A DNA stretch of 64,000 nt from Craspedostauros australis. Lineage: Eukaryota. The notes under the pieces were generated by a model that worked only from the letters and a program-made list of their open reading frames with translations, had not been told where the DNA came from and ran no database searches. This document shows, piece by piece, positions 1 through 64,000 of the stretch. Each line of letters starts with the position of its first letter. Positions within the stretch are counted from its first letter, which is position 1. The stretch lies in NCBI GenBank assembly GCA_030167865.1, contig JALAGF010005345.1:1-64000 (forward strand), written 5' to 3'. The position numbers were made by a program, and so were the translations under genes.

Positions 1-858
1 AGGCGGTGGCAGGTCCACGCGAGCACGAACAAACTCCACCACCTGTTGCATCTGGCGAGTTGGCAGAGCCTCCTGAGGGAGCAAGACACCCCAGAGCGCG
101 GAAGCCACGTTGACCCACACACGTGTTACATTCCACCATGTGTGCCTGTCGCAATTGCAGCCAAGCACGAATCCCTTGGGAGGCATGGAAGTAAACGTGT
201 TGACATCGAAGTGATCCGTGAGCTCCTCCATCACACGAATCACAGCAGGCCGCCTCCAGTTTCCCGCCTCTTCCAGATCGAACCCGAACTGACCTCCTCT
301 CCTGTTCCTGCTGGCACGCGCCCGTTCCTCCTTGCCGTTGTCGTTGTATGTGCTGTCGCTATCGCCAGAGGCATCTGCATAGCCACCAGCAACAACAGTA
401 TTGCAGCGCCGGGCAAGCCTTGCTGGCGGGGTAGGCTCAACGGGCAGAGCAACATCAGCTGCAGCAGGCAGGGGTGGCGCGTTCAAGATAACACTCACCA
501 AAGTTCCATTGCCAACACCTCGTCCCTCGGATCGCACCTTGACGTTGGAGTCGTCGAAGACGCCTCCGTTGTCATCGACGATGTGAACGAACACATGCAG
601 CACGTGAGCGTGCGCATGCGTACCGTTCGGGACGAGGCCGCCATCCGCCGCGAGCATCGGCTTCACATCGATCACTCGCGTGATGGTGGTTGGCTTCCTC
701 AACGCAGCGGACGGCTTGTCAGGCAACAGTTGCTCCGCGGTAGGGAGCAAGTTTCCCTTGGAGTCAACAGGAGGAGCAGATACAGGGTAAGTAGAACGCG
801 GTTTCTTACTGGGGGAGGGATTGGCATCCTTGGCCTTGGCGGTGGTGGAGAGAGGCAT
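1..858 (-). CDS. Unidentified ORF (>=286 aa), runs off the left edge; probably repeat/TE-associated (copy A)
   Basis: The ATG at 858 reads with no stop to position 1 (MPLSTTAKAKDANPSPSKKPRS...VLHVFVHIVDDNGGVFDDSNVKVRS...FVLGCNCDRHTWW...RVDLPPP). It is missing from the ORF track because it has no stop in the window. A second diverged copy keeps the same frame. Confidence 0.5.
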   Translation of the reverse strand, partial: MPLSTTAKAKDANPSPSKKPRSTYPVSAPPVDSKGNLLPTAEQLLPDKPSAALRKPTTITRVIDVKPMLAADGGLVPNGTHAHAHVLHVFVHIVDDNGGVFDDSNVKVRSEGRGVGNGTLVSVILNAPPLPAAADVALPVEPTPPARLARRCNTVVAGGYADASGDSDSTYNDNGKEERARASRNRRGGQFGFDLEEAGNWRRPAVIRVMEELTDHFDVNTFTSMPPKGFVLGCNCDRHTWWNVTRVWVNVASALWGVLLPQEALPTRQMQQVVEFVRARVDLPPP

Positions 859-1730
859 GTTGTAGTTGTTGGTGTAGGGTATAGTTGATACTTGGTTGGA
901 TGTCATGAACTGCACTGGTATGAGACGAAGTGACGACGGAGAGCATACAATGCAAGGTCGACCATTTGTTGACAACAACACCAACACCAACACCAACANN
1001 NNNNNNNNNNNNNNNNNNNNNNNNNNNNNNNNNNNNNNNNNNNNNNNNCACGCGCCCGTTCCTCCTTGCCGTTGTCGTTGTATGTGCTGTCGCTATCGCC
1101 AGAGGCATCTGCGTAGCCCCCAGCAACAACAGCATTGCAGCGCCGGGGAAGCCTTGCTGGTAGGGTAGGCTCGACAGGCGGAGCAACATCAGCTGCAGCA
1201 GGCAGGGGTGGCGCGTTCAAGATAACGCTCACCGCTGTTCCATCGCCGACACCTCGTCCCTCAGATCGCACCTTGACGTTGGAGTCGTCAAAGACGCCTC
1301 CGTTGTCATCGAGGATGTGAACGAACACATGCAGCACGCGAGCGTGCGCATGCGTACCGTTCGGGACGAGGCCGCCATCCGCTGCGAGCATTGGCTTTAC
1401 ATCGATCACTTGCGTGATGGTGGTTGGCTTCCTCAACGCAGCGAATGGCTTGTCAGGCAACAGTTGCTCCGCGGTAGGGAGCAAGTTTCCCTTGGAGTCG
1501 GCAGGAGGAGCAGATGCAAGGCGAGCAGAACGCGGTTTCTTACGGGCAGAGGGGTTAGCATCCTTGGAGAGGGCCTTGGTAGGGGTCGAGATAGGCATGA
1601 TGTAGTTGTTGGTGTTGAGTATGGTTGTTAGCTGGTTGGATGTGATGAACAGCACAGGTTGAGATGAAGTGAGGAAGGAGAGCAAACGATGAATGGTCGA
1701 CCATTCGTTGACAACAACAACAACGACAAC
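315..1730. repeat. Direct duplication of about 680 bp (315-998 vs 1049-~1730) separated by a 50-N gap
   Basis: Visual alignment at offset 734. About 94% identical over 315-780 by hand count, more diverged upstream of the ORF start. Confidence 0.9.
1049..1598 (-). CDS. Second copy (B) of the same unidentified ORF, truncated by an assembly gap
   Basis: MPISTPTKALSKDANPSARKKPRS...GKEERAR is collinear with copy A, with an in-frame 6-nt indel near the N-terminus. It ends at the N gap 999-1048. Confidence 0.45.
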
Positions 1731-1753
1731 AACAATAACAACACCCTACTACT

Positions 1754-1955
1754 ACTACTACTCCAACGAGAACTAGCATGGAGCGAAAGGGCGAGTGTGC
1801 AGGGCATTGGCGAGGCAAGTTGTGAATGGNNNNNNNNNNNNNNNNNNNNNNNNNNNNNNNNNNNNNNNNNNNNNNNNNNACTACTACTCCAACGAGAACT
1901 AGCATGGAGCGAAAGGGCGAGTGTGCAGGGCATTGGCGAGGCAAGTTGTGAATGG
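1754..1955. repeat. Identical 76-bp sequence on both sides of a 50-N gap (1754-1829 = 1880-1955); likely unmerged contig overlap
   Basis: actactactccaacgagaactagcatggagcg...gttgtgaatgg occurs immediately before and after Ns 1830-1879. Confidence 0.85.
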
Positions 1956-2794
1956 AGCCGAAGTGTGGCACAAATTTGCGAAATGATGGCGATGATGTGT
2001 TTTGTGTGATGTGTTTTGTGTCATGTGTTTTGTGACGAGCAGAATGTGGAATCAGGTGCCACATGCTAACGTGTAATTAACGCGTACCAAACGACTGACA
2101 CCTTCGGAAGCAAGTCCGTGACTGATCACCTCACGATAAATACACGAGAACATGATAGAACCTTCTGCCAACAACAACGAGTTTTGTGCTGTTGGACCAA
2201 CGTGACTGCTATACATACATAGATCACTCCATAAAACTTAAAATAAGGATCTAANNNNNNNNNNNNNNNNNNNNNNNNNNNNNNNNNNNNNNNGGGATTA
2301 CGTATATGTGCTTGGTTTGGATATCGCAGATGAAAAGTTAGAATGTCCATTTCAAAGTGTTGGTCGACTCACTCGGGTGGCTCTTACATGGTGATGGTGG
2401 AGTTGGCAGGTCTCCGTTTCTTTGGCTTCTTGGATCCAGGTGGAATGATGAAGGTGCGTGTTGTTTTACGTGTTTTTGTCAACTTCAACCAGAACCCGTC
2501 CGAACCCTCCGACTGCAACGATTCACGATTCACGAATACCGATACTCAGTCATGTAAAATGTCTGGCAGGCAGTACGTCAGGACGACCAGCCACAAGAGG
2601 AATTTGTTGGTGATGGCTGTTCTGCGCCACACCAGAACGCGCGAAAACGCCCCACGATGACGAAGATCGCGGACACACCACAGAAAACACATCAACACTC
2701 ACATCGAACGGCAACGGCCACTGCACAGCACAGCACAACGAGAGCCACGCAAGAGGCTCAGAGCAAGACCAAGAGAAATAGCCGGAGCAGTTGC

Positions 2795-2816
2795 CTCTCT
2801 CTCTCTCTCTCTCTCT
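2795..2816. repeat. (CT)11 microsatellite upstream of miaB
   Basis: Seen directly. Confidence 0.95.
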
Positions 2817-2932
2817 GCCTGTTAAAATATTATACAAAGGATCGAAGGAGAGACTTTCAGTTGAGTTGATCGGAGAAGTGTTGAGATCAACCTGCAGACC
2901 TATTCGTCCATCGGTTCATCCGCCGAGCCGTC

Positions 2933-5930
2933 ATGTCTCTCAACAGCAAAAGCGTTGTGGTTGTGGGTTCGCTGAGAGTTCTCATCGCCATCGGCATTGC
3001 CAGCGTCGCCGTCTGCAACAATAAGAATGGACTCGCACCATGCCATGCCTTCAATGCGCCTTTGAGCGCGCGTGGTAACAGACGACAGCAACAGCATCAA
3101 TCATCGCAGCAAAGAACGATGCAAACTGCGACGCAAAGGATGATGGTCTCAACCAGCGATCCAACGTCTTCCGATGGAGTCAAATCGGCCGAAAAGATCA
3201 GCGCGCGACCTTCGTTCCAACCAGAGATCATGCCAGTCACCAAGTACCCCGTGATCCGAGGAACCACCACGGATTCCCGCGAAATCGTTTCGACAGGTGC
3301 TGGCCGTCAGTTTCTCACGGCCGTACGGTTGTCCCATATCCTTTTCGCCACCGAGGACTTGGCACTAGCCAGTTTGCATGAGCTCAAGACGTCCAACATT
3401 GCGTTCGAGGATCTCTCGCGCCAGATCAGCGCCTGTGCTGAAACTCGGGAAGAAGGTGGACAGATCGGCTGGGTGTCCACCAACGATGAGGACGGCACCA
3501 AGAACGAGCATCTCGATCTCGTGTTCCCAAAGGCAGCACGCGAAAAGACCGTGCAGATCACCACCAAGCCCGGAGATATCATCTTTGTTGAGTCCACCCG
3601 TGGCTTCCATCTTGTGCAGGTCGTGGATTGCATGGTCGACGTGCGTCAGATGGCATACGTCAAGGAACGTCGGAACAAGGATGCCTTGGTCGAAAAATCG
3701 CTCAAAAAGACCGGAATCTTCGGCGGCGCTCTCACCGATGGCACCAAGGATCTCTCCTACAAAATCGAAACCATGGGTTGCCAGATGAACAAGGCAGATT
3801 CGGAGCGCATCGAAGGCCAGCTGCAGAGCATCGGCATCAACCCAATCCCGGAAGACGATGAGAAGACCAAGCCCGATGTCGTCGTTCTCAACACGTGCTC
3901 TATCCGCGATCATGCCGAGCAGAAGGTCTACTCCTATCTCGGACCATACGCGAAGCGAAAGCGCAGCGGGGGTGACCTCGCTATCATTGTGGCCGGTTGC
4001 GTTGCACAGCAGGAAGGAGAGAAGCTCTTGCGTCGTGTTCCGGAAATCGACCTCGTCATGGGACCTCAGGTGTGTCATGAAAACAGAGCTTGATGGATGC
4101 ATGGTGTTGTATCTTGAACAGTGAAAAGATGTGGGGGGTGAACGCTGCTTTGTATGTGGCCACTTCCGTCGGTTGTGAAAAAAAGACATCATGTGGGAGA
4201 CTGTTGTGAAACAAACCCTTTCGTGAGATTGCGTAATGCGCCTCCATATCATCCAACAGGAACTCACAATACTCTGCTTTATTGAACTTGATCAACAATT
4301 TCATCAACTCTACATATCATTACCATTTCAACGAACATTGGCTTCTGGAACGAAATTGTAGTACGCCAACCGCATTGCGGATCTTTTGGAGGACGTGTCG
4401 AACGGAAATCAGGTGGTCGCCACGGAAGCAACGCACATCATGGAGGACTCGTCCAAACCAAGGCGTTCCTCCACCATCGCCGCGTGGGTCAATGTCATCT
4501 ATGGTTGCAACGAACGATGCGCCTTCTGCATCGTTCCAACCACCCGTGGAGTGGAACAGTCTCGTCCAGTGGAAAGCATTGTGGAAGAAGTGGAGAATCT
4601 CGTCAAGGCAGGCTTCAAAGAAGTGACACTGTTGGGACAGAATGTCGAGTGAGTATGACAATTCGTGTCCGAATGCAAATCCCTGATGATCGGACAGGCT
4701 ACTTGAAAAGTTTTACCCGTCCCCACAGGCTTCGGTGGACATGGCTTGGAATTGACAATGCCCGCTCACACAATGCAAATTTCCTCTGCCACATTATTCT
4801 TGTGCCGTGTGTTCTATTGCAATGTGCACCCCTTGCCACTCTCACACAAATACAGCGCCTATGGAAGAGACATGGTTCCCAAGAAGAAGTTCTCAGATCT
4901 CCTGCGAACAGTTGGCAGCATCCCAGGCTTAGAACGATTGCGATTCGTTACATCTCATCCAAAGTACATGTCATTAGGAGTCGTCGATGCTGTTGCGGAA
5001 GTGCCAGCGGCGTGTGAGAGCTTCCACATTCCATTCCAAAGTGGATCCACCGAGGTTTTGGCACGCATGGGACGTGGCCATACGCGAGAAAAGTTCCTTC
5101 ACATTGTGAATCGCATCAGACAGGTAAGCATGGCTGGAAGCATGGTACCTCATTCGTACGCGTTGTGTTGCTTCTTGTTGACGGCCAGCAACATTGTGGA
5201 TGCAACGCCGAGTTGCGACAATGCCATTGCACCAGAGCTCGCTATGTGTGCATCGTATACGTGCATCGTATTGGTATCGTACTTCTCTATACTCCTACTT
5301 CGATGAGGAACGAGGAGAGACGATTGCGTGTCGCCTTCGTCGCCCTGGTCGTTGTCCCTGACGCGCGTTACAACGCCTCTGTTTTTTTCTGACTTTGTGC
5401 CACTCCAATCAACTCAAATCAAACCTGCCCGCGCAACTGGCTCGCCGGCTCACATTTTATCAACTGAACCGCACTACCATACACAGCGACTCCCCGATGC
5501 CGCCATCTCTGCTGATGTCATCGTCGGCTTCCCTGGAGAGACCGAGGAGCAGTTCCAAGAAACACTGAGCCTCATGGAGGAGGTCAAGTTCGATGTTGTC
5601 AACACCGCCGCCTACTCCCCCAGGCCCAACACCCCGGCCGCGGATTGGGTTGACCAAGTGCCGGATGATGTCAAGCATGATCGATTGCTGCGCATCAATG
5701 TGCTCGTGAAGGAGCACGCCAGGGAACGACGCGCCCGGATGCAGGGCAGGACCGTGGAAGTTCTGATCGAGAAGCGCAACGTCCGCAAGCCAACGCAAGT
5801 GCTCGGGAGGACAAGGCATGGATACGTCACCTACTGCGACGGTGACATCGACGAGCTGCATGGCAAGACCGTTAAAGTCCTCATCGAAACTTGCGAGACC
5901 TTCTGTCTCGTTGGAAGGATCGTGGATTGA
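2933..5930 (+). CDS. miaB: Plastid-targeted tRNA-2-methylthio-N6-dimethylallyladenosine synthase (MiaB, radical SAM methylthiotransferase) with an N-terminal parvulin/PpiC domain
   Basis: Exons 2933-4069, 4362-4648, 4856-5123, 5487-5930 (GT-AG introns, frame restored: GPQ|YANR, QNVD|AYG, RQ|RLPD). MTTase N-domain Cys motifs GCQMN, NTCSIR, AGCVAQ; radical [29 protein letters not shown]-terminal TRAM-like region. Hydrophobic N-terminus followed by CHA-FNAP. Confidence 0.93.
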
Positions 5931-6327
5931 AGGTGCCTACCATCCTATGAATTCCCGAATACTGTGAAAGACTGCTCCATGTTTTCCTTCGCCAAATAAG
6001 GTGTTAGTACCATACGCTTGCAGACCACCAGACAATCGCTTTCATCATATTTTGTTTGGCGTATTAAGACCGTCGCTGAGGCCATCATCGCCTCTCCTCT
6101 CTCTCTCTCTGTATGTGTTGAGATAATGCCAAGCCAACTGCAGCAGGAGTACGTACGAGCTGACAAAAGGAAAAGACCGGGTGGCATGGCGTGTTAAGGC
6201 ATGTTCTCTATGATTTAAGTTTGATTCCTGACATGAAAAGCGAACTGTCTGCTCTCTGCGTACGTAAACTGGAGTCGGAAGAGAGTGTTTTGTATGTCGT
6301 ACTACGAGTATTCATCTCAGCAGAGCA

Positions 6328-8826
6328 TCACAATGCCTGCTTGTTGACGGCCTGGACGTCCCAGTCTGTACCAATGTTAGACAGCTGGCAAAGCGCTGCG
6401 GCCGCAGTGATGGAGTCATGCGCATTTGGCTTGCCATCTGTTATCGTTTGGAGTCGAGCATTGGCATTCATTTGACGAGAATAGGCAGATGTGGGGTTGG
6501 CGCGAGTAGTATCAAGACGAAAATTGCGGATGAAAGGAGAGAAGATGGGGTGTGAGGATCAGCAAGTATGATGAATTGGAAGCGAGGAACATGCTGGACG
6601 ACCTTGCAATACAAACCTTGGACTTCACTGCCCGGTTTCGATGCAAAGCAATCAATCGATCTGGGAATTGTAGCAGAAATATAGATCAAGGGAAGAGGTC
6701 GATGCCGTGCATGGTATAGATCGTACATACCTGGCTTTGGCGCAATCGCTTTTAGCTTCTTGCGTTTGGCCGCCGCGCTGGTTGAGCCTTTGCCCCTGCC
6801 AGTGCCGGTAGCTGACATTGGCGGGTAGCCTCTAGACTCTCTCTGCTTGGCAGCCTGTTGCAAAAGCGCATCGAGTATGTTGCTGTTCTCTTCCAGCCGG
6901 CGGAATACATTTTCACCATTCTCTGCTCGCTTCAACACCTTCTGAGCATGGCTCTTGATTTGTACCAGCGATCTGTAGGACAGCGGGTGAATGCGCGTGA
7001 TTTGTTCATCGCAAGGCAGGAGAAATCATACGAATGGAGAATGCGGAGCACACATGACACAAAGTAGAACACAAGGATGAGGGCAGCGCATCGCAGAAAG
7101 TATGATGCGAAGATGGGGTAACAGGCGGGGTGAGTCTGTGACCGATGAAGAAAGTGGAGCAAGCAATGGTGCACTGGAAAAGAACTTTTGCTTTCCTTTT
7201 CGATGACATGACATGACTTGATATGACGACAAGGAAGAGCTGAACCGGGGGATGCACCGAGCGCGAAGGAGGCCAAGCATTCCATGCTGTGCAGTTCTCG
7301 TACCTGTAAGGCAAATACACGCTCATTTTCTTCCAGCGTCCCTTCCCGAAGCGTTTGAGGCCGTAGAGGAAGAGCACCTTCTCATCAGGCGTCCAACGCC
7401 CCTGTCGGTACACCAACGTTCGTGCATGTGATGCGGCACTAGTTGCAGGTTGTCTGGCGACCGCCAATGATGCTTGGGCCACCGGGGCGATGACAAGGGG
7501 TGCACCAGCTGAGCTACTCACAGCTGCTGCTGCTGGTGTTGGTGTGGTTGTTGCTGCTGGTGTCGCCAAGTGAGTTGGTGTGGGTGTTGTCAGTATATGA
7601 GCAGAGGTAGCAGCTTGGGGCTTTGGTGCGGCTGTGCCCTGCGGTGCTTGCGCAGTCTGCGCTGCCATCGGTAATCGTTGCGTTCTCTGTTTGGGAGCCG
7701 TTATGGTAGCAGCGATGGTTGGCGGAGTTGGTGGTGGTGCGACCGATGCTGCTATGACTGCGGTGTGCGGTTGGAACGGTGTCGTTGGTTGGTGTGTTGG
7801 TAGCAGCGGTGGGACCAGCGCTACTGGGTGGGATGCTTGCATCGTTGGTGGTGGAATAGCGGCGCCATACGCGTGTGGCTGTGTTTGTGCCTGTACCTGT
7901 GCTTGTGTTTGTGCTTGTGGGAAGGTTGTGGCTGGTGATGTGATGGCAACCGAATGTGTTGTCATGGGCATGACAGTTGGTGCAGGGGATGCTTGTGCTG
8001 CAGGCGTCGTAATCGTATGCAGAGCAGGTGGAAGTGTTGTTGTCGCCGCTTGTGTTGGGACTGCGGTGCTCATCGTGAAGACTGGGAGAGGTGCTGGTGC
8101 TGCTGTTGTTGCTGCCGTTGGTGTCGCTACTGCTGGAACTGGCACCCCCATTGTTCCCGGTGGCATTGCTGTTGCCAGAGTCGATCTCATGGTGGAAGTT
8201 GGTGTCAGTGCCTGTGGAGTGTGCACTGTTGGCATTGGGATGGTTGTGTTGGAAGATGTTGGTGGGGTCATCTGTGCTGGGGCTGTGGCTGCTGCTGCTG
8301 CTGTCGTCACTGGTGTCGTTGCAGCCATCATTGTTGTTGCCGTAGCTGTTGCGGGTGTCGTTGCAGTTGTGGTCGTCGTTGCCATGGTGGGGGCGATGGT
8401 TGATGATACACGAGTTGGTGTGGGTGTGGGCACAGGTGGCGTTGCAATCGGGGCTACCATGGGTGGGACAGGAGCTGCAGCTGTGGCTGCTCCTGCTGCG
8501 GTCGCATGCGTCGTAACCAGCGCAGGAGCAGGTGGTGTTGCAGCCATGGTTACTTGTGGGACGAAGTGCGCAGGCTGGGCGTGGACTTGCGGTTGAGGCG
8601 GCACCATCTGTTGTGCTTGAGGTGAGGTGGTTGGTGTTGTAGTCGATGCTGTCAATGCTGCCTGTGCAGCGGACGGTGCAGTGAATGGGGTCGGCGGTGC
8701 TGGAGCTGGGGTTGCAATGGCGATGGGCACGGCCTTGGGAATGCTGACGGTTGGACCTCCAGCGGCGAGAAGGCTGCTTGGGTCTTGCTGTGGCACCATG
8801 GTGGTCACGGTGGTCGGGGTTGTCAT
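6328..8826 (-). CDS. Single-repeat MYB (SHAQKY-like) transcription factor with a long T/A/P/Q-rich N-terminus
   Basis: Exons 8826-7304, 6972-6731, 6437-6328. Spliced domain GRWTPDEKVLFLYGLKRFGKGRWKKMSVYLPYR|SLVQIKSHAQKV. NLS-like KRKKLK; last exon ...AAAALCQLS...QAL*. The start codon is uncertain. Confidence 0.88.
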
Positions 8827-10933
8827 GATGATGCACGTCAATTAGATGCGCTTTGGTTCCGGACAGTGGCTGAGTATGAGTATGAGTCTGTTATCCTTGG
8901 AGGACTCGTACTCTGCTCTAGAAATGATGTCACTGTTTTCAGAGTCCTGCTCTATTTCTCCAGTATTCTCTCTCTCTCTCTCTCTGCTTCACGTGCGCTC
9001 TGCGACAGATAGACGCAAGAGGTGGATTATACTGCTACACTACGACACTCTGCTCAACTCTACTCTATAAGGTCGTGCTCGTGGGTGTTGTGATCTGCTC
9101 GTCATGTAGTTCGGCGTTCTGTCTGTGAGTGATGTCAATGTTGTGGACGTTGTGGATGTTTCCTCCCCGAAGTTTGGTTGATGGGGTGATGCAGCGATTG
9201 TGGCGGCGAGAACGAACAGAGTGAGATGATGATGGTAAGGATACGATTGGCCTTCGGTGTTTGGCCCCTGCTGCCTCAGCGGAAGGTATCTTTTTGTGGT
9301 CGTGAGGCACCCTCACACAAACACACGCGCACACGCAGCGCAAACGCCGGCACACATCGACGCGAGGCGGAAACTTCGCATGCGGGGTTCGTGCGAGTAA
9401 CTTCGAGAGGTATCCAGGCCACGTATCGACTGGCAGTGTGGTAGTCGTACAAAAGCATGGACGGAGCGCGAGCCACGGTACTTGAGCACTGTTGTTGACT
9501 CGTAGTCGTACGTCGTGGGCCACCAAAATGCACGAGAAGGAACGATGCGAAGGAGAGGACAGACGGTGCTCTTTCCGCCGTGCGTCTCAGGATGGAGCAA
9601 TGCTCCACGCACACGTGGGCTACAGTAGTCGATGCTACGCGAAGCACAAAGCAGCTCCCAAAAGAAGAACGACGAAAGGCGCAGACGACCCAATCAAACG
9701 CACACACATGGCTCTTCTTTCGTTCCACCCCGTCCGTCCGTTGATCACGCCGTGCGAGCATGTCATGGCACACACATGGAAATGACGTAAGCCGACATGT
9801 CCGATGCGACATGATACAATCAAAAATGACGAATGGGAGCCACCAACCGAAGCGGTTCTGCGCGATTGACGTGGAATGAAGCGATTGGCTGGCGTGGCAA
9901 CAAAACAGCAGAAGGTATCCAAGCCATCACGAATGGTCGGTTGGGTCGACTGGTTGAGAACATGCATAGCGTTTAATTGGATCACGATCATGAATGGATG
10001 CCGACAACGATTGACAAAATCAAAACGACGAAGCCAACAAACAAGCGAACGACCAAAGCGGAGACACGAAAGAGGGTGGTTCGTGTTGTCGTGATTGCTG
10101 CGGTTTTGGCTGCGGTTGCGATTGTGGCTGCAACAACTGCGCCATCGTGGTGGGAGAGTTTCAGAACCTTGGTGATCACTGTCATCGGTATCATCCACAG
10201 GAGCACAATTCTTGCCAAGAGAGGCTTTCACTCGGGAGAAGCGACATCGAAAAGACAGGGGCTGGAGGAGACAGACATAGACGAAGAGAGAGAGAGAGCC
10301 CAACACAGCCGCAAGCACATCGATAGAGCAACCGTCGCAGCGAGAGACGCAGACCCAGGGAAGAAAAGGGGAGACTTCGCGAAGATCCGTCTGAAGCGCA
10401 AAGGTGTGTCGAAGCTCCATTCCGATCCAACCAAGAGAAGGCTTGATGCTATTTTTGCGCCGCATTGAACGCTTCTCGAAGAAACGAGCGCATGATGGGC
10501 GACTTGCGCTGAGAGAATCTGGGAATCATTTTTGACGACTGACGCTCGGATGCCTCTTGAAATTGAAACAATAACGAGATGGGAGATTGCAGCATTGCAC
10601 TTTCCGTGGCTCTTCCGACAGTGGACATGCAGGGTCATGCACATGCATGCACATACAGGCACACAAATGCACGGAGTCTTCTTGGATACAGCACGTCTCA
10701 CACACATATCCGTACAGTGCAGGAAGAGCGCGGCCATGCCAAACACCATCGCGTTGGCAATCGCAATCACATGACACCCGCATTGCATTCACTTACAATA
10801 CTTGCTGCATTCGCCACACTTGCTACGAGCACATTCATCACTTCCACATCCAATCCAATCCAACACGGGATCTGACAGCTGCCCCAAATCCTGAGCGAGC
10901 GCAAGCCAGCAGTATCGATATCGACGTCCCAAA

Positions 10934-13900
10934 ATGGATCAAAGCAAAGCAACCAAGCCAGAAGAGAGGCAGGAGGAGGAAGGGGAGATCGCAGTGCCAA
11001 TGGCAACGGACGACGGGGACAGCAAAGCCGCTGCAGCAGGGGGAGTCGCAGCCGGCACTGAGAAAAAGAGTGCGGATGCCAAACCGGCAACAATGACGGA
11101 AGCAACACCAGCATCGGCAACAACCGACGGAGATACCAACACCAACGCCACAGCCAAAGCAGCGGAAACTGCGACCGCAAAAGAGACTGCAACCGAACCT
11201 ACCAAAACTATTGTGAAAGAGGAGACCAAGACGGTGGCTGAGGCTTCTGCGACTGTGAGCGGTGATACAAGTGCTGCTGCTCCTACAACGACTACTGCCA
11301 CTGCCACGACGCCTCCTGTTGCTCTTGCAGACGCTACCAGTGTCAAAGACCAGCCTTCGGATAGCAACAATGTTGCGGAAAAGGCAACACCAACGGCAAC
11401 CGACTCGAGGTCATCCGCAACTGCCAAGGACGCTCCCAAACCAATGGAAGTTGATGACAATGCAAAACCTACCACCAATACAGACACAAACGCACCTGCA
11501 AGTACAACAGCAACAGCACCTGTGATCAAGACTGAACCAGTAGCAACGACTGCGACAAAAGCTGAAACCACTACCAGTACGAGTGGCGGTGCGAACCCCA
11601 CTCCTCCATCCAATACTGACGAGACGCAATCTGCATCAACAGAGCCACCAGCAAAGTCACCGGTGAAAGCAGAAGCAACGCCGACACCAACGGACGCAGC
11701 ACAGGACAAGACCTCAAATGCTGATAGTGCAGAGGCAACCAAGGCAGCAGACGCCACCGACAAGCCAAGTGCCCAACCGAAGGAAGAGCCGAAGGATGAT
11801 GCAAAGGCACCAGCCGATAAACCGGCAGCTGCAACTCCTGAAGCGAAGGCCACAAACACTCCAGAAAGCGAAGCGAAGGAAGAGAAGGGAGATGAAGCAC
11901 CACAAGTACCAGCACCACCCACAACTGCTGCTGAGTCCACAACTGACACCACGATTACGACAACGACTAAAAGCAAAGCTGAGACCCTTGATTCCAAAAT
12001 GACGGTTCCCGCGGCTTCTGACAAAAAGAACGACACGAGCACTGCGACAACATCAGCTTCTCAAGATGGCACTGCCAAAACCAAAGTCAAGGACGAGAGC
12101 AAAGACGAAGCCACCGGCAAGGTCGCAGAGAAGGTGAATGGTGAGATGAAGGACCAGGAAATGAAAGAGAGCGAAGAAGCGCCCAAGAAGACGACGGCTG
12201 AGGAATCTGCCGTTAAGGACGACACAGACGATGCCATGCAGGTCGACAAACCCCCAGCTGACACCAAACTGGAATCCACGGAAGCAACCAAAACTCAGTC
12301 TGTGAAGACACCACACAATGGTCCGAAGAAGGATTCTTCTGGGGGAGATGCCGCTGATAAACCTGCCACGGGATCAAGCGAGGCTACAACTACGGCCGCT
12401 GCGAAGGAGAAAAAGGCAGAAAGCCCCGCTGAGGCCAAAGCAACGCCTGAACGAAATCCGCCAACCGGTGGGCCCAAAATCAAGCTGGAGGCAAAGGCAG
12501 ACAAGGCAACTTCCAACAAGCCAACAACGAAGATGGAAGAATCAGCTTCGAAGCAGAAGAAAAAGAAGCCTGAACCAAAGAATCAGGATACCGCCTCCAG
12601 CAAAGCCAAATCGGAACCCACTGAAGCTGCGCGAAGCAAAACGGGATCACCCTCCGCACCATCACCAAAGACAAGCAAAGAAGCAGGAAAAGGTGGAGAA
12701 GCCACTGCGATGGACACTGACGAAGTTGTTGACTCCACTCCGCCAGCCTCTGCTGCAGGTGCAGGTGCTGTGACAACAGCTGGTGCTGATTCCAACGAGG
12801 ATCCAAAATCTGAGACTGCCAGTGGCAAATCAGAACTCGCCTACAGTACCAGAGGCAGAACAACGACAACATCATCAGCGACCTCTTCTGTTGCTGGTGC
12901 TGAAGGAACCAAGGCATCAACAAACAACCACGCAAACGAGAAGGGCGACCGCCGTGGTGGTGGAAGGGATACCCACACAGATGATGCTGCTCGGTCGGCA
13001 GAACCAACTCCGGCCCCCATGGGTGCATTCTTGGATTCGCTCAACGAAGAGGAGAGACGCACGCGAACGAGATTCTTGCCTGATGTTGATGGCATGCGCG
13101 CGCTGAGGAAGAGCGAGGTCAAGGATGATCTCGCGCTTGCGCGAGTGTTGATGGGGAGTGACGGGCAGCGCCGACCGAAGCTGAAGAAGATGAAGCCCAC
13201 GGAGATTCCCGATGGCATGCAGGTTGAAGGCGAAGAGAGTCCTCCCACTTCGGAGGCAGAGTCTGACGTCGTGCGACCCGACACCTCCACCGTCAATCTT
13301 GGCATCCGTGAGCTCCTCGTTCCCTCGAAGGCTTTCGTCCCGCCGCCCGCTCTCATCCAAGGCGATAGCGTAGACATCATGGAAGGCACCGTGGACGAGA
13401 TCAGCGGAGCCGACGTCATCCCACCATCCATTGTGGAGTCGATCACCGCATTCAATCCGCCGAGACCGCCCGAATCCGTTGGGACGAAAAAGAAGCATCG
13501 CATGCTGAGATGGGAGAGACGGCCACAGGATGTCGAGCTCGATCTTCGCAACTACAGAAAGACGGTGCAACGGACGCGTCATGAATTCGGCAAGGCGACC
13601 ATTCAGAAGCAACGGTTGGAGACCCTCAATGCTCACTTGCGACGTCACTTCCTCAGCCATCTCAATTATTTGAACGAGGAGTATCATCTCCTCAATTCCG
13701 AGTACGGTTCGGTGCAAGAAGAATGCGTCAAGCTCATGAAAGAAATGAACGCAGCTTCCGCACAGGCTGACAAGATCGGATCTGACAGCAGAAGTATCAT
13801 GGCTGATACGATGATCGCATTGAAGAACCAGGGCGACCAAATGAGCAAGCAGAAGGCCACCGATTTGCAGGCGAAGAAGGCAGCGAAGTCGATCAAATCA

Positions 13901-15673
13901 CAAGTGCATCCGAACAAGGCTGGTCTTGGAGGGTTGACTCATGGCGCCTTCCGTGACTGGAGCCGCAACTCCAAGTTCGCGAACGCAGCCCTGTCCAACG
14001 GCTGGGTGCTGCCTGGTGACAGGGTCCAAACTCCCTTTGGTGACGGCAAAGTCATCCGAATCGACTTCCCCAAGTTGGCAGACGGAGAAAACAATGGTCA
14101 TACGAACGGAAATGACATGCCACAAGGTCGTAATGGGTGGGACGCAGCGTCGGAGACATGGGATGTCACCCCTCCCCGAATCGCCGTTGCCTTGAACCAT
14201 GGCACTGGGTACTTCCCATCGAAATCGATCACGTTGAAAGACCACCCCATGTCGCTCTCGGATCCGTTGCTTGTGAAACGGTGGGACCTACTTGTGGAGA
14301 TGGCACAGACCATGGGACCGAGCCTCGACATCGAGGGGATCCAAACCGCTGTGAAAGGACTTAAATCCAGTCTGGGGCCGTCCGATTCAAAAGCAGCCAT
14401 GCCCAAGGTTGATGCCAAGGCTCCTGCTGCAGCAGCTGCTAGTGTTGCGAGTGATGGTGGTGATGCATCACCTTCTGCGGCTGCCAAGATCACTGAAACG
14501 AATGAGAGTAGTATCACCGATGGTGCAGTCGGTCCTCACAGCGACGCCAAGACTGCGGCTGTCACTGCGACGACAGCGACTACTACTACTACTACTACTG
14601 CAGCTATCAAGATGGAGACCGATGATGTCAAGGGTCAACCAACCAAGGACGTGGTAGCAGGCGCAGATGCAGATGCAGATGCGATCAACGGGGAGGAAGA
14701 CAAGTCGGAAGGTCCATTCCGGCATTCCAAGAACATCTACCTGCCATACGGAGCTGGCCTTTTGCCTACGAGAGCCGGAAGAGGCGTGCATCTGGACAAG
14801 ATCAAGATGGAAGAAGTGGAGAAGGCAGTGCAGGATGCTCTGTTCGATGGGGAAGGTGTCCTCGGCACGGTAAGTGTTGCTGTTGCTGATGCTGTCACGA
14901 GTGCATCTGCGCATGATATGCGCGAACTTGCTGTGATCACACTGATAATAGGCTCCATGCATGAGCGCGGCATGATGCGGTGCAAGCAGAGTAAAGTGAG
15001 GGAATATGCACACACACACACGGCTCACGCATCAATCTGAATTCTTCCTGTGGTCGACGTTGACATCAACATCGACATCATGTTGGTGCTGTGACCAACA
15101 ATTGTTGCGATACTTGTGCAGAAATCCAACATGGGAGTGACGGCCGAAATCCGAGAGCTGGAGGACCGCTCTCAGGAGTATGCGACATTGATGGCCGAAG
15201 TATCCCAGCAACGCAACGCTCTGTTCCGTCAACGGCGAATTCGCACGTTGAATGAACGCACCCACGCAGCCACGACGGAACGCGCCGCGCGTATCGAAGG
15301 TTTGGTGGAGGAGATGCGGTCTGACCTGAACAGCTTGAAACGCAGATTGGACGATGAGCTCACAGAGCTGGGAATCTCGCAGGGATCCGTGAATGCCATC
15401 CTCACGAAGCATTACGAGACGAAGCATCCCGACATTTTCAAGGCTCTTGGCACAGCAGCCGCAGTCGTGCAACAAGGAGACAGCAAACGGCAGAAGGTAT
15501 CAGATGCGCCAAACAAGGAGGAAGAGAGCGGTGGCGGCGGTGCTGCCAAGGCCGCCTCGGAAACCACCGATATGGCGGTAGACGCTGACAGCAACACCAA
15601 CAAGAGCAAGAGCGAAGCCGGAACACCAGCAGCGACGGAGGCGACTGCCAAGGCAGTCCAAAGCGCTGCATGA
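10934..15673 (+). CDS. Large hypothetical protein (~1500 aa): ~700-aa disordered A/T/K/E/P/S N-terminus, coiled coils, SH3/KOW-like motif
   Basis: Exons 10934-14869 and 15122-15673 (acg|gtaagt ... gtgcag|aaa). Long open frame; ordered-looking blocks such as FNPPRPPESVGTKKKHRMLRWERRP and PGDRVQTPFGDGKV; no signal peptide. Confidence 0.8.
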
Positions 15674-16976
15674 ATCCTGTGATCCGTTCCAACAGGACTG
15701 ATGCATCCGCTGTGATATGTAGTGTATTCGATTCGATTCTATTGGTGACGGGGATAGCGCAGAAGTTCCACCATGCATAGGGATGCTCGTTGTAGTATCT
15801 GTATAGATGCAAGTATGTAAACGAGGCAGTTTGAAATTGAACTTCGTTGCATTCGAACTGCGTTACGATGCGCCAGTGTGTAGAACAGAGCTTAGTGGAG
15901 TGGAGTGAGTAGCCTATGATGATGTCCAAGCACAGCAAAGGACTGTGGTCGCCAAAGTGGCGTCTCTCCAGGTTCTCGTGGTAGTACGCGTACAGGTCCC
16001 ACACTTGCCCTTGGTGTGTGGTGGAGGCGCTCCGGTAGCACTCCCACCAACAAGAACAAGGAAAATGTGAGCGTTGCTGTCCGCGAGTGGAATTTTTTGC
16101 ACCATGTCAGTCGTTGATTGCTGACCACCAACTAATCCCAACGAGTCGTGAAGACAGTTTGGTTCACGTTTTCACGTCACGACTCACTTATTCGAATCAA
16201 TTATTTGTATTCGTCCTTGTATAAATATATCTAAATTTGGACTGTCTGCCCAATACAGACCATTCGTGCACGGTGGCTGTACCTCCAACGCAAACTCCGA
16301 GTCGGACAGCCCAACTTAGGAGATGTGAGGCAAGGTTAACGGCTTGGTGTGGAAATGGACTGGGAACATACAGGATGACACGAGGAAGCATCTGTTGCTT
16401 CCAAGAGCAAGAGAAGACATGGCTCATTGGATCGACAGGTGCGCACCATCGGGAGAAACCAGCATCATCGGTATCAACGACGGCATCGACTCCAGCCTCG
16501 CCTCCTCTCTCTTCCTCCGGCGCGGTTTGTCGCGTGCTCCCTCTTGCGGTCCATGGTCGACCACTGAGAGAAGAGCAGAACGTGGCGAAAGAAGTGAGAG
16601 CACAAGAAAATCATTGAACAAGGTGCACCCGTACTTGGATTGTTGTCGGTGTCGGTGCTGCTGTCGGTGCTGTTGTTGCTGTGGCTGTTGACGTTGACGA
16701 TCTACAACAACCGCAGAGAGGCATTTGCGCGCAGAAGACTTCAATCGCCATCAAGACGAGAAGCGCTCCACTCGCACCTACTCTATCTCTGCTCTCTATC
16801 TCTGCAGGGGACAATACATTTCTCGGACTCCGCGGATACAATAGTCTGTTCCACGCACCCGCACTCGAACGTTGGGCATTGTGCAGCCAAGCGATTCTCA
16901 AGAACCCTGCTGAGCTCATTTTTGTGGGACCATTGGTGCGGATTGCAGCTTTCTGCTTTGGGCGGATGATTCATTG

Positions 16977-17024
16977 AAGCATCGACTCATTCAAGCATCG
17001 ACTCATTCAAGCACTGAAGCACTG
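16977..17024. repeat. Short tandem repeats (aagcatcgactcattc x2, aagcactg x2) upstream of the 17125 gene
   Basis: Seen directly. Confidence 0.8.
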
Positions 17025-17124
17025 ACACACCGATGAATGGTGCATTGTTAATCAGACAACAGACAACAGACAATAGACGCAACGCCACCAAGAGACGACA
17101 CGGAGTCAGAACGAGAACAAAACC

Positions 17125-20100
17125 ATGAGCAGCATTCGGAGAGGTAGCAATGATGGCGCTCGCTCCGAGTGGAGTGGCGGCCTCTCCGTCAAGGATAGGA
17201 TTCGTGCCATGAGCAAGACTACAGGCGGGAACACAGAGGATGCTGGAGGCAGCCGTGCCAACCATCCTGCTCCTGTCGACGGTGCTCACGGAAGAAGTCA
17301 GTGTCATAATAATGGTCACGATCAGGAACGCTGCGACAACTACGACGCCCATGACAACGGCGATCATTCGGCAGCCAGCCCCACTGCGACCTACAGCATG
17401 GGACAAGCTGGCGGCCTGCGCACCATCAGCGCTGCCTTGAGCCCTGCCATGCTGCCTCCGCAACCTATGGCACACAAGGAATCTGTCAAGGACTCCGTGA
17501 ACACCGAGATGACGGACGAGATGTCAGATGATGAATCCGCACCTCGGAGAAGCAGCGTTGTGGACATGTGGCGGAAGCGCGAGGAGGCTGCAACTCGAAG
17601 TGGCAGCATCAGCAACAGGGTTGTCCCATCAGGCAATCGCCCACCTGCGCAGTCACGTCAACCCATCATCGTTTCCTCCTCTCCGACCAACACCAACAGC
17701 AACAGCAACAGGAACAACAATGTCAACAACAATGTCAACCACACGGATCATCTAGAAGAAAAGAAAGAGCAGCATGCCGCTGAGGAAATGCATCACAAGT
17801 CGATTCCGGCATCCCCAGCCAGGGAACAGCAACGGCCAGCATCGGCACCGCTGCCGTTCGAGACTGATTACTCCAACGGTCAAGCCGATAATTCTCAACG
17901 AGCCCCAACGACAAGCACTGGATGGGACAGAAGTCAGCATTCGAATCAACACCCGAATCAGCACCCACATCAGCATTCGCATTCATACTCCCAACAAAAC
18001 CAAACGGAACAGGAATCACCACCAGCTGCGCAGCGAAATGATGTCGAGGCGAGAAGCGAGATATCCATGCAATCCGGCACATCAGGCTTCTCACGACGTG
18101 GCACCGTCGCAGATATCTGGACGAAGAGGATTAATAAGAGCAGAGGTGAGACCTCCAATCAGGATTCTCACCATTCGGAACGTCACTCAACCCTCACTCC
18201 AACGCCAAAGCCTGCCATCGGCAGCAACAACAAGCTCCCACCACTGCCAACGTCGGCGCAACACGCAACTCAATCGAGGTCCGCAGCATCACCCGTCGTC
18301 TTCTTCCCAGACGATGGCAACGACCAGTCGGATGCCAACCACAGTGATGCCAATGTTCATGTGAATGCCTACAACAATGGCAACAACAATGGCAACAGCA
18401 ATGCCAACGCACATGGGAGATACAGCCCCGCCCATCATCCAGACGAGTCACAGCCTCAGACTCCCTCCAGGACGAAGGGTCTCACTGCGGCCGATATCGC
18501 GCAGCACACCAAGGTGGACAACATGCGATATGGTTTCCGCAACTACCGATCCAACAGCTTTGGCGCCTTCAAGAGCGATTCCCGCGCTGCCTCACCCATC
18601 ACGTACTATTCGCCAAAGTCGGACGTGGGAGTTTCAGACCGATGGACCAAACGAAGTCCGAGTCCCACCATGCTATCCATGCCGCTTTACCACAACAACA
18701 TGGGTGCTGGTTCCAAGTCATCGATCTTCACGGGTCTGCGATCCATGTCGCCTCGCGTGCAACCACCCAACTTCAAACACGAAACCGTTTCGCAACCGGA
18801 TCAAGACGACCACCTTGTCGCACAAGATCCTGAAACTAGTGAGCAGAGCGGCCAACCGCCGCAGGAACCTGAGAAGCCGGTCGCATCGTCTCCCTTCGGC
18901 AACGTCAAAGCGCAGTGGGAGCAACGCTTCGCGGCCAAAAAGAACACGCCGCCCGTGCGCACCACGCCCAGAAGAGACAGCAGCCTCACACGAAGCTCAC
19001 CGAGGCATGGCGCAACGCCCACGAATCGTTGGAAATCGCGACAGGAGGAGGATGCGCAGGATGTTGCCGAGGATGACATCGACAGGCCGATTCCGAAGGT
19101 GCGGAGACATTTGAGACCCTCCACACCAACGCAGCAGTACCAGCCTCGTGGAAGATCCAACTCCATCAACTTCGATGCACCTATTCCCTACGATGATGTT
19201 GCCGACAGGGATGGCAGTCTGACCCCATCTCAACGTCCCAAGAAGGATCTTGTCCAGATGGGCCAAAAGCACACCACCAGAGCCTACTCTCCCAAGACCT
19301 CCTCATCACCCAGAGCAATTTTTATGAATCCTTCCGTCAACTCCCACATGCATGATCACAATGACAGGGGGTTTGATAGCCACGTGGCCATGCCAAAGCT
19401 TGCGGATCACGAGAGACCTGCCTCGGAAGCTTCGCACGATGCGTCAACGGCGCCAAGCACCACGCCGTCACGAGCAACAATGAAGAAGCAACTTGTCATG
19501 GCCAGGTACCGCCACAGAAAGCGCAATCAGAGCAACAGTGGAGACTCTCCACAAACACCAAACTCGGCGCAGGAGCATCTCATGGCACCTGCAGCTGAAG
19601 CCGATGGGATGTCCCATGGCCAGGATCCCAATGCACCAAGGGCATCGCCAATTGACCCAATCGCTGTGGGACAACAAGCATCGCATCAACATTATCACCA
19701 ACAGCAGCAGCGGCAGTCTTCTCATATGGCCGACCCCATCAACAGCAATCAAGGGCACGAGATCATCTTGGATACGCATGTCGACGAGGTTGTAGCTGTC
19801 AATGGACAGCAGAATCCAATATCCCCCACGGACTCGGAATTCACGCCGTTGAGTGTGTCAGATCCGGAATCCTTTCATCTCCCAGCAGATGGTCAGCAGG
19901 AGCAGAACCCGCTGACTCCGACCAGCATCAACGCGGTCAAGCCGACACCGTATTACCACGCTGTGCAGCAGCAGCAGCCACGGGACGGCGACACCCGGTC
20001 CTTCGTCAGTTCAGGTACGGCATTTTCGGGTGTCTCACAAGGCTCGGCCGGTTCCTCGTCTCTGGCCAACCGCGCGAGAAGCGTACTAGCCGCGCAACGT

Positions 20101-21120
20101 CTCAAGAAGCACAGCCAGTCCGTGAACCAGATTGGGAATGCGCCAGTGGTTACGCCCAAGCCGGTGCCGACGCCCAGCATCCAGCCAAAGCAACCCACCC
20201 CCACAGATGATCTCGGCGATCCACCAATGTTGACGCCATTGCCCGTACACATGCGCACGCAATCCTCTCCTCAAGCAACGACAGGCCAGCGAGGCAGCCC
20301 CTTGCGGCAGTTGAATTCCAGCATTCGTCATGATGCGCCAACGCCATTGATTGGGAGCAGCCGGCGAACTCTTCAGCAGGACACGGCGCAAGGCGCGCCG
20401 CCGCAGCAGCAGCCATCTCATACACGCACCGATGCTGCTGGTGCCACGGCCACGACCACGCAACCACAGGATGCAAGATCAACTGCCCAGCCAGCCGATG
20501 GCTTCCATCAGTCCATGTCTCCCATCGCCAGAGCGCGACAAGCACACTACAGCTTCGATTCGACCGTGACGGGAACAAGTTCCAGGATGCTGTCCACCAT
20601 CGGCAGCAGCGCCACCGAAAGCTTCAGTCCGAAACGTGACGGATCGACGGCTGCCGATTCATCGTTCAGGAGCGGAATCGAGACGCTGGATGATGCCACC
20701 AACACGTTGGTGCCGGATGAATTCGTATCAGAAAGCGCGGCAAATGTCAACGCGTTCCAGTCGGCCTACCAATCGCTCAGCTTGGAGCAGATTGCCAATG
20801 ATTTTCGGGAGGAGGTGGCAGGTTCCGTGGCGCAAGTGCAGGGCCTGGACTTTCACAAGCTGGCCTCCGACTTCAACTTCGGTGTCTCCGCCGCATCTGA
20901 CTCCATCAACAAGCTCGTTGGGACCGAGGTGTTCTCCACCACTAAGCCCAAGACCATCATGCCGAAGAATGCACCTGCCATCGATGAAGGTGTCGCGATC
21001 GAAGTGGAATACATCGAAGAAACGGATGCTGCCAGCCCGCGGCCAAGACGTAAAACGTCTTCACGAAATGGCAGGAGGCGAAGTCGCAGCCGCACTCGGC
21101 GAGCACAGAGCCGTCCGTAA
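17125..21120 (+). CDS. Hypothetical intrinsically disordered protein, 1331 aa, S/P/Q/N/H-rich
   Basis: Uninterrupted 4-kb ORF with accATGa start after an A/C-rich leader. Short helical motifs (SVKDRIRAM, SVVDMWRKRE, TVADIWTKR, NVKAQWEQRF) and an ordered C-terminal block ending VAIEVEYIEE. No recognisable domain. Confidence 0.8.
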   Translation: MSSIRRGSNDGARSEWSGGLSVKDRIRAMSKTTGGNTEDAGGSRANHPAPVDGAHGRSQCHNNGHDQERCDNYDAHDNGDHSAASPTATYSMGQAGGLRTISAALSPAMLPPQPMAHKESVKDSVNTEMTDEMSDDESAPRRSSVVDMWRKREEAATRSGSISNRVVPSGNRPPAQSRQPIIVSSSPTNTNSNSNRNNNVNNNVNHTDHLEEKKEQHAAEEMHHKSIPASPAREQQRPASAPLPFETDYSNGQADNSQRAPTTSTGWDRSQHSNQHPNQHPHQHSHSYSQQNQTEQESPPAAQRNDVEARSEISMQSGTSGFSRRGTVADIWTKRINKSRGETSNQDSHHSERHSTLTPTPKPAIGSNNKLPPLPTSAQHATQSRSAASPVVFFPDDGNDQSDANHSDANVHVNAYNNGNNNGNSNANAHGRYSPAHHPDESQPQTPSRTKGLTAADIAQHTKVDNMRYGFRNYRSNSFGAFKSDSRAASPITYYSPKSDVGVSDRWTKRSPSPTMLSMPLYHNNMGAGSKSSIFTGLRSMSPRVQPPNFKHETVSQPDQDDHLVAQDPETSEQSGQPPQEPEKPVASSPFGNVKAQWEQRFAAKKNTPPVRTTPRRDSSLTRSSPRHGATPTNRWKSRQEEDAQDVAEDDIDRPIPKVRRHLRPSTPTQQYQPRGRSNSINFDAPIPYDDVADRDGSLTPSQRPKKDLVQMGQKHTTRAYSPKTSSSPRAIFMNPSVNSHMHDHNDRGFDSHVAMPKLADHERPASEASHDASTAPSTTPSRATMKKQLVMARYRHRKRNQSNSGDSPQTPNSAQEHLMAPAAEADGMSHGQDPNAPRASPIDPIAVGQQASHQHYHQQQQRQSSHMADPINSNQGHEIILDTHVDEVVAVNGQQNPISPTDSEFTPLSVSDPESFHLPADGQQEQNPLTPTSINAVKPTPYYHAVQQQQPRDGDTRSFVSSGTAFSGVSQGSAGSSSLANRARSVLAAQRLKKHSQSVNQIGNAPVVTPKPVPTPSIQPKQPTPTDDLGDPPMLTPLPVHMRTQSSPQATTGQRGSPLRQLNSSIRHDAPTPLIGSSRRTLQQDTAQGAPPQQQPSHTRTDAAGATATTTQPQDARSTAQPADGFHQSMSPIARARQAHYSFDSTVTGTSSRMLSTIGSSATESFSPKRDGSTAADSSFRSGIETLDDATNTLVPDEFVSESAANVNAFQSAYQSLSLEQIANDFREEVAGSVAQVQGLDFHKLASDFNFGVSAASDSINKLVGTEVFSTTKPKTIMPKNAPAIDEGVAIEVEYIEETDAASPRPRRKTSSRNGRRRSRSRTRRAQSRP

Positions 21121-21642
21121 CTAACTATTGTAACACCCTTGTATACAGAGGACGAATATTTATGGCAACTAACGAATATTGGGCTCTTTGTCACTCGTAC
21201 GGGTACATCCTAGCAACGACCCCCCGCCTGCAATGCTCTCTGTTCAACACTTGCACTCGTATGAACGTACGAGCACATTGGTACCATGGCTCATACTCGT
21301 ATAGTACGACTGCGAGAAATTGCGTAACAAGAAGATTCCGTTGGTCGCGCCTCAGGAGTTGGCTGCACAGCCTAGATACTGATAGGTGATGCGCCACACC
21401 TTACAACTTCGTCAATACGAGCATAGTCATAGAGAGGACTACCGGAGTTATTATGTAAGAATAGTATCAGACTGAGGAAACATACAAATGCTGAAGTTGT
21501 TTCAGCTACCTGTTATAGTACTTGTATGGTGAATGCTTCTGTCCTGTGCCGATGTTCCATCGTCCTTGTTTCTTTCTTTCTTTCTTCCATCTCTGGTGCA
21601 CTGATTCGTTCTGTTGCTGATGTGAGGAATGATTCAATGCAT

Positions 21643-24600
21643 CTATCCAACCTTCAAAGTCAGGTATTCAATAATTTCTCGCTCGGCTCCACCAATAACA
21701 GCGCAGTCCAGCACGGCGTGCATCTCGTCATCCTGCGCGTCTAGTTTTGCTCCGTTCTGCAGCAGCAGCTCGGCGCATTCGGCTGCACACCAACTGCCGT
21801 CGCCTTCGCCTCGCTTCTTCAGAACGCAAGCATGTAGCGCCGTGCGTCCCTTCTCTTCTGGGTTCTTCCAGGTGATGACGGCCCCATGTGCCAACGCTGT
21901 TGCAATGCCGATGACATCGCAATTGGAGGCCGCCGTGAAGAGATCCCGGCTGTACTTTTCCTCGCGCTCTTCGTGCGTTTTGCCATCATTTTCAGCATAC
22001 TCAATAAAACCTCTCCAAAGGTACTTGCTCTTGATCCACTCTTCCTTCGCCTTCCTGCCGGCACCAGGCTCCGGCTTTTTCCATCCGCGTTGGAGGCCCG
22101 TGCCAGCCTCCCAGATGGCGTTCACCTGTTCGTTGCCCATCAGCAAAAGCAGATTGCCTTCGCTCTCTGACAACGAATCGAGCTTCAGCGACCGTACCTG
22201 TTCGGTTTACATGATTGATGAGTGGAATGCATACGACAGAATATTATTCACAAAGACAGAGCATCATGTATCGTGGGAAGAACGTGGAAATGTGAGTACA
22301 CAGTGTGCCTGTCAGTATGGCATTGCGGATTGCATCGTTTGCCCCACCCTCTCATACTGCCATCCGGCATTTCCAATGTAACCGTACTCTTGAGTTCTTC
22401 GAATCAGTAAGACCTCAATTCATAATTGAGTTCAAGGCCAGAAGACCTCAACACAAATGCAATGGAGACGCAAGCACAGTCAGGGACATGAGAGTCAATG
22501 TGTCGTACCTTGCTCACGTGAACGCCCAAGGATCGGTGCACAGCGCTGCATTCGATGCAAACTAAGATGCCGAGATTCAGCGACACCCAATCGGGGTTGG
22601 CGGCATTGCAATCGGCGCAGCGCTGGTTGCATTTCATCAATTCCGGCGCAGCTGTGGACTTGACGAACTCGATCACCTCTCGAGTGCCTTTGCCTGACTT
22701 CCTGTCGTTGTCCAAGTCATGGAATTCAGATAACATCACCTCGTCACCATCCATGGATGACTCGCGCGAAAGAGCACCGACTGATCTTGGCATGGTGTCA
22801 AGGTCTCTGGAATTGGTTCTTGACCTGTTGTTGTTGGTGCTGCTATTTCCGCCGACACGTCCGATATCCTGCGGGTTGCCATGCACGAGATGGGCCTCGA
22901 TGGCGTTGCGGATGGTCTCCTTCCACAGCTGGAATTGCTTCGGTCCACGAGCCTGAAGGACGAGCGGGTGCTGGTTCGGGGTGATGACCTCGAAGGAGAA
23001 GCGCGGGGCGTCCTTCTGCGGCTCTCGCACCGTGCACAGCACCACGTCGCAAATCTTCACGCGCTCCAAGGTGGGGTTGGCATCTCTCGTGCTGGATTTG
23101 CGCTTCTCGTTTTGGTTGCGGAAGTAGTAGATGCCGTCGCTGTCCATCATGAACCACCGCTTGCTCCACGGTGTGAGTGATATCCGCTGGGAGCTCTTTT
23201 TGTACAACCAGCCCTCGATGTAGACGCCCGGGGCCTGATCTCGTTGCAAGCGGGTGGAGGCCGCCAGCATGCTCGGCAGGTCCCAGATCTGCACCTGCTG
23301 CTCGATCGCATCCAGGCCCATGACCTGCTGGTTGATGTAGCCCTTGTCGCCTCTGGAGATGGCCTCGACGATGATCTCGGCGCTTTTGGTCATCTCGCGG
23401 AATCCGCTGATCGTGCTGCCGATGTCATCCTCCCTCGCCATCCACGATGGCCCCAGCTTGTTCTCTAGGGTCTGCCTCGCGGCCACCTGATCGAGCTGGA
23501 ATCTGTTCATGGTGGGGAGCAGACCTGTGACGAGATCGGAACAGTGGTGGAAGTAGGCCCTGACGCCGTGCAAGGAAGCGAGGCAGTTCTCGCCGATCTC
23601 GAATTTCCGTCGCTGTTTGTGCGCCACGAGGTGCTTGAGGAGCTGGAACCGCTTCAGCTCTGCCGTGGCCTGGTGCAATCTGACCTGCTCCAGGGTGAGC
23701 CGCAGGTTGGCGGACGCCAGCGCCTTCTGCACCACCGGATCTTCCGATGCCTGAGACGGCGATGGCTTGACGGAGCTCCTGCCCTGCGACAGATTTGTCT
23801 TGCCGCCCCGGTTCGACGACTGATCCTTCTTGTTGCGATTTGAAAATCTGGAAAATAGGCTCGCGCCGTGGTTCCCCACCTGCTCACTGAATTTGTTCCA
23901 TGCGTCGCTCGTCCCGCCTTCGGTGGGTTCTCCATCAGCACTTACCGCATGGCGGCCATTCATGAATTTGGCAAAGATCTGCTCAGCGTTTTCTGTGGCA
24001 CCTTCGGCAGTGTCCCTGAGGTTGATAGCCGTTCTGTACTCGACGTCTGCGAATTGCTCGAAGGATTTGACCAACGTTGCCTCGAAGGATACGCACATTT
24101 GTTCCTGGGCATTCGCGATCTCGTCCAGCATCTGACATTGCCGAAATAGAGTTGGCGGAGGCAAAGTCGGCGGCGCAGTTGATAATTGGATGATGGTGAA
24201 AGAGGTACGGTGTGGAATCGTTGTGGAATAGTAGAATAATCGAATGTGGTATTATACATACGAGTTGGGGCAACAAATTGTGAGCTTCAATCGCTTGATG
24301 GCATGTTCCGACGGCTCCACCTTGACATTGTTTGGGACTTCCTCTTGACAATGCTCGTTTGGCATTGTCTCATCTACTTGGTGCGCTACAGTCGCTGCCA
24401 CAACTTTGAGCTGTGGGTCATGAAAGGGGTCATTGCATGTGTGTTGATTGCATGTGTTGATTGTCTGTGTTGATTGCATGTGTGTTGATTGTCTGCGTTG
24501 ACTGCATGCGTGGAACAATCGCAATAAGCCACTGAAGGCAACGAAAGGAAAGGAGATCAAAGGAGATCAAAGACAACAAACTCACCTCCGCCATGACGCC

Positions 24601-25038
24601 CATGAGTCCGGCCATGTCGTCGCCAACCGCTCGTCGCCGTTCCTCTTCTTCGTGCGCTCGGCGCTCCGCCAGCATCGCCTCGTCCATGCCGTCTTCGCTG
24701 CCTGGGTGGGGTCGCTGCAGGCGACAGGCCATGGCCAGACGGCGCGTGGATTCCGCCATGAGGGCCCCGCATTTGCCAAATGTCCTCGTTCTGGCAGCAA
24801 TGTCCTTGAGGGTCTCGTTCATGACCTGCAGCTGCTGCATCTCATGATCGACGTAGGACGTGAAGTAGGGAGAGTCTGCGCAGAAGCTCTTCTGCGTGTC
24901 CGTGCTCATCGGGGCTCCCAGCGGCTTCAGGTGGATGGAATTCCGGGCTCCGGCCGGCCCGGTGCCGGCGGCAGCTGCTGCGCTGACTCCATCGTGGTCA
25001 TCCTTGGAGGGACTTGTCGCGACCATGGCAGACGTCAT
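21643..25038 (-). CDS. ACAP/centaurin-beta-like ArfGAP (BAR-PH-ArfGAP-ankyrin)
   Basis: Exons 25038-24586, 24131-22509, 22197-21643. BAR start [15 protein letters not shown]...WSKRWF...WKETI; ArfGAP CADC...[53 protein letters not shown]. Confidence 0.92.
24432..24512. repeat. Degenerate minisatellite (gattgcatgtgtgtt / gattgtctgtgtt units) in ArfGAP intron 1
   Basis: Seen directly, about 6 imperfect 13-15 nt units. Confidence 0.85.
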
Positions 25039-25917
25039 TGCATCCACGAATGCAGCCAATGCAGCGAAATGCAGCGAAATGCAGAGAATGCAAGCCGATC
25101 TGATCAATCGCAACCAGGCACAAGCCAATCCGACGTTATGGATGGACTGTGGCGTGTGTTGTTGCAATGTCTGAGCAATGTGATTGTGATGAAGTGCTGC
25201 AAGATCAAAGCAAGACCAAAGGCAAGAATTCGAACCGAAGCAGCGACTGCAGTGAGACACGAAACCGCAATGCTGTGCAGCGGTTCGGATCGTCTGCGCA
25301 GAGAGAGGTTTTGTGCGTGTGTGTGTGAGCGTGTTGTGCGGTTGTGGCGGAGCTGCTCTCTGTGCCTCATACGCCAGTTTTTGGATTCCTTTCTTGGTTG
25401 CCGACTTTTACCTGCCATTTCCCACAGAGAGCCGGACAAACACAGGCAATGCCCAAGTAACAGCTTTCGCGTGACAAAATTGGCCGACGATGCCTCACTT
25501 TTTTCTCACTCCGCTGGTTGTTGTATCACGGGGAAAGGGAGAAGGCAGCCTGGTACCAAGACCTTTCGATACTACTGGGCTTCGGAGTCACGAACGACAT
25601 GGAGCAATGACCCTTCTCAGACCGTTCACCAATATGGACAGTTCGTTTCATACGGTCAACACAAGAGAACGGTCATCTATTGTTTCGAAAACCACTTCAT
25701 AGTATCATATCGTGGTACCACAAAATCTACATCCATAAATCCAAGAGCAAATCAGCAACTTGGGGCAAACTCTGAAGAGTTCTCTGGGTGCGATAGGTCG
25801 GTACTGTGTCATAATTTGCATACCAATAACGGAGAAAGTAGTGACAGGATCATTGTGTGATACGTATGGAGTCATAAAGAGAGTATTATTATGTTTGTGA
25901 GGAACAGACGTTTTACT

Positions 25918-28789
25918 CTAGTCCTGATGAGGTCTTTGCCGTCTTTGGGCGCGTCGCTGTCGTTCCCTGCGCTTCACGGCCCAGCTCAGCATGGCGACCA
26001 GACCAGCCGACGCCCAGATGCTCGACACGAGGAACAGATCGGATGCGCACTTGCCACCGCCGTGCTCCTCGAGGAAGAAGTCGGCATTGCCGTCAGGGAG
26101 ATGTTCGAAACAACCATCGTCCAGCTCCATTGGCCTGGAACAGACGAGGCCACGGACGAGGGGGATCATCTGCGCCGCCTTGTCCCACATCAGGAAGTAC
26201 TTCTGAGTCGGTTTCAGCACCAGCAACCTCAGCGGGTTCAGCAGAGACGATGACACCGCCTCATCCGTGATCTGAACACTGCCCACAATCCCGTGGCACT
26301 TGTTGGCATCACCGAAGAAGCCGCCGACCAATCCCCACGATACGCGAAGCAGCCAAAGAGTCATGACGACCACGACCAGCTCGAACACTCTGCCGCGCAG
26401 ATCCAGACCGCGTGTTTTCTTCATCACTGTCGCAATTCCACCCCCAAGCAGCGCCATGACGTAGAAGGAAGTGGGGATGAGCACGAAAGCCAGGTCGTAC
26501 ATGAGCGGGTCGCGCTTCATCCCAGGGAACAGCAACATCGTAGCAAGGCTGTACACGGCGACGGATGCCCAGAATCGGTGTGGCTTGTAACACACGTGCT
26601 TGTGCACGATGTGCCATGACACATTCTGGCACTGTCGCGAGCAGTAGTAGCTGCGCAGGCATCGCACGCACTTCCATCTCGCACGTTGCCGGCAGAGACT
26701 GCATGCCCAGCGCCGGCGAGAAACGCCCTTCTTCTTGAGCAGACGCCGTGCGCGGCAGTACAGAGCCACGATGGGCGAGATGATGACTGGTGCGATGTAC
26801 TTCAAGCGTTGCTGCCGGACGATCCACGTTCCGATTCGCCACCAGATGTGTGGTTGCCTCAAGGCCAGGAGAACGTGCGGTGGCATTGGCTCCATGCCGT
26901 GGTCGTTGTTCACTACAGCTGGTCTGGCTGATGGGGGCAGAGCGTAGGCGAAACCGCACGTCTCGCAGTTGAGGCCTCCGCGCGCCGCTGGGTGTCTCGA
27001 CCAGCATCGCCACTGCTCCAGGCACAAGTAATGCACGAATGCCATGGAACCAGAGCATTGGCAAGGCGCCAGGAGTGGATTTGCGGATGCGCTGGGATTG
27101 GGGTGGTACCTGGGATGGGGATGCACAGGTCCCCTTTGGAGGATGTTGCTTGTCGGTCCTGCTGCCTTGACGGAATCATCATCATCGAGATTGTCCATGC
27201 CCTCCTCGTTCGAAGCGGTGCCAACAGCATCGCCGTCTTGTTCGTTGGAAGATGATCCGTGTCTGGATGCAGCATTTTGGCCATCGTTGTCATTCTCCAT
27301 CGCTGGTGATGGCTGCTGGTCGTCGCTGTCGTCGTGCAACCCCTCTCTGCATATTCTGCAGAACACTGGCTCCATCTGGTGCGCGGCTGATGATACTGGG
27401 GGAGAGAGGCCGTCGGTGTAGTTGAGCATGAGCTTCATTGCCACGGACGATGGGAATTCGATGCCCGAACGCAAGCAGACGAGCGCTGAGCTGGAGGCCT
27501 CGATCGGATCGACCGCTGGCGCAGTGGCGTTGTCCTGCGGCTCGTCCATGTCATCACGCATCGTATCCACATCCTCACGCTCGAAATCCATCGACTCCAC
27601 GATCGCGGTGCGTTCATCCACCTGCGAAGACGGATCGCTGTTCGTAACATCATCAGTCTGTTGCCGTTGCTGTTGCTGTTGCTGTTCTTGGCCTTCTCGT
27701 GACGGCTGAGTCCTGCCGTCGGCAACGGCGTCATTTTCACGTTCATGTACGTCTTCATTTTGATTGTCAAAGACTCTGTGGATGGCGTCTTCTCGTGGCG
27801 TATCGTTGTCGCTGCCCGTGCGAGGACGTATGTTGTTGGTTGGTACGTCGATGCTTAAATGTTCTGTGCGGTATACAGGAGTGAAGTGTGGTACAGCAGT
27901 AGGGTGCACAAAGTAGTACGGATTTGCAAGAGCGTGATTTAGTATCGACAAGAATACAGCAGCGGAATGGAAAAGAGCAGCGTTGTCATTGGTTGATACT
28001 CGCATGTTGGATGATATCATATGATCCAAGCAATTTGACAGGAGAACAAGGATAGTTCTGCGGAGCCAAGGATAGCATGGCAATGCAAGGTCAAGTACAG
28101 TCGAAGCACGATGCTGCGCTGATTGGCTTTACCAACGCCTCCGCACTGCGGAACCCCACATGGATGAATACTTGCAAGTACGAATGCATGCACGGACGCA
28201 CGGATGCGTGGATAGCGGGTGGAGGAACGATGAAATGGAACGTACCTGGTGACATTGCTCCAATGGAGATCTCCGAAGTCCCGTCCATGACGGAGTAGAG
28301 GTTGCCCTCTCCCAGCCTCCCCAAGGCGATGTAGCCTGCGAATCCTCCGTTGCGGCCGGTCCAGCGCAGGCGGAGCCAGTAGCGGTTGAACGCGAGGCAG
28401 ACGTCATCCACCAGCACAACCTCCGAATGCTTGACGCTGCGCACGGGCACACCCTCCTGCACAGGCGAGCGTCTGCGATGGGTACCTCGCCGTGCGTTCG
28501 CCGCTGCCACCGTCTGCTCATCAGCCGTGTTGCCAGAGAATGACACCGGTTGCGCAGTGACGTTGGGCGCGTCTCTTTGACCATGCTGCGCTTGCATTTG
28601 GTGCCGTTGCTGCTGCTGATTGTGGCGATTGGCAGCGGCGCCATCGTAACCCTGATGTCCACCTTCATTGTTTGCGGCATCTCCGTCATGTTCTGTCGCA
28701 TCAAGATCACATGGAGCTGAGTAAACTTGAATTTCATGACGCCATGGCTCTCTGGATCCTTCGCCTGGTTGGCAAAGATAGACAGGCAT
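25918..28789 (-). CDS. Membrane-anchored RING-CH (MARCH-like) E3 ligase with a MYND zinc finger
   Basis: Exons 28789-28246, 27863-25918 (ccag|gtacgt ... gcacag|aa). RING-CH CRIC...PCQCSGSMAFVHYLCLEQW...CETC; MYND CSLC...CVRCLRSYYCSRQCQNVSWHIVHKHVC; about 4 hydrophobic segments after it. Confidence 0.85.
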
Positions 28790-28821
28790 GATTCCTCAAT
28801 TGCTTCTGCTTCTCCTTTGGT

Positions 28822-28896
28822 TTGTCTGTTGTCTGTTGTTTAGTAGCTGTTGTTTAGTAGCTGTTGTCTGTTGTCTGTTGACTATTGTCTGTTGAC
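28822..28896 (-). repeat. CAGACAA / CAGCTACTAAACAA tandem repeats in the 5' leader of the RING-CH gene
   Basis: Seen directly (ttgtctg units and tgttgtttagtagc x2 on the + strand). Confidence 0.85.
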
Positions 28897-29925
28897 TTTG
28901 GGTGGAGGCTGCTTGCTGCGCTCTGCAAGGGTTGTGGTGTGATTCACCGTCCTTGTCGCTATCGCTGTGGCTCTCCTTGCGTCGGACTGTGTCACAAGTT
29001 GATCGTGTCGCGCGCAGTTGCGAACACGGGAGGTCGTGTCGAAGGAGCTCGCGCGCCGAGTCGAGCGGCCCGTATCGCAGAGTCGTTCTGCCTGTTTTTG
29101 CAGGACTTGATGCTGCTGCTGCTTCGATCGCTGTTGCTGCAACTGCTAGCACTATCAATGCCACCCTTGTGGAGGTTGTGAGATGGTGATCGTTTGTATC
29201 AGGATGTACTGGACGATGCCTCCGGTTGAATTAGAGTCAGTTGCTCTCTCGTTACGCAACAGCGCTTGAAAGAACACAGGCCAATGATCCCCTTGTGTCC
29301 GTGCATCCATGTGTCGACTGGCCAGGGCTCTCTGGGTGCCTCTTTTTGGTTGGGCCAATCGGTCAATCAGCACGGACGAGCAAAGGACGCGGCGAAGAAC
29401 GCAGAAGATGCCGAAAGGGAAGGCGAGAAGCACGACAACAAGGAAGCACAAACACACAACGAACAAAGACTGCGCCACGGAACTAAACGCTTCACAAGGA
29501 AGTACTCAATGAGCCCCAAGACTGCATCTATCGACCACTTCGATCCGATGAACAAATCCAATCACGAAAACTTGGTGTTCGTGACAGACGTCAGCCACAA
29601 CGTCAAACAAAACACCGAAGAAGTTTCGATGAACGTGGATGGAGAAGAACAACCTCAACCTCAACCTCAACATCCGCGACACCATCCTCCACACATCGTC
29701 GCAAACACGCACGTCAAGAGAGAGCGTTTGGAGGAAGAGCCCCTTCCTCTTTGGCCACCGCTCCTGGTACTGTACGCGTATGGCGCCAAACTTGATTGCG
29801 ACCGAACACAATACTCGTACCAATACTCGGACTCTGCAGAAGAGGGCAGCAGTCGATCCTCATTCTTTGGTTTCATCAGCAGAAGCACCATACATACGAA
29901 TACCAACACGATCGCGTATTCCACC

Positions 29926-32766
29926 ATGCTCTCTTCGTCGGCAACCATCGGTCGGCTCTCCGCGGTTCTCCGAAGCAAGGTCAGCACGCTGTCACGGCGC
30001 CCTCATTCAGGCCTTCCAGCATCCGCTTCTGCATTGTCATCATCGTCGTCGTCGTCGTCGTCCTTGATCTGGAACAGCGCGCAGCAGGTGCCCGGTGCTG
30101 CTATCCAAACAGAATGCACAGGCTTGCGAACAAAGTCTACCGCAGCTCAATCAGGCAGCGATGCCGCATCGAATCAACCAGTGCTGTCCATGGTCAACGA
30201 CCGGCCAGAAGGGTACCTCAGCCGGGTCCTCAATGCGCGCGTCTACGAAGCAGCCGTCGAAACGGATTTGCAACATGCCAAGAACCTGAGTTCGGTAAGG
30301 TCCTTCATCAACATGTGTGCATCAGCCGGGACAAACAGATGGAATGGCGGAAAACCAATGCGACACGCGACGTTTGGAACATGAACAGGCATGGGCAATG
30401 TTTTCATTTGATAGCAACATTCACAGAGCGACCATGGACGGAGTCTTTTTCTTTCTTGGTTGCTGCAGAAGAGCCGCATCAACATTGAAGTCACCATCCA
30501 ATCTCCGCCTGGCCATCGCACTTGGATTCTTTGCCAAAACCCAATCGACCTATACCCGTGCACGTCTGATCTCACCTCGTTTGGTCCAAACCCTATTTCC
30601 GTTTTCATCATCATCATCATCATCATCGTTGGTATGATGTAACATGGTGTGGCATGATATGATATGATATGGTCTAACATCCTCACGTCGTCAACATTCG
30701 TACATTCGAACCATCATCCACTTCGTGCCCACCACAATCCAACAACACGTATGCTACTCCACAGCTTCTCAAGAACACGGTGCTGCTCAAACGAGAAGAC
30801 ATGCAGCCTGTATTTTCGTTCAAAATTCGTGGAGCGTACAACAAGATGGCGCATCTCTCCAACGAGGAATTAGCGACGGGTGTCGTCGCCTGTTCCGCCG
30901 GAAATCATGCGCAGGGCGTGGCTCTGTCCGCCAGGATGCTGGGGTGCAGGGCCATCATCGTCATGCCCTTGGCCACGCCATCCATCAAGATCAACTCGGT
31001 TCGCGTCCACGGCGGTCCCACCGTCGAGGTCCGTCTCTTCGGCAACAACTACGACGAGGCAGCTGCCGAGGCCAAGCGCCTCAACAAGGAAGAAGGCCTC
31101 ACCATGATCCATCCCTTCGACGATCCTCACGTCATTGCCGGACAGGGCACCATCGGAATGGAAATCCTCAAGGAATGCGTCAGCCAACCGCTTGACGCCA
31201 TCTTCGTGTGCTGCGGTGGCGGCGGTATGCTGGCCGGCATCGCCGCCTACGTCAAGAGCGTGCGTCCCTCCGTCAAGGTCATTGGCGTGGAGGCGGCAGA
31301 TGCTGCGGGCATGACCGCCTCCATCCGCAAGGGTGAGGTGGTCACGTTGGATCGCGTGGGACTCTTCGCGGACGGAGCGGCGGTGCGCACTATCGGTGAA
31401 GAGACCTTCCGCGTTTGCCACGAGCTCGTCGATGATATGATCACGGTCGATACCGATCAGATCTGCAATGCCATCAAGCTCAGTTACAACGATGCGTAAG
31501 TGTCGATGCGTCCATCTGTCGGTGATTGCGGCATGGTCGTCGCTGAAGCTGTGGAAGACCAAAGCAAGATGCAAGACTGAAGTGGTGGGAGAGCAATGGC
31601 GGGTTGCCTCATGCTTCGCTACGATGTCTTGCAATGTACTGTGTGGTGGCTTTGAGTGTTTCTGACATTCCATACCTTCTCGTCTTTCAATAACCACCAC
31701 CCAACTCTTCTCCTCCATACCACGATGACTCACTCTTCCATCACTTCGGCCAATGCCATCGTCATGAACAATCAATGATTCGCAGGAGAGTCGTGTTGGA
31801 ACCAGCCGGTGCTCTGGGAATTGCCGGAATGAGAAAATATGTGGAAACGACAGGAGCGCAGGGAGAGACCTTGGTGGCCATCACATCGGGCGCCAACATG
31901 GACTTCGATCGCCTCCGATTTGTGTCGGAACGCGCGGATGGATCGGAACGAACATTGGCCGTCACCATCCCCGAAAGCCCGGGATCCTTCCGTGCCCTGT
32001 ACTCCCTCATATGGCCCCGCAACGTGACGGAATTCTCGTACCGATTCGACACGGCGTCGGAGGCGCACGTCATGATCTCCTTCCAGCCAGTGATGAACAT
32101 CGCGAACGACTTCGAGGGCATCATGTCCAACCTGGAGGAGAACGGATTCTCTTGCGTCGATCTGAGCAAGAATGAGCTCGCGAAGGTCCACGTGCGACAC
32201 ATGGCCGGTGGCAGATCCAACGTCGAGGACGAGCGGTTGTTCCGATTTGATTTCCCAGAATCTCCCGGTGCCCTGCAGCGATTCCTGTTGAGTTTGGATG
32301 TCGATTGGAACGTGTCGCTTTTCCATTACAGAAATCACGGTGATGACTTTGGAAGAGTTCTGGTGGTAAGTTTCTCCGCTTGGCTTGACTGGTCGTCTAT
32401 CTACTCGTATCTTGCTATGTTGGTTGTGGATGATCGTTCGTGTGCTGCATATCATCGGCACGTGTTGGAGGTGTGGTATTCACGAGAACTGCAACCGTCA
32501 CGGCTTCACTGTTGTTCTCACGACACCGGGTCTGTTTGCCTTTCTTCGACGCCACTCATCACCCACAATGTTCGCACATTGCCTCTGATTTGCGAACAAT
32601 CGACAACGTGCACTTCTGGGCGGATCAGGGTATGCAAGTCCCAGATACCAGCGACGACGAGCTGAAGCGATTCTTTGACACGTTGGGTTACCGATGCGTC
32701 GAGGAGACAGGCAATCCGGTGTACGACATCTTCCTGAGACAAGACAGGAACAGACCAAAACAGTAA
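29926..32766 (+). CDS. ilvA: Biosynthetic threonine dehydratase (PLP-dependent, C-terminal ACT-like regulatory domains), probable mitochondrial presequence
   Basis: Exons 29926-30294, 30765-31495, 31786-32365, 32629-32766. KREDMQPVFSFKIRGA (PLP Lys), SAGNHAQG, GQGT, CGGGGM, EPAGAL, SGANMDF, FPESPGAL, FHYRNHG. The N-terminus is R/S/L-rich with no acidic residues. Confidence 0.95.
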
Positions 32767-33349
32767 CGCGAAGGGACAACTGCGAGAGTAGACCTTGTAG
32801 AGACTTCGGTTGTTGTTGATCACTCTATGTACGATACGAAGAGATGATATTGCAGTAGACGGAATGGAGGGTTCTATTCCGCTGTTGCATCGTAAGTCTT
32901 TTGCGTGAACATGTTCAACTATCAGACGGTCGTCGAAGCGATACTGTGTTGTGCTGCAGCCCTGGTCTTCATGAGAACGAACCAGCAAAGTTGTTCTTGG
33001 ACATGTTCTCGCAGGTGAAATCTGGCAGCACCAAGCCAACGCTGTTTCCTGTTCCGACTTCAAGCTGCGGGCATTCCCCACAATCATGACGCTTGCGTCG
33101 TCAACGGCTGAATCGTTGTTTGCATCATCTCCGTGTCGTATCAACGCATCACGTTCGCACTGCTCTCGATGACGAGAAAGCGAACGCGGCATCAATCAAC
33201 CAACCGAGTCAGTGTGATGCAGCCTTGTCGGTGCAGGAGAGTACTCGTACATATGCAATTGTGTTTCCTCCCACTCACGTCACTCTGGATACAGCTGGTG
33301 CAATCATCAAGCACCCTATTTGCATCATTTACTTCCCATGTACCGTGCT

Positions 33350-33352
<3 letters not shown>

Positions 33353-33382
<30 letters not shown>
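33353..33382. repeat. (TC)15 microsatellite
   Basis: Seen directly. Confidence 0.95.
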
Positions 33383-33386
<4 letters not shown>

Positions 33387-33461
33387 TACACGTATGCATG
33401 CGTGCATGTACATGCTATAGTCCAGTTTGGAGTAATCCAATTGAATCCAATTGGAACCCAG

Positions 33462-34135
33462 TCAACCGCGATGAGGCACTTCCACGACGATACTGTCCCC
33501 ATCGACAAAGATCAGAACGCGGTTGGTATCGAAGGATCGTTCCGTCTCTTTCGATTCGATATTCTGGATGATGAGGTTGTCTTCCTGAACGTCTGTGGCA
33601 GTGCTGGCAATGTACGCAACGCAAGCTTCACCCGACATGCCAAGGCACTTGGGCCACGGACCCTCGTATTGCGACATCTTGATCATCGGAGGTGAGACGA
33701 TCGCGGCGTTCGACTTCAAGTTGGAGTGAAGTGAAGTGATGGGTTTTGGGTATGGTGTTGGTGATAGAGATGGAAGAATTGGTGAAGGAATGAGAGAGTG
33801 AGAGTGAGAAGAAGTGGCCGTTGGGTGTGTGCTGGAAGACGACACAACGCAACGTAACGCATAGTACGAATGGAGCGTTGATCGCTGCAGTTTGGCTATC
33901 GATCAAGACGGTGTCTTGCTGCAGCCCGACACCAAACCTCCAATCAATCAATGCCATTGCGACTCCAAGCATCAGTAGGCAGCAATTCTGTCGAGGAGCC
34001 GTCAATGGAACTTACGTTGCTGGTTGCATTTCCACCACTCTTGACATCGTACGCCACGAAGATGAATGCGGCGATCAACAGCAGAATCGAAGCCAAGAAT
34101 GGCGCGGAGATGAAGGAGCAGCTTCTTCTTGTCAT
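33462..34135 (-). CDS. Potato inhibitor I (I13)-like serine protease inhibitor with an N-terminal signal/anchor
   Basis: Exons 34135-34016 (MTRRSCSFISAPFLASILLLIAAFIFVAYD...; aac|gtaagt) and 33713-33462. WPKCLGMSGEAC...FDTNRVLIFVD...VVEVPHRG* matches the family pattern WPELVG...DRVRLFVD...PxxG. Confidence 0.75.
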
Positions 34136-34657
34136 TCTTGTACTGATACTCTGTGCTATTGCTTGCTTGATTGACTTCTTTCGCTGCTTGTGGTGTGATG
34201 AAGGGGAAGGCAATACGAATAGAGGACCATGCAATGAGCGTGTTTGTTCACTCTCCGCAAGAAACAGGGATCGTTGTGACACTTTTGTTGTGCACGTGAG
34301 TGCGAGATGACGAGAAACAGGAAATTCAAAAGTGGCGATCGCCATTTGACCACTTCGAATGACGCGCACACAAAACAACACAATAAAAAATGGCGCGAAG
34401 ACCTCAGGCTTCACCAACATTCCGATGCTATCCCAACGCTTCATTTCAAGACGCCAGACCATCACTTACAAAGTCTTCCATTGTGTTTCAGTGCAGTAAA
34501 CACAAATATTCTGATCCATTTGTTGCATTGCACACGATCTACAATACCGAAGTGTGTACTCCACAGCGCATCACAGAGCGCTGCATGATGCAAGCACCAC
34601 ATCACGTACAGTGAAGGACTCTCTTTTCTCTCTCTCTCTCTCTCTGTGTATCCATAT

Positions 34658-35539
34658 CTATAACATAATGTTGTCGATTAGTCTCACGCTTCCCACTTTG
34701 CATGCAAGCGAGACTATGCCCCCATCATCTGCATTCACCGTCTCCAATGCTCTCATGGTCGACTTGTCGTCCACGGACACGTATTGGACGTCGGAGACCA
34801 ACGGTTCGGACTCAAGCACCGCCTTCACCGCCTGGGCCAATTCTGCACCAGGTATCGCTCCCGCTGTGCTGCCTGCAGCCTCCAGTGCCGTCTTGGCGGC
34901 CAGCAGCGATCGGTGCACGACCGGAGCCGCTTTGCGCTCTTCCGCCGTGAGATACGCGTTGCGACTGGACATTGCCAACCCATCCGCTTCGCGCATCGTA
35001 TCCACCGGGACGATGCTCAGGTCCATGTTTAAATCCTCCACGATCCTCTCGATAAGGCACAGCTGCGCCGCGTCCTTGCGCCCAAAGTACGCCCGGTGCG
35101 GCTTCACGATGTTGAACAGCTTGGTCACGATGGTCGCGACACCACGGAAATGGCCAGGCCGCGATATGCCCTCGGGGATGTCGTCGAACCCTTCCGGATC
35201 GATGTAGCTGATGTGATTCTTGCCGTACATTTCGTCCGCGGTGGGTGCAAAGAGATGCTCCACGCCGCATTGCGTCAGCACGCCGATGTCGCGCTCCAGC
35301 TGCCGCGGGTACTTGTCCAGGTCCTCGCCGACACCGAACTGGGTCGGGTTCACAAAGATGGATGCCACGACGATGTCATTTTCGGCTCTGGCCTGTTTCA
35401 CCAACGACAGGTGGCCATCGTGAAGGGCTCCCATGGTTGGCACGAAGCCTATGGACAGGGTCGGGTCCAGAGCGCGACGGGCCTCGCGGAAGGACTTGAT
35501 GGTGGTGTGCACCACAAGCGGTGCGAGCTTGGTCGCCAT
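34658..35539 (-). CDS. panC: Pantoate--beta-alanine ligase (pantothenate synthetase)
   Basis: Intronless, 293 aa. GFVPTMGALHDGHLSL, SIFVNPTQF, RPGHFRGVATIVTKLFNIV, YFGRKDAAQ, READGLAMSSRN, RLIDN. Confidence 0.97.
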   Translation of the reverse strand: MATKLAPLVVHTTIKSFREARRALDPTLSIGFVPTMGALHDGHLSLVKQARAENDIVVASIFVNPTQFGVGEDLDKYPRQLERDIGVLTQCGVEHLFAPTADEMYGKNHISYIDPEGFDDIPEGISRPGHFRGVATIVTKLFNIVKPHRAYFGRKDAAQLCLIERIVEDLNMDLSIVPVDTMREADGLAMSSRNAYLTAEERKAAPVVHRSLLAAKTALEAAGSTAGAIPGAELAQAVKAVLESEPLVSDVQYVSVDDKSTMRALETVNADDGGIVSLACKVGSVRLIDNIML

Positions 35540-36365
35540 GTTGCTTCCTCTTGCCGTTTGTTGCTTATTGCTTGTTGATTGTTGTCGCCTTCTTTTTGTG
35601 TGCTTGCGTCAACAACAACGGCGTCCAATGAATGCGACCTCTCTTCCGATGGCCAGATCGTGTCACTGGCATGAAAATACCACTGTGCTATTGGCCGATC
35701 GCTCTCGTGGGAGAACCCTCCGAAGCGTCTGTTTGCTTGTTGGTCTTGGCAATGTGATGTGATGTGATGTGGACGTGTTTGGCATCCCAAACACACATGC
35801 GTACCTTGTGTTTGACACCGCGGGATTGAAATCTCTCCTTCACTTTTTTGTGGTTGATGTCACAACGGGAGTACCTCATCGTTGGTACCAAAACATCGAT
35901 GCAGAAAGCCAAACTGTGCGCAAAATCGGGAAAGTCGCGAGAGTCTTCTACTCCACTCTACCTACTCTATTCTGTTGCTAAATGCCAAGAGTTGCACTGT
36001 TGCCACACCACAATGCAAGCGCAAGTCCAAGTGATGTGGTCATTGGCTCTCTAATACATTTATTTCTCGGTTCAAATCATCGCCGTTCCATCCCATCCAA
36101 CCGTGTGGTGGGTGGAGCATCGTGTTATCCATCGTTCTGTCATTTGCGATTGGCGCTCGGCATCAATGCATTCCTCCTGTCTTGTCTTTTGTCTCGTTAT
36201 TTTGTATCGCATCGTTCGTTCGTTCGTTAGTTCGTGCTACTGTCTTTCGTCATGCATTCAGGGGTGTCGTTCAACATCTTCGTCGCAGGCGTCTGGGCTG
36301 CGTCGCATTGTTGTTACGAAAGAGGGGGCCAAAGCTGGTGCGCTCCGCATTGAGTTCGCAGATGT

Positions 36366-37123
36366 TTAGGCGCAGCAGAAGAATCCAGTTCGTGGAAGCT
36401 CTTCGTCTTCGCCGTACATCTGTCGCTTCTTCTCCACGATGTCGTCCTTCATTTCGTCTCCCGATGTTGGTTCGGATCGGACATCATCTTCTCTGCTCTC
36501 CATCACGTCTGACTCGGCAGCGGTTTCCTCGCGGTCCTCCGCTTCTTCTTCGACGGACGCATCGCCTTCATCGCGACTGGCGTCGGCATCTTCTGCTTCA
36601 TCACGGCTTGGCGCGGATGATGGCTCGCCCACTGCGTTGCTCTCCTCTGGTGTTTTATCTTCCGCCTCCTGTGGCTCAACATCGTCGTCGTTCACCTCGT
36701 TGTTGGTGGATGTCTCATCTGTCTGGGGTTGTTCCTCAGTCGATGGTGCAGCATTGACAGGCTCCGTCTGCTTCGGGGTTGCAACGACCGGCCGCTCCTC
36801 CTCCGCGGTCAATGGATCTGGCCTCGGTTCCGCTGGAGAGGGTGGGGCTTGGATCTTGGGGATGGCGCTTGCCTTCGTCTCTGGAGATCCTTTGCGGGAC
36901 ATGCGCATGCGCATCTTCTTCATGAATCTGTCATCGCGCAGAGTAGATTGAAGTCCATGTTGCGGTGTGGTGGCAATGGAGACGAAAATGGAAACGAAAT
37001 CACTCAACACGAACGATGGTGTGAGCTTGAGAACTCCATCGCATACGAGTAGAGTACATCAACTGCCCACAGGCTTGCATCAAGAATCATGCTCATCGCA
37101 CATAAAACTTACTTCTTGACCAT
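36366..37123 (-). CDS. Small acidic disordered protein with a basic N-terminus and C-terminal -FFCCA (putative lipidation)
   Basis: Predicted 11-nt first coding exon 37123-37113 (ATG GTC AAG AA|gtaagt) spliced to 36927-36366 (gacag|a), giving MVKKFMKKMRMRMSRKGS...E/D-rich...RTGFFCCA*. Confidence 0.7.
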
Positions 37124-37849
37124 CTTGAGATATCAGGTGTTGGTGTCTGTTTCGATTGGTGTGTTGATTGTGAGCGTAATTGCAGTTGGCCTCGCCGCTT
37201 GTGATTTTGTGAAGTAGTGAAGTTGTTTGGCGTCGGATTTGACCGTGTGGATGAGTGCGAGTTTTGTGTTGGTGCGACGTTCTCTTTTCTGCGGCGGCGG
37301 AGTGTTGGCGATTGTCCTGAAGTGTTTACAATGTGTGCGGCAATGTTTATATTCAATCTTGAATATTTATATAAAGCTGGCGAGCATATCTTCGCATTCC
37401 ATTTATGATTCTGCTATCGCGGACTGATGGATGGCGCGGGTGAGACATGAAAACGTGTTCTTTGTCGGCGTGACACACGTAATTCACCTCACATTTTCAG
37501 ACTTCCGCAGTTGCCCCGAAATTCAGGGACAACGGGTCGGGCGTATCCAACCGCGAAACGAAACAGGAAGTTTGCAACAGTCTAGCAGAACACGTACGTT
37601 AGAGACAGTAGTATTGTCAACAGCATGCCGTTGGTCTCCTAAATCTGTACTGCTCTACTATACTTTACCCCAGAATCAGCATGAGTCATTAGCGTTCTCT
37701 CTCTTTCTCTAGAGATTACTCCACTCTCGTTGATCTGGGCTCTTATGCTCTCATATACTCTAATAGAAGTACTCGTCGTCTGTTCCACTCTATTATCATT
37801 GCACGTAACCCCATCTGTTTGTGTGGAGATTTGCGTTGTGCTGTGGGTT

Positions 37850-37874
37850 GATGTGATGTGATGTGATGTGATGT
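37850..37874. repeat. (GATGT)5 pentanucleotide repeat just 3' of the Bub1 stop; a similar tract lies at ~35752-35771
   Basis: Seen directly. Confidence 0.9.
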
Positions 37875-37888
37875 GCGCGGGAGTTGCC

Positions 37889-40800
37889 CTAGCAACCGAG
37901 TTGGGCCCTGCTCGAAGGCAACAGGTTGGACTGTCGGCTCATGTCCATCCGGAGCTGACTTGTTTTCGTGACGAGGTAGTCGTCAATCTTTTGCTGGAGC
38001 TGCTGCAAGTTGCGCGCCCTGGATCCCATCGCCATGCCTGTGTGCACATCGGTTTGAAGTAGGGAGGAGAAGATTGCATTCCAAAGACCTGTCTGCCAGT
38101 ATCGACGGAACTTGGATGCGAGCCGCCATGTTCCATCGGCTGCCTGCTTCACGTCCATGTATTCTCCAAACAACATGACGTGGAGACAGCACAGAATCCC
38201 GTACGTGTCGGCATCAAACGACCAAGCTGTGTCGAGCTTCATCGCAACGCATGACAATGCTTTGTCGGATGGATGTCCCGTGAGCTTGGCCTCCATGGGA
38301 TGATCGGACGACAACTCCGTCAGATCAATGGCTGAGCCAAAGTCGACGAGCCCCAGATCTCCATTGTCGATGCCGAAGCAAAATGTGCCCTTGTCGTCCG
38401 ACGAGCAAAGCACAAAGTTGTCGGGTTTGATGTCACAGTGCTGCGTTGTCGGCCGTATCGATCATAAGGAACAAACCGGGGGTAAGAGGGAACAAGGTTA
38501 GGATATGCAGCCAATGCGCCAATCCCAACATTGAAGTTATCACCAACAGTCACGATGACAACAACCACCACATCTGCAACGATACCGCCATCTCCTGCTC
38601 ATCCATCCGCACGTTGACTTACCAGGACCTTGCCACACCAATGGAGCTTGCGCACGATGTTCAGCATCCTTGATGCGTAGAACAGAACAATCAACTCTGG
38701 CACGGGCTTCGCGAGTTTTATGCGGTAGACGTTCGCAAGATCCAGCAAGTTCAATCCGCAATGTGAAATCGGCGTCATTCCCAGCAGCCCACCGTCAGCG
38801 AGCGATAGGAAGGACAATGCGAGTGGGAAGGGATAGAAACCATCTCGCGGTGCCGCATCCGACGTTGGATGAAGACGCTGGTGCAGCCGCCGCAGCACTT
38901 CGCACTCCCATGGGAGCGAACTCTTCGGGAGCTGTGCCTTCACAGCAATCGGCTGTGCGTCTCCAGACTTGCCCGCGTCCATCAACGACACGACTCCAAA
39001 AGATCCTCGGCCGAGCTCTCGCAGGATCGTTCCTTTGTTCTTTCCGATGCAAACCTGAACCTTCCCAGTATTCTTACTTCTGAATGCACGGGGCACAACC
39101 TCGTGCGGCAAATCGTAAGCAACGCCTTCATGCGAAAGCAGCATGCCCAACGAAACAGCCGCCCCACTTGCGATAGATGCCCGCGATCGCATCTTGCGTT
39201 GCCCCAGCCGGATACACGATTGGTGGGCGTCGTCATATGCGACGGTGGCGGACGCACCTGGTTGCGCATGGTGCTGCTCTCCTGCTTCGGTTGTAGTGAG
39301 AACGGATCCACTGGGGATAGCTTTTGCTTCAGATGGTTCTCGAGCCTGTTTGGAGTCACCGCAGTTGCAAAACGATGTCCATTATGACGGCACGAGATAT
39401 GATGTACGTATAACGATGGAATGTGTCGCATGATGTACCAAGGCACGATGGCACCGAGGATGATATGTAGTGGATGTGAAAAGAAGCAAGAGGCAAGCGC
39501 AGAAACAAGAACGGCAACGGAGACAGAAGGGTCAGATCTCGGTGGCATAGAGTAGCGCAGCGTAGCGCAGTTGCGCAACACAAGCCAACATTCTGCATCG
39601 CGTCTTGCGCTTTTCACTCCAACCGGTACTGCCATCATTGTTGTCACCATCCATGCAAACGCCATGGATTCACACAGTGAGAAACGAACAAATCACATAT
39701 TTCGTTGTTTCGGTTCCTGCTTCTGTTGTGGGATGCTGATGGTGGTGTTGCTGCCTGATAGCGGCGCTTCGTCTACATGCTTACTTTGTCTGGGTTATCG
39801 CCTTCACCATCCATGAAGATAGAAAATCCTCCTTGGGGCTGCGCGCTCGGCTTGGCCTTCTCTTCACCTCCACCCAAGGTATCCATGAAGTCGCCCATGA
39901 GGGACAGGGTCGCAGTCTCGTCGTCATTTTGTTGCGAGAGTGGTGCGTCTTGTCGCTGGAGCTGCGCATCCGCATCATCTCGCCCTCCAACACAGCCGTC
40001 ATCAGCAAAGATCTGGAACCCCATCGATTTCTTTGGGACCGAACTTGGTCCATCCTGGCGAGAGTTTTTCTGAGCCGTTTCTTCCGCATCGCCATGAACA
40101 TCGGCCTCGTTGAAGATGGTGAATCCGGCGCTTTGCATCGGTGGGTTCGACTGGATTGCATCATCGCTCGTGTTGTCGCTGTTGTCTTGAAAGATGGCAA
40201 ACTCACCACTTGGGGCAGGGGCGCGGCCAGTTGGATTGGATGGCAGTTGCTCCCGTGCGCGCAAGCTGCCGAAGGCAGTGGGACGGAGTCCCACCTGGTC
40301 TGATGAAGAGTCATGCGACGGGGCGTGGTCTGATGGCGGCCCATCGTTGGAGATCATGATGGAGTTATCCAAGTGCATCTGTCCCACCATGGCTCCAATG
40401 TCGTACGAGGTGTTTGCGTCGGATTCTATCGGAAGGTTCACGATTGATCCATTCATGTTGGCGCCTTGCCTCTGACCGACCCCGTTGCCCATGCCCGTAT
40501 CTGCCGGGCTTGAGAACATCATACTCAACTCCTTCATGGCGAATTTCGTGTTGATAGTTTCTTCCTCACGGGCTGTCGGCAAACCCACAGCGTGGGCTGC
40601 GTCTACCGTCGAGCTGGCGGTGGATATGTGACTCTGATTGAGGATCGTCGTCATGACCTGGGGATTGAAGCGAACCTCTGGCAACCTCTCATCTCTGGTA
40701 GCGGATGCGCCCGCATCTTCGTCCATCGCTATTGGGATGGTGGCATCACCACCACGGCTTCTACCACCGTTGCGACCGAGCACGTTCGGCTCACACTCGT

Positions 40801-42682
40801 CGTCAGTGTCATCGATGTCCATTTGCGATGACATGCTCTGGTTGGCGAAGGAAGCATTCGTATGGTTTCCAACACCCATTCGCGCAGGGACTTGTGCCAA
40901 CAGATTGAAGTCATTTCCGGAATCTGCGAGCCTGTAACGACCTTGATGGAGCCTTGCCTCCTCGAAGCACTGTTCTCTCCCACTCGCATCTTTCAGCAGC
41001 TTCGAGTTGAAGCCTGCCTGTCCTCGCTCACCCGACTTCGGAGAGCCCTGCGTTCTACTCTTCGTTTTTGAAGAATGGCTGCTGGTTTGGGATGCCGCTG
41101 CATTGGCCATGTCGCCCTCGAGCTTGGATGGGTTTCTCATGTACCGCAATGGATCTTTCACGAGCTTCTCAGCCTGTATGGGTGTCATGAACATACGAAC
41201 AACCGAAGGGAGAGAGACGGAGGGTGGGTGGAATCCAATCAAGCACATCAACGTGGAAATGAACAGAGCGAAGTCGAGAGGAGTAGAGCATTTGCATTCA
41301 GGCGGAGAGATTGTGGGTGTGAGCATTACGCATGGATATCGGTGCATTGCGCATCGCTCGTCACCCATGACAAGCACATACTTCCATCATGCGCAATCTG
41401 CCCATGGTATGGTATCAACGGAGAGCATGCATACACAAGTAAAACGAGTTCATCTGGACAAGGTGAATAATTGCGTGAAAGCACGTACCATTCCATCGTC
41501 GCGGCGTTCGCGGAACATGCGTTCATCGCGCACCTGTCGCTGCTGATCCTGAAGATTTGCCCGCCTCTGTTCTTGCTCCTCGTTTTGCACAGCGCATTCC
41601 TCATCTACGAAGACAGCAAACGCTCCCATTGGCTGGGGACGGGATGATGCCAGTGCTTGGGCTGCTCCCATCGCTGTGCCTCCTCCAAGTCCGCCGCGTT
41701 GATTCCACCTTTCCGCCTCCAGAGTGTTCTCCTTTCGTCGGTCTGCTTCCGTTTCCAACACACGGTCGGTCGGTTCGAGAACGCTCTGATCCAAGTTGTA
41801 GCCACCACCGCCGTTTCCAGCTTCACCGTTCCCATCCTCCACGAAGATTGGAAAGGCATCCTGGGTGGCGTTCGTGTTGGCAATACTTTGCATGTTCTCT
41901 CTGTCACCAACATATCCTGACGCAGCGGCATGACCATGATGTACACGTCGCGATCTTCCAAGCGACGAGGATGTGAAGCTGCGTGCGTTGCTCTGAACGT
42001 GATCGCGAGTGAGACCGCCGAGCGTGCGACGGCTACCTTGGGCGTGGCTCTGCGCTTCTTCTTCATCCAACGCATCGTTCTGCTGCGACGAATTGAGCCA
42101 GTACCGGCTCATGCGTCTTTGGAATTGCATGTGGCGCGTTTTGAGCGTCTCGACGGGCAGGGCATTCTTCCGGATACCCTTCTTGAAGATCTGCTCTGCA
42201 AAAGGGAAGTCGTTGCCCTTCTCAGCGACGTACGCCCAAGCGATCCAGAACAGCGCTCGTTCCTGCCCGATCTTCTTCTGGTGCAAATGCTTGAACACGG
42301 CGTTGGGATCTTGAGATCGATCAGCGTACTTGGCACATATGCCAACGAATCTATCATCGTTGGCGTACTGCCGCAGCTCGATGACTGCGCGGGTGCATCT
42401 CTCCAACAGTAAGAATTGCTCGTGCGTGTTGGATGGGAAGGCATCCTGGAAGAAACGGATGTAACCCAACCAATGCACGAGGACGTCATCGTCCTTCTGA
42501 CCTCGAGCCGCTGCATGCGGATCTTCGGAGGGACGCACCAGCTTCTCGTAGTGCTTGATCATCTTTTCCACGTTCTTGGCCTTCGGTTGCAGCTTGAGCC
42601 CCTTCTCCAACCTCTTCACATTGCGCCCGCGTTGAAGTGGGGCTGCATTCTCCTTGCACTGCTCCCATGTTGGGGCGTTCAT
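37889..42682 (-). CDS. BUB1: Spindle checkpoint kinase MadBub (Bub1/BubR1-Mad3 family)
   Basis: Exons 42682-41489, 41173-39785, 39345-38623, 38440-37889. N-terminal WEQCKENAAPLQRGR plus TPR (YANDDRF, LFWIAWA); GLEBS-like EQCFEEAR; CDI-like TINTKFAMKELSMMFSSP; kinase LGRGSFG, IAVK, HCDIKPDN, LVDFGSAID, FRRYWQ. Confidence 0.93.
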
Positions 42683-43754
42683 GCTTCCCTGTGCTTAAAT
42701 GCAAACACAAGCGTTGGTTAGTGTGGCATGCAGTTGGGAATGGATCAGTTGCGAGCTGCTTGGCACGGGAACGTATCGTTGCTGTCAGCGTTGCCTTCTG
42801 ATTCTGTCCGTGTGGATGGTTGTGGATGAAGCCAGGAATATTGGGGGTGCACGATGTCAACTGTCAAATGTTCCGCTGTTGCACTCGTGTGGTATCTTCT
42901 GGGTGATGCGGTCGAAAGGTAGCAGAGCAAATTCCTCTGCTCCTGGGTTGGTTTGATGTCATTGAGAATCAGCTGGCAGAAGCACCAGTGATAGCATCAG
43001 CAGTTGTTGGAAGGATGGTGACAACAGCACTCTCCGATGACGCCATGAGGATGTTGCGTTGTGTTTTGGTTGGGTGCGATGTGCCAAAATGTTGGCGAAC
43101 GCAGGGTTTCAAATTTTTGAAATTTGTCGCACATAGCGTCTGCCTTGAACTTCGTAACGGCTCTTTCGTGACGAGCACCAAGCACTCTCCTAGATTCAAG
43201 CCAATAGCTAGCTTCAACAACAGCCTTACCATCGCTTAAATTTGTGAGGCCAAGAGGCCAAACAGGCATCTTTGCATGGTGCTCGTAGAGTATGGTACCA
43301 TGCTCTCTCTCTCTCTGGAGGGCTCCACTCCGCTCTACTCTGTTCTATTCCATGATAGATCGGACCATGCTGTGCTGATACAAGGGTTCCGCATACTTGT
43401 TACTATTATCGCCTTTGGGTCTGTTCTCGGGCGATACCATACAATGGCACCAAGTACCATCGGTTGCTGCAGATTCAGCTTCTGTCTTAAACAAAGCAGG
43501 CGATTAAGCACGAAAGATGGCGCTGCGCTCGTGTATACACGGAGTTCCTTTACTTGCTTAATAGTTGCTTGCTTGCGTGTTCGTTGGTTTGTTGTTGTTG
43601 CCGATGCTCGATCGCTTTCGCTGTTCATCGTCATCGTCGTCGCCATTATCATTGGAAGCCTTGTTGCGACTGGTTGTGTTGGGGTACGTCGCAATCCACT
43701 CGCACCTGCCTTGCAAGCTTGAGGCGCGGAAAAGCTGGAAGCCAAAGACCCGAT

Positions 43755-45463
43755 TTACCTGCCCCCTCCCCGTCCTGGGGTGCCCGGTCGGCCACCACCA
43801 TGCGCGGCATTTCGTTGCTGGGCGGAGCTGGCCGGTTTCAGGATCTGGAACGAACACATGAGAGTGTCATCAACCGTCATCATTGCGCCTGCATTGTCGA
43901 ATTCGCCACAGTAGTTTGGCGCGGAGAACACCGTGACGAGCTCCCGACCAGCAAAGAACTCGTATCCGTCTTCCACAACTTGGTGGGCCCGCACAACCAA
44001 GTCCAAATCATGACGGCGGAGGAATTGCCGAACGACATCGCCTCCGAAAGTGAACGACACACCGCGATCGTTATCACCCCAGCCCTGTTGTTTGAGATGA
44101 GATCATGTTTGTATTGCGTTGCGTCGCATAGAGTTGCATGATGTCGCAATGTACGTATGACCAACAGTAGGATTGCGAATGTGTCAGCGACAGTGCCATG
44201 ATTGCAATTCACGCAAGGTGTCGCAACGGGTTGAAGGACGAAAGAGAAAATGAAACAGTAGAAAAGACAAAACAAAGTTAGCGCACTGAAGGCGATCATG
44301 CAAAGCCTAGGAGGCGTGGCGACAAGTAGCACAGACGTGGCAGCAAGGTTGTTCGTACGACAAGAGAACGTACCGTTACGGTTTGATCTGGATCGGCCCA
44401 GAGGATGTCGCACAGCAGACCTGTGTCAGGGACGTCACATGGTCGTGGGATGTTAGCGATCTGTTCCATCTGGGAGAGCTCCGGTGACAAGCCGCCGTGC
44501 ATGCAAATGATCTTGTCATCGATGACGGCGCAGCACGGAAGGCAGTTGAAGGTATTGCAAAATTGTTTCCACATCTTGACGGAGAAGCGACGGCGACACT
44601 CATCGTAGAATCCATAAATTCTGTTGATACCGGCGCACTCGTGGTTCCCTCTCAGGAGGAAGAAGTTTTCCGGGTACTTGATTTTGTATGCGAAGAGGAG
44701 GCAGACGACCTCCAAGGATTGCTTGCCACGGTCGACGTAGTCACCGAGGAAGAGGTAGTTGGCCTGTTGTGCATGAATGGACGACCATGATTGCAAGCAT
44801 GATGATGGCAGCGGCGGCAACGACGATTCGTTGGAAAGCAGAATGTGTGAGAATGAGAATGAGAGCGATCGCGATGTTGTGATGCGCTGACGGCCCTTTC
44901 CTTGCAGATATGGGCTTCATGTCGTTTTGTGCAAACGCACAGCATACAGTGCGGTCCCATCTTTGTGTGTTGTTGTTTGGCATGATCTGTGCCGTGCTGC
45001 AGCTCGAGCGCACTCTTGTGTTGCCTCTCATCTGGCGTTGTGGAGATGACATTATGTTGCATGTTCTGTGCTGAAGAAGCTCATCCAATGTGAAGTGTGT
45101 GGATGGTTGTGGCGCCTGGTTTGCAAGCCACGTTCAGGGGTAACCTCGAGCATGCTGGCCTTGCATGAACACACAAGGCAAGCAAAGCACCGTGATTTGA
45201 TTTGGACTTACCTCCGGTGGGAATCCTCCGTACTCGAAGAGACGCAGGACGTCGCTGTACTGGCCGTGCACATCACCGCAGATCTTGAGTGGCGCACCCA
45301 GCTCGAGAAGCATCGGCTGCGCCATGAAGACCTCCCTTGCCTGGTTACACAGAGTTGTGGCATCCTGAGCCGAAATGTCGACGGGTGTTCCTGGCTTTTT
45401 GTTTCGACATTGCAAGAGCAAGTCGATCATACCATCAATCCAGCTCTCATCGTGGCCTGACAT
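43755..45463 (-). CDS. PP1: Serine/threonine protein phosphatase PP1 catalytic subunit
   Basis: Exons 45463-45212, 44763-44374, 44084-43755. [67 protein letters not shown]. Confidence 0.97.
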
Positions 45464-48400
45464 CTTGCCGCGCTTGTTTTAGGCCTTTTTGTTGGTTGAC
45501 TTTGCACTTTGCTTCGTCTGCTGACCGTCACGGAGGTATGAATTCGTCTTTAACCGTCACACTGTTGAAACACCGTCTGCCTCCTGTTGCCTCCTGTTGC
45601 GTGCTGTGGTTGTTCGTTGTGGCAATGCTGCTTGCTTTCCTTTGGCTGTGCTGTGCTTTGCCTTGTCTTTATACTCCTTTGCTCTGCTCTGCGTTGATGT
45701 TGTGAGATGAAACTGACGCGATGGACAAATAAGGAACACTGTTGCAGTTGTTCATCATCAGCGTCATTGGTGTTGATGGTGATGTTTGTGGAAATCGTGA
45801 GAGATTGAATGGAGGGTAAACGATGTTGCGTGAGTTGGATGGAAGATGAGTACCTGTGTGAGAAGAAACCAGTTGACTGCATCAACAACAATAAGTGGCC
45901 GTTGCAGGCGGCGATGTTGATGGCAGTGGTGATGGCATCGTTGGCAGGCACCTGTGCACTTTAGCTGTCTTTTCAGCGACCACGGCCGCTAGGCCTTCAA
46001 TGTCGCATCGCTCATGGTGGGCCTTAGTCGAACATTTACACGTTCCAACCCACGCTGGCCAATGTTATTGCGTTGGTTTATCTGCGGGATCGGATCGGTG
46101 CTTCTTGCCAACCTCCGACTTTGATGGTCTGTCCTCTCTCGTTGCGTCGGCTTGAGTAGCTCGACGCCATGGTGAAGGAGCTGAGCTGAGCAGAGTGCCA
46201 CACGGTACCATGCGGTTCATCTCGTGCCGTTTGCCAATCCCTCAAATGCAACCGAACCCAGTCCCTTCCATCGTGTCGTTGTGCTGCCGCGAAGTGCCTC
46301 GTTCCGCCACACGAACAGAACAGAACAGATGACTGAAGAGCCTCCACCACCAATTGTCGTAAATGTGGCTGCTGTTGCGGTTGGTGTTCATCCAGCCGCC
46401 GTTGTCATGTTGCAACCATTGTTGCTGCCACTGTTGCTGCCACTGTTGCTACCTCACTCACCAACACTATGCCAATCAGGTGACCGACTTCGTCTTGTCC
46501 ATGCACTCACTTCCAATCACGTTGGGCAAGGAGGTGGGATGATGGCTTGACGACTGTTGGTGTCTTTTCCTCCCTTTCCTCTCTCTCTGGGCTTTCGCGG
46601 TGGTGTACAGTCTCAGTCGTTGCAGTGGTCGTTGGTTTCACGCGGCCCTTCTTGGTGGTCGCTCTCGCACTCGTAGTTCTGGTTGTCCGTGCGGTTTGTC
46701 CTTTCGTGGTTGGTGGTGTCGGAGCCTCTTCGTTTTCGGTATTTTTGCTGTCGTTCTTGCGCTTGTCGCTGTTGGCTGGTCCGCGTCTGTACGACATGAC
46801 GTGACAACGCGAAACATAGCGCGCCAACAGCAGAAACCCCGAACAATGCAATGTCGCACACGAGTTTGCCGGATAACGGCTGTTCCCATCCTCGACAACG
46901 ACAGACATGTCAGAGGGTTCATAACCCAACAGAATGAACACTTGTATTCGTGTTGATCGCAAAAAAGGTTCCATCTGTGCCTATGGAAGTACCATTGTTA
47001 GACTTGGCAGCACAAGATGTGTTGGAGTAGAGCAGGCAGAGTGGTGTATTCTAGTAGATGTCTTGCTGCGATGTATCGTCAGTGTGGAAGGATGGCAACA
47101 GAGCAGTTCGGTCATGCTCTCTCTTTGTGAAGAACTGATGTGCTCCAATACAATTGAAGCTCAGCGGATAGATGATTGTACTCGAAACAAGGCCTGGGAA
47201 GAATTGCGTCGTGCAGAATTGGCGAAAGTGGGCAGCGGTTGTTAGGAAGTGAGTGGAGGTGGACATATTCCGATAGTCGTCGAGTAGAACACTACAGAAT
47301 CAGAAGAAACATATTGCAAGTGGAGGTATGTCCATTTTGTTGTGCAACTGTCCACATCTTTCCGTGGAGTTGGGGTGAACCTTCTCACGACCTGTTGCAT
47401 GAAAATGGTTGTGCGTCAGAGAGTATTGACAGATGAGTAGAGTAGCTCACTCGCGAGGTGAGTGGATGGCGGCGGGCAAAATAATTGCATTGGTATGTTC
47501 AGCCGGCTTCGCACGACACGATTTCCAATAGTGTCACACACACCAGCCAAGACAAACAACCACGATTGCAACCCTGCGAAAAAAGGGTGAGTGGCGTGAG
47601 CGCAGCACGTGTACCTGCGCTAGCACATGCGGGGAAATTCTCACGGCGTTTCTGTGTGCGGCTGTGTTCTGGGCTCTTCGTACACGTACCTACGTGATCT
47701 TAGTACTACTGGATTCGCACAGTTTCGCGCGGTATCACCAACACACGCACACACAGAACCACGACCATTTCTTGCTGAAAAAAAAAAGACGCTGACCGAT
47801 GGCGCGTTACGACAGCACAGAAAACATCATTGACATACGCAAAAGAGCGTGCTGGGTTCCCAACACACCGCATTTGTGTTAGAACTTGTTCGAATACAGG
47901 ACCATTCGCGGTGTCGAGCGGAGTGTAGGAATTGGAGCACAACGGTTTCGAAAGCAGCGTCGGCGGTTTGGCCACATCAAGAGAACAGACAACCAAGGAG
48001 AGGCGCAAGGAGAGGCAGGCCAAGAAGGTCACACAAAGCCACCAACCAAACCGCTCCCTCTCTCTGCCGTAAGCGACAAAGCGGACGAACGATTCTCGTG
48101 GCAACCTCGATCCGCTCTGCAAGAGTACGAATCCAAACACAAGTACAACTCCCAATTCGAGCACACTTGCGGCCTTCTCGACTCTACACGCACTTGGTGT
48201 TGCCGTCGGTGTTGCTTTTCGACTTCTCAGCCAACCAGAACGCCCATCGCCAAAGTATCTGCATCTGGGACGCATCATACTCGCACCGGTCCTCGTCTCA
48301 GCCTGTGGATCCGCAAATCACACACACAATCACACGGAATCAGTATAGGACACGAACAGAGCGAGAGATTGACAGTCGTCAGAAGCAACTGCTGCTCCTC

Positions 48401-48742
48401 GATTCCTCCTCATCACAAGCACAATCGGATCGCCGCCACTCATCTGTGGCTAAACCCATCAAATTCGCAGTCACGAAGCCACCTCAAAACAACGGCAGCA
48501 ACAACAGCGGCGTTGTCAGTACTTCACGACTTACCGAGATCACATTCCCTCGATCCTCATCGAACAACAGGAGGCAGCGACGCCTGCGCCTTCACGCAGA
48601 CACAAAGTCAACATCAAAGTCATTCTCGCATACTCCACGATACAGCATTGTGGAACACAAGCGTGGAACACAAGTGTGGAACACTAGCGCATAGCTCTTA
48701 CGCGCACAAACAGACAGACAACACAGACGCAACTCTCACGAG

Positions 48743-51700
48743 ATGCAAGGTGAAAGCAGCACTAGCAGCAATGCGGATGCAGGCGTTGGTGCCAGAGACC
48801 CTATTCGAATGAACGCCAAGGCCATGTCTGTGGCTGTCACAGAACACTCACATCATCAGCCCAGACGGCACCGCTGTCTGCCAGGTGAAGATGCAAGGAA
48901 TGACAGCGACGACTGCGACCGCGATGCTGACGATGACAATGTCGTGTTCTATCCTGCGCATGCCTCATTTGACGGAGACTCCACTGCGAACTTGCCATTG
49001 GCAACACCGACAAACAGAACCAATGCAAAAGCTGCTGTTGGGCACGTCGACATGATTGATGAGAATGACAATCATTCGGCCCATCGCAACAGACAACAAC
49101 AACAACAACAACAGCAACAACAGGTAAACACATATGCAACCAATGCGATGACTCATCACAGCTTCGACACAATACCATTGGTGCGCTCGAAGAGCTCCAA
49201 CTCCACCGGATGCACAGGTGTGTCGTCATCGATGTCATCTTCGCAGCCGTCGTTTCCATCGCCACTATCACACTTGCGATCTCGTCGATACACAAGTGCA
49301 GGCGCAACGAGAACCACCAGGATCAATACAGCAGCAGCTTCATACCTGCGGCAACCGCATCGACCTCTCTCCAATGCTGCGGATGTGTCTGCGCAACGGA
49401 ATCAAGCCACCACCACTGGATTCGCGACAAATGCGACTCCGGCAACGCCTGTCGAAGGCCATCAACAACACTTTCAGAATCATCAACAACAGCAAAAGCA
49501 GCAACAACAACAACAACTCAATGACGAACCAACCACATGGAAAGACCACGACAGCACTGGCAATACGTCTCTCGATGCCGGAATGGCAACGCTGCGCAGA
49601 TGGATTCGATCTCGGTCACCAGCGCCCAGCAGCTGCAGCAGCATTGAATCACTCACGAGGCAGCATCAGGTCAGTATCAACTCCACCTTCAATACCAACA
49701 ACAACGCGAACAAAGAAAACACCACCAGCATGAACGACAGGACGCCAGATCTGCCACATGCGCAACCGCAGTCGCGGTCTCGATCACAAACAGCAGCAGA
49801 CGCAGAGATAGAAACATCAGGTCCATGGAGCATACCCTCCAGACCTCTTACAATCAAGCAACTGGTCCGAGAGGAACAATGGCAAGTGCAAACGCAAGTG
49901 CAACTGCAACTGCAAGTACGTCCTGATGCACCACAGTCAGACGAGAACAATTTTTCGTCCTTTGTGGATGCCAAGCAGTCGCTCAGCCCCGACAGTTCAG
50001 CATCAAAGCGATCCAATTCTGAAATGGAGGCGGTTCATGCGTTGCACATGCACAGATGCTCACGAACTGCGCATGCACCAACGCACGGCTACGACAGTGC
50101 CAGCAGCAGCCACAACAGCAGCAACAACAGCAATCACGCAGATCGCAACGCCGACAATCTACACGATGAACCCAATGACGGTAACCATGCACTGAGCCCA
50201 CAAGGGTCTATGGATGAAGATTTGGAAGCATTGTTGCACAGACTGAATGATTGCCCCTCAGATTCTTCCGAACCGTTCCGTCGTGACCATCGGACGCGCG
50301 CATTGTCGGAACCAGACGCCGTCCGCATTCGTGATCACCTGTTCCAACGCGCGCTGCGGGCCCCTCGCAGGAACAGCCGTCGCAGACACGGACATACTGC
50401 GTCAACTCATGCCACCAATGCACGCGCTTCCGCATCCATTACATCAGCGTCTTCAATGCCGCCGCCACCGCCGTGTCAGCCGTACTCTTCTTCGTTTGCG
50501 TCTGCGGCAGCTGCTTACATGCCAACATCCATGGCGGCATCGCAGAACCACAGAAGCCGACAACGAAGCCAAAGCGAAACGGTGGGTATGGCGCGAGGGG
50601 TCGATTCTTCGTTCGTCATGTCCAACTCAGCTGCTGTTGCTGCCGGGTCACGATCCACACGACTGTCTGCTTCAGCAATCGAAATGCTGCGTAATCCAAA
50701 CAGTCCACGTCGGCCCAGCGATGCAAGCCAAAGCGCAGCGTCGAGCAGCAACAGACTGCAGCGCATGGGTCACCAGCAGCTACCTGGAAGCGGCTCCAGC
50801 GGACGGGGTGGCGGCGACAGCAACATGAATGGCAACAACAGTAACAACATCACCAATACTACCAACGGGAACAACAACAACAACAACAGCAATGGCGCTG
50901 GTACCGGTCTGGAAAGGAATGGGAGTGCCGAGAACGGAGCCAACTTTGATTCCGAAGATGAGGCAGATCCACACAGAGACGCCCGTGCTCGATGGATCCT
51001 GATCAACCGCCGGTTCCAGATGGTCATCACAGTCGTGGCGCTTCTCTTCAGCCTCATCCTCTTGGCCATACTGGTGTGCTGGGTCATCCTCACCAGCGCC
51101 TACGTCGTCTCCATCGACAAGACATGCGATGTGCCGCTGAAGCCGTACTTTTGGCTCGTCACGTTGCAACTCATCTTGGACGTATTCCGAGTTGACATCA
51201 TGCGGCTGGTCTTCCGCTGGGACACTGGCTCCAACTCCCGCATGCCTTGCCGGGTGATCGTGTACAACGTGGCGTACCTGACGTACGCGCTGCTCGTGCT
51301 TCGGTTGGGCATCAACGCCGTCTTCCGAAGCCCCGACAGCAAGTGCAGGGACACGGCGCCGGAGCTGTACCAAAGCAGCGCCGCCTTTGTCGCACTTGCC
51401 ATGATGGCCTGGGCGACCATCATCCTTGGCTACCTGCTGCCCTTTTGCTTCGTCGCCAGCTTGCTGACGTGGAACGGCTACTCGCCGGCCACGGAGGATC
51501 CACCTGCGACGAATCCATTCGTTGTCTTCACAGGCGCCTCGTCCGGTGCACCACCTGGCTGCATCGACCAACTCAAAACGGTGAAGCTAGGGGATTTTGA
51601 GGCCGGCTATCCACCGGAGTGCTGCATCTGCATGGAGGACTTCAGCGATCGCGATGAGATCATCGAGACCAAATGCAAGCACGTCTTCCACAAGCAGTGC

Positions 51701-52105
51701 TGCCGGGAATGGCTGAAGCAGGCCAGGACGTGCCCTGTCTGTCGCAAGGACATTACCGATAGCCAGACCGGCGGCGAAGAATCAGGAGGCCGGTACCAAG
51801 CCATTTCCAATCACCGCGTTTCGCCCAACATCGCATTCAACGCGACCGGGCGCTCCTTCGAGCATCAGGAACTGCGAGAAGTCGTGAGTCTGCTGCGCAG
51901 GATCAGGCATCCGCGCAACCTCGCCAACCAACGCAACGGGACCACAATGCGACGGCGGTTGTCGGAGACTTCGCAGGCCACCACCGTTGCCACACGAGAA
52001 CGATCCTTGTCTCTCAGCCGCAGCCAGTCCTACCCGTTGGTTCCGCCAAGCCAAGGATCCGATGTGGAGGAAGGCAGACCGCCGCGCGACTACTCTTCCT
52101 CCTGA
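48743..52105 (+). CDS. Multi-pass membrane RING-H2 E3 ubiquitin ligase with a ~750-aa disordered N-terminus
   Basis: Intronless 1120-aa ORF. About 4 TM segments with CDVPLK and CRDTAPELY; RING-H2 CCIC...CKHVFHKQC...W...CPVC. The start codon is uncertain (48743 or 48809). Confidence 0.88.
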   Translation: MQGESSTSSNADAGVGARDPIRMNAKAMSVAVTEHSHHQPRRHRCLPGEDARNDSDDCDRDADDDNVVFYPAHASFDGDSTANLPLATPTNRTNAKAAVGHVDMIDENDNHSAHRNRQQQQQQQQQQVNTYATNAMTHHSFDTIPLVRSKSSNSTGCTGVSSSMSSSQPSFPSPLSHLRSRRYTSAGATRTTRINTAAASYLRQPHRPLSNAADVSAQRNQATTTGFATNATPATPVEGHQQHFQNHQQQQKQQQQQQLNDEPTTWKDHDSTGNTSLDAGMATLRRWIRSRSPAPSSCSSIESLTRQHQVSINSTFNTNNNANKENTTSMNDRTPDLPHAQPQSRSRSQTAADAEIETSGPWSIPSRPLTIKQLVREEQWQVQTQVQLQLQVRPDAPQSDENNFSSFVDAKQSLSPDSSASKRSNSEMEAVHALHMHRCSRTAHAPTHGYDSASSSHNSSNNSNHADRNADNLHDEPNDGNHALSPQGSMDEDLEALLHRLNDCPSDSSEPFRRDHRTRALSEPDAVRIRDHLFQRALRAPRRNSRRRHGHTASTHATNARASASITSASSMPPPPPCQPYSSSFASAAAAYMPTSMAASQNHRSRQRSQSETVGMARGVDSSFVMSNSAAVAAGSRSTRLSASAIEMLRNPNSPRRPSDASQSAASSSNRLQRMGHQQLPGSGSSGRGGGDSNMNGNNSNNITNTTNGNNNNNNSNGAGTGLERNGSAENGANFDSEDEADPHRDARARWILINRRFQMVITVVALLFSLILLAILVCWVILTSAYVVSIDKTCDVPLKPYFWLVTLQLILDVFRVDIMRLVFRWDTGSNSRMPCRVIVYNVAYLTYALLVLRLGINAVFRSPDSKCRDTAPELYQSSAAFVALAMMAWATIILGYLLPFCFVASLLTWNGYSPATEDPPATNPFVVFTGASSGAPPGCIDQLKTVKLGDFEAGYPPECCICMEDFSDRDEIIETKCKHVFHKQCCREWLKQARTCPVCRKDITDSQTGGEESGGRYQAISNHRVSPNIAFNATGRSFEHQELREVVSLLRRIRHPRNLANQRNGTTMRRRLSETSQATTVATRERSLSLSRSQSYPLVPPSQGSDVEEGRPPRDYSSS

Positions 52106-52327
52106 AATCCGGTTTTTGAGAGTCCTCGCACAATGTAGTGCGTACCCACGAGTACGTATAGTATGCCTGTGGAGGGATAGAGTAGAGTATGATACCCGCA
52201 TGTACAAGTAAGCAGAGTACGTGGAGTAGTTCATTTCATTTTTGCATTTTCTATTTACTCTTGGGTGCGCTCGAGGGGAATTTGTGCTGTTGCTTCGCAG
52301 TTGATGATAACACAGGAATTGGACGTC

Positions 52328-54856
52328 TCAAATCAGCCGCGAACGGTTCACTGTGGAGTCGCGGTCCATGGCACGTAACCTCTCGCGTTGCTTTCCGCTC
52401 TCGCTGACGTAGTACCCAACACCAGCAATGAGGATCGCGAAGGACACCAGAATCGAGTAGAGCTCCGCCGAGGCATCCGATGCCATCACGGAATCATCAT
52501 CGGCGATGACGTAGTTGCCATCCAACGAGACGATGAAGTCGATCCACATTATGAAGAAGTCGTAGCTCCCATGGAACAGGACGGAGAAGACGACGATGCG
52601 GTTCAGTGTCATCTTGGGATCCTTCTCCAAATCACGTCCGCAAACACCGATGCTTTGGATGGCGGCGGCGATGGGGTGGATGGGGAACAGGGAACGTGCG
52701 ATGAGAACGATGATTTCGCCAGCGAGCGACCTGTCGCTGTACAGGAAGATGTAGACCAGATTCTCGCAGCAGGCAAAGCCAATGCTGACCGTCACCATGG
52801 CAACGGTGATTGCTGCACCGCGCGATTCCATGCTGCGTTCCTGCTGTGCGCATGGCAGCGTGATGCGTTGTCGGGTGATGCCGGAGGTGAGGTGCTGCAC
52901 GTCTTCCTCATCGGCGTTGCTGTGCATTTCGTTGTAAACATCGATGGATTCCTCGAGATCTCTCGCGGACATGAAGTCGGGATGGTCGCTCGCCATTCGG
53001 AATCCAAAGTACTTGCACAGCTCCTCCACCGTGGCAGCGAGCAGATAGGAGACGACCATAAGGTAGATCGTATAAAAGATTGGATGATCGGTGCCGAAGA
53101 CGCCCAGGAAATCTCTGTAGCTCTGCGCCGTGCGCTGGTCCCATTGCGCACCGAACGGGCCCAAGGTTCCAAATGTGGGAGCAGTGTCCAGAACGTCCTG
53201 AAATCCGTTCTCGGCTTCCTCGTCGATGCCCGATATCGCCATGAGGATGGTCATGAAGAGCCTGATGGACAGACCAAACAAGATCTCGAAGAATACTGCC
53301 AGGGTCGTGGAAAGGAAGAAGCCGCAGAAGAAGAACTTGACGATGGCATCGACTGAGATGTCCTTGGTGTGCCTCCAGTACACGATGGTCAAGATGATCA
53401 GCGATTGTGCTAACGTTGCGACGAGCACGATGAAGTTGGAGATTCCGAAGTAGTGACCGAATCTGGAGGACACCGTGCTCCACGCGAGGGCGACAACGAG
53501 GAAGCAAGCTGTCGATGTGAACATGCCTTTGGAAAGGGAGGAGATGCCATCCAACATCGACACCGGTTCTTGCCCGTCGATATCACCCGCTGTCGCCGAC
53601 TGCGACCCAGCTTCTGATTGCTGCGTTGTAAATCGTGCGGAGATGGATTTGATCATCCGGTTGACTGCGATCTGCACGCCCAGCTGCACTTGACCCTCGC
53701 CATGTCGGGCCTTGAAGATGCTGGGGTAGTACTCCATGAAGGGCTGCATCGTGATGTAGTCGATGCGTCGCTGCGCTGGAGAGATGGTGCGTTCGAGCTC
53801 CCGCCCTTCTTGGGCAAGCGCGCAGATGCCGCAGATTTGGAGGTTCATGCCGCACATTGCAGAGCAGCACATGCCAGACCAACAACGGAAGAGGAAGGAG
53901 CAGATGTTGTTTCTCGCGTGGTTGGTCTCGCTGACGATCTGCGCATCATCGAGGCGCGCGATGTCTGTGACGTAGCACGAACAGAGGGAGTGCGACGTGC
54001 GTATATCCCTCTTCGTTTGACCCATGAGGTATGACGGTTGGTGCTCGTTCGGCTCGTCGATGTCGAAAGAGTCCTCATCCATGCGCTGCTCCAAGTACCC
54101 CGTGGTGATGAGATGATGCTTCATCCACAGCAGATCCCTTCGCACGCCCTGACGCTTCCACGATCCCTTGAAGCATTGGATGACGAAGACCCCGATCAAG
54201 GTGAATACCAACGTCGTGCTGATCATCTGATTGAGAAGCGGATCGCGGATGCGGAAGGCGCAAAAGCCTGCGGCGAGGAACACGCACAGGGGTAAGATGG
54301 TGTGTAACCAGAAGCGACGTGCGCATGATGGCGGTTCCACCCCCGTGACGAGGTACCGGTCCCTGTCGCTCTGGAGCACCCCGCAACAGGCCATGGCGCA
54401 GCAATCCACGCGTTCGGATGCAGGATCCTGGAACATGCCCGAAATGGGTGTCGAGAATCCTCGGTACTTGCTGCTGTTGTTGTTGTTGTTACTGTTGCGT
54501 TGAGCAGAAGCAGCGAAGTCGTGGCCTTCCAAGTAGCCTGCGCCAGGGATGCCACCAGCAGCAGCAGCAGCAGACTGCTGAACATTGCCTGTTGTGGACA
54601 TGGACTGGTAGTTGAGACCTGCATCAACATCCTGGGCTGCAGCAAGGCCATCTTCTCCTGCTTCTCTGCTGGTGTTGGTCGTGGTGGCGGCACCCACCCC
54701 ACCACGAGCAATACCAGTAGCAGTGGCAGAAGCGGTGGGAACATGGTCGAGAGTGGATCTATCTGTGCTGGTAGCCGTAGTATGTGCGCCCACGTTATCA
54801 TCCGTTGGATGTTCTCCACTGTCTTCGCTTGCGTGCAATGGTGATTGCGCTTCCAT
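52328..54856 (-). CDS. PrsW-family intramembrane protease fused to an N-terminal PLAC8-like Cys-rich domain
   Basis: Intronless; first ATG at 54856. PrsW motifs VEELCKY, GFACCEN, HPIAAA, FHGSYDF in a multi-TM region. PLAC8-like FSTPISGMFQD...DCCAMACCG and ICALAQEGREL. Confidence 0.82.
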   Translation of the reverse strand: MEAQSPLHASEDSGEHPTDDNVGAHTTATSTDRSTLDHVPTASATATGIARGGVGAATTTNTSREAGEDGLAAAQDVDAGLNYQSMSTTGNVQQSAAAAAGGIPGAGYLEGHDFAASAQRNSNNNNNSSKYRGFSTPISGMFQDPASERVDCCAMACCGVLQSDRDRYLVTGVEPPSCARRFWLHTILPLCVFLAAGFCAFRIRDPLLNQMISTTLVFTLIGVFVIQCFKGSWKRQGVRRDLLWMKHHLITTGYLEQRMDEDSFDIDEPNEHQPSYLMGQTKRDIRTSHSLCSCYVTDIARLDDAQIVSETNHARNNICSFLFRCWSGMCCSAMCGMNLQICGICALAQEGRELERTISPAQRRIDYITMQPFMEYYPSIFKARHGEGQVQLGVQIAVNRMIKSISARFTTQQSEAGSQSATAGDIDGQEPVSMLDGISSLSKGMFTSTACFLVVALAWSTVSSRFGHYFGISNFIVLVATLAQSLIILTIVYWRHTKDISVDAIVKFFFCGFFLSTTLAVFFEILFGLSIRLFMTILMAISGIDEEAENGFQDVLDTAPTFGTLGPFGAQWDQRTAQSYRDFLGVFGTDHPIFYTIYLMVVSYLLAATVEELCKYFGFRMASDHPDFMSARDLEESIDVYNEMHSNADEEDVQHLTSGITRQRITLPCAQQERSMESRGAAITVAMVTVSIGFACCENLVYIFLYSDRSLAGEIIVLIARSLFPIHPIAAAIQSIGVCGRDLEKDPKMTLNRIVVFSVLFHGSYDFFIMWIDFIVSLDGNYVIADDDSVMASDASAELYSILVSFAILIAGVGYYVSESGKQRERLRAMDRDSTVNRSRLI

Positions 54857-55433
54857 CTTCACGGTCGTCTGGCGATAAGTTGTTGCTATTTCTCCTCCTA
54901 CTGCTGTTGCTGCTGCTACTGCCACTGCTTCAACTACTATTGCCACTTGATCGGTGTTGGTAGTCTGTGTGGCGGCTGGAGTGCACCTAATCTGTCAAGC
55001 ACCCAAGGATCCGCAAATGATCGCAATGGCGGAAGGAGGGCAACAGGACAAGATCAAGAGAAAGACCAAAAGAGAGACAGAACTTGGTGTTGGAGGCAGT
55101 TTCCGGACAGAAGAAGGCAAACGAAACGATCTCGCACGACAACGTTCGCGTCGGTTGAGTTTTTGACACTTGTTGGGAGAAAGAGCGATCGTGGGACTCA
55201 ACGAGAACCGATTGAACAATCGCACATGATCTACTCGTACTGGAGCAGTCCATTTGACCAATTTGACCATTTTGCACCACTTTTGCGCGCGAAAATGGAT
55301 TTTGGTCTCTCCACACAGACACAGGCACACCACACCACACAAAGAACAACAACACCAGAGGGAAGAAACGCAAGGAATCGTCACCCTCCGACCTCCAACC
55401 ACGTGACGTCTTCAGCCATGCCATTCTCATCAC

Positions 55434-55466
55434 CACCAGCACCAGCACCAGCACCAGCACCACCAC
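55434..55466. repeat. (CACCAG)n hexamer repeat in the cyclin H leader
   Basis: Seen directly, about 5 units. Confidence 0.85.
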
Positions 55467-55496
55467 TGTCGGAAAAGTCATCAGGATCCATTCATC

Positions 55497-56645
55497 ATGT
55501 GCGAACCATCGGACTCCACCCAGATACGCCAATGGCTGTTCGACTTTGATGACCTGCAGCTGTGCAGGGCGCGGGCGAATCGAGTGGCGCGCAAATGGTT
55601 ACGAGCGCAGGCGGAATCAAAGCAAGCAGACGACAAGGGCGCCGTGGTCGTCTCGGCCGTCAAGTTCGCGTGCGAGTATCATGCGCGCAAGGCAGAGTTC
55701 GCCAAGGAAGATGAAGGCGCGCTGGAGAATGCGAAAGGACATCCGTACCTGACGCCGGATGAAGAGTCCCTGCTCGTCAGCTTCTACGTTTCGAAGTTGC
55801 CGAGTCTGGTGGGACCCTTCGCGCAGGTGCCGCGGCTGCGGCGCGAGTCCAAGGTGACGGCGACGGCAGCGCTCATCCTGCGGAGGTTCTACCTTTCCAA
55901 CTCCGTGATGGTGTTCGATCCGAAGACGATCATGGTGGCCGCCGCGTTTCTCGCCACCAAGGTGGAGGACGCCACGACCGACGTGCGGTACCTGGAGGAG
56001 GGTACGAATTTGATGAACGCGCCGGTGCTGTCGTCCGAGATCATTCCAGCCGAGATTCACGTGCTGTCCGGCATCAACTTCGATCTGCTCTGCTTCCATC
56101 CGTACAAGGCGGTGCTGTCGCTGACGGAGGATCTGAGGACGTACCTGAAGTCCGAGAAGGGCAAGATGCTGGTGAGCTTCCCCAACGGCAAGGAGCGCAC
56201 CATCGTGGGGCAGGATCTGAAGCCGATGCACGACGCTGCGCAGCAGATCGTCAACGACGTGATTGTGAGCGATCTGCCCTTGATGTATGCACCGGCGCAG
56301 ATTGGGATGTCCGCATTGATGGTGGCCAACGAGAAGCAGGCCTCGAAGGAGGACGTCCCGCAGATCGATCTGCTGGGGTACCTGATGCAGCGATTTGAGA
56401 AGTCGGACTTGGAGAAGCTGCAGAGCCGGTTGCAGTCGCTGTCGGATATGCTGAAGGGCCTTCCGGAAGGCAAGCACGGTTGCGCCAACCACCACATGGA
56501 TATGAAGCAGCTGAAGTCGATACACAAGAAGCTGAAGAAGGTACGCGTGTGGGGAGTCTCGTCGGACAAAGATAAAGAAAAGAAGAAGAAGAAACGAAAG
56601 GCAGCAGATGATGGCAATGACAGCAAGCGGCAGAAGAAGTCGTAG
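55497..56645 (+). CDS. CCNH: Cyclin H (CAK/TFIIH cyclin)
   Basis: Intronless, 382 aa. STQIRQWLF, LTPDEE, TAALILRRFYLSNSVM, AFLATKVED, NFDLLCFHPY, MYAPAQIG; C-terminal poly-K NLS. Confidence 0.9.
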   Translation: MCEPSDSTQIRQWLFDFDDLQLCRARANRVARKWLRAQAESKQADDKGAVVVSAVKFACEYHARKAEFAKEDEGALENAKGHPYLTPDEESLLVSFYVSKLPSLVGPFAQVPRLRRESKVTATAALILRRFYLSNSVMVFDPKTIMVAAAFLATKVEDATTDVRYLEEGTNLMNAPVLSSEIIPAEIHVLSGINFDLLCFHPYKAVLSLTEDLRTYLKSEKGKMLVSFPNGKERTIVGQDLKPMHDAAQQIVNDVIVSDLPLMYAPAQIGMSALMVANEKQASKEDVPQIDLLGYLMQRFEKSDLEKLQSRLQSLSDMLKGLPEGKHGCANHHMDMKQLKSIHKKLKKVRVWGVSSDKDKEKKKKKRKAADDGNDSKRQKKS

Positions 56646-57744
56646 AGCAAGGTACCGCAGTGTCAAGCGACATACTACTCTTAGTATAATATGTTTGATG
56701 CAGATGCATGCGAGTACGTAGGGTATGCTACGATACGATACGAGATGATTGTATTAGAACGCATGTTGCATCACATTCAAACTATTCTTCTGCAATGAGG
56801 GTACTATAGGCTGTGACGCGCTTATAGAGTAGTAGCAGAGTTAGGATACGATCTCTCTCGAGTTCGAGATACGGACGTAGCATGGTCCTCTTTAGTTTTT
56901 TGCTTGTGTTTCGACTGGCCTTCGTACGCTTGAGAACACGATTGAGGATCTGGTGTGTCGCTGCTGACATCATGTTCAACAACCGAATGAGGGCTGTGTG
57001 GCATTCTCGCTGCCACAGAAGACCGTTTGGAGTTCTGACCGTTTCGTTTGTTCCGACTTGTCGCCTGCGTCTTTCAGCTCATCAAAGAACTTCAACTCGC
57101 ATCAGTTCGAGATGACACACCAGCTCCATCTTCTTGTGTCCACACACCCAACAAAAGAGAGATCTTCGGACGATCAAACCCACAGAACGAACGAACGAGA
57201 CAAACGACAGACCCGAAAGAGAGCATCCTCATCTTCCACCTTGAGCCCATCTGTTGGAACATCGGTCACAAGGTTAAACGCATTGAGGCAACAACTCTCC
57301 AGAAGCGACAGTTGCGAGCAGAGTCCTCTGTGTACAAGCCATCATTCGTGCTCCATCGTGTCTCAGCATCAGAAGCCCCCACCAAGAAACTCTTTTTGTT
57401 GTCACGTGCGATTGCAGTGATCGTGCCGTCTTCAGCGACAGCGACAGCCACAGAAGGATCATCTTGTTCTCACTGGTCTCATTTCGAGAACACCGAAGAG
57501 ACATTTGTGGCACCAACCTCGACGTCATCACCGCACGCACAACGCAACGACGACAGCAGCAGCAACAGCAGCCTGACTATCGCTACTGCCTCTTGACAAT
57601 CAGAGTCAACAGATCAAGATACATCACTCTGCACAAGCACACACGGTGATCTTGACAAACACAAACACAACTATACACACTAATCTCACCAACTCTCTCT
57701 GGAGCAACAAGAGCAAGAACAGACACAACACAAAGCAGCACAAG

Positions 57745-59637
57745 ATGAGGATCATACGCCGCAGAACGGTGCTCGCATCGACGGCGACCGTCATGCTCAT
57801 GACGCCGTCTTCGACCGATGCCTTCCTTGCGCAGTACGCTTCCGTGCGGCTGCCGATGGCCGATCTATCTCCAGGTGCCACAGCAGCGCCCTCCTTTGCG
57901 ACACCGTCGCAGAACGTCATCTGGGGAACGTCGTCGCCGCATCACAGCCTGCTGCGCATGTCGGATGAATTCGATGGCACAGCGACGGAGACAGGAGTTA
58001 CCAACGGAGCAACTACAAATGGCGCTGTGAACGGCGCGATCAATGGTGCATCCAACGGCGCTCCAAATGGTGCTGCGGCTACTGCCACCATCGAGCCATC
58101 AGCACCTGCCACACCGCCCGACTACGAACCTTACATCCCGCGCGAGTTGGAAGACGCCCTGGCGCAACGTGAACAGACCATCTTCCTATACGAAAAGGAG
58201 ATCGAGATGATTCGGAAGAAGCTTGAGATGAAGCAGATGGAATACGAGGAGACGGTGGACACGTGGCGGTCGGAGAAGTCCAGCCTCGTCAACACCATCG
58301 CCGAATTCACCGACATGTTGACGCAGCGCGATGAAGAAACCAAGCGCCGCGCGCAGAATGAGGAGGACTACAAGCAACGCGAGAAGAAGCTCGAAGCGGA
58401 GATCGAGAACCTCACGCAGCAGCTGGAATCCGCCAAGGCCAAGATGCAGCAGGAGACGGGGTCCGTGTCGGAGTTGAAGAAGACCCTGGACGAGACCACG
58501 GATCGGTTGGAATTCGATCAGATGGAGTTCGAAAAGTCGAAGAAACAGCTCGAGAACAAGATCGAGGAAGAGCGCAAAAAACTCAAGAAGTTGGAGTCGC
58601 AGATAGGGGATAACGAGAAGGGGTTCGAGACGACGAGAAAGGAGCTCGTGGCGCGCGTCCAGCAGGAGGAGAAGAAGCTCGCCGCTGCGAAGCAGGAATG
58701 GGCGGAGGCCGAGCGGCAGATCCTGGCGCGGGAGCAAACCTTGCGCACGACCATCGAAGAGAAGGAACGCACCATCGAGGAACGCAACGACGCTTTGAAG
58801 GAAGAGAAGAAGAAGTCATCGCAGACGGCCGCCGACCTCAAGAAGGAGATTCAGGAGCAGAAGGACGAAGTGAGCCAGACCAAGGCCACGCTGCGTGCGG
58901 AGCAAGCCAAGTACGCCGGCATGAAGACCGAATTGGAGGAACTCATCGAGAAGGAGCAGGCCGATCTCGTCAGCCTCCAAGCGGAGATGGTGCGGGAGAA
59001 GGAGCGATCCGCCACGGAACGTGAAACCCTCCAGAAGTCGCTGGACAGCGAAAGCGAGGCCCTGGCGCAGATCCAGACCACCCTGGCGGCCGAACGGGAG
59101 CAATCCAACCAGCAACGCATCGACTACGAAGATGAAATCGTCAAGTTGGTCGACAGCCGCCAGAGGAAGGCACGTCAGATGGGCAGACGATTCGAGAAGA
59201 TCCGCACCGAAATGACAGAACTGTGGCAAGGCGCCAAACGCGATGCACGAGAGCGCGAGCGTCACCTCAACGCGAAGTACGAATCCAAACTGAGCGACTT
59301 CAACCAGCGCGTGATATCGCTGGAGATGCAAGTGTCCGCGTCGACGGCCCAAAACGAGGATCTGTCCCAAAAGGTCGCGGAATTGGACAGCATGAACGTC
59401 AGTCTGCGTTCCGAAATCTCCACCTTGCAATCCACCATCGATGCCAAGGATATCGTGATCCAAGAGAAGACGGCCGTAATTCAACAGAAGACTGCTGTGA
59501 TCGAGAAGTACGAGGGCAGCTACCGTCAGCTCGCACGATTGACGGTCCGTTTGGCAGGCAAGCGCATCCGCGGCGTGGGGTCGCGCATCCGGCGCATCAT
59601 TCGGAACAAGCCCTTGCCGACCGATGAAGAACTGTGA
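57745..59637 (+). CDS. Plastid-targeted long coiled-coil protein of unknown function
   Basis: MRIIRRRTVLASTATVMLMTPSSTDA-FLAQ (signal peptide plus ASAF-like cleavage and S/T/A-rich transit peptide), ~460 aa of E/K/Q heptads, basic amphipathic C-terminal helix. Confidence 0.85.
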   Translation: MRIIRRRTVLASTATVMLMTPSSTDAFLAQYASVRLPMADLSPGATAAPSFATPSQNVIWGTSSPHHSLLRMSDEFDGTATETGVTNGATTNGAVNGAINGASNGAPNGAAATATIEPSAPATPPDYEPYIPRELEDALAQREQTIFLYEKEIEMIRKKLEMKQMEYEETVDTWRSEKSSLVNTIAEFTDMLTQRDEETKRRAQNEEDYKQREKKLEAEIENLTQQLESAKAKMQQETGSVSELKKTLDETTDRLEFDQMEFEKSKKQLENKIEEERKKLKKLESQIGDNEKGFETTRKELVARVQQEEKKLAAAKQEWAEAERQILAREQTLRTTIEEKERTIEERNDALKEEKKKSSQTAADLKKEIQEQKDEVSQTKATLRAEQAKYAGMKTELEELIEKEQADLVSLQAEMVREKERSATERETLQKSLDSESEALAQIQTTLAAEREQSNQQRIDYEDEIVKLVDSRQRKARQMGRRFEKIRTEMTELWQGAKRDARERERHLNAKYESKLSDFNQRVISLEMQVSASTAQNEDLSQKVAELDSMNVSLRSEISTLQSTIDAKDIVIQEKTAVIQQKTAVIEKYEGSYRQLARLTVRLAGKRIRGVGSRIRRIIRNKPLPTDEEL

Positions 59638-60383
59638 TTCAGCCACATGTTATCCATACCATACCATACACACGCACACACACATCCATACTCTATGATA
59701 CATATGATACGGGTTCATCCCGTACCATGCATGCTTCATGTAAAGGATGTTCAATTCATTGCAGGAGAGAGAGAGAGAGAAGTAGGAACGAAACCGGCAA
59801 TCAATGCGGGGAACTGTCCACACTGTGACGACGATCGCTGGGAGTGTTGCGTCGCAGATCACCAATGACACAACATAATACGAGTACTCTAGGCAAATTC
59901 TGTTTGTAGGTTCATGTCACCATCCACAACTACTCTACACTGCCATCATCGGAGTTCCCAGCGCAATCTCTATGACGAGCAACAGAACATCCGAAGAGTT
60001 GTACTCTGCGTCTATGCCTGTGGATAGGCATTGGGCAGTATGGAATGTTGACTACATCGACTAACTAGATTGTCCCTTGACTGATCCGACCGCTTCTCCT
60101 TCATTTCGGATCATCATTTTTCGGCCGTCCATCAGCCGCTCGCCATTGCGATTTGCTTGGTTTGTTGCTCTCGTGTGAAATTGAGTTTGGGAAGCCAGCA
60201 AGGGGGAGCAATGCACACGGTTGGACTCTCCTCATACTTTGCCTGTGACAAACAACAACAAACACAAGCCGGACCAGAAGCAGTGGTGAGAACGACGAGG
60301 AGTGCAACTACTCTGCAAACAACAGACGACAGACAACAACGAATAAACAAGCAGTGCCAATTGAAAGAGAGACAAGAAGAAAG

Positions 60384-62362
60384 ATGGCAGGCGGAAAAGG
60401 AGAGACGTTCCAGGAGAGATCCAAAGGAAAGGATGTCAGAACATCCAACATTGTGGCTGCAAAGGTGAGTTCAGGTGCTGCAGAGGAGAGGAGAGAAGAA
60501 AAGAGCATGGTGGGGCTACCATCCGTGTGTATCATTCCTCGTGGATCTTGACATTGGCTTTCACGGATGAACACATGGACGAACGGAGGCTTGCGTGATA
60601 GTGTGGGCTACGCTGTTCATGCTCTTTTCCAGTCATGTACGAGTATTGCAAAATGCAGTAGCTGTCGCCTTCGTTTCAGTTCCGTGGCCACCTCTGTCTC
60701 ACCAATGCTGCTGCTCTGTTACTCCTACCTCTGCAACTGCAACTAAAAACATCACTGCATACATCATTCCTTTTCTTCGTCTGCGTGCTGTGTATCATGC
60801 ATTGATTCATGCTGCGCAATGACACCATGCACTCAATATTCCCTTCCAATATCCAGGCTGTTGCCAATGCTGTGCGGACGTCGTTGGGACCACGCGGAAT
60901 GGACAAGCTGATGCAACTGGCGGATGGCGAGATTTTGATCAGCAATGACGGAGCCACCATCTTGAGCAAGATGAGTGTTATGCACCCCGCCGCAAAGATG
61001 CTGGTGGATCTCTCCAAATCGCAGGACATCGAGGCAGGTGATGGAACGACCACGGTCGTGGTGCTCGCTGGTTCGCTGTTGAATGTATGCTCGTCGTTGC
61101 TGTCCAAGGGGATCCACCCAACTGCCATCGCCAGCTCCTTCATGCGGGCGGCCGACAAGGCATGCGAGATCCTCGAGGAGATGGCCATACCCGTCGATCT
61201 GGCGGATCGCAACGCACTCCTCAGCGCAGTCGAAACCTGCCTTTCCAGCAAGGTCGTTGCCCAGAATTCTGAAATCCTTGCGCCCATCGCCGTCGATTCC
61301 GTCCTGGGGGTGCTCTCGGACATCAACACGGCAAAGACCGTCGATTTGAGAGACATTCGTTTGGTGCAGCAGGTGGGAGGCACCGTCGATGACACCGAGC
61401 TGGTGAAGGGTCTGGTGCTCACGAAGGGATCCACCAAGACAGCGGGTGGACCATCCAGCATGAGCAACGCGAAGATCGGTTTGATTCAGTACTGCCTCAG
61501 CGCCCCCAAGACCGACATGGACAACAACGTCGTGGTGTCGGACTACGCGGCCATGGACAGAATCCTTCGCGAGGAACGCAAATACATCCTGCAGCAGTGC
61601 AAAGTCATCAAAAAGTCAGGATGCAACGTGCTTCTCATCCAGAAATCGATTCTGAGAGACGCGTACAACGAGCTCTCCCTGCACTTTCTTGCCAAGATGG
61701 GAATCCTCGTCGTCACCGACATCGACCGACCAGAGGTGGACTTCATCTGCCGCACGCTCGGATGCACTCCGGTGGCGCACCCTGATCAGATGAGCGCCGA
61801 CAAGCTGGGATCCGCAGAGCGAGTTGCCGATGTTCTCATGGAAGGTGGATCGACGAAGGTCGTCAAGTTCACCGGCGTCAAAAATCCGGGCAAGACCATG
61901 ACTGTGCTGATGAGAGGTTCCAACGAGTTTGTGTTGGGTGAGGCCGAGCGCAGTTTGCATGATGCCCAGTGCGTGGTGCGGTCGTTGGTGAAGAAGCGTG
62001 CGCTCATCGCAGGTGGCGGTGCCGGAGAGACGCAGACATTTCTGAAGCTCCAAGAGTACGCCCGCGAACTGACCGGCATGGATGCCTACTGCTTCCAGGC
62101 CTTCGCTGATGCGCTCGAGGTGATATCGTACACGCTGGCAGAGAACGCTGGAATGAAGCCCATCGAGGTCGTGACGGAGCTGAGAAAGCAGCACGCGGAG
62201 GGCATCGTCGGTGCAGGCATCAACGTCAAGAAGGGCAAGGTTTCGGACATGTACGAGCTGAACGTCGTGCAACCTCTGTTGGTTTCCACCTCCGCGATCC
62301 AGCTGGCCACCGAAACTGTCTGCATGATCATGAAGATCGATGATCTCGTCGTCGTGCAGTAG
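60384..62362 (+). CDS. CCT4: T-complex protein 1 subunit delta (CCT4)
   Basis: Exons 60384-60464 ([27 protein letters not shown]|gtgagt) and 60857-62362. [30 protein letters not shown], and delta-diagnostic [27 protein letters not shown]. Confidence 0.96.
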
Positions 62363-62398
62363 GAAATAGTGTAGTCCAATCCATAAACGCTTTCCAGT

Positions 62399-62418
62399 GA
62401 GAGAGAGAGAGAGAGAGA
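62399..62418. repeat. (GA)10 microsatellite in the CCT4 3' region
   Basis: Seen directly. Confidence 0.95.
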
Positions 62419-62647
62419 TGCACATGAAAGTCGTACAAAAGAGTCTAAACTGGGAGACTGATTACTGATTGTAGTAGGGGTACGCATGTATTTCAGTGAA
62501 GGACAATTCTATCGCTCTTCAGTCTCTTATCAGAATTGCCTGTCCGCATCTTCAGCGAGACGTGCTCGTAGGTCACTGATTGAAGCAAGCAGTGCTGCAT
62601 CTTTCAGATAGATACTCGTACTCTTCCTCCAGAACCGTACGTGCAAG

Positions 62648-63363
62648 TCAATGACCTACAGTGACCGCGGCACACACAATCACCATGTCGTCGTTAGTGT
62701 CGCCCAACCGCTCAATGGCAATTCCGCTGGGCGCGATCATGCCACCATCCTGAATCTGAAATCGCACCGAACCGTACGGGAAAACGTCGCCCACCTTGGA
62801 CAGATCCAGCGAGTCACGGTACTTGGCGGGCACCGCCAGAACGACATCCAACCGCAGGTTCTCATACCCGCCCGGCACGAGCCGACGAATGGAAGGGATG
62901 GAGTTGAATTCGATGGCGTTGCGGCATGCGCGGACTGCAGATGCAATGTAATGTGAGTGGTTGTGTTGTTTTGGGTTGGAATTCAGCGCAATGGTTCATG
63001 CAGGAGAATTGCTCTCTTGAGTGCTGCAGAGTCGCTCTCACCTGCCGCTTTGGTTGCATTTTGACCATGGGAATCATTGCCAAATCCGCATTCGATGAAG
63101 AGGATCTGTTCCACGTGTGGTTCGCCTTCCCCTCTCTCCCATGTTGGCAAGGATGAAGAGGAAGACATGCTTGCGATGGTTGTGGGGATATGCCCCGTGA
63201 CGGTGCGTGTCGAATGGGTAGGATTTAGACTGAAGCCTGCTGTCGGTTGAGGACAGATGAATGCTGCTAACAAGAGCAATGGTAGAAACAGAGATACGCG
63301 TGGCGGTGGGTGTGACGGCAATGCAGCTTGGTGCCGAAAGGATCGTCGGCTGATGGATTGCAT
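62648..63363 (-). CDS. Lin0512-family conserved hypothetical protein, probably plastid-targeted
   Basis: Exons 63363-63042, 62934-62648. LFIECGFGNDSHGQNATKAA|VRACRNAIEFNSIP...VFPYG...GGM...VCAAVTVG; hydrophobic leader followed by TAG-FSL. Confidence 0.82.
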
Positions 63364-63958
63364 TTGAGTTGCCTCGAGGGTTGTTCACGGAGCAGAATCG
63401 GTGGATGTTGGGTGAATGGCTGAGTGATGGCGTCGGGTTGATGGATGTGGACGACCCGTGTATCCGCATGGAAATGACGTCGATGCAGATCGAGATGACG
63501 TTGATCGAGGCCGCCTCTGCATGGGAATGAGGGTGGTGTGTCATGTGACGGATGATGCCGAAAGATACTCAAGAAAAGATCGTTCGGCAAGTGATGGAAC
63601 TCATGATTTGCATTCCCACGTGAACACGAAACAGATCGTGACTGAAACCAAAACAACACGAAACACCACCAAATAATGAACCACGCGGGACTGGGAGATG
63701 AAGGCGAACGAAACGAACAACAACGAAACACGCACAAGGAAAGAGAGACGATGACGCAAACTGAAGCGTTCCCGAGATCTTCGACAAACCACTCCATTCA
63801 ACACGACCAGACACACAAGAACATCAGTCCATAGCCGTACCACCCTTTTCGTGGTATTGTTATATGTTGTGCGTACGTGTGCTCCGACTAGATTCAAGCA
63901 CGCAATCCAACAACTCCACTCGACAACACTCTGCAGGAAGCAAAAGGACGAGAGAACC

Positions 63959-64000
63959 ATGGTCGCAACTATCGTTGACTTCAGCACGGTGAGCGCCAAC
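63959..64000 (+). CDS. Possible start of a next gene (MVATIVDFST...), truncated by the window edge
   Basis: aaccATGg context after an A/C-rich leader like those of the other genes, open to the edge, with a possible donor acg|gtgagc. Too short to identify. Confidence 0.3.
   Translation, partial: MVATIVDFSTVSAN

Follow-up and report, generated by a model that had tools for sequence, protein, structure and literature searches.

The window analysed here is the whole 64,000-nucleotide stretch of contig JALAGF010005345.1 of Craspedostauros australis (positions 1 to 64,000 of the forward strand), and the locus of interest within it is a diatom-type nuclear gene of four exons, at positions 2933-5930 of the + strand, which encodes a protein of 711 amino acids (Table 1). 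Translation begins at an ATG at 2933, the joined exons form a frame with a single terminal stop, and all three introns have GT..AG boundaries. Exon 1 by itself is free of stop codons, and the parvulin domain and the start of MiaB follow one another in it uninterrupted in one frame. The sequence-only reading of this DNA had described a parvulin domain at ~3320-3630, fused in frame and without an intervening intron to a methylthiotransferase (MTTase) starting at ~3758, and both domains are found in exon 1, where Pfam places the first at 3323-3628 and the start of UPF0004 at 3758.

Expression data bear on the 3' half of the gene. The sole public run listed, X1, is presumed to be RNA and contains 0.17 of the words. 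A contig from this run skips the 363 nt of intron 3 exactly, with zero other differing letters; the join is placed at 5119/5483, a cut that becomes 5123/5487 when shifted by +4. The coverage of X1 extends over 5051-6030 only, and no RNA was found in it for the 5' half of the gene, which holds the parvulin part. An antisense ORF of 307 amino acids at 3365-4291 has zero matches in a Pfam search and is taken as a shadow of the coding strand.

Table 1. Features of the fused gene, in positions of the window
Feature	Position	Strand	Description and evidence
Exon 1	2933..4069	+	379 codons, phase 0; presequence, parvulin domain, linker and UPF0004; GT donor at 4070; frame, Pfam
Signal-peptide-like N-terminus, ending in Ala39/Phe40 motif	2933..3052	+	Read by eye; ASAFAP-type bipartite plastid presequence of ochrophytes (presumed)
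Short conserved segment just upstream of parvulin domain, aa 104-119	3242..3289	+	Consensus YPT-x-RG-xx-VDSR-x-I
PpiC-type parvulin (rotamase) domain, aa 131-232	3323..3628	+	Pfam, PDB parvulin alignment, structure model, conservation
Parvulin catalytic positions	H135 3335-3337; C168 3434-3436; S221 3593-3595; H226 3608-3610	+	
Linker between parvulin domain and MiaB, aa 233-275 (43 aa)	3629..3757	+	Basic, poorly conserved, length varies among homologues
UPF0004 (MTTase N-terminal) domain, aa 276-377	3758..4063	+	93.8 bits; first cysteine C283 at 3779-3781
Intron 1	4070..4361	+	292 nt, GT..AG; junction restores MGPQ/YAN, conserved in homologue consensus
Exon 2	4362..4648	+	Radical SAM domain, first part; CxxxCxxC at 4506-4529; Pfam
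Intron 2	4649..4855	+	207 nt, GT..AG; junction restores GQN-V-D-AYGRD as in homologues
Exon 3	4856..5123	+	Radical SAM domain, middle part; Pfam
Intron 3	5124..5486	+	363 nt, GT..AG; spliced out in RNA-derived contig
Exon 4	5487..5930	+	Radical SAM end, TRAM (5736-5924; 40.7 bits), stop codon 5928-5930
3' untranslated region	5931..6030, at least to 6030	+	RNA-derived contig record 2 covers 5693-6030

Presequence, parvulin domain and MiaB core

The translated protein begins with a hydrophobic stretch followed by the pair Ala39/Phe40, both seen by eye, and a small residue followed by Phe, judged in the same way, occurs within the first ~50 residues in all 14 of the ochrophyte homologues displayed. 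We take this pair to be an ASAFAP-type motif, with Phe at +1, of the kind associated with ochrophyte plastid import, and the N-terminus reads as a putative diatom plastid presequence composed of a signal peptide and then the Ala/Phe motif. The plastid destination proposed earlier for the protein fits this N-terminus, and it also fits a MiaB core whose affinity is cyanobacterial. The short segment just upstream of the parvulin domain has a mean identity of 0.44 to the fused homologue P0330, compared with 0.16 for the N-terminus that precedes it.

The two Pfam parvulin families tested (PF00639 and PF13616), judged by their curated gathering scores, both match the next segment: Rotamase_3 at aa 131-232 with 26.9 bits (E 7.4e-06, cut-off 22.5) and Rotamase at aa 141-231 with 26.8 bits (cut-off 21.7). 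An AlphaFold2 model of the segment has a pLDDT of 89.8 and a pTM of 0.79, and the use of this model as a Foldseek query gives 74 PDB matches at E <= 0.001; each of the 45 rows listed is either a parvulin-type PPIase or a protein that includes a domain of this type, and the best of them (PrsA, BB0108, Par14, SurA, PpiD and Pin1) have a probability of 1.00. Because the listed fold matches are all parvulin-type, and because the segment used alone as a sequence query recovers 120 of the 120 listed long homologues, the parvulin match is far beyond chance. A rotamase match for residues ~130-232 had been named as one of the points on which the sequence-only reading would stand or fall, and profile and fold agree on it; the exon-by-exon Pfam search found the whole of the predicted series, namely Rotamase, UPF0004, Radical_SAM and TRAM.

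The histidines H135 and H226 and the cysteine of the S-x-C motif (S166/C168) are retained, as had been read from the letters, and the four catalytic positions H135, C168, S221 and H226 are presumably equivalent to H59, C113, T152 and H157 of Pin1. Among 104 fused homologues the first His is kept in 95 (Gln, Tyr or Leu in the other 9), the Cys in 99 (Asp in 3 more), Ser or Thr in 101 and the second His in 103; the PDB parvulin 8sot_A also has Asp at the position aligned with the catalytic Cys. The mean identity of the 104 fused sequences to P0330 is 0.49 in the parvulin domain as against 0.24 in the linker and 0.16 in the N-terminus, a difference which indicates purifying selection on the parvulin domain. 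In the structure model, pLDDT drops to 62-68 over aa 240-256, the final 17 residues that were modelled, which lie in the linker.

The MiaB part is complete: exon 1 carries UPF0004, exons 2 and 3 together carry Radical_SAM, and exon 4 carries TRAM. Both of the cysteine triads that serve its two 4Fe-4S clusters are retained. Three cysteines of UPF0004 bind an auxiliary 4Fe-4S cluster; these (C231, C271 and C305 in P0330 numbering) are invariant in the 104 sequences, and the radical SAM cysteines (C377, C381 and C384) are invariant or nearly so. The MiaB model TIGR01574 outscores the other equivalogs on exons 1, 2 and 4, and on exon 3 it is in a near tie with a second MiaB equivalog. Rough sums of the separate exon scores amount to 382.8 bits for TIGR01574 (cut-off 355.3), compared with 242.1 for RimO (cut-off 356.95) and 260.7 for MtaB (cut-off 357.05), and the preference of these sums for MiaB over RimO and MtaB agrees with the cyanobacterial MiaB affinity found by identity and by tree. 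Over residues ~220-660 of P0330, identity is 50-58% to cyanobacterial MiaB as against 37-43% to MiaB of other bacteria, and FastTree places the fused sequences in a single clade (support 0.983) whose sister group comprises 51 cyanobacterial sequences (0.979). The MiaB core is, by these comparisons, of cyanobacterial descent, as the sister of cyanobacterial MiaB.

Distribution and origin of the fusion

The fusion of parvulin and MiaB occurs in diatoms, brown algae, eustigmatophytes, pelagophytes, haptophytes and chromerids. The same domain order and spacing are found in 120 of the 120 long homologues listed, drawn from genomes and complete transcripts, and complete MMETSP transcripts of other species encode the fused ORF. 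Automatic annotation already names the combination, since UniRef calls it ‘Peptidylprolyl isomerase’ and a JGI product name lists UPF0004/Radical SAM/PPIC-type PPIASE. The fusion is no peculiarity of this locus; the architecture is widespread and already labelled. The search across lineages that the sequence-only reading had proposed gave a divided result: the fusion is present in ochrophytes and haptophytes, and the 51 cyanobacterial sequences are without it.

A search with the parvulin segment alone among 1.84 billion representatives found 155 proteins at E <= 0.001. Of these 155 matches, 150 were listed: MiaB follows the domain in 47 of them, fewer than 60 aa follow it in 87, and the remaining 16 have longer tails; this parvulin domain is so strongly diverged that a plain sequence search returns almost only fused relatives among the matches listed. 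On these counts the fusion architecture arose once, and it has been kept in ochrophytes, haptophytes and chromerids. Searches aimed at red algae, apicomplexans, dinoflagellates and cryptophytes returned less. The parvulin region of Vitrella, used as a query for homologues, returned only itself; cluster look-ups of the homologues gave few organism names, from brown algae and pelagophytes only; and every cluster obtained from the Atlas was either one of diatom MiaB or one of bacterial PpiC.

None of the 51 cyanobacterial MiaB sequences compared has the presequence, the parvulin domain or the linker. For 77 of the 80 prokaryote loci retained, the tblastn match begins no earlier than residue 199 of P0330. 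The other three are accounted for, two of them (L050 and L074) being cut MiaB genes and the third (L006) reaching residue 148 with no parvulin match, so the premise that canonical MiaB is without a parvulin domain holds in this set. A parvulin ORF was found in the flanks of miaB at only one of the 80 loci (L057, a Gastranaerophilales MAG) and at none of the cyanobacterial loci, and a Rosetta-stone neighbourhood was accordingly rejected as the origin of the fusion.

A literature search of openly accessible main texts found no paper characterising the fusion, in keeping with the earlier statement that none was known. The protein is a real, conserved variant of a known enzyme which is apparently uncharacterised, and the parvulin fusion offers an easy way to recognise the red-plastid form of the MiaB gene.

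Possible roles of the tethered parvulin domain

The gene almost certainly encodes one polypeptide of 711 amino acids, made up of a plastid presequence, a complete parvulin, a flexible basic linker and a MiaB of cyanobacterial descent, in an architecture of one origin that has been kept across lineages. Taken singly, both parts are well understood, MiaB as a radical-SAM enzyme and parvulins as foldases. That the main groups of red-type-plastid algae have retained their covalent union, and the active site with it, suggests a functional coupling of parvulin and MiaB, one which has apparently gone unexamined so far. It could mean that prolyl isomerisation limits how an imported radical-SAM enzyme folds or acquires its Fe-S clusters or, alternatively, that plastid tRNA methylthiolation is regulated via the extra domain. 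The sequence-only reading had put forward Fe-S enzyme folding and sulfur delivery as candidate roles.

In the explanation that is proposed here, the MiaB part would work in the stroma, where it would turn the i6A37 of plastid tRNAs into ms2i6A37, as family knowledge predicts, and the parvulin domain would be an active prolyl isomerase or chaperone that acts mainly in cis. It would speed the folding of its own radical-SAM body after the unfolded protein has been imported across four membranes, and would thereby ready that body for the insertion of its Fe-S clusters. The explanation as a whole, in which the fused polypeptide, the tRNA role of MiaB and the in-cis foldase are all correct, has about an even chance of being right; its distinctive element, a tethered foldase acting on an imported Fe-S enzyme, is a best guess that is offered tentatively, at somewhat less than even odds. 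There is a precedent for a MiaB as a PPIase client, because in E. coli MiaB is recovered together with the cyclophilin PpiB, and far less of it with the inactive R43A form (PMC7353009).

Several observations run against the in-cis idea. The E. coli hint concerns a cyclophilin and not the parvulin PpiC, and bacterial and cyanobacterial MiaB function without such a domain. The proline content is also unsupportive: when the fused clade is compared with cyanobacteria, 2 prolines are fused-only, 2 are cyanobacteria-only, 10 are in both and 1 is mixed, and this comparison gives no signal of fused-clade-specific prolines that might mark an in-cis substrate. The replacement of the first His in 9 of the 104 fused sequences indicates that catalysis is maybe not required everywhere.

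The same conserved active site would also suit a stromal parvulin acting in trans, that is, an active PPIase for other plastid proteins, for example translation or ribosome components near the site of tRNA use, which rides on MiaB only for shared import and expression and replaces other plastid parvulins in red-plastid lineages. The catalytic positions are intact and the modelled fold is canonical, the long, flexible and poorly conserved linker suits the reaching of other partners, and plants keep a separate chloroplast parvulin, STR12/PAR3 (PMC8716364). A housekeeping PPIase has no need, however, of a lasting tie to a low-abundance enzyme across distant lineages, and no stand-alone close relative appears among the matches listed from the 1.84 billion representatives searched, so that this alternative is considered unlikely. 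If the domain is instead a module for regulation or binding, its fold would bind a protein or tRNA partner, or its cysteine would sense plastid redox, and tRNA methylthiolation would follow photosynthetic redox or iron-sulfur status. The near-invariance of the cysteine, the retention of the domain where the first His has been lost and the basic character of the linker all fit such a module, and the equivalent cysteine of Arabidopsis PIN1At is redox-sensitive and required for function (PMC8716364). The joint conservation of the four catalytic positions is nevertheless what would be predicted for an active isomerase, no RNA-binding feature was seen, and nothing ties the protein to redox; a regulatory or binding role is judged distinctly improbable.

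A sulfur relay, in which the parvulin cysteine would pass a persulfide to the auxiliary cluster of MiaB in parallel to plant chloroplast STR12, must be regarded as very unlikely. It gains from the existence of two independent fusions of a parvulin with a sulfur-handling plastid enzyme, STR12 and the present one, and from a profile of the fused parvulin domain which, when run against nine clearly non-MiaB parvulin proteins, gives its highest single-domain scores to the rhodanese-bearing P0265 (2xRotamase+Rhodanese; 52.8 and 54.3 bits). The remaining proteins score 10-51 bits, a PrsA-like protein (51.0 bits) trails by no more than a trivial margin, and the compared set is small and biased; moreover, the present gene is without a rhodanese domain, and three natural fused sequences have Asp in place of the cysteine. 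We know of no parvulin that has been shown to carry sulfur. A broader proposal, in which plastid parvulins are dedicated partners of sulfur and Fe-S chemistry and the tethered domain uses its conserved reactive cysteine to gate or supply MiaB's auxiliary cluster, is improbable in our estimate; if it were true, the plastid's redox or sulfur state would set the level of tRNA methylthiolation there, and hence how UNN codons are decoded, and the parvulin-sulfur partnership would have a second, independent example in STR12. The fusion might finally be an artefact, either because a faulty gene model or an assembly error has joined two neighbouring genes or because the parvulin part is an untranslated leader. 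The 5' half of the gene indeed has no read coverage in this organism, but a single exon encodes both domains in a frame that no stop interrupts, the recurrence of their order and spacing extends to complete transcripts, and the targeting signal precedes the parvulin domain, so that a MiaB starting downstream would be without a presequence. This reading, to which we give hardly any probability, is close to refuted.

Comparison with known systems

The in-cis foldase reading, which is the one preferred here, concerns a protein whose two halves are individually familiar. Bacterial and cyanobacterial MiaB proteins (TIGR01574) have UPF0004, radical SAM and TRAM in the same order as the present protein, with both cysteine triads, and the present protein differs from them by an N-terminal addition of ~275 aa in total, comprising the presequence, the parvulin domain and the linker. 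The parvulin domain shares its fold, Pfam families and catalytic positions with the single-domain PpiC/Par10 parvulins and with the domains of PrsA, SurA, PpiD and Par14, and like the PpiC/Par10-type parvulins it has no WW domain; presumably it also has no phosphate-binding loop of the Pin1 type. It has Cys where some parvulins have Asp, and it differs from other parvulins in its covalent union with an enzyme of a different class and in an insertion, itself variable, that separates the GW strand from the next helix.

The closest architectural parallel is STR12/PAR3 of Arabidopsis, a chloroplast parvulin-rhodanese protein (PMC8716364), which confirms the earlier statement that plants have a chloroplast PpiC-rhodanese fusion. 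It likewise combines a parvulin with a sulfur-related enzyme domain and is sent to the plastid; its partner is a rhodanese, whereas here it is a radical-SAM enzyme. Because the Rhodanese domain has zero Pfam matches in any exon of the present gene, this gene lies outside the STR12/PAR3-type proteins and is an analogous fusion only.

The chromerids extend the comparison towards parasites. A methylthiotransferase transcript of Chromera is given a red-algal signal (support 0.53) in a published list that leaves the parvulin domain unmentioned. The apicoplast MiaB of Plasmodium falciparum has been studied as a ferredoxin-dependent Fe-S enzyme (PMC8844926), and the terms parvulin, PPIase, rotamase and isomerase are absent from that paper. 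Like the present protein it is plastid-located, in a lineage that also contains the fusion-bearing chromerids, and if the parvulin domain persists in apicomplexan parasites, it would be an added feature of the apicoplast enzyme.

Gene structure and domain content

The fused gene opens with an ATG in a stop-free frame, and removal of three introns leaves 2136 coding bases (711 residues), the exon junctions rebuilding stretches that run uninterrupted through the consensus of the fused-homologue alignment. Three Pfam matches (Rotamase_3, Rotamase and UPF0004) fall within exon 1 alone (379 aa), so that this frame, together with the Pfam and NCBIfam results, bears out the coordinates and motifs with which the sequence-only reading had described a parvulin domain joined without an intron to a MiaB methylthiotransferase. 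When the exons are scored separately, the MiaB/RimO subfamily model has the top NCBIfam score for every exon, and TIGR01574 (MiaB) is the leading equivalog on exons 1, 2 and 4, while on exon 3 PRK14336, a second MiaB equivalog, stands one bit above it. The exon scores for TIGR01574 add up, as a rough sum, to 382.8 bits, where the cut-off is 355.3, and the corresponding sums for RimO and MtaB lie well below their own cut-offs.

Support from a public run covers the 3' half of the gene: one contig, identical in sequence to the window, skips intron 3 exactly, and a second extends to 6030. This half is therefore expressed as RNA, and its splicing agrees with the gene model. Several homologues are complete transcriptome open reading frames, so a fused message exists in other species.

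Features of the fused gene and its surroundings, with mean regional identity of 104 fused proteins to the reference homologue P0330
Feature	Position	Strand	Observation	Mean identity
Exon 1 frame	2933-4069	+	Stop-free, opens with ATG	
Intron 1	4070-4361	+	GT..AG	
Intron 2	4649-4855	+	GT..AG	
Intron 3	5124-5486	+	GT..AG	
Stop codon	5928-5930	+	Reached by spliced frame	
Presequence				0.16
Parvulin domain				0.49
Rotamase_3	aa 131-232 (exon 1)		Pfam 26.9 bits, cut-off 22.5	
Rotamase	aa 141-231 (exon 1)		Pfam 26.8 bits, cut-off 21.7	
Linker				0.24
UPF0004	aa 276-377 (exon 1)		Pfam 93.8 bits	0.75
Radical SAM	exons 2 and 3		Pfam Radical_SAM	0.73
TRAM	exon 4		Pfam	0.60
Diatom segment	3242-3289		YPT-x-RG-xx-VDSR-x-I	
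CT run	about 2795-2816		Just 5' of start codon region	
CT run	about 6090-6111		Just 3' of 3' UTR	
Neighbouring gene	6468-8841	-	Convergent on MiaB 3' end	
ORF of neighbour	7006-8841		Myb_DNA-binding, 23.9 bits, cut-off 24.4	
Adjoining ORF	6468-7025		SHAQK-type stretch	
Open frame	10895-15040	+	1381 residues; no Pfam match at E <= 0.001	
N runs	999-1048, 1830-1879, 2255-2293		139 bases in all	

Two runs of CT dinucleotides bracket the gene. The product of the neighbour 3' of it appears to be Myb-like, with a domain match just below threshold in the longer of its two ORFs. The same peptide is encoded on both sides of the second N run, which places that gap inside a tandem duplication.

The parvulin domain

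A search of PDB sequences with aa 120-275 gave weak parvulin matches, the best being the borrelial BB0108 domain (E 0.0045), to which both histidines align and in which an Asp stands opposite the window Cys. Modelling of aa 120-256 in AlphaFold2, for which 97 homologues were used, reached a mean pLDDT of 89.8, and a Foldseek comparison of the model with the PDB returned 74 matches at E <= 0.001, with PrsA, BB0108, Par14, SurA, PpiD, NmPin, Pin1, Par10 and Ess1 among the matches listed. In the alignment of 104 full-length fused proteins the domain has six invariant residues, and two putative proline-pocket positions stay hydrophobic. The first catalytic His (H135) is kept in 95 of the proteins (Gln in 5, Tyr in 3, Leu in 1), the Cys (C168) in 99 (Asp in 3, Asn and Glu in 1 each), the Ser/Thr (S221) in 101 and the second His (H226) in 103; these four positions are the presumed counterparts of Pin1 H59, C113, T152 and H157. 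On its sequence and its predicted fold, the domain is a real parvulin and looks like a competent PPIase. The regional identities show that it changes faster than the enzyme core, yet constraint on it is clear.

The short segment at 3242-3289, N-terminal to the parvulin domain, is conserved among the diatom sequences compared and is missing in those compared from chromerids, brown algae, eustigmatophytes and haptophytes.

Distribution and descent of the fusion

When longer relatives of exon 1 were sought, 234 of 5061 candidates matched at E <= 0.001, and the best 120 of these 234 were examined. Named sources among them include diatoms (Nitzschia, Pseudo-nitzschia, Epithemia, Seminavis, Mayamaea, Thalassiosira, Cyclotella, Cyclostephanos, Skeletonema, Mediolabrus), a brown alga (Pylaiella), a eustigmatophyte (Nannochloropsis), a pelagophyte (Aureoumbra), a haptophyte (Prymnesium) and chromerids (Chromera, Vitrella), and cluster look-ups added Cladosiphon, Nemacystus, Pelagomonas and Aureococcus. 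A precomputed Rotamase label is carried by 68 of these 120, and the window parvulin segment alone matches all 120 (local phmmer, E <= 0.001). A second search, in the shorter length class, yielded 120 more. All of these are diatom-like and carry the fusion, most of them are cut gene models, and the top match has 72% identity. Automatic names already reflect the architecture (UniRef 'Peptidylprolyl isomerase'; a JGI product name with all three domain kinds), and no description of a parvulin-MiaB fusion was found in the literature searched (main texts, few subscription journals covered). We regard the fusion as a widespread, as yet uncharacterised form of a known enzyme that is already visible in databases.

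In a second, more diverged group of proteins with the same parvulin domain (P0113, P0242, P0244, P0245, P0248, P0249, P0262), a signal peptide is present and the region of the first helix holds a long insertion; MiaB continues in P0113, P0242 and P0244, and the gene models of the remaining four are cut.

Among 80 prokaryote miaB loci kept from a pattern scan of prokaryote genomes, the cyanobacterial ones have 50-58% identity to the MiaB core, and those of Gastranaerophilales, Clostridia and others 37-43%. A midpoint-rooted FastTree tree (LG+gamma, 440 columns) was built from 52 fused cores (alternate sequences from the 104), 51 sequences from cyanobacteria and 26 from other bacteria. The sample was chosen by two peptide patterns derived from the fused family, and the fused cores are its only eukaryotic members, mitochondrial-type MiaB being left aside. 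In this tree the fused cores form a monophyletic clade (support 0.983), with the cyanobacteria as its sister group (0.979). The tblastn matches begin at P0330 residue 199 or later in 77 of the 80 loci; two of the remaining three are cut MiaB genes, and in the third, L006, the match reaches residue 148, yet there is no parvulin match.

The parvulin segment alone, searched against 1.84 billion representatives, matches just 155 proteins at E <= 0.001. A MiaB match lies downstream in 47 of the best 150, 87 end fewer than 60 residues past the domain and are uninformative on fusion, and 16 have longer tails, ten of which could be placed: four are gene models truncated at an intron, with the first MiaB motif visible at their end, five are multi-parvulin proteins of bacteria and one is a 2xRotamase+Rhodanese protein, P0265. 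By this breakdown, no close free-standing relative of the fused domain was found among the best 150 of the 155 matches. On the sequences compared, the fusion is of one origin.

This 2xRotamase+Rhodanese protein P0265 (353 aa) scores 52.8 and 54.3 bits against the fused-parvulin profile, the best single-domain scores among the non-MiaB parvulins compared (a PrsA-like protein, 51.0). A parvulin ORF occurs in the flanks of one of the 80 miaB loci, L057 from a Gastranaerophilales MAG: a free-standing PpiC-type ORF (1687-2055, - strand, 123 aa stop to stop; 44.8 bits against the fused-domain profile), divergent and about 950 bases upstream of miaB.

Probable location and proposed role

Read by eye, the N-terminus of the protein is hydrophobic over a stretch that precedes Ala39|Phe40, and a small residue then Phe stands at a similar place in 14 of 14 ochrophyte homologues compared; this pattern presumably corresponds to the ASAFAP motif found in plastid presequences of diatoms. 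Together with descent from cyanobacteria, it points to the stroma as the likely location. Enzymes of the MiaB family methylthiolate i6A37 of tRNA, and the MiaB part would act in this way on plastid tRNAs.

For the parvulin part we favour, tentatively and with slightly less than even confidence, a putative tethered foldase that would act in cis, once the protein has been imported, on the enzyme body to which it is joined. The reasons are a conserved active site, a flexible linker, a union that is stable across long evolutionary distances, and the finding that in E. coli MiaB is co-purified by the cyclophilin PpiB and far less by an inactive PpiB variant (PMC7353009). Against this, PpiB is of a different PPIase family and bacterial MiaB needs no parvulin domain, and a proline comparison gave the tethered foldase no support. 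Less probably, the domain may instead be a stromal PPIase acting in trans, or a binding or redox-sensing module, the redox idea drawing on the redox-sensitive cysteine of PIN1At (PMC8716364). That source lists no parvulin linked to MiaB; of the three plant parvulin genes it gives, the chloroplast one encodes the parvulin-rhodanese protein STR12/PAR3, and by analogy with STR12/PAR3 the fused domain might, with low probability, be a sulfur relay instead.

Follow-up and report, generated by a model that had tools for sequence, protein, structure and literature searches.

An intronless open reading frame (ORF) of 842 codons, located at positions 52,328-54,856 of the minus strand in a 64,000-nucleotide stretch of Craspedostauros australis DNA (the window), encodes a PLAC8-like module and a PrsW-type protease in one polypeptide with 10 predicted transmembrane (TM) helices. 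PrsW (MEROPS family M82, PF13367) is the Bacillus site-1 protease of RsiW. In our best reading, to which we give an even chance of being right, the product is a putatively active post-Golgi PrsW/M82-type intramembrane glutamic protease with a PLAC8-derived cytosolic cap. All features of the protein given below lie on the same strand.

The frame contains no internal stop, and an in-frame stop lies 47 codons upstream. The original prediction of a single intronless ORF carrying both modules is borne out, and the coordinates it gave for EELCK, FACCEN, HGSYD, the N-terminal Cys motif and the C-motif were reproduced within a base or two. Its eukaryotic alga is, judged by relatives, a diatom. As far as sequences tell, the fusion would be a new architecture of known parts: databases already use the label "PrsW family" for these proteins, and in ESM Atlas a diatom cluster carries PLAC8 on 10% of its members. 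The PrsW-PLAC8 architecture, its spread and its tail motifs were not found discussed in the literature searched.

The PrsW-type core

A 7-TM PrsW/APH-1-like core (aa 473-819; 52,400-53,440) is indicated by Pfam, ESM Atlas (0.93) and VIA-align (Z 11.6 and 10.4). The Pfam PrsW-protease profile (PF13367) matches with E 6.6e-8 and 32.8 bits against a gathering cut-off of 23.5, and it is matched at E up to 1 by 40/40 aligned family members. Because its score against the bacterial PrsW equivalog NF033739 (NCBIfam) is 29.2 bits, under the cut-off of 225, the ORF is not classed as an orthologue of Bacillus PrsW. ESM Atlas places a diatom cluster first, with Ascomycota and Basidiomycota clusters next.

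Conservation was counted in an alignment of 148 rows, 146 of which carry a letter at each of the nine positions checked. The EExxK motif is present as EELCK (E611, E612, K615; 53,012-53,026), these residues being kept in 146, 148 and 145 of the 148 rows. It is followed by FACCEN (F694, E698, N699; 52,760-52,777), conserved in 143/148, 147/148 and 138/148 rows, respectively; the wording FxxxEN, which we take to be a PrsW motif, is that of the original prediction. The latter overlooked an extra PrsW-type histidine, H727, in PxHP (52,673-52,687) on the helix ahead of HxxxD, present in 144/148 rows (144 of the 146 with a letter there). The last motif, HxxxD, reads HGSYD (H762, D766; 52,559-52,573); both residues occur in 146/148 rows each, the other two being gaps, and hence in 146/146 where a letter is present. 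E611, E612, E698, H727 and H762 are all intact in 143 of the 146 rows with letters at all nine positions, and the motifs are therefore not a chance occurrence. The catalytic set is also intact in all three other paralogs of the same genome, and EExxK, E, H and HxxxD are near-invariant across the deep paralog clades of a family tree built without an outgroup. The claim of apparently intact PrsW motifs is upheld by the Pfam match and these five key residues, and the catalytic residues align with those of PrsW, with H727 as a fourth motif. EExxK is named as a PrsW motif, and the extra His of PrsW described, in PMC4602095; an extra conserved E appears in the available text of PMC4634964.

The protein thus resembles PrsW/M82 in having EExxK, FxxxEN, the extra His and HxxxD in the same order within a multi-TM core. 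Unlike Bacillus PrsW, the diatom form has long acidic loops, three extra TM helices, a PLAC8-like N-module and a eukaryotic host.

AlphaFold modelled aa 126-842 as one 10-TM unit (pLDDT 87.9, pTM 0.90), in which the PLAC8-like and PrsW modules are predicted to pack together. Both termini and all Cys motifs are predicted to be cytosolic; the K+R bias gives no clear answer at TM3, the predicted linker helix joining the modules (53,465-53,530), and at TM4. A two-chain fold, lending weak support, scored 0.49 against 0.00 for the best control, with one of three runs at 0.03; the mark used was passed by 51 of the 78 solved complexes and by 2 of the 108 mismatches, and scores of 0.60 or less were those of only 5 of these 78 complexes, yet of all 4 mismatches that passed. 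The runs share at least 59% of contacts, with a partner pLDDT of at least 49.

The best VIA-align matches lie on the 7-TM core, namely chain 4 of PDB 6w6l, which we take to be TMEM147 (6w6l_4; Z 11.6, rmsd 4.2, 220 aligned), and APH-1B (8oqz_C; Z 10.4, rmsd 5.3, 224 aligned, rank 2 of 48161), although Z values of 10-12 fall below the tool's caution level for helical bundles (about 13). The modelled core fold appears most like that of APH-1 and belongs, on this model, to the APH-1/Rce1-like TM type; Rce1 is not among the 50 VIA matches listed, and Foldseek against PDB and viral models found nothing with an E of 0.001 or below. Since no solved PrsW structure turned up for comparison, APH-1 is to be read as the nearest relative listed. 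Unlike the putatively catalytic Craspedostauros core, APH-1 and 6w6l chain 4 are non-catalytic subunits, and identity is about 8%. APH-1 has been described as a remote homolog of PrsW (PMC6588880). It is also an example of the same fold working without being a protease.

The PLAC8-derived module

The N-module shares with PLAC8/cornifelin/PCR/CNR proteins (PF04749, TIGR01571) an ordered series of features. Its N-half (aa 130-245; 54,122-54,469) consists of an F/W-S-T opener, CCxxxCCG, LxxG, a TM hairpin and RxxxR, and C-x-x-C...QxxR follows. In the N-terminal Cys motif (54,380-54,406) the alignment has CG[VIC] in place of the canonical CPC; the CC/CLxxxxCPC motif of the PCR subtype is absent, its P position being G in 141/148 rows and its last C occurring in only 23/148. 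The TM1-TM2 hairpin spans aa 184-229 (54,170-54,307), and in RxxxR (R235, R239; 54,137-54,157) R239 is invariant (148/148). The C-motif, CGxCAxAQExRE[LIV] (53,795-53,833), has invariant G343, Q349 and E350 (148/148 each). It agrees with the CCxxCAL...QxxRELK motif of PLAC8 given in the available text of PMC12467093 (C345 in 143/148, Q349 in 148/148 and R352 in 147/148 rows), with the last K replaced by E in the Craspedostauros copy. Eleven cysteines of the cap are conserved at 84-99%: C152, C153, C157, C292, C294, C319, C330, C331, C335, C342 and C345.

The original prediction regarded the PLAC8 domain as split by two TM helices. This was wrong: the hairpin is part of the domain and occurs at the corresponding position in stand-alone PLAC8 proteins of diatoms. 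The true interruption is a family-specific insert of about 80 residues (aa 246-326; 53,879-54,121), composed of an acidic loop and a conserved GQT...HxxCxCYxxD motif (53,963-54,022; H289 in 132/148, C294 in 133/148, Y295 in 142/148 and D298 in 143/148 rows). Besides this insert and the loss of CPC, the module differs from the PLAC8 family in scoring under the Pfam cut-off and in not being found stand-alone.

Pfam PLAC8 (PF04749) gave no match in the whole 842-aa protein or its fragments, and PLAC8 is absent from the top families listed for 40 and 65 homologs. Among 46 N-domain sequences it matched weakly in two (best E 0.34), and TIGR01571 in three at E 0.53 or worse, under the cut-off. A home-built PLAC8 profile run against the family with hmmsearch did no better than decoys (4/253 over 5 bits vs 10/252 reversed sequences). 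The reverse search was slightly above them: the whole N profile exceeded 5 bits in 6/73 vs 0/74, the C-motif profile gave 14 vs 7 and the N-motif profile 0 vs 0.

Profile-profile comparison with hhalign aligned the N-region with stand-alone diatom PLAC8 proteins in order (P 6.5e-4, 141 columns). With the insert masked, a mask chosen once the alignment had been seen, the probability was 92.6, P 4.6e-7 and the score 46.0, against 17.4 +/- 2.8 (max 23.3, n=25) for shuffles. The N-half alone gave P 5e-4, its score being reached by 1/25 block shuffles, and the C-motif alone (aa 314-372) P 2e-4, reached by 0/25; against the four PLAC8 proteins of its own genome alone P was 0.0025. ESM Atlas also detects PLAC8. 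At the level of sequence profiles, these matches establish the PLAC8 ancestry of the N-module. The predicted PLAC8-like domain thus stands on the ordered profile-profile match and ESM Atlas, and has no Pfam match. PDB sequence searches yielded no useful match and no solved PLAC8 relative; a fold search with the N-domain model (pLDDT 86.5, pTM 0.83) matched generic helical hairpins only (Z up to 7.3).

Distribution and tail motifs

The fusion occurs widely among diatoms, both centric and pennate, and each of the 13 named taxa carrying it is a diatom. All four PF13367 genes of the Craspedostauros genome, which are paralogs, have the N-module, and a Stauroneis transcript product of 778 aa is full length and 60% identical. 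Twenty-nine of 253 homologs have more than 200 residues before the PrsW part and lack one PLAC8 motif; the C-motif is found in all 29. A search with the N-domain profile returned 57 matches, none with PF04749. The 54 that were examined continue into TM3/PrsW or end soon after the module, and a stand-alone N-module was not found among them. Judged by where they stop, the apparent cases are probably first exons or truncated gene calls and were set aside. Prokaryotic genomes gave 73 pattern matches and none confirmed, the patterns being diatom-specific and so silent on distant bacterial PrsW; a plasmid search gave one weak match (E 5e-3). No Phaeodactylum or Thalassiosira orthologue was confirmed.

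Eukaryotic PF13367 proteins that keep the catalytic residues are described from Malassezia, apicomplexans and, fused to ceratoplatanin, Aspergillus (PMC4634964, PMC3482391, available text). Unlike them, the diatom proteins are fused to PLAC8, a fusion for which the available text of these papers has no mention, and are multi-copy in centrics and pennates; the same text gives no substrate of any eukaryotic PrsW-type protein. A literature search for PrsW and apicomplexa had no paper naming PrsW among the matches listed.

The low-complexity N-tail (aa 1-127; 54,476-54,856) lacks a signal-peptide-like hydrophobic stretch, the top 12-residue hydropathy of its first 40 aa being -0.53. It contains a YxxPhi-type motif (Y83-M86; 54,599-54,610; family consensus NYxSF). 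YxxPhi and acidic-dileucine-type motifs are sorting signals. The protein ends in SxLI (52,331-52,348); the family end is often [DE]xxxL[LIV], and the Craspedostauros copy has N at the acidic place, which speaks against our best reading. Yxx[FMLIV] occurs in 76/93 N-tails (shuffle mean 16.9, max 26) and a [DE]xxxL[LIV]-type end in 38/105 sequences (shuffle mean 1.1, max 6), the counts being drawn from related sequences that are not independent. These conserved motifs hint at the endosome or vacuole.

Proposed function and alternatives

We propose that the protein acts in the endomembranes of diatoms, with a post-Golgi site (endosome or vacuole) as the most likely one, where its tail motifs would route it via adaptor complexes. 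The PLAC8-derived module would serve as a fixed cap anchored in the membrane and held in place by structural zinc, S-acylation or both; this cap may position the enzyme and admit or recruit substrate, and would not be a dedicated cadmium/zinc sensor. The 7-TM core would cleave proteins tethered to the membrane, within or close to their TM segment, leading to release or turnover. The conserved Cys and His residues of the cap fit structural zinc and S-acylation equally well; PLAC8 itself has been reported from lysosomes, and its S-palmitoylation is predicted (PMC9170153, available text). A diatom-wide, multi-copy fusion with intact catalytic residues offers a genetic handle on eukaryotic PrsW substrates and on the unsettled role of PLAC8.

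Regulated intramembrane proteolysis (RIP) is possible. The originally suggested metal or redox sensing is not supported, and is weakened by the presence of CG[VIC] in place of CPC, the motif linked to cadmium resistance; the available text of the PCR review PMC12467093 ranks CPC as the main determinant of this resistance. We regard as unlikely a mechanism in which cap Cys/His bind metal or oxidise, switching on the protease and freeing a membrane-tethered regulator, even though the eleven conserved cysteines and the HxxCxC insert motif would suit it. Bacterial PrsW domains fused to sensor domains have been read as signalling peptidases (PMC3482391, available text), and a TM-anchored transcription factor of Phaeodactylum that is up in low iron has been proposed to undergo RIP (PMC5156380, available text); on the other side, six supplement files of the latter have no "PrsW" or "PF13367" row, and membrane-adjacent cysteines suit lipidation as well. 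It is quite doubtful that a whole, so far undescribed diatom RIP pathway exists in which the protease, with its cap as a Cys/His sensor, reads trace-metal or redox state in the endosome or vacuole and frees tethered regulators such as the Phaeodactylum low-iron factor. If true, PrsW signalling would extend to a eukaryote, and the PLAC8 domain would gain a defined biochemical role, that of a protease regulator. The fusion is also a candidate for the enzyme behind the intramembrane proteolysis that has been suggested for diatoms under iron stress.

A non-proteolytic role, as an APH-1/TMEM147-like scaffold or a solute or ion pathway with polar residues used for binding and the PLAC8-like part in PCR/MCA-like transport, is rather improbable. 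In its favour, the top structural matches are to ABC-type TM domains and to proteins that are not catalytic, PCR proteins have been described as transporting cations (PMC12467093, available text), and one Phaeodactylum gene is annotated as BCCT transporter plus PLAC8. However, the full PrsW set is near-invariant in deep paralog clades, as opposed to QExxR in APH-1 (PMC6588880), and the closeness to APH-1 is that of the nearest structure listed.

Self-processing, in which the PrsW domain would cut off and free its own N-module, has been proposed for PrsW-toxin and ceratoplatanin-PrsW fusions (PMC3482391, available text) and would suit the linker (aa 387-435), which is variable in sequence and of low confidence in the model; it is very improbable here: the N-module retains a TM hairpin of its own, the model shows a single unit, the searches turned up no stand-alone form, and the linker alignment shows no conserved cut site. 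An artefact, whether a bacterial contaminant or two genes joined through the assembly or the reading frame, has next to no chance and is in practice already refuted: although no RNA record bridging both domains was seen for the Craspedostauros gene itself, 52/79 metagenome loci carry both domains within one stop-free frame, the "complete" Stauroneis transcript product aligned from end to end, eukaryotic neighbour genes are common to related loci, a GT-AG intron interrupts two paralogs at an identical codon position, and no prokaryotic genome match to the diatom-specific patterns was confirmed. No RNA run was listed as holding the gene, and one sequencing run (type guessed) covers the ORF region only at 52,230-52,761. 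A neighbouring ORF (57,745-59,637) with a weak bZIP match was rejected as a tethered substrate; it encodes a coiled-coil protein without a TM segment.

The window gene and its proposed role

Scanning of the window for open reading frames showed that 52328-54856 (minus strand) is one stop-free frame of 842 amino acids, intronless as originally predicted, with the EExxK, FxxxEN and HxxxD motifs and the N- and C-terminal cysteine motifs all in their predicted places. The genome measures 65.9 Mb, and the neighbours recognized by Pfam are eukaryotic: a cyclin (H-like by our reading; 55497-56645, plus strand) lies head-to-head with the window gene, a RING-H2 ligase with three transmembrane (TM) helices (48743-52105, plus strand) lies tail-to-tail, and a CCT subunit and BUB1/Mad3 are also encoded in the window. 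The cyclin neighbour is common to three related loci (L021, L023, L040) and the RING neighbour to two (L020, L021), likely plain microsynteny. Two contigs of sequencing run X1 cover 52000-52761 with zero differences. They abut at 52224/52230, where the stop codons of the window gene and the converging gene lie on either side; this would fit two transcripts terminating there, the type of the run being our guess.

With roughly even confidence, we propose that the product is a putative active glutamic intramembrane protease which would act in post-Golgi membranes, and that a PLAC8-derived cap would position the enzyme and let in or recruit its substrate. The available parts of earlier reports describe bacterial fusions of sensor domains to PrsW and, in Aspergillus, one of ceratoplatanin to PrsW (PMC3482391), PF13367 genes of unassigned role in Malassezia and apicomplexans (PMC4634964), lysosomal or membrane location and predicted palmitoylation of PLAC8 (PMC9170153), and regulated intramembrane proteolysis (RIP) proposed for a diatom low-iron TM transcription factor (PMC5156380) and a diatom S2P protease (PMC5124317). 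The PrsW-type family is not named in the RIP passages of the last two papers, as far as these were available, and six supplement files of PMC5156380, whose contents are possibly incomplete or filtered, hold no PrsW or PF13367 row. The accessible parts of PMC5874806, PMC7508674 and bioRxiv 10.1101/403675 contribute nothing specific, and the diatom architecture was not found in the literature searched, where most subscription journals are missing.

Ancestry of the N-terminal module

The PLAC8-like domain of the original prediction was borne out by profile-profile comparison. Pfam called PLAC8 neither in the window protein nor in its fragments, nor among the top families listed for homologs, nor significantly in N-domain sequences, and profile-to-sequence searches of PLAC8 against the family did no better than decoys. 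However, a profile of 77 stand-alone PLAC8 domain sequences (73 database PF04749 proteins and four from this genome, with one near-duplicate; named sources are diatoms) gave an ordered profile-profile alignment with the N-module over 141 columns (P 6.5e-4), each half matching its own end of the profile (P 5e-4 for the N-half, 2e-4 for the C-half). The reversed module gave P 0.05 and two C-terminal controls 0.16 and 0.19, while among block shuffles 0/25 attained the score of the whole module, 1/25 that of the N-half and 0/25 that of the C-half. When aa 246-326 were masked, a choice made post hoc with the alignment already known, match probability rose to 92.6 (P 4.6e-7; score 46 versus 17.4 +/- 2.8 for shuffles). 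As a lead only, the top three ESM Atlas results for aa 128-390 were PLAC8 clusters (0.86); a diatom cluster of 105 members carries PrsW on 90% and PLAC8 on 10%. We call the N-module PLAC8-derived, not a strict PLAC8 family member.

Stand-alone PLAC8s have a TM hairpin between the same motifs, so the hairpin (TM1-TM2, aa 184-229) is part of the domain and does not split it, contrary to the initial description; the interruption is the insert at aa 246-326, in which an acidic loop occurs together with a GQT...HxxCxCYxxD motif specific to the family. In one paralog (L017:2776-6696, contig C3958, minus strand) an extra acidic repeat rich in Asn and Asp, some 290 residues long as judged by eye and predicted non-cytosolic, lies between the hairpin helices; a similar subfamily includes L096 and L098.

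A metal- or redox-gated RIP switch, as first envisaged, seems unlikely to us. Where PCR-type proteins have CPC, ranked the main cadmium determinant, the family has CG[VIC]; QxxR is invariant in the family, whereas QxxRELK is dispensable for cadmium in PCR-type proteins (PMC12467093, parts available).

The stand-alone PLAC8s of this genome (L009-L013) share a short N-terminal V.AP..L..G..F segment before the domain, which in most of them ends in QxxRHT, not QxxRELK. An identical PLAC8 fragment of equal score and length occurs on three contigs (L014, L015 and L016 on C4022, C4023 and C6490), suggesting redundant contigs or recent duplication. Phaeodactylum Phatr3_J48315 is annotated as BCCT transporter plus PLAC8 (PMC5156380 supplement file 3, row 1105) and, if the gene model is right, gives a second case of PLAC8 added to a diatom membrane protein.

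Protease domain and membrane topology

PrsW-protease is the sole Pfam family in the window protein (E 6.6e-8, 32.8 bits, cut-off 23.5); because the score for the NCBIfam PrsW equivalog is 29 bits, far below its cut-off of 225, we place the protein within the PrsW family but not among Bacillus-type orthologues. The protease had been predicted to be intact, and its catalytic residues do align: E611, E612, E698, H727 and H762 are complete in 143 of the 146 rows ungapped at the nine checked sites in a 148-row alignment. The PrsW active site, in the part of PMC4602095 available, comprises EExxK, HxxxD and an extra histidine on the helix between, to which H727 corresponds by position.

A non-catalytic scaffold or transporter, which has this conservation against it and the structural matches that follow in its favour, is in our estimate improbable. 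The AlphaFold model of aa 126-842 (pLDDT 87.9, pTM 0.90) had no Foldseek match at E 0.001 or better among PDB and viral models. In VIA-align the top match was chain 4 of the TMCO1 translocon, which we take to be TMEM147 (Z 11.6), with APH-1B second (Z 10.4), both covering the last seven helices and both under the tool's caution level of about 13 for helical bundles; ABC-type TM domains came next. APH-1 is described as a remote homolog of PrsW, with similar ABC likeness noted (PMC6588880, seen in part). For aa 440-835, ESM Atlas returned PrsW clusters at 0.92-0.93, a diatom cluster nearest and fungal ones next.

Family-averaged hydropathy has 11 peaks, ten of which are read as putative TM helices and one (aa 329-347), Cys-rich and with helices broken in the AlphaFold model, as probably membrane-dipping. 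Lys/Arg bias is found after TM2, TM8 and TM10 and before TM1 and TM7, and is ambiguous at TM3 and TM4; from the five biased helices both termini and all cysteine motifs are predicted to be cytosolic. The window protein has no signal peptide. Among aligned proteins from the aa 130-842 search, the otherwise variable N-tail retains NYxSF, with Yxx[FMLIV] in 76/93 (shuffles: mean 16.9, max 26), and the C-tail ends in [DE]xxxL[LIV] in 38/105 (mean 1.1, max 6). Both are presumably adaptor-binding signals for endosomes and vacuoles.

Two-chain folding of N-module and protease scored 0.49, where the highest of three controls reached 0.00, and one run gave 0.03; runs agreed in at least 59% of contacts, with partner pLDDT at least 49. 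Passes this low are wrong more often than right unless packing is likely beforehand, as the single-chain pTM suggests, and they lend weak support to direct packing in these models. Release of the N-module by its own protease domain we consider very improbable; no stand-alone N-module occurs among 57 profile matches of 119-573 aa.

Distribution of the architecture

The putative capped protease is widespread in diatoms. Searching with aa 130-842 gave 169 proteins, most of the 120 listed being full length, and HMMER, run over 1.84 billion representatives, found 588 matches (150 listed). Species-named records, a minority of all, come from 13 taxa, all diatoms. The former search found Nitzschia inconspicua, Nitzschia sp. 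Nitz4, Cylindrotheca, Mayamaea, Epithemia, Seminavis and the labels 'Odonte' and 'Cosci', taken as Odontella and Coscinodiscus; relatives also occur in Stauroneis, Pseudo-nitzschia australis, Helicotheca, Corethron and Proboscia. Of 107 metagenome matches the best 80, a selection favouring full-length loci, gave 79 loci, of which 69 have both domains (52 in one stop-free frame, 17 over two or three frames) and ten have one, each close to a contig end. A 'complete' Stauroneis transcriptome protein aligns over nearly the whole length of the window protein at 60% identity, which speaks against two wrongly joined genes. All four PF13367 genes of this genome carry the N-module and the catalytic motifs, and two share a GT-AG intron at one codon. 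A quick unrooted tree built from 87 C-terminal regions places the window gene beside Stauroneis as its sister (support 100) and the genome's paralogs in separate deep clades. An artefact is accordingly a negligible prospect: the joining of a PLAC8-derived module to PrsW, two known domain kinds, is a real, conserved, multi-copy diatom architecture.

Elsewhere in the window, a parvulin-type PPIase domain is in-frame with a UPF0004 (MiaB-type N-terminal) domain (2933-4093, plus strand), and one ORF has a RING-variant and a MYND finger (25918-28020, minus strand). Two ORFs of more than 1300 codons (10934-15040 and 17125-21120, plus strand) are strongly A-skewed and match no Pfam family at E 0.001. 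A weak Pfam bZIP match in the 630-aa product of 57745-59637 (plus strand) is probably spurious; this is a coiled-coil protein, whose signal-peptide-like N-terminus is followed by an A-F motif, which we take as possible plastid targeting.
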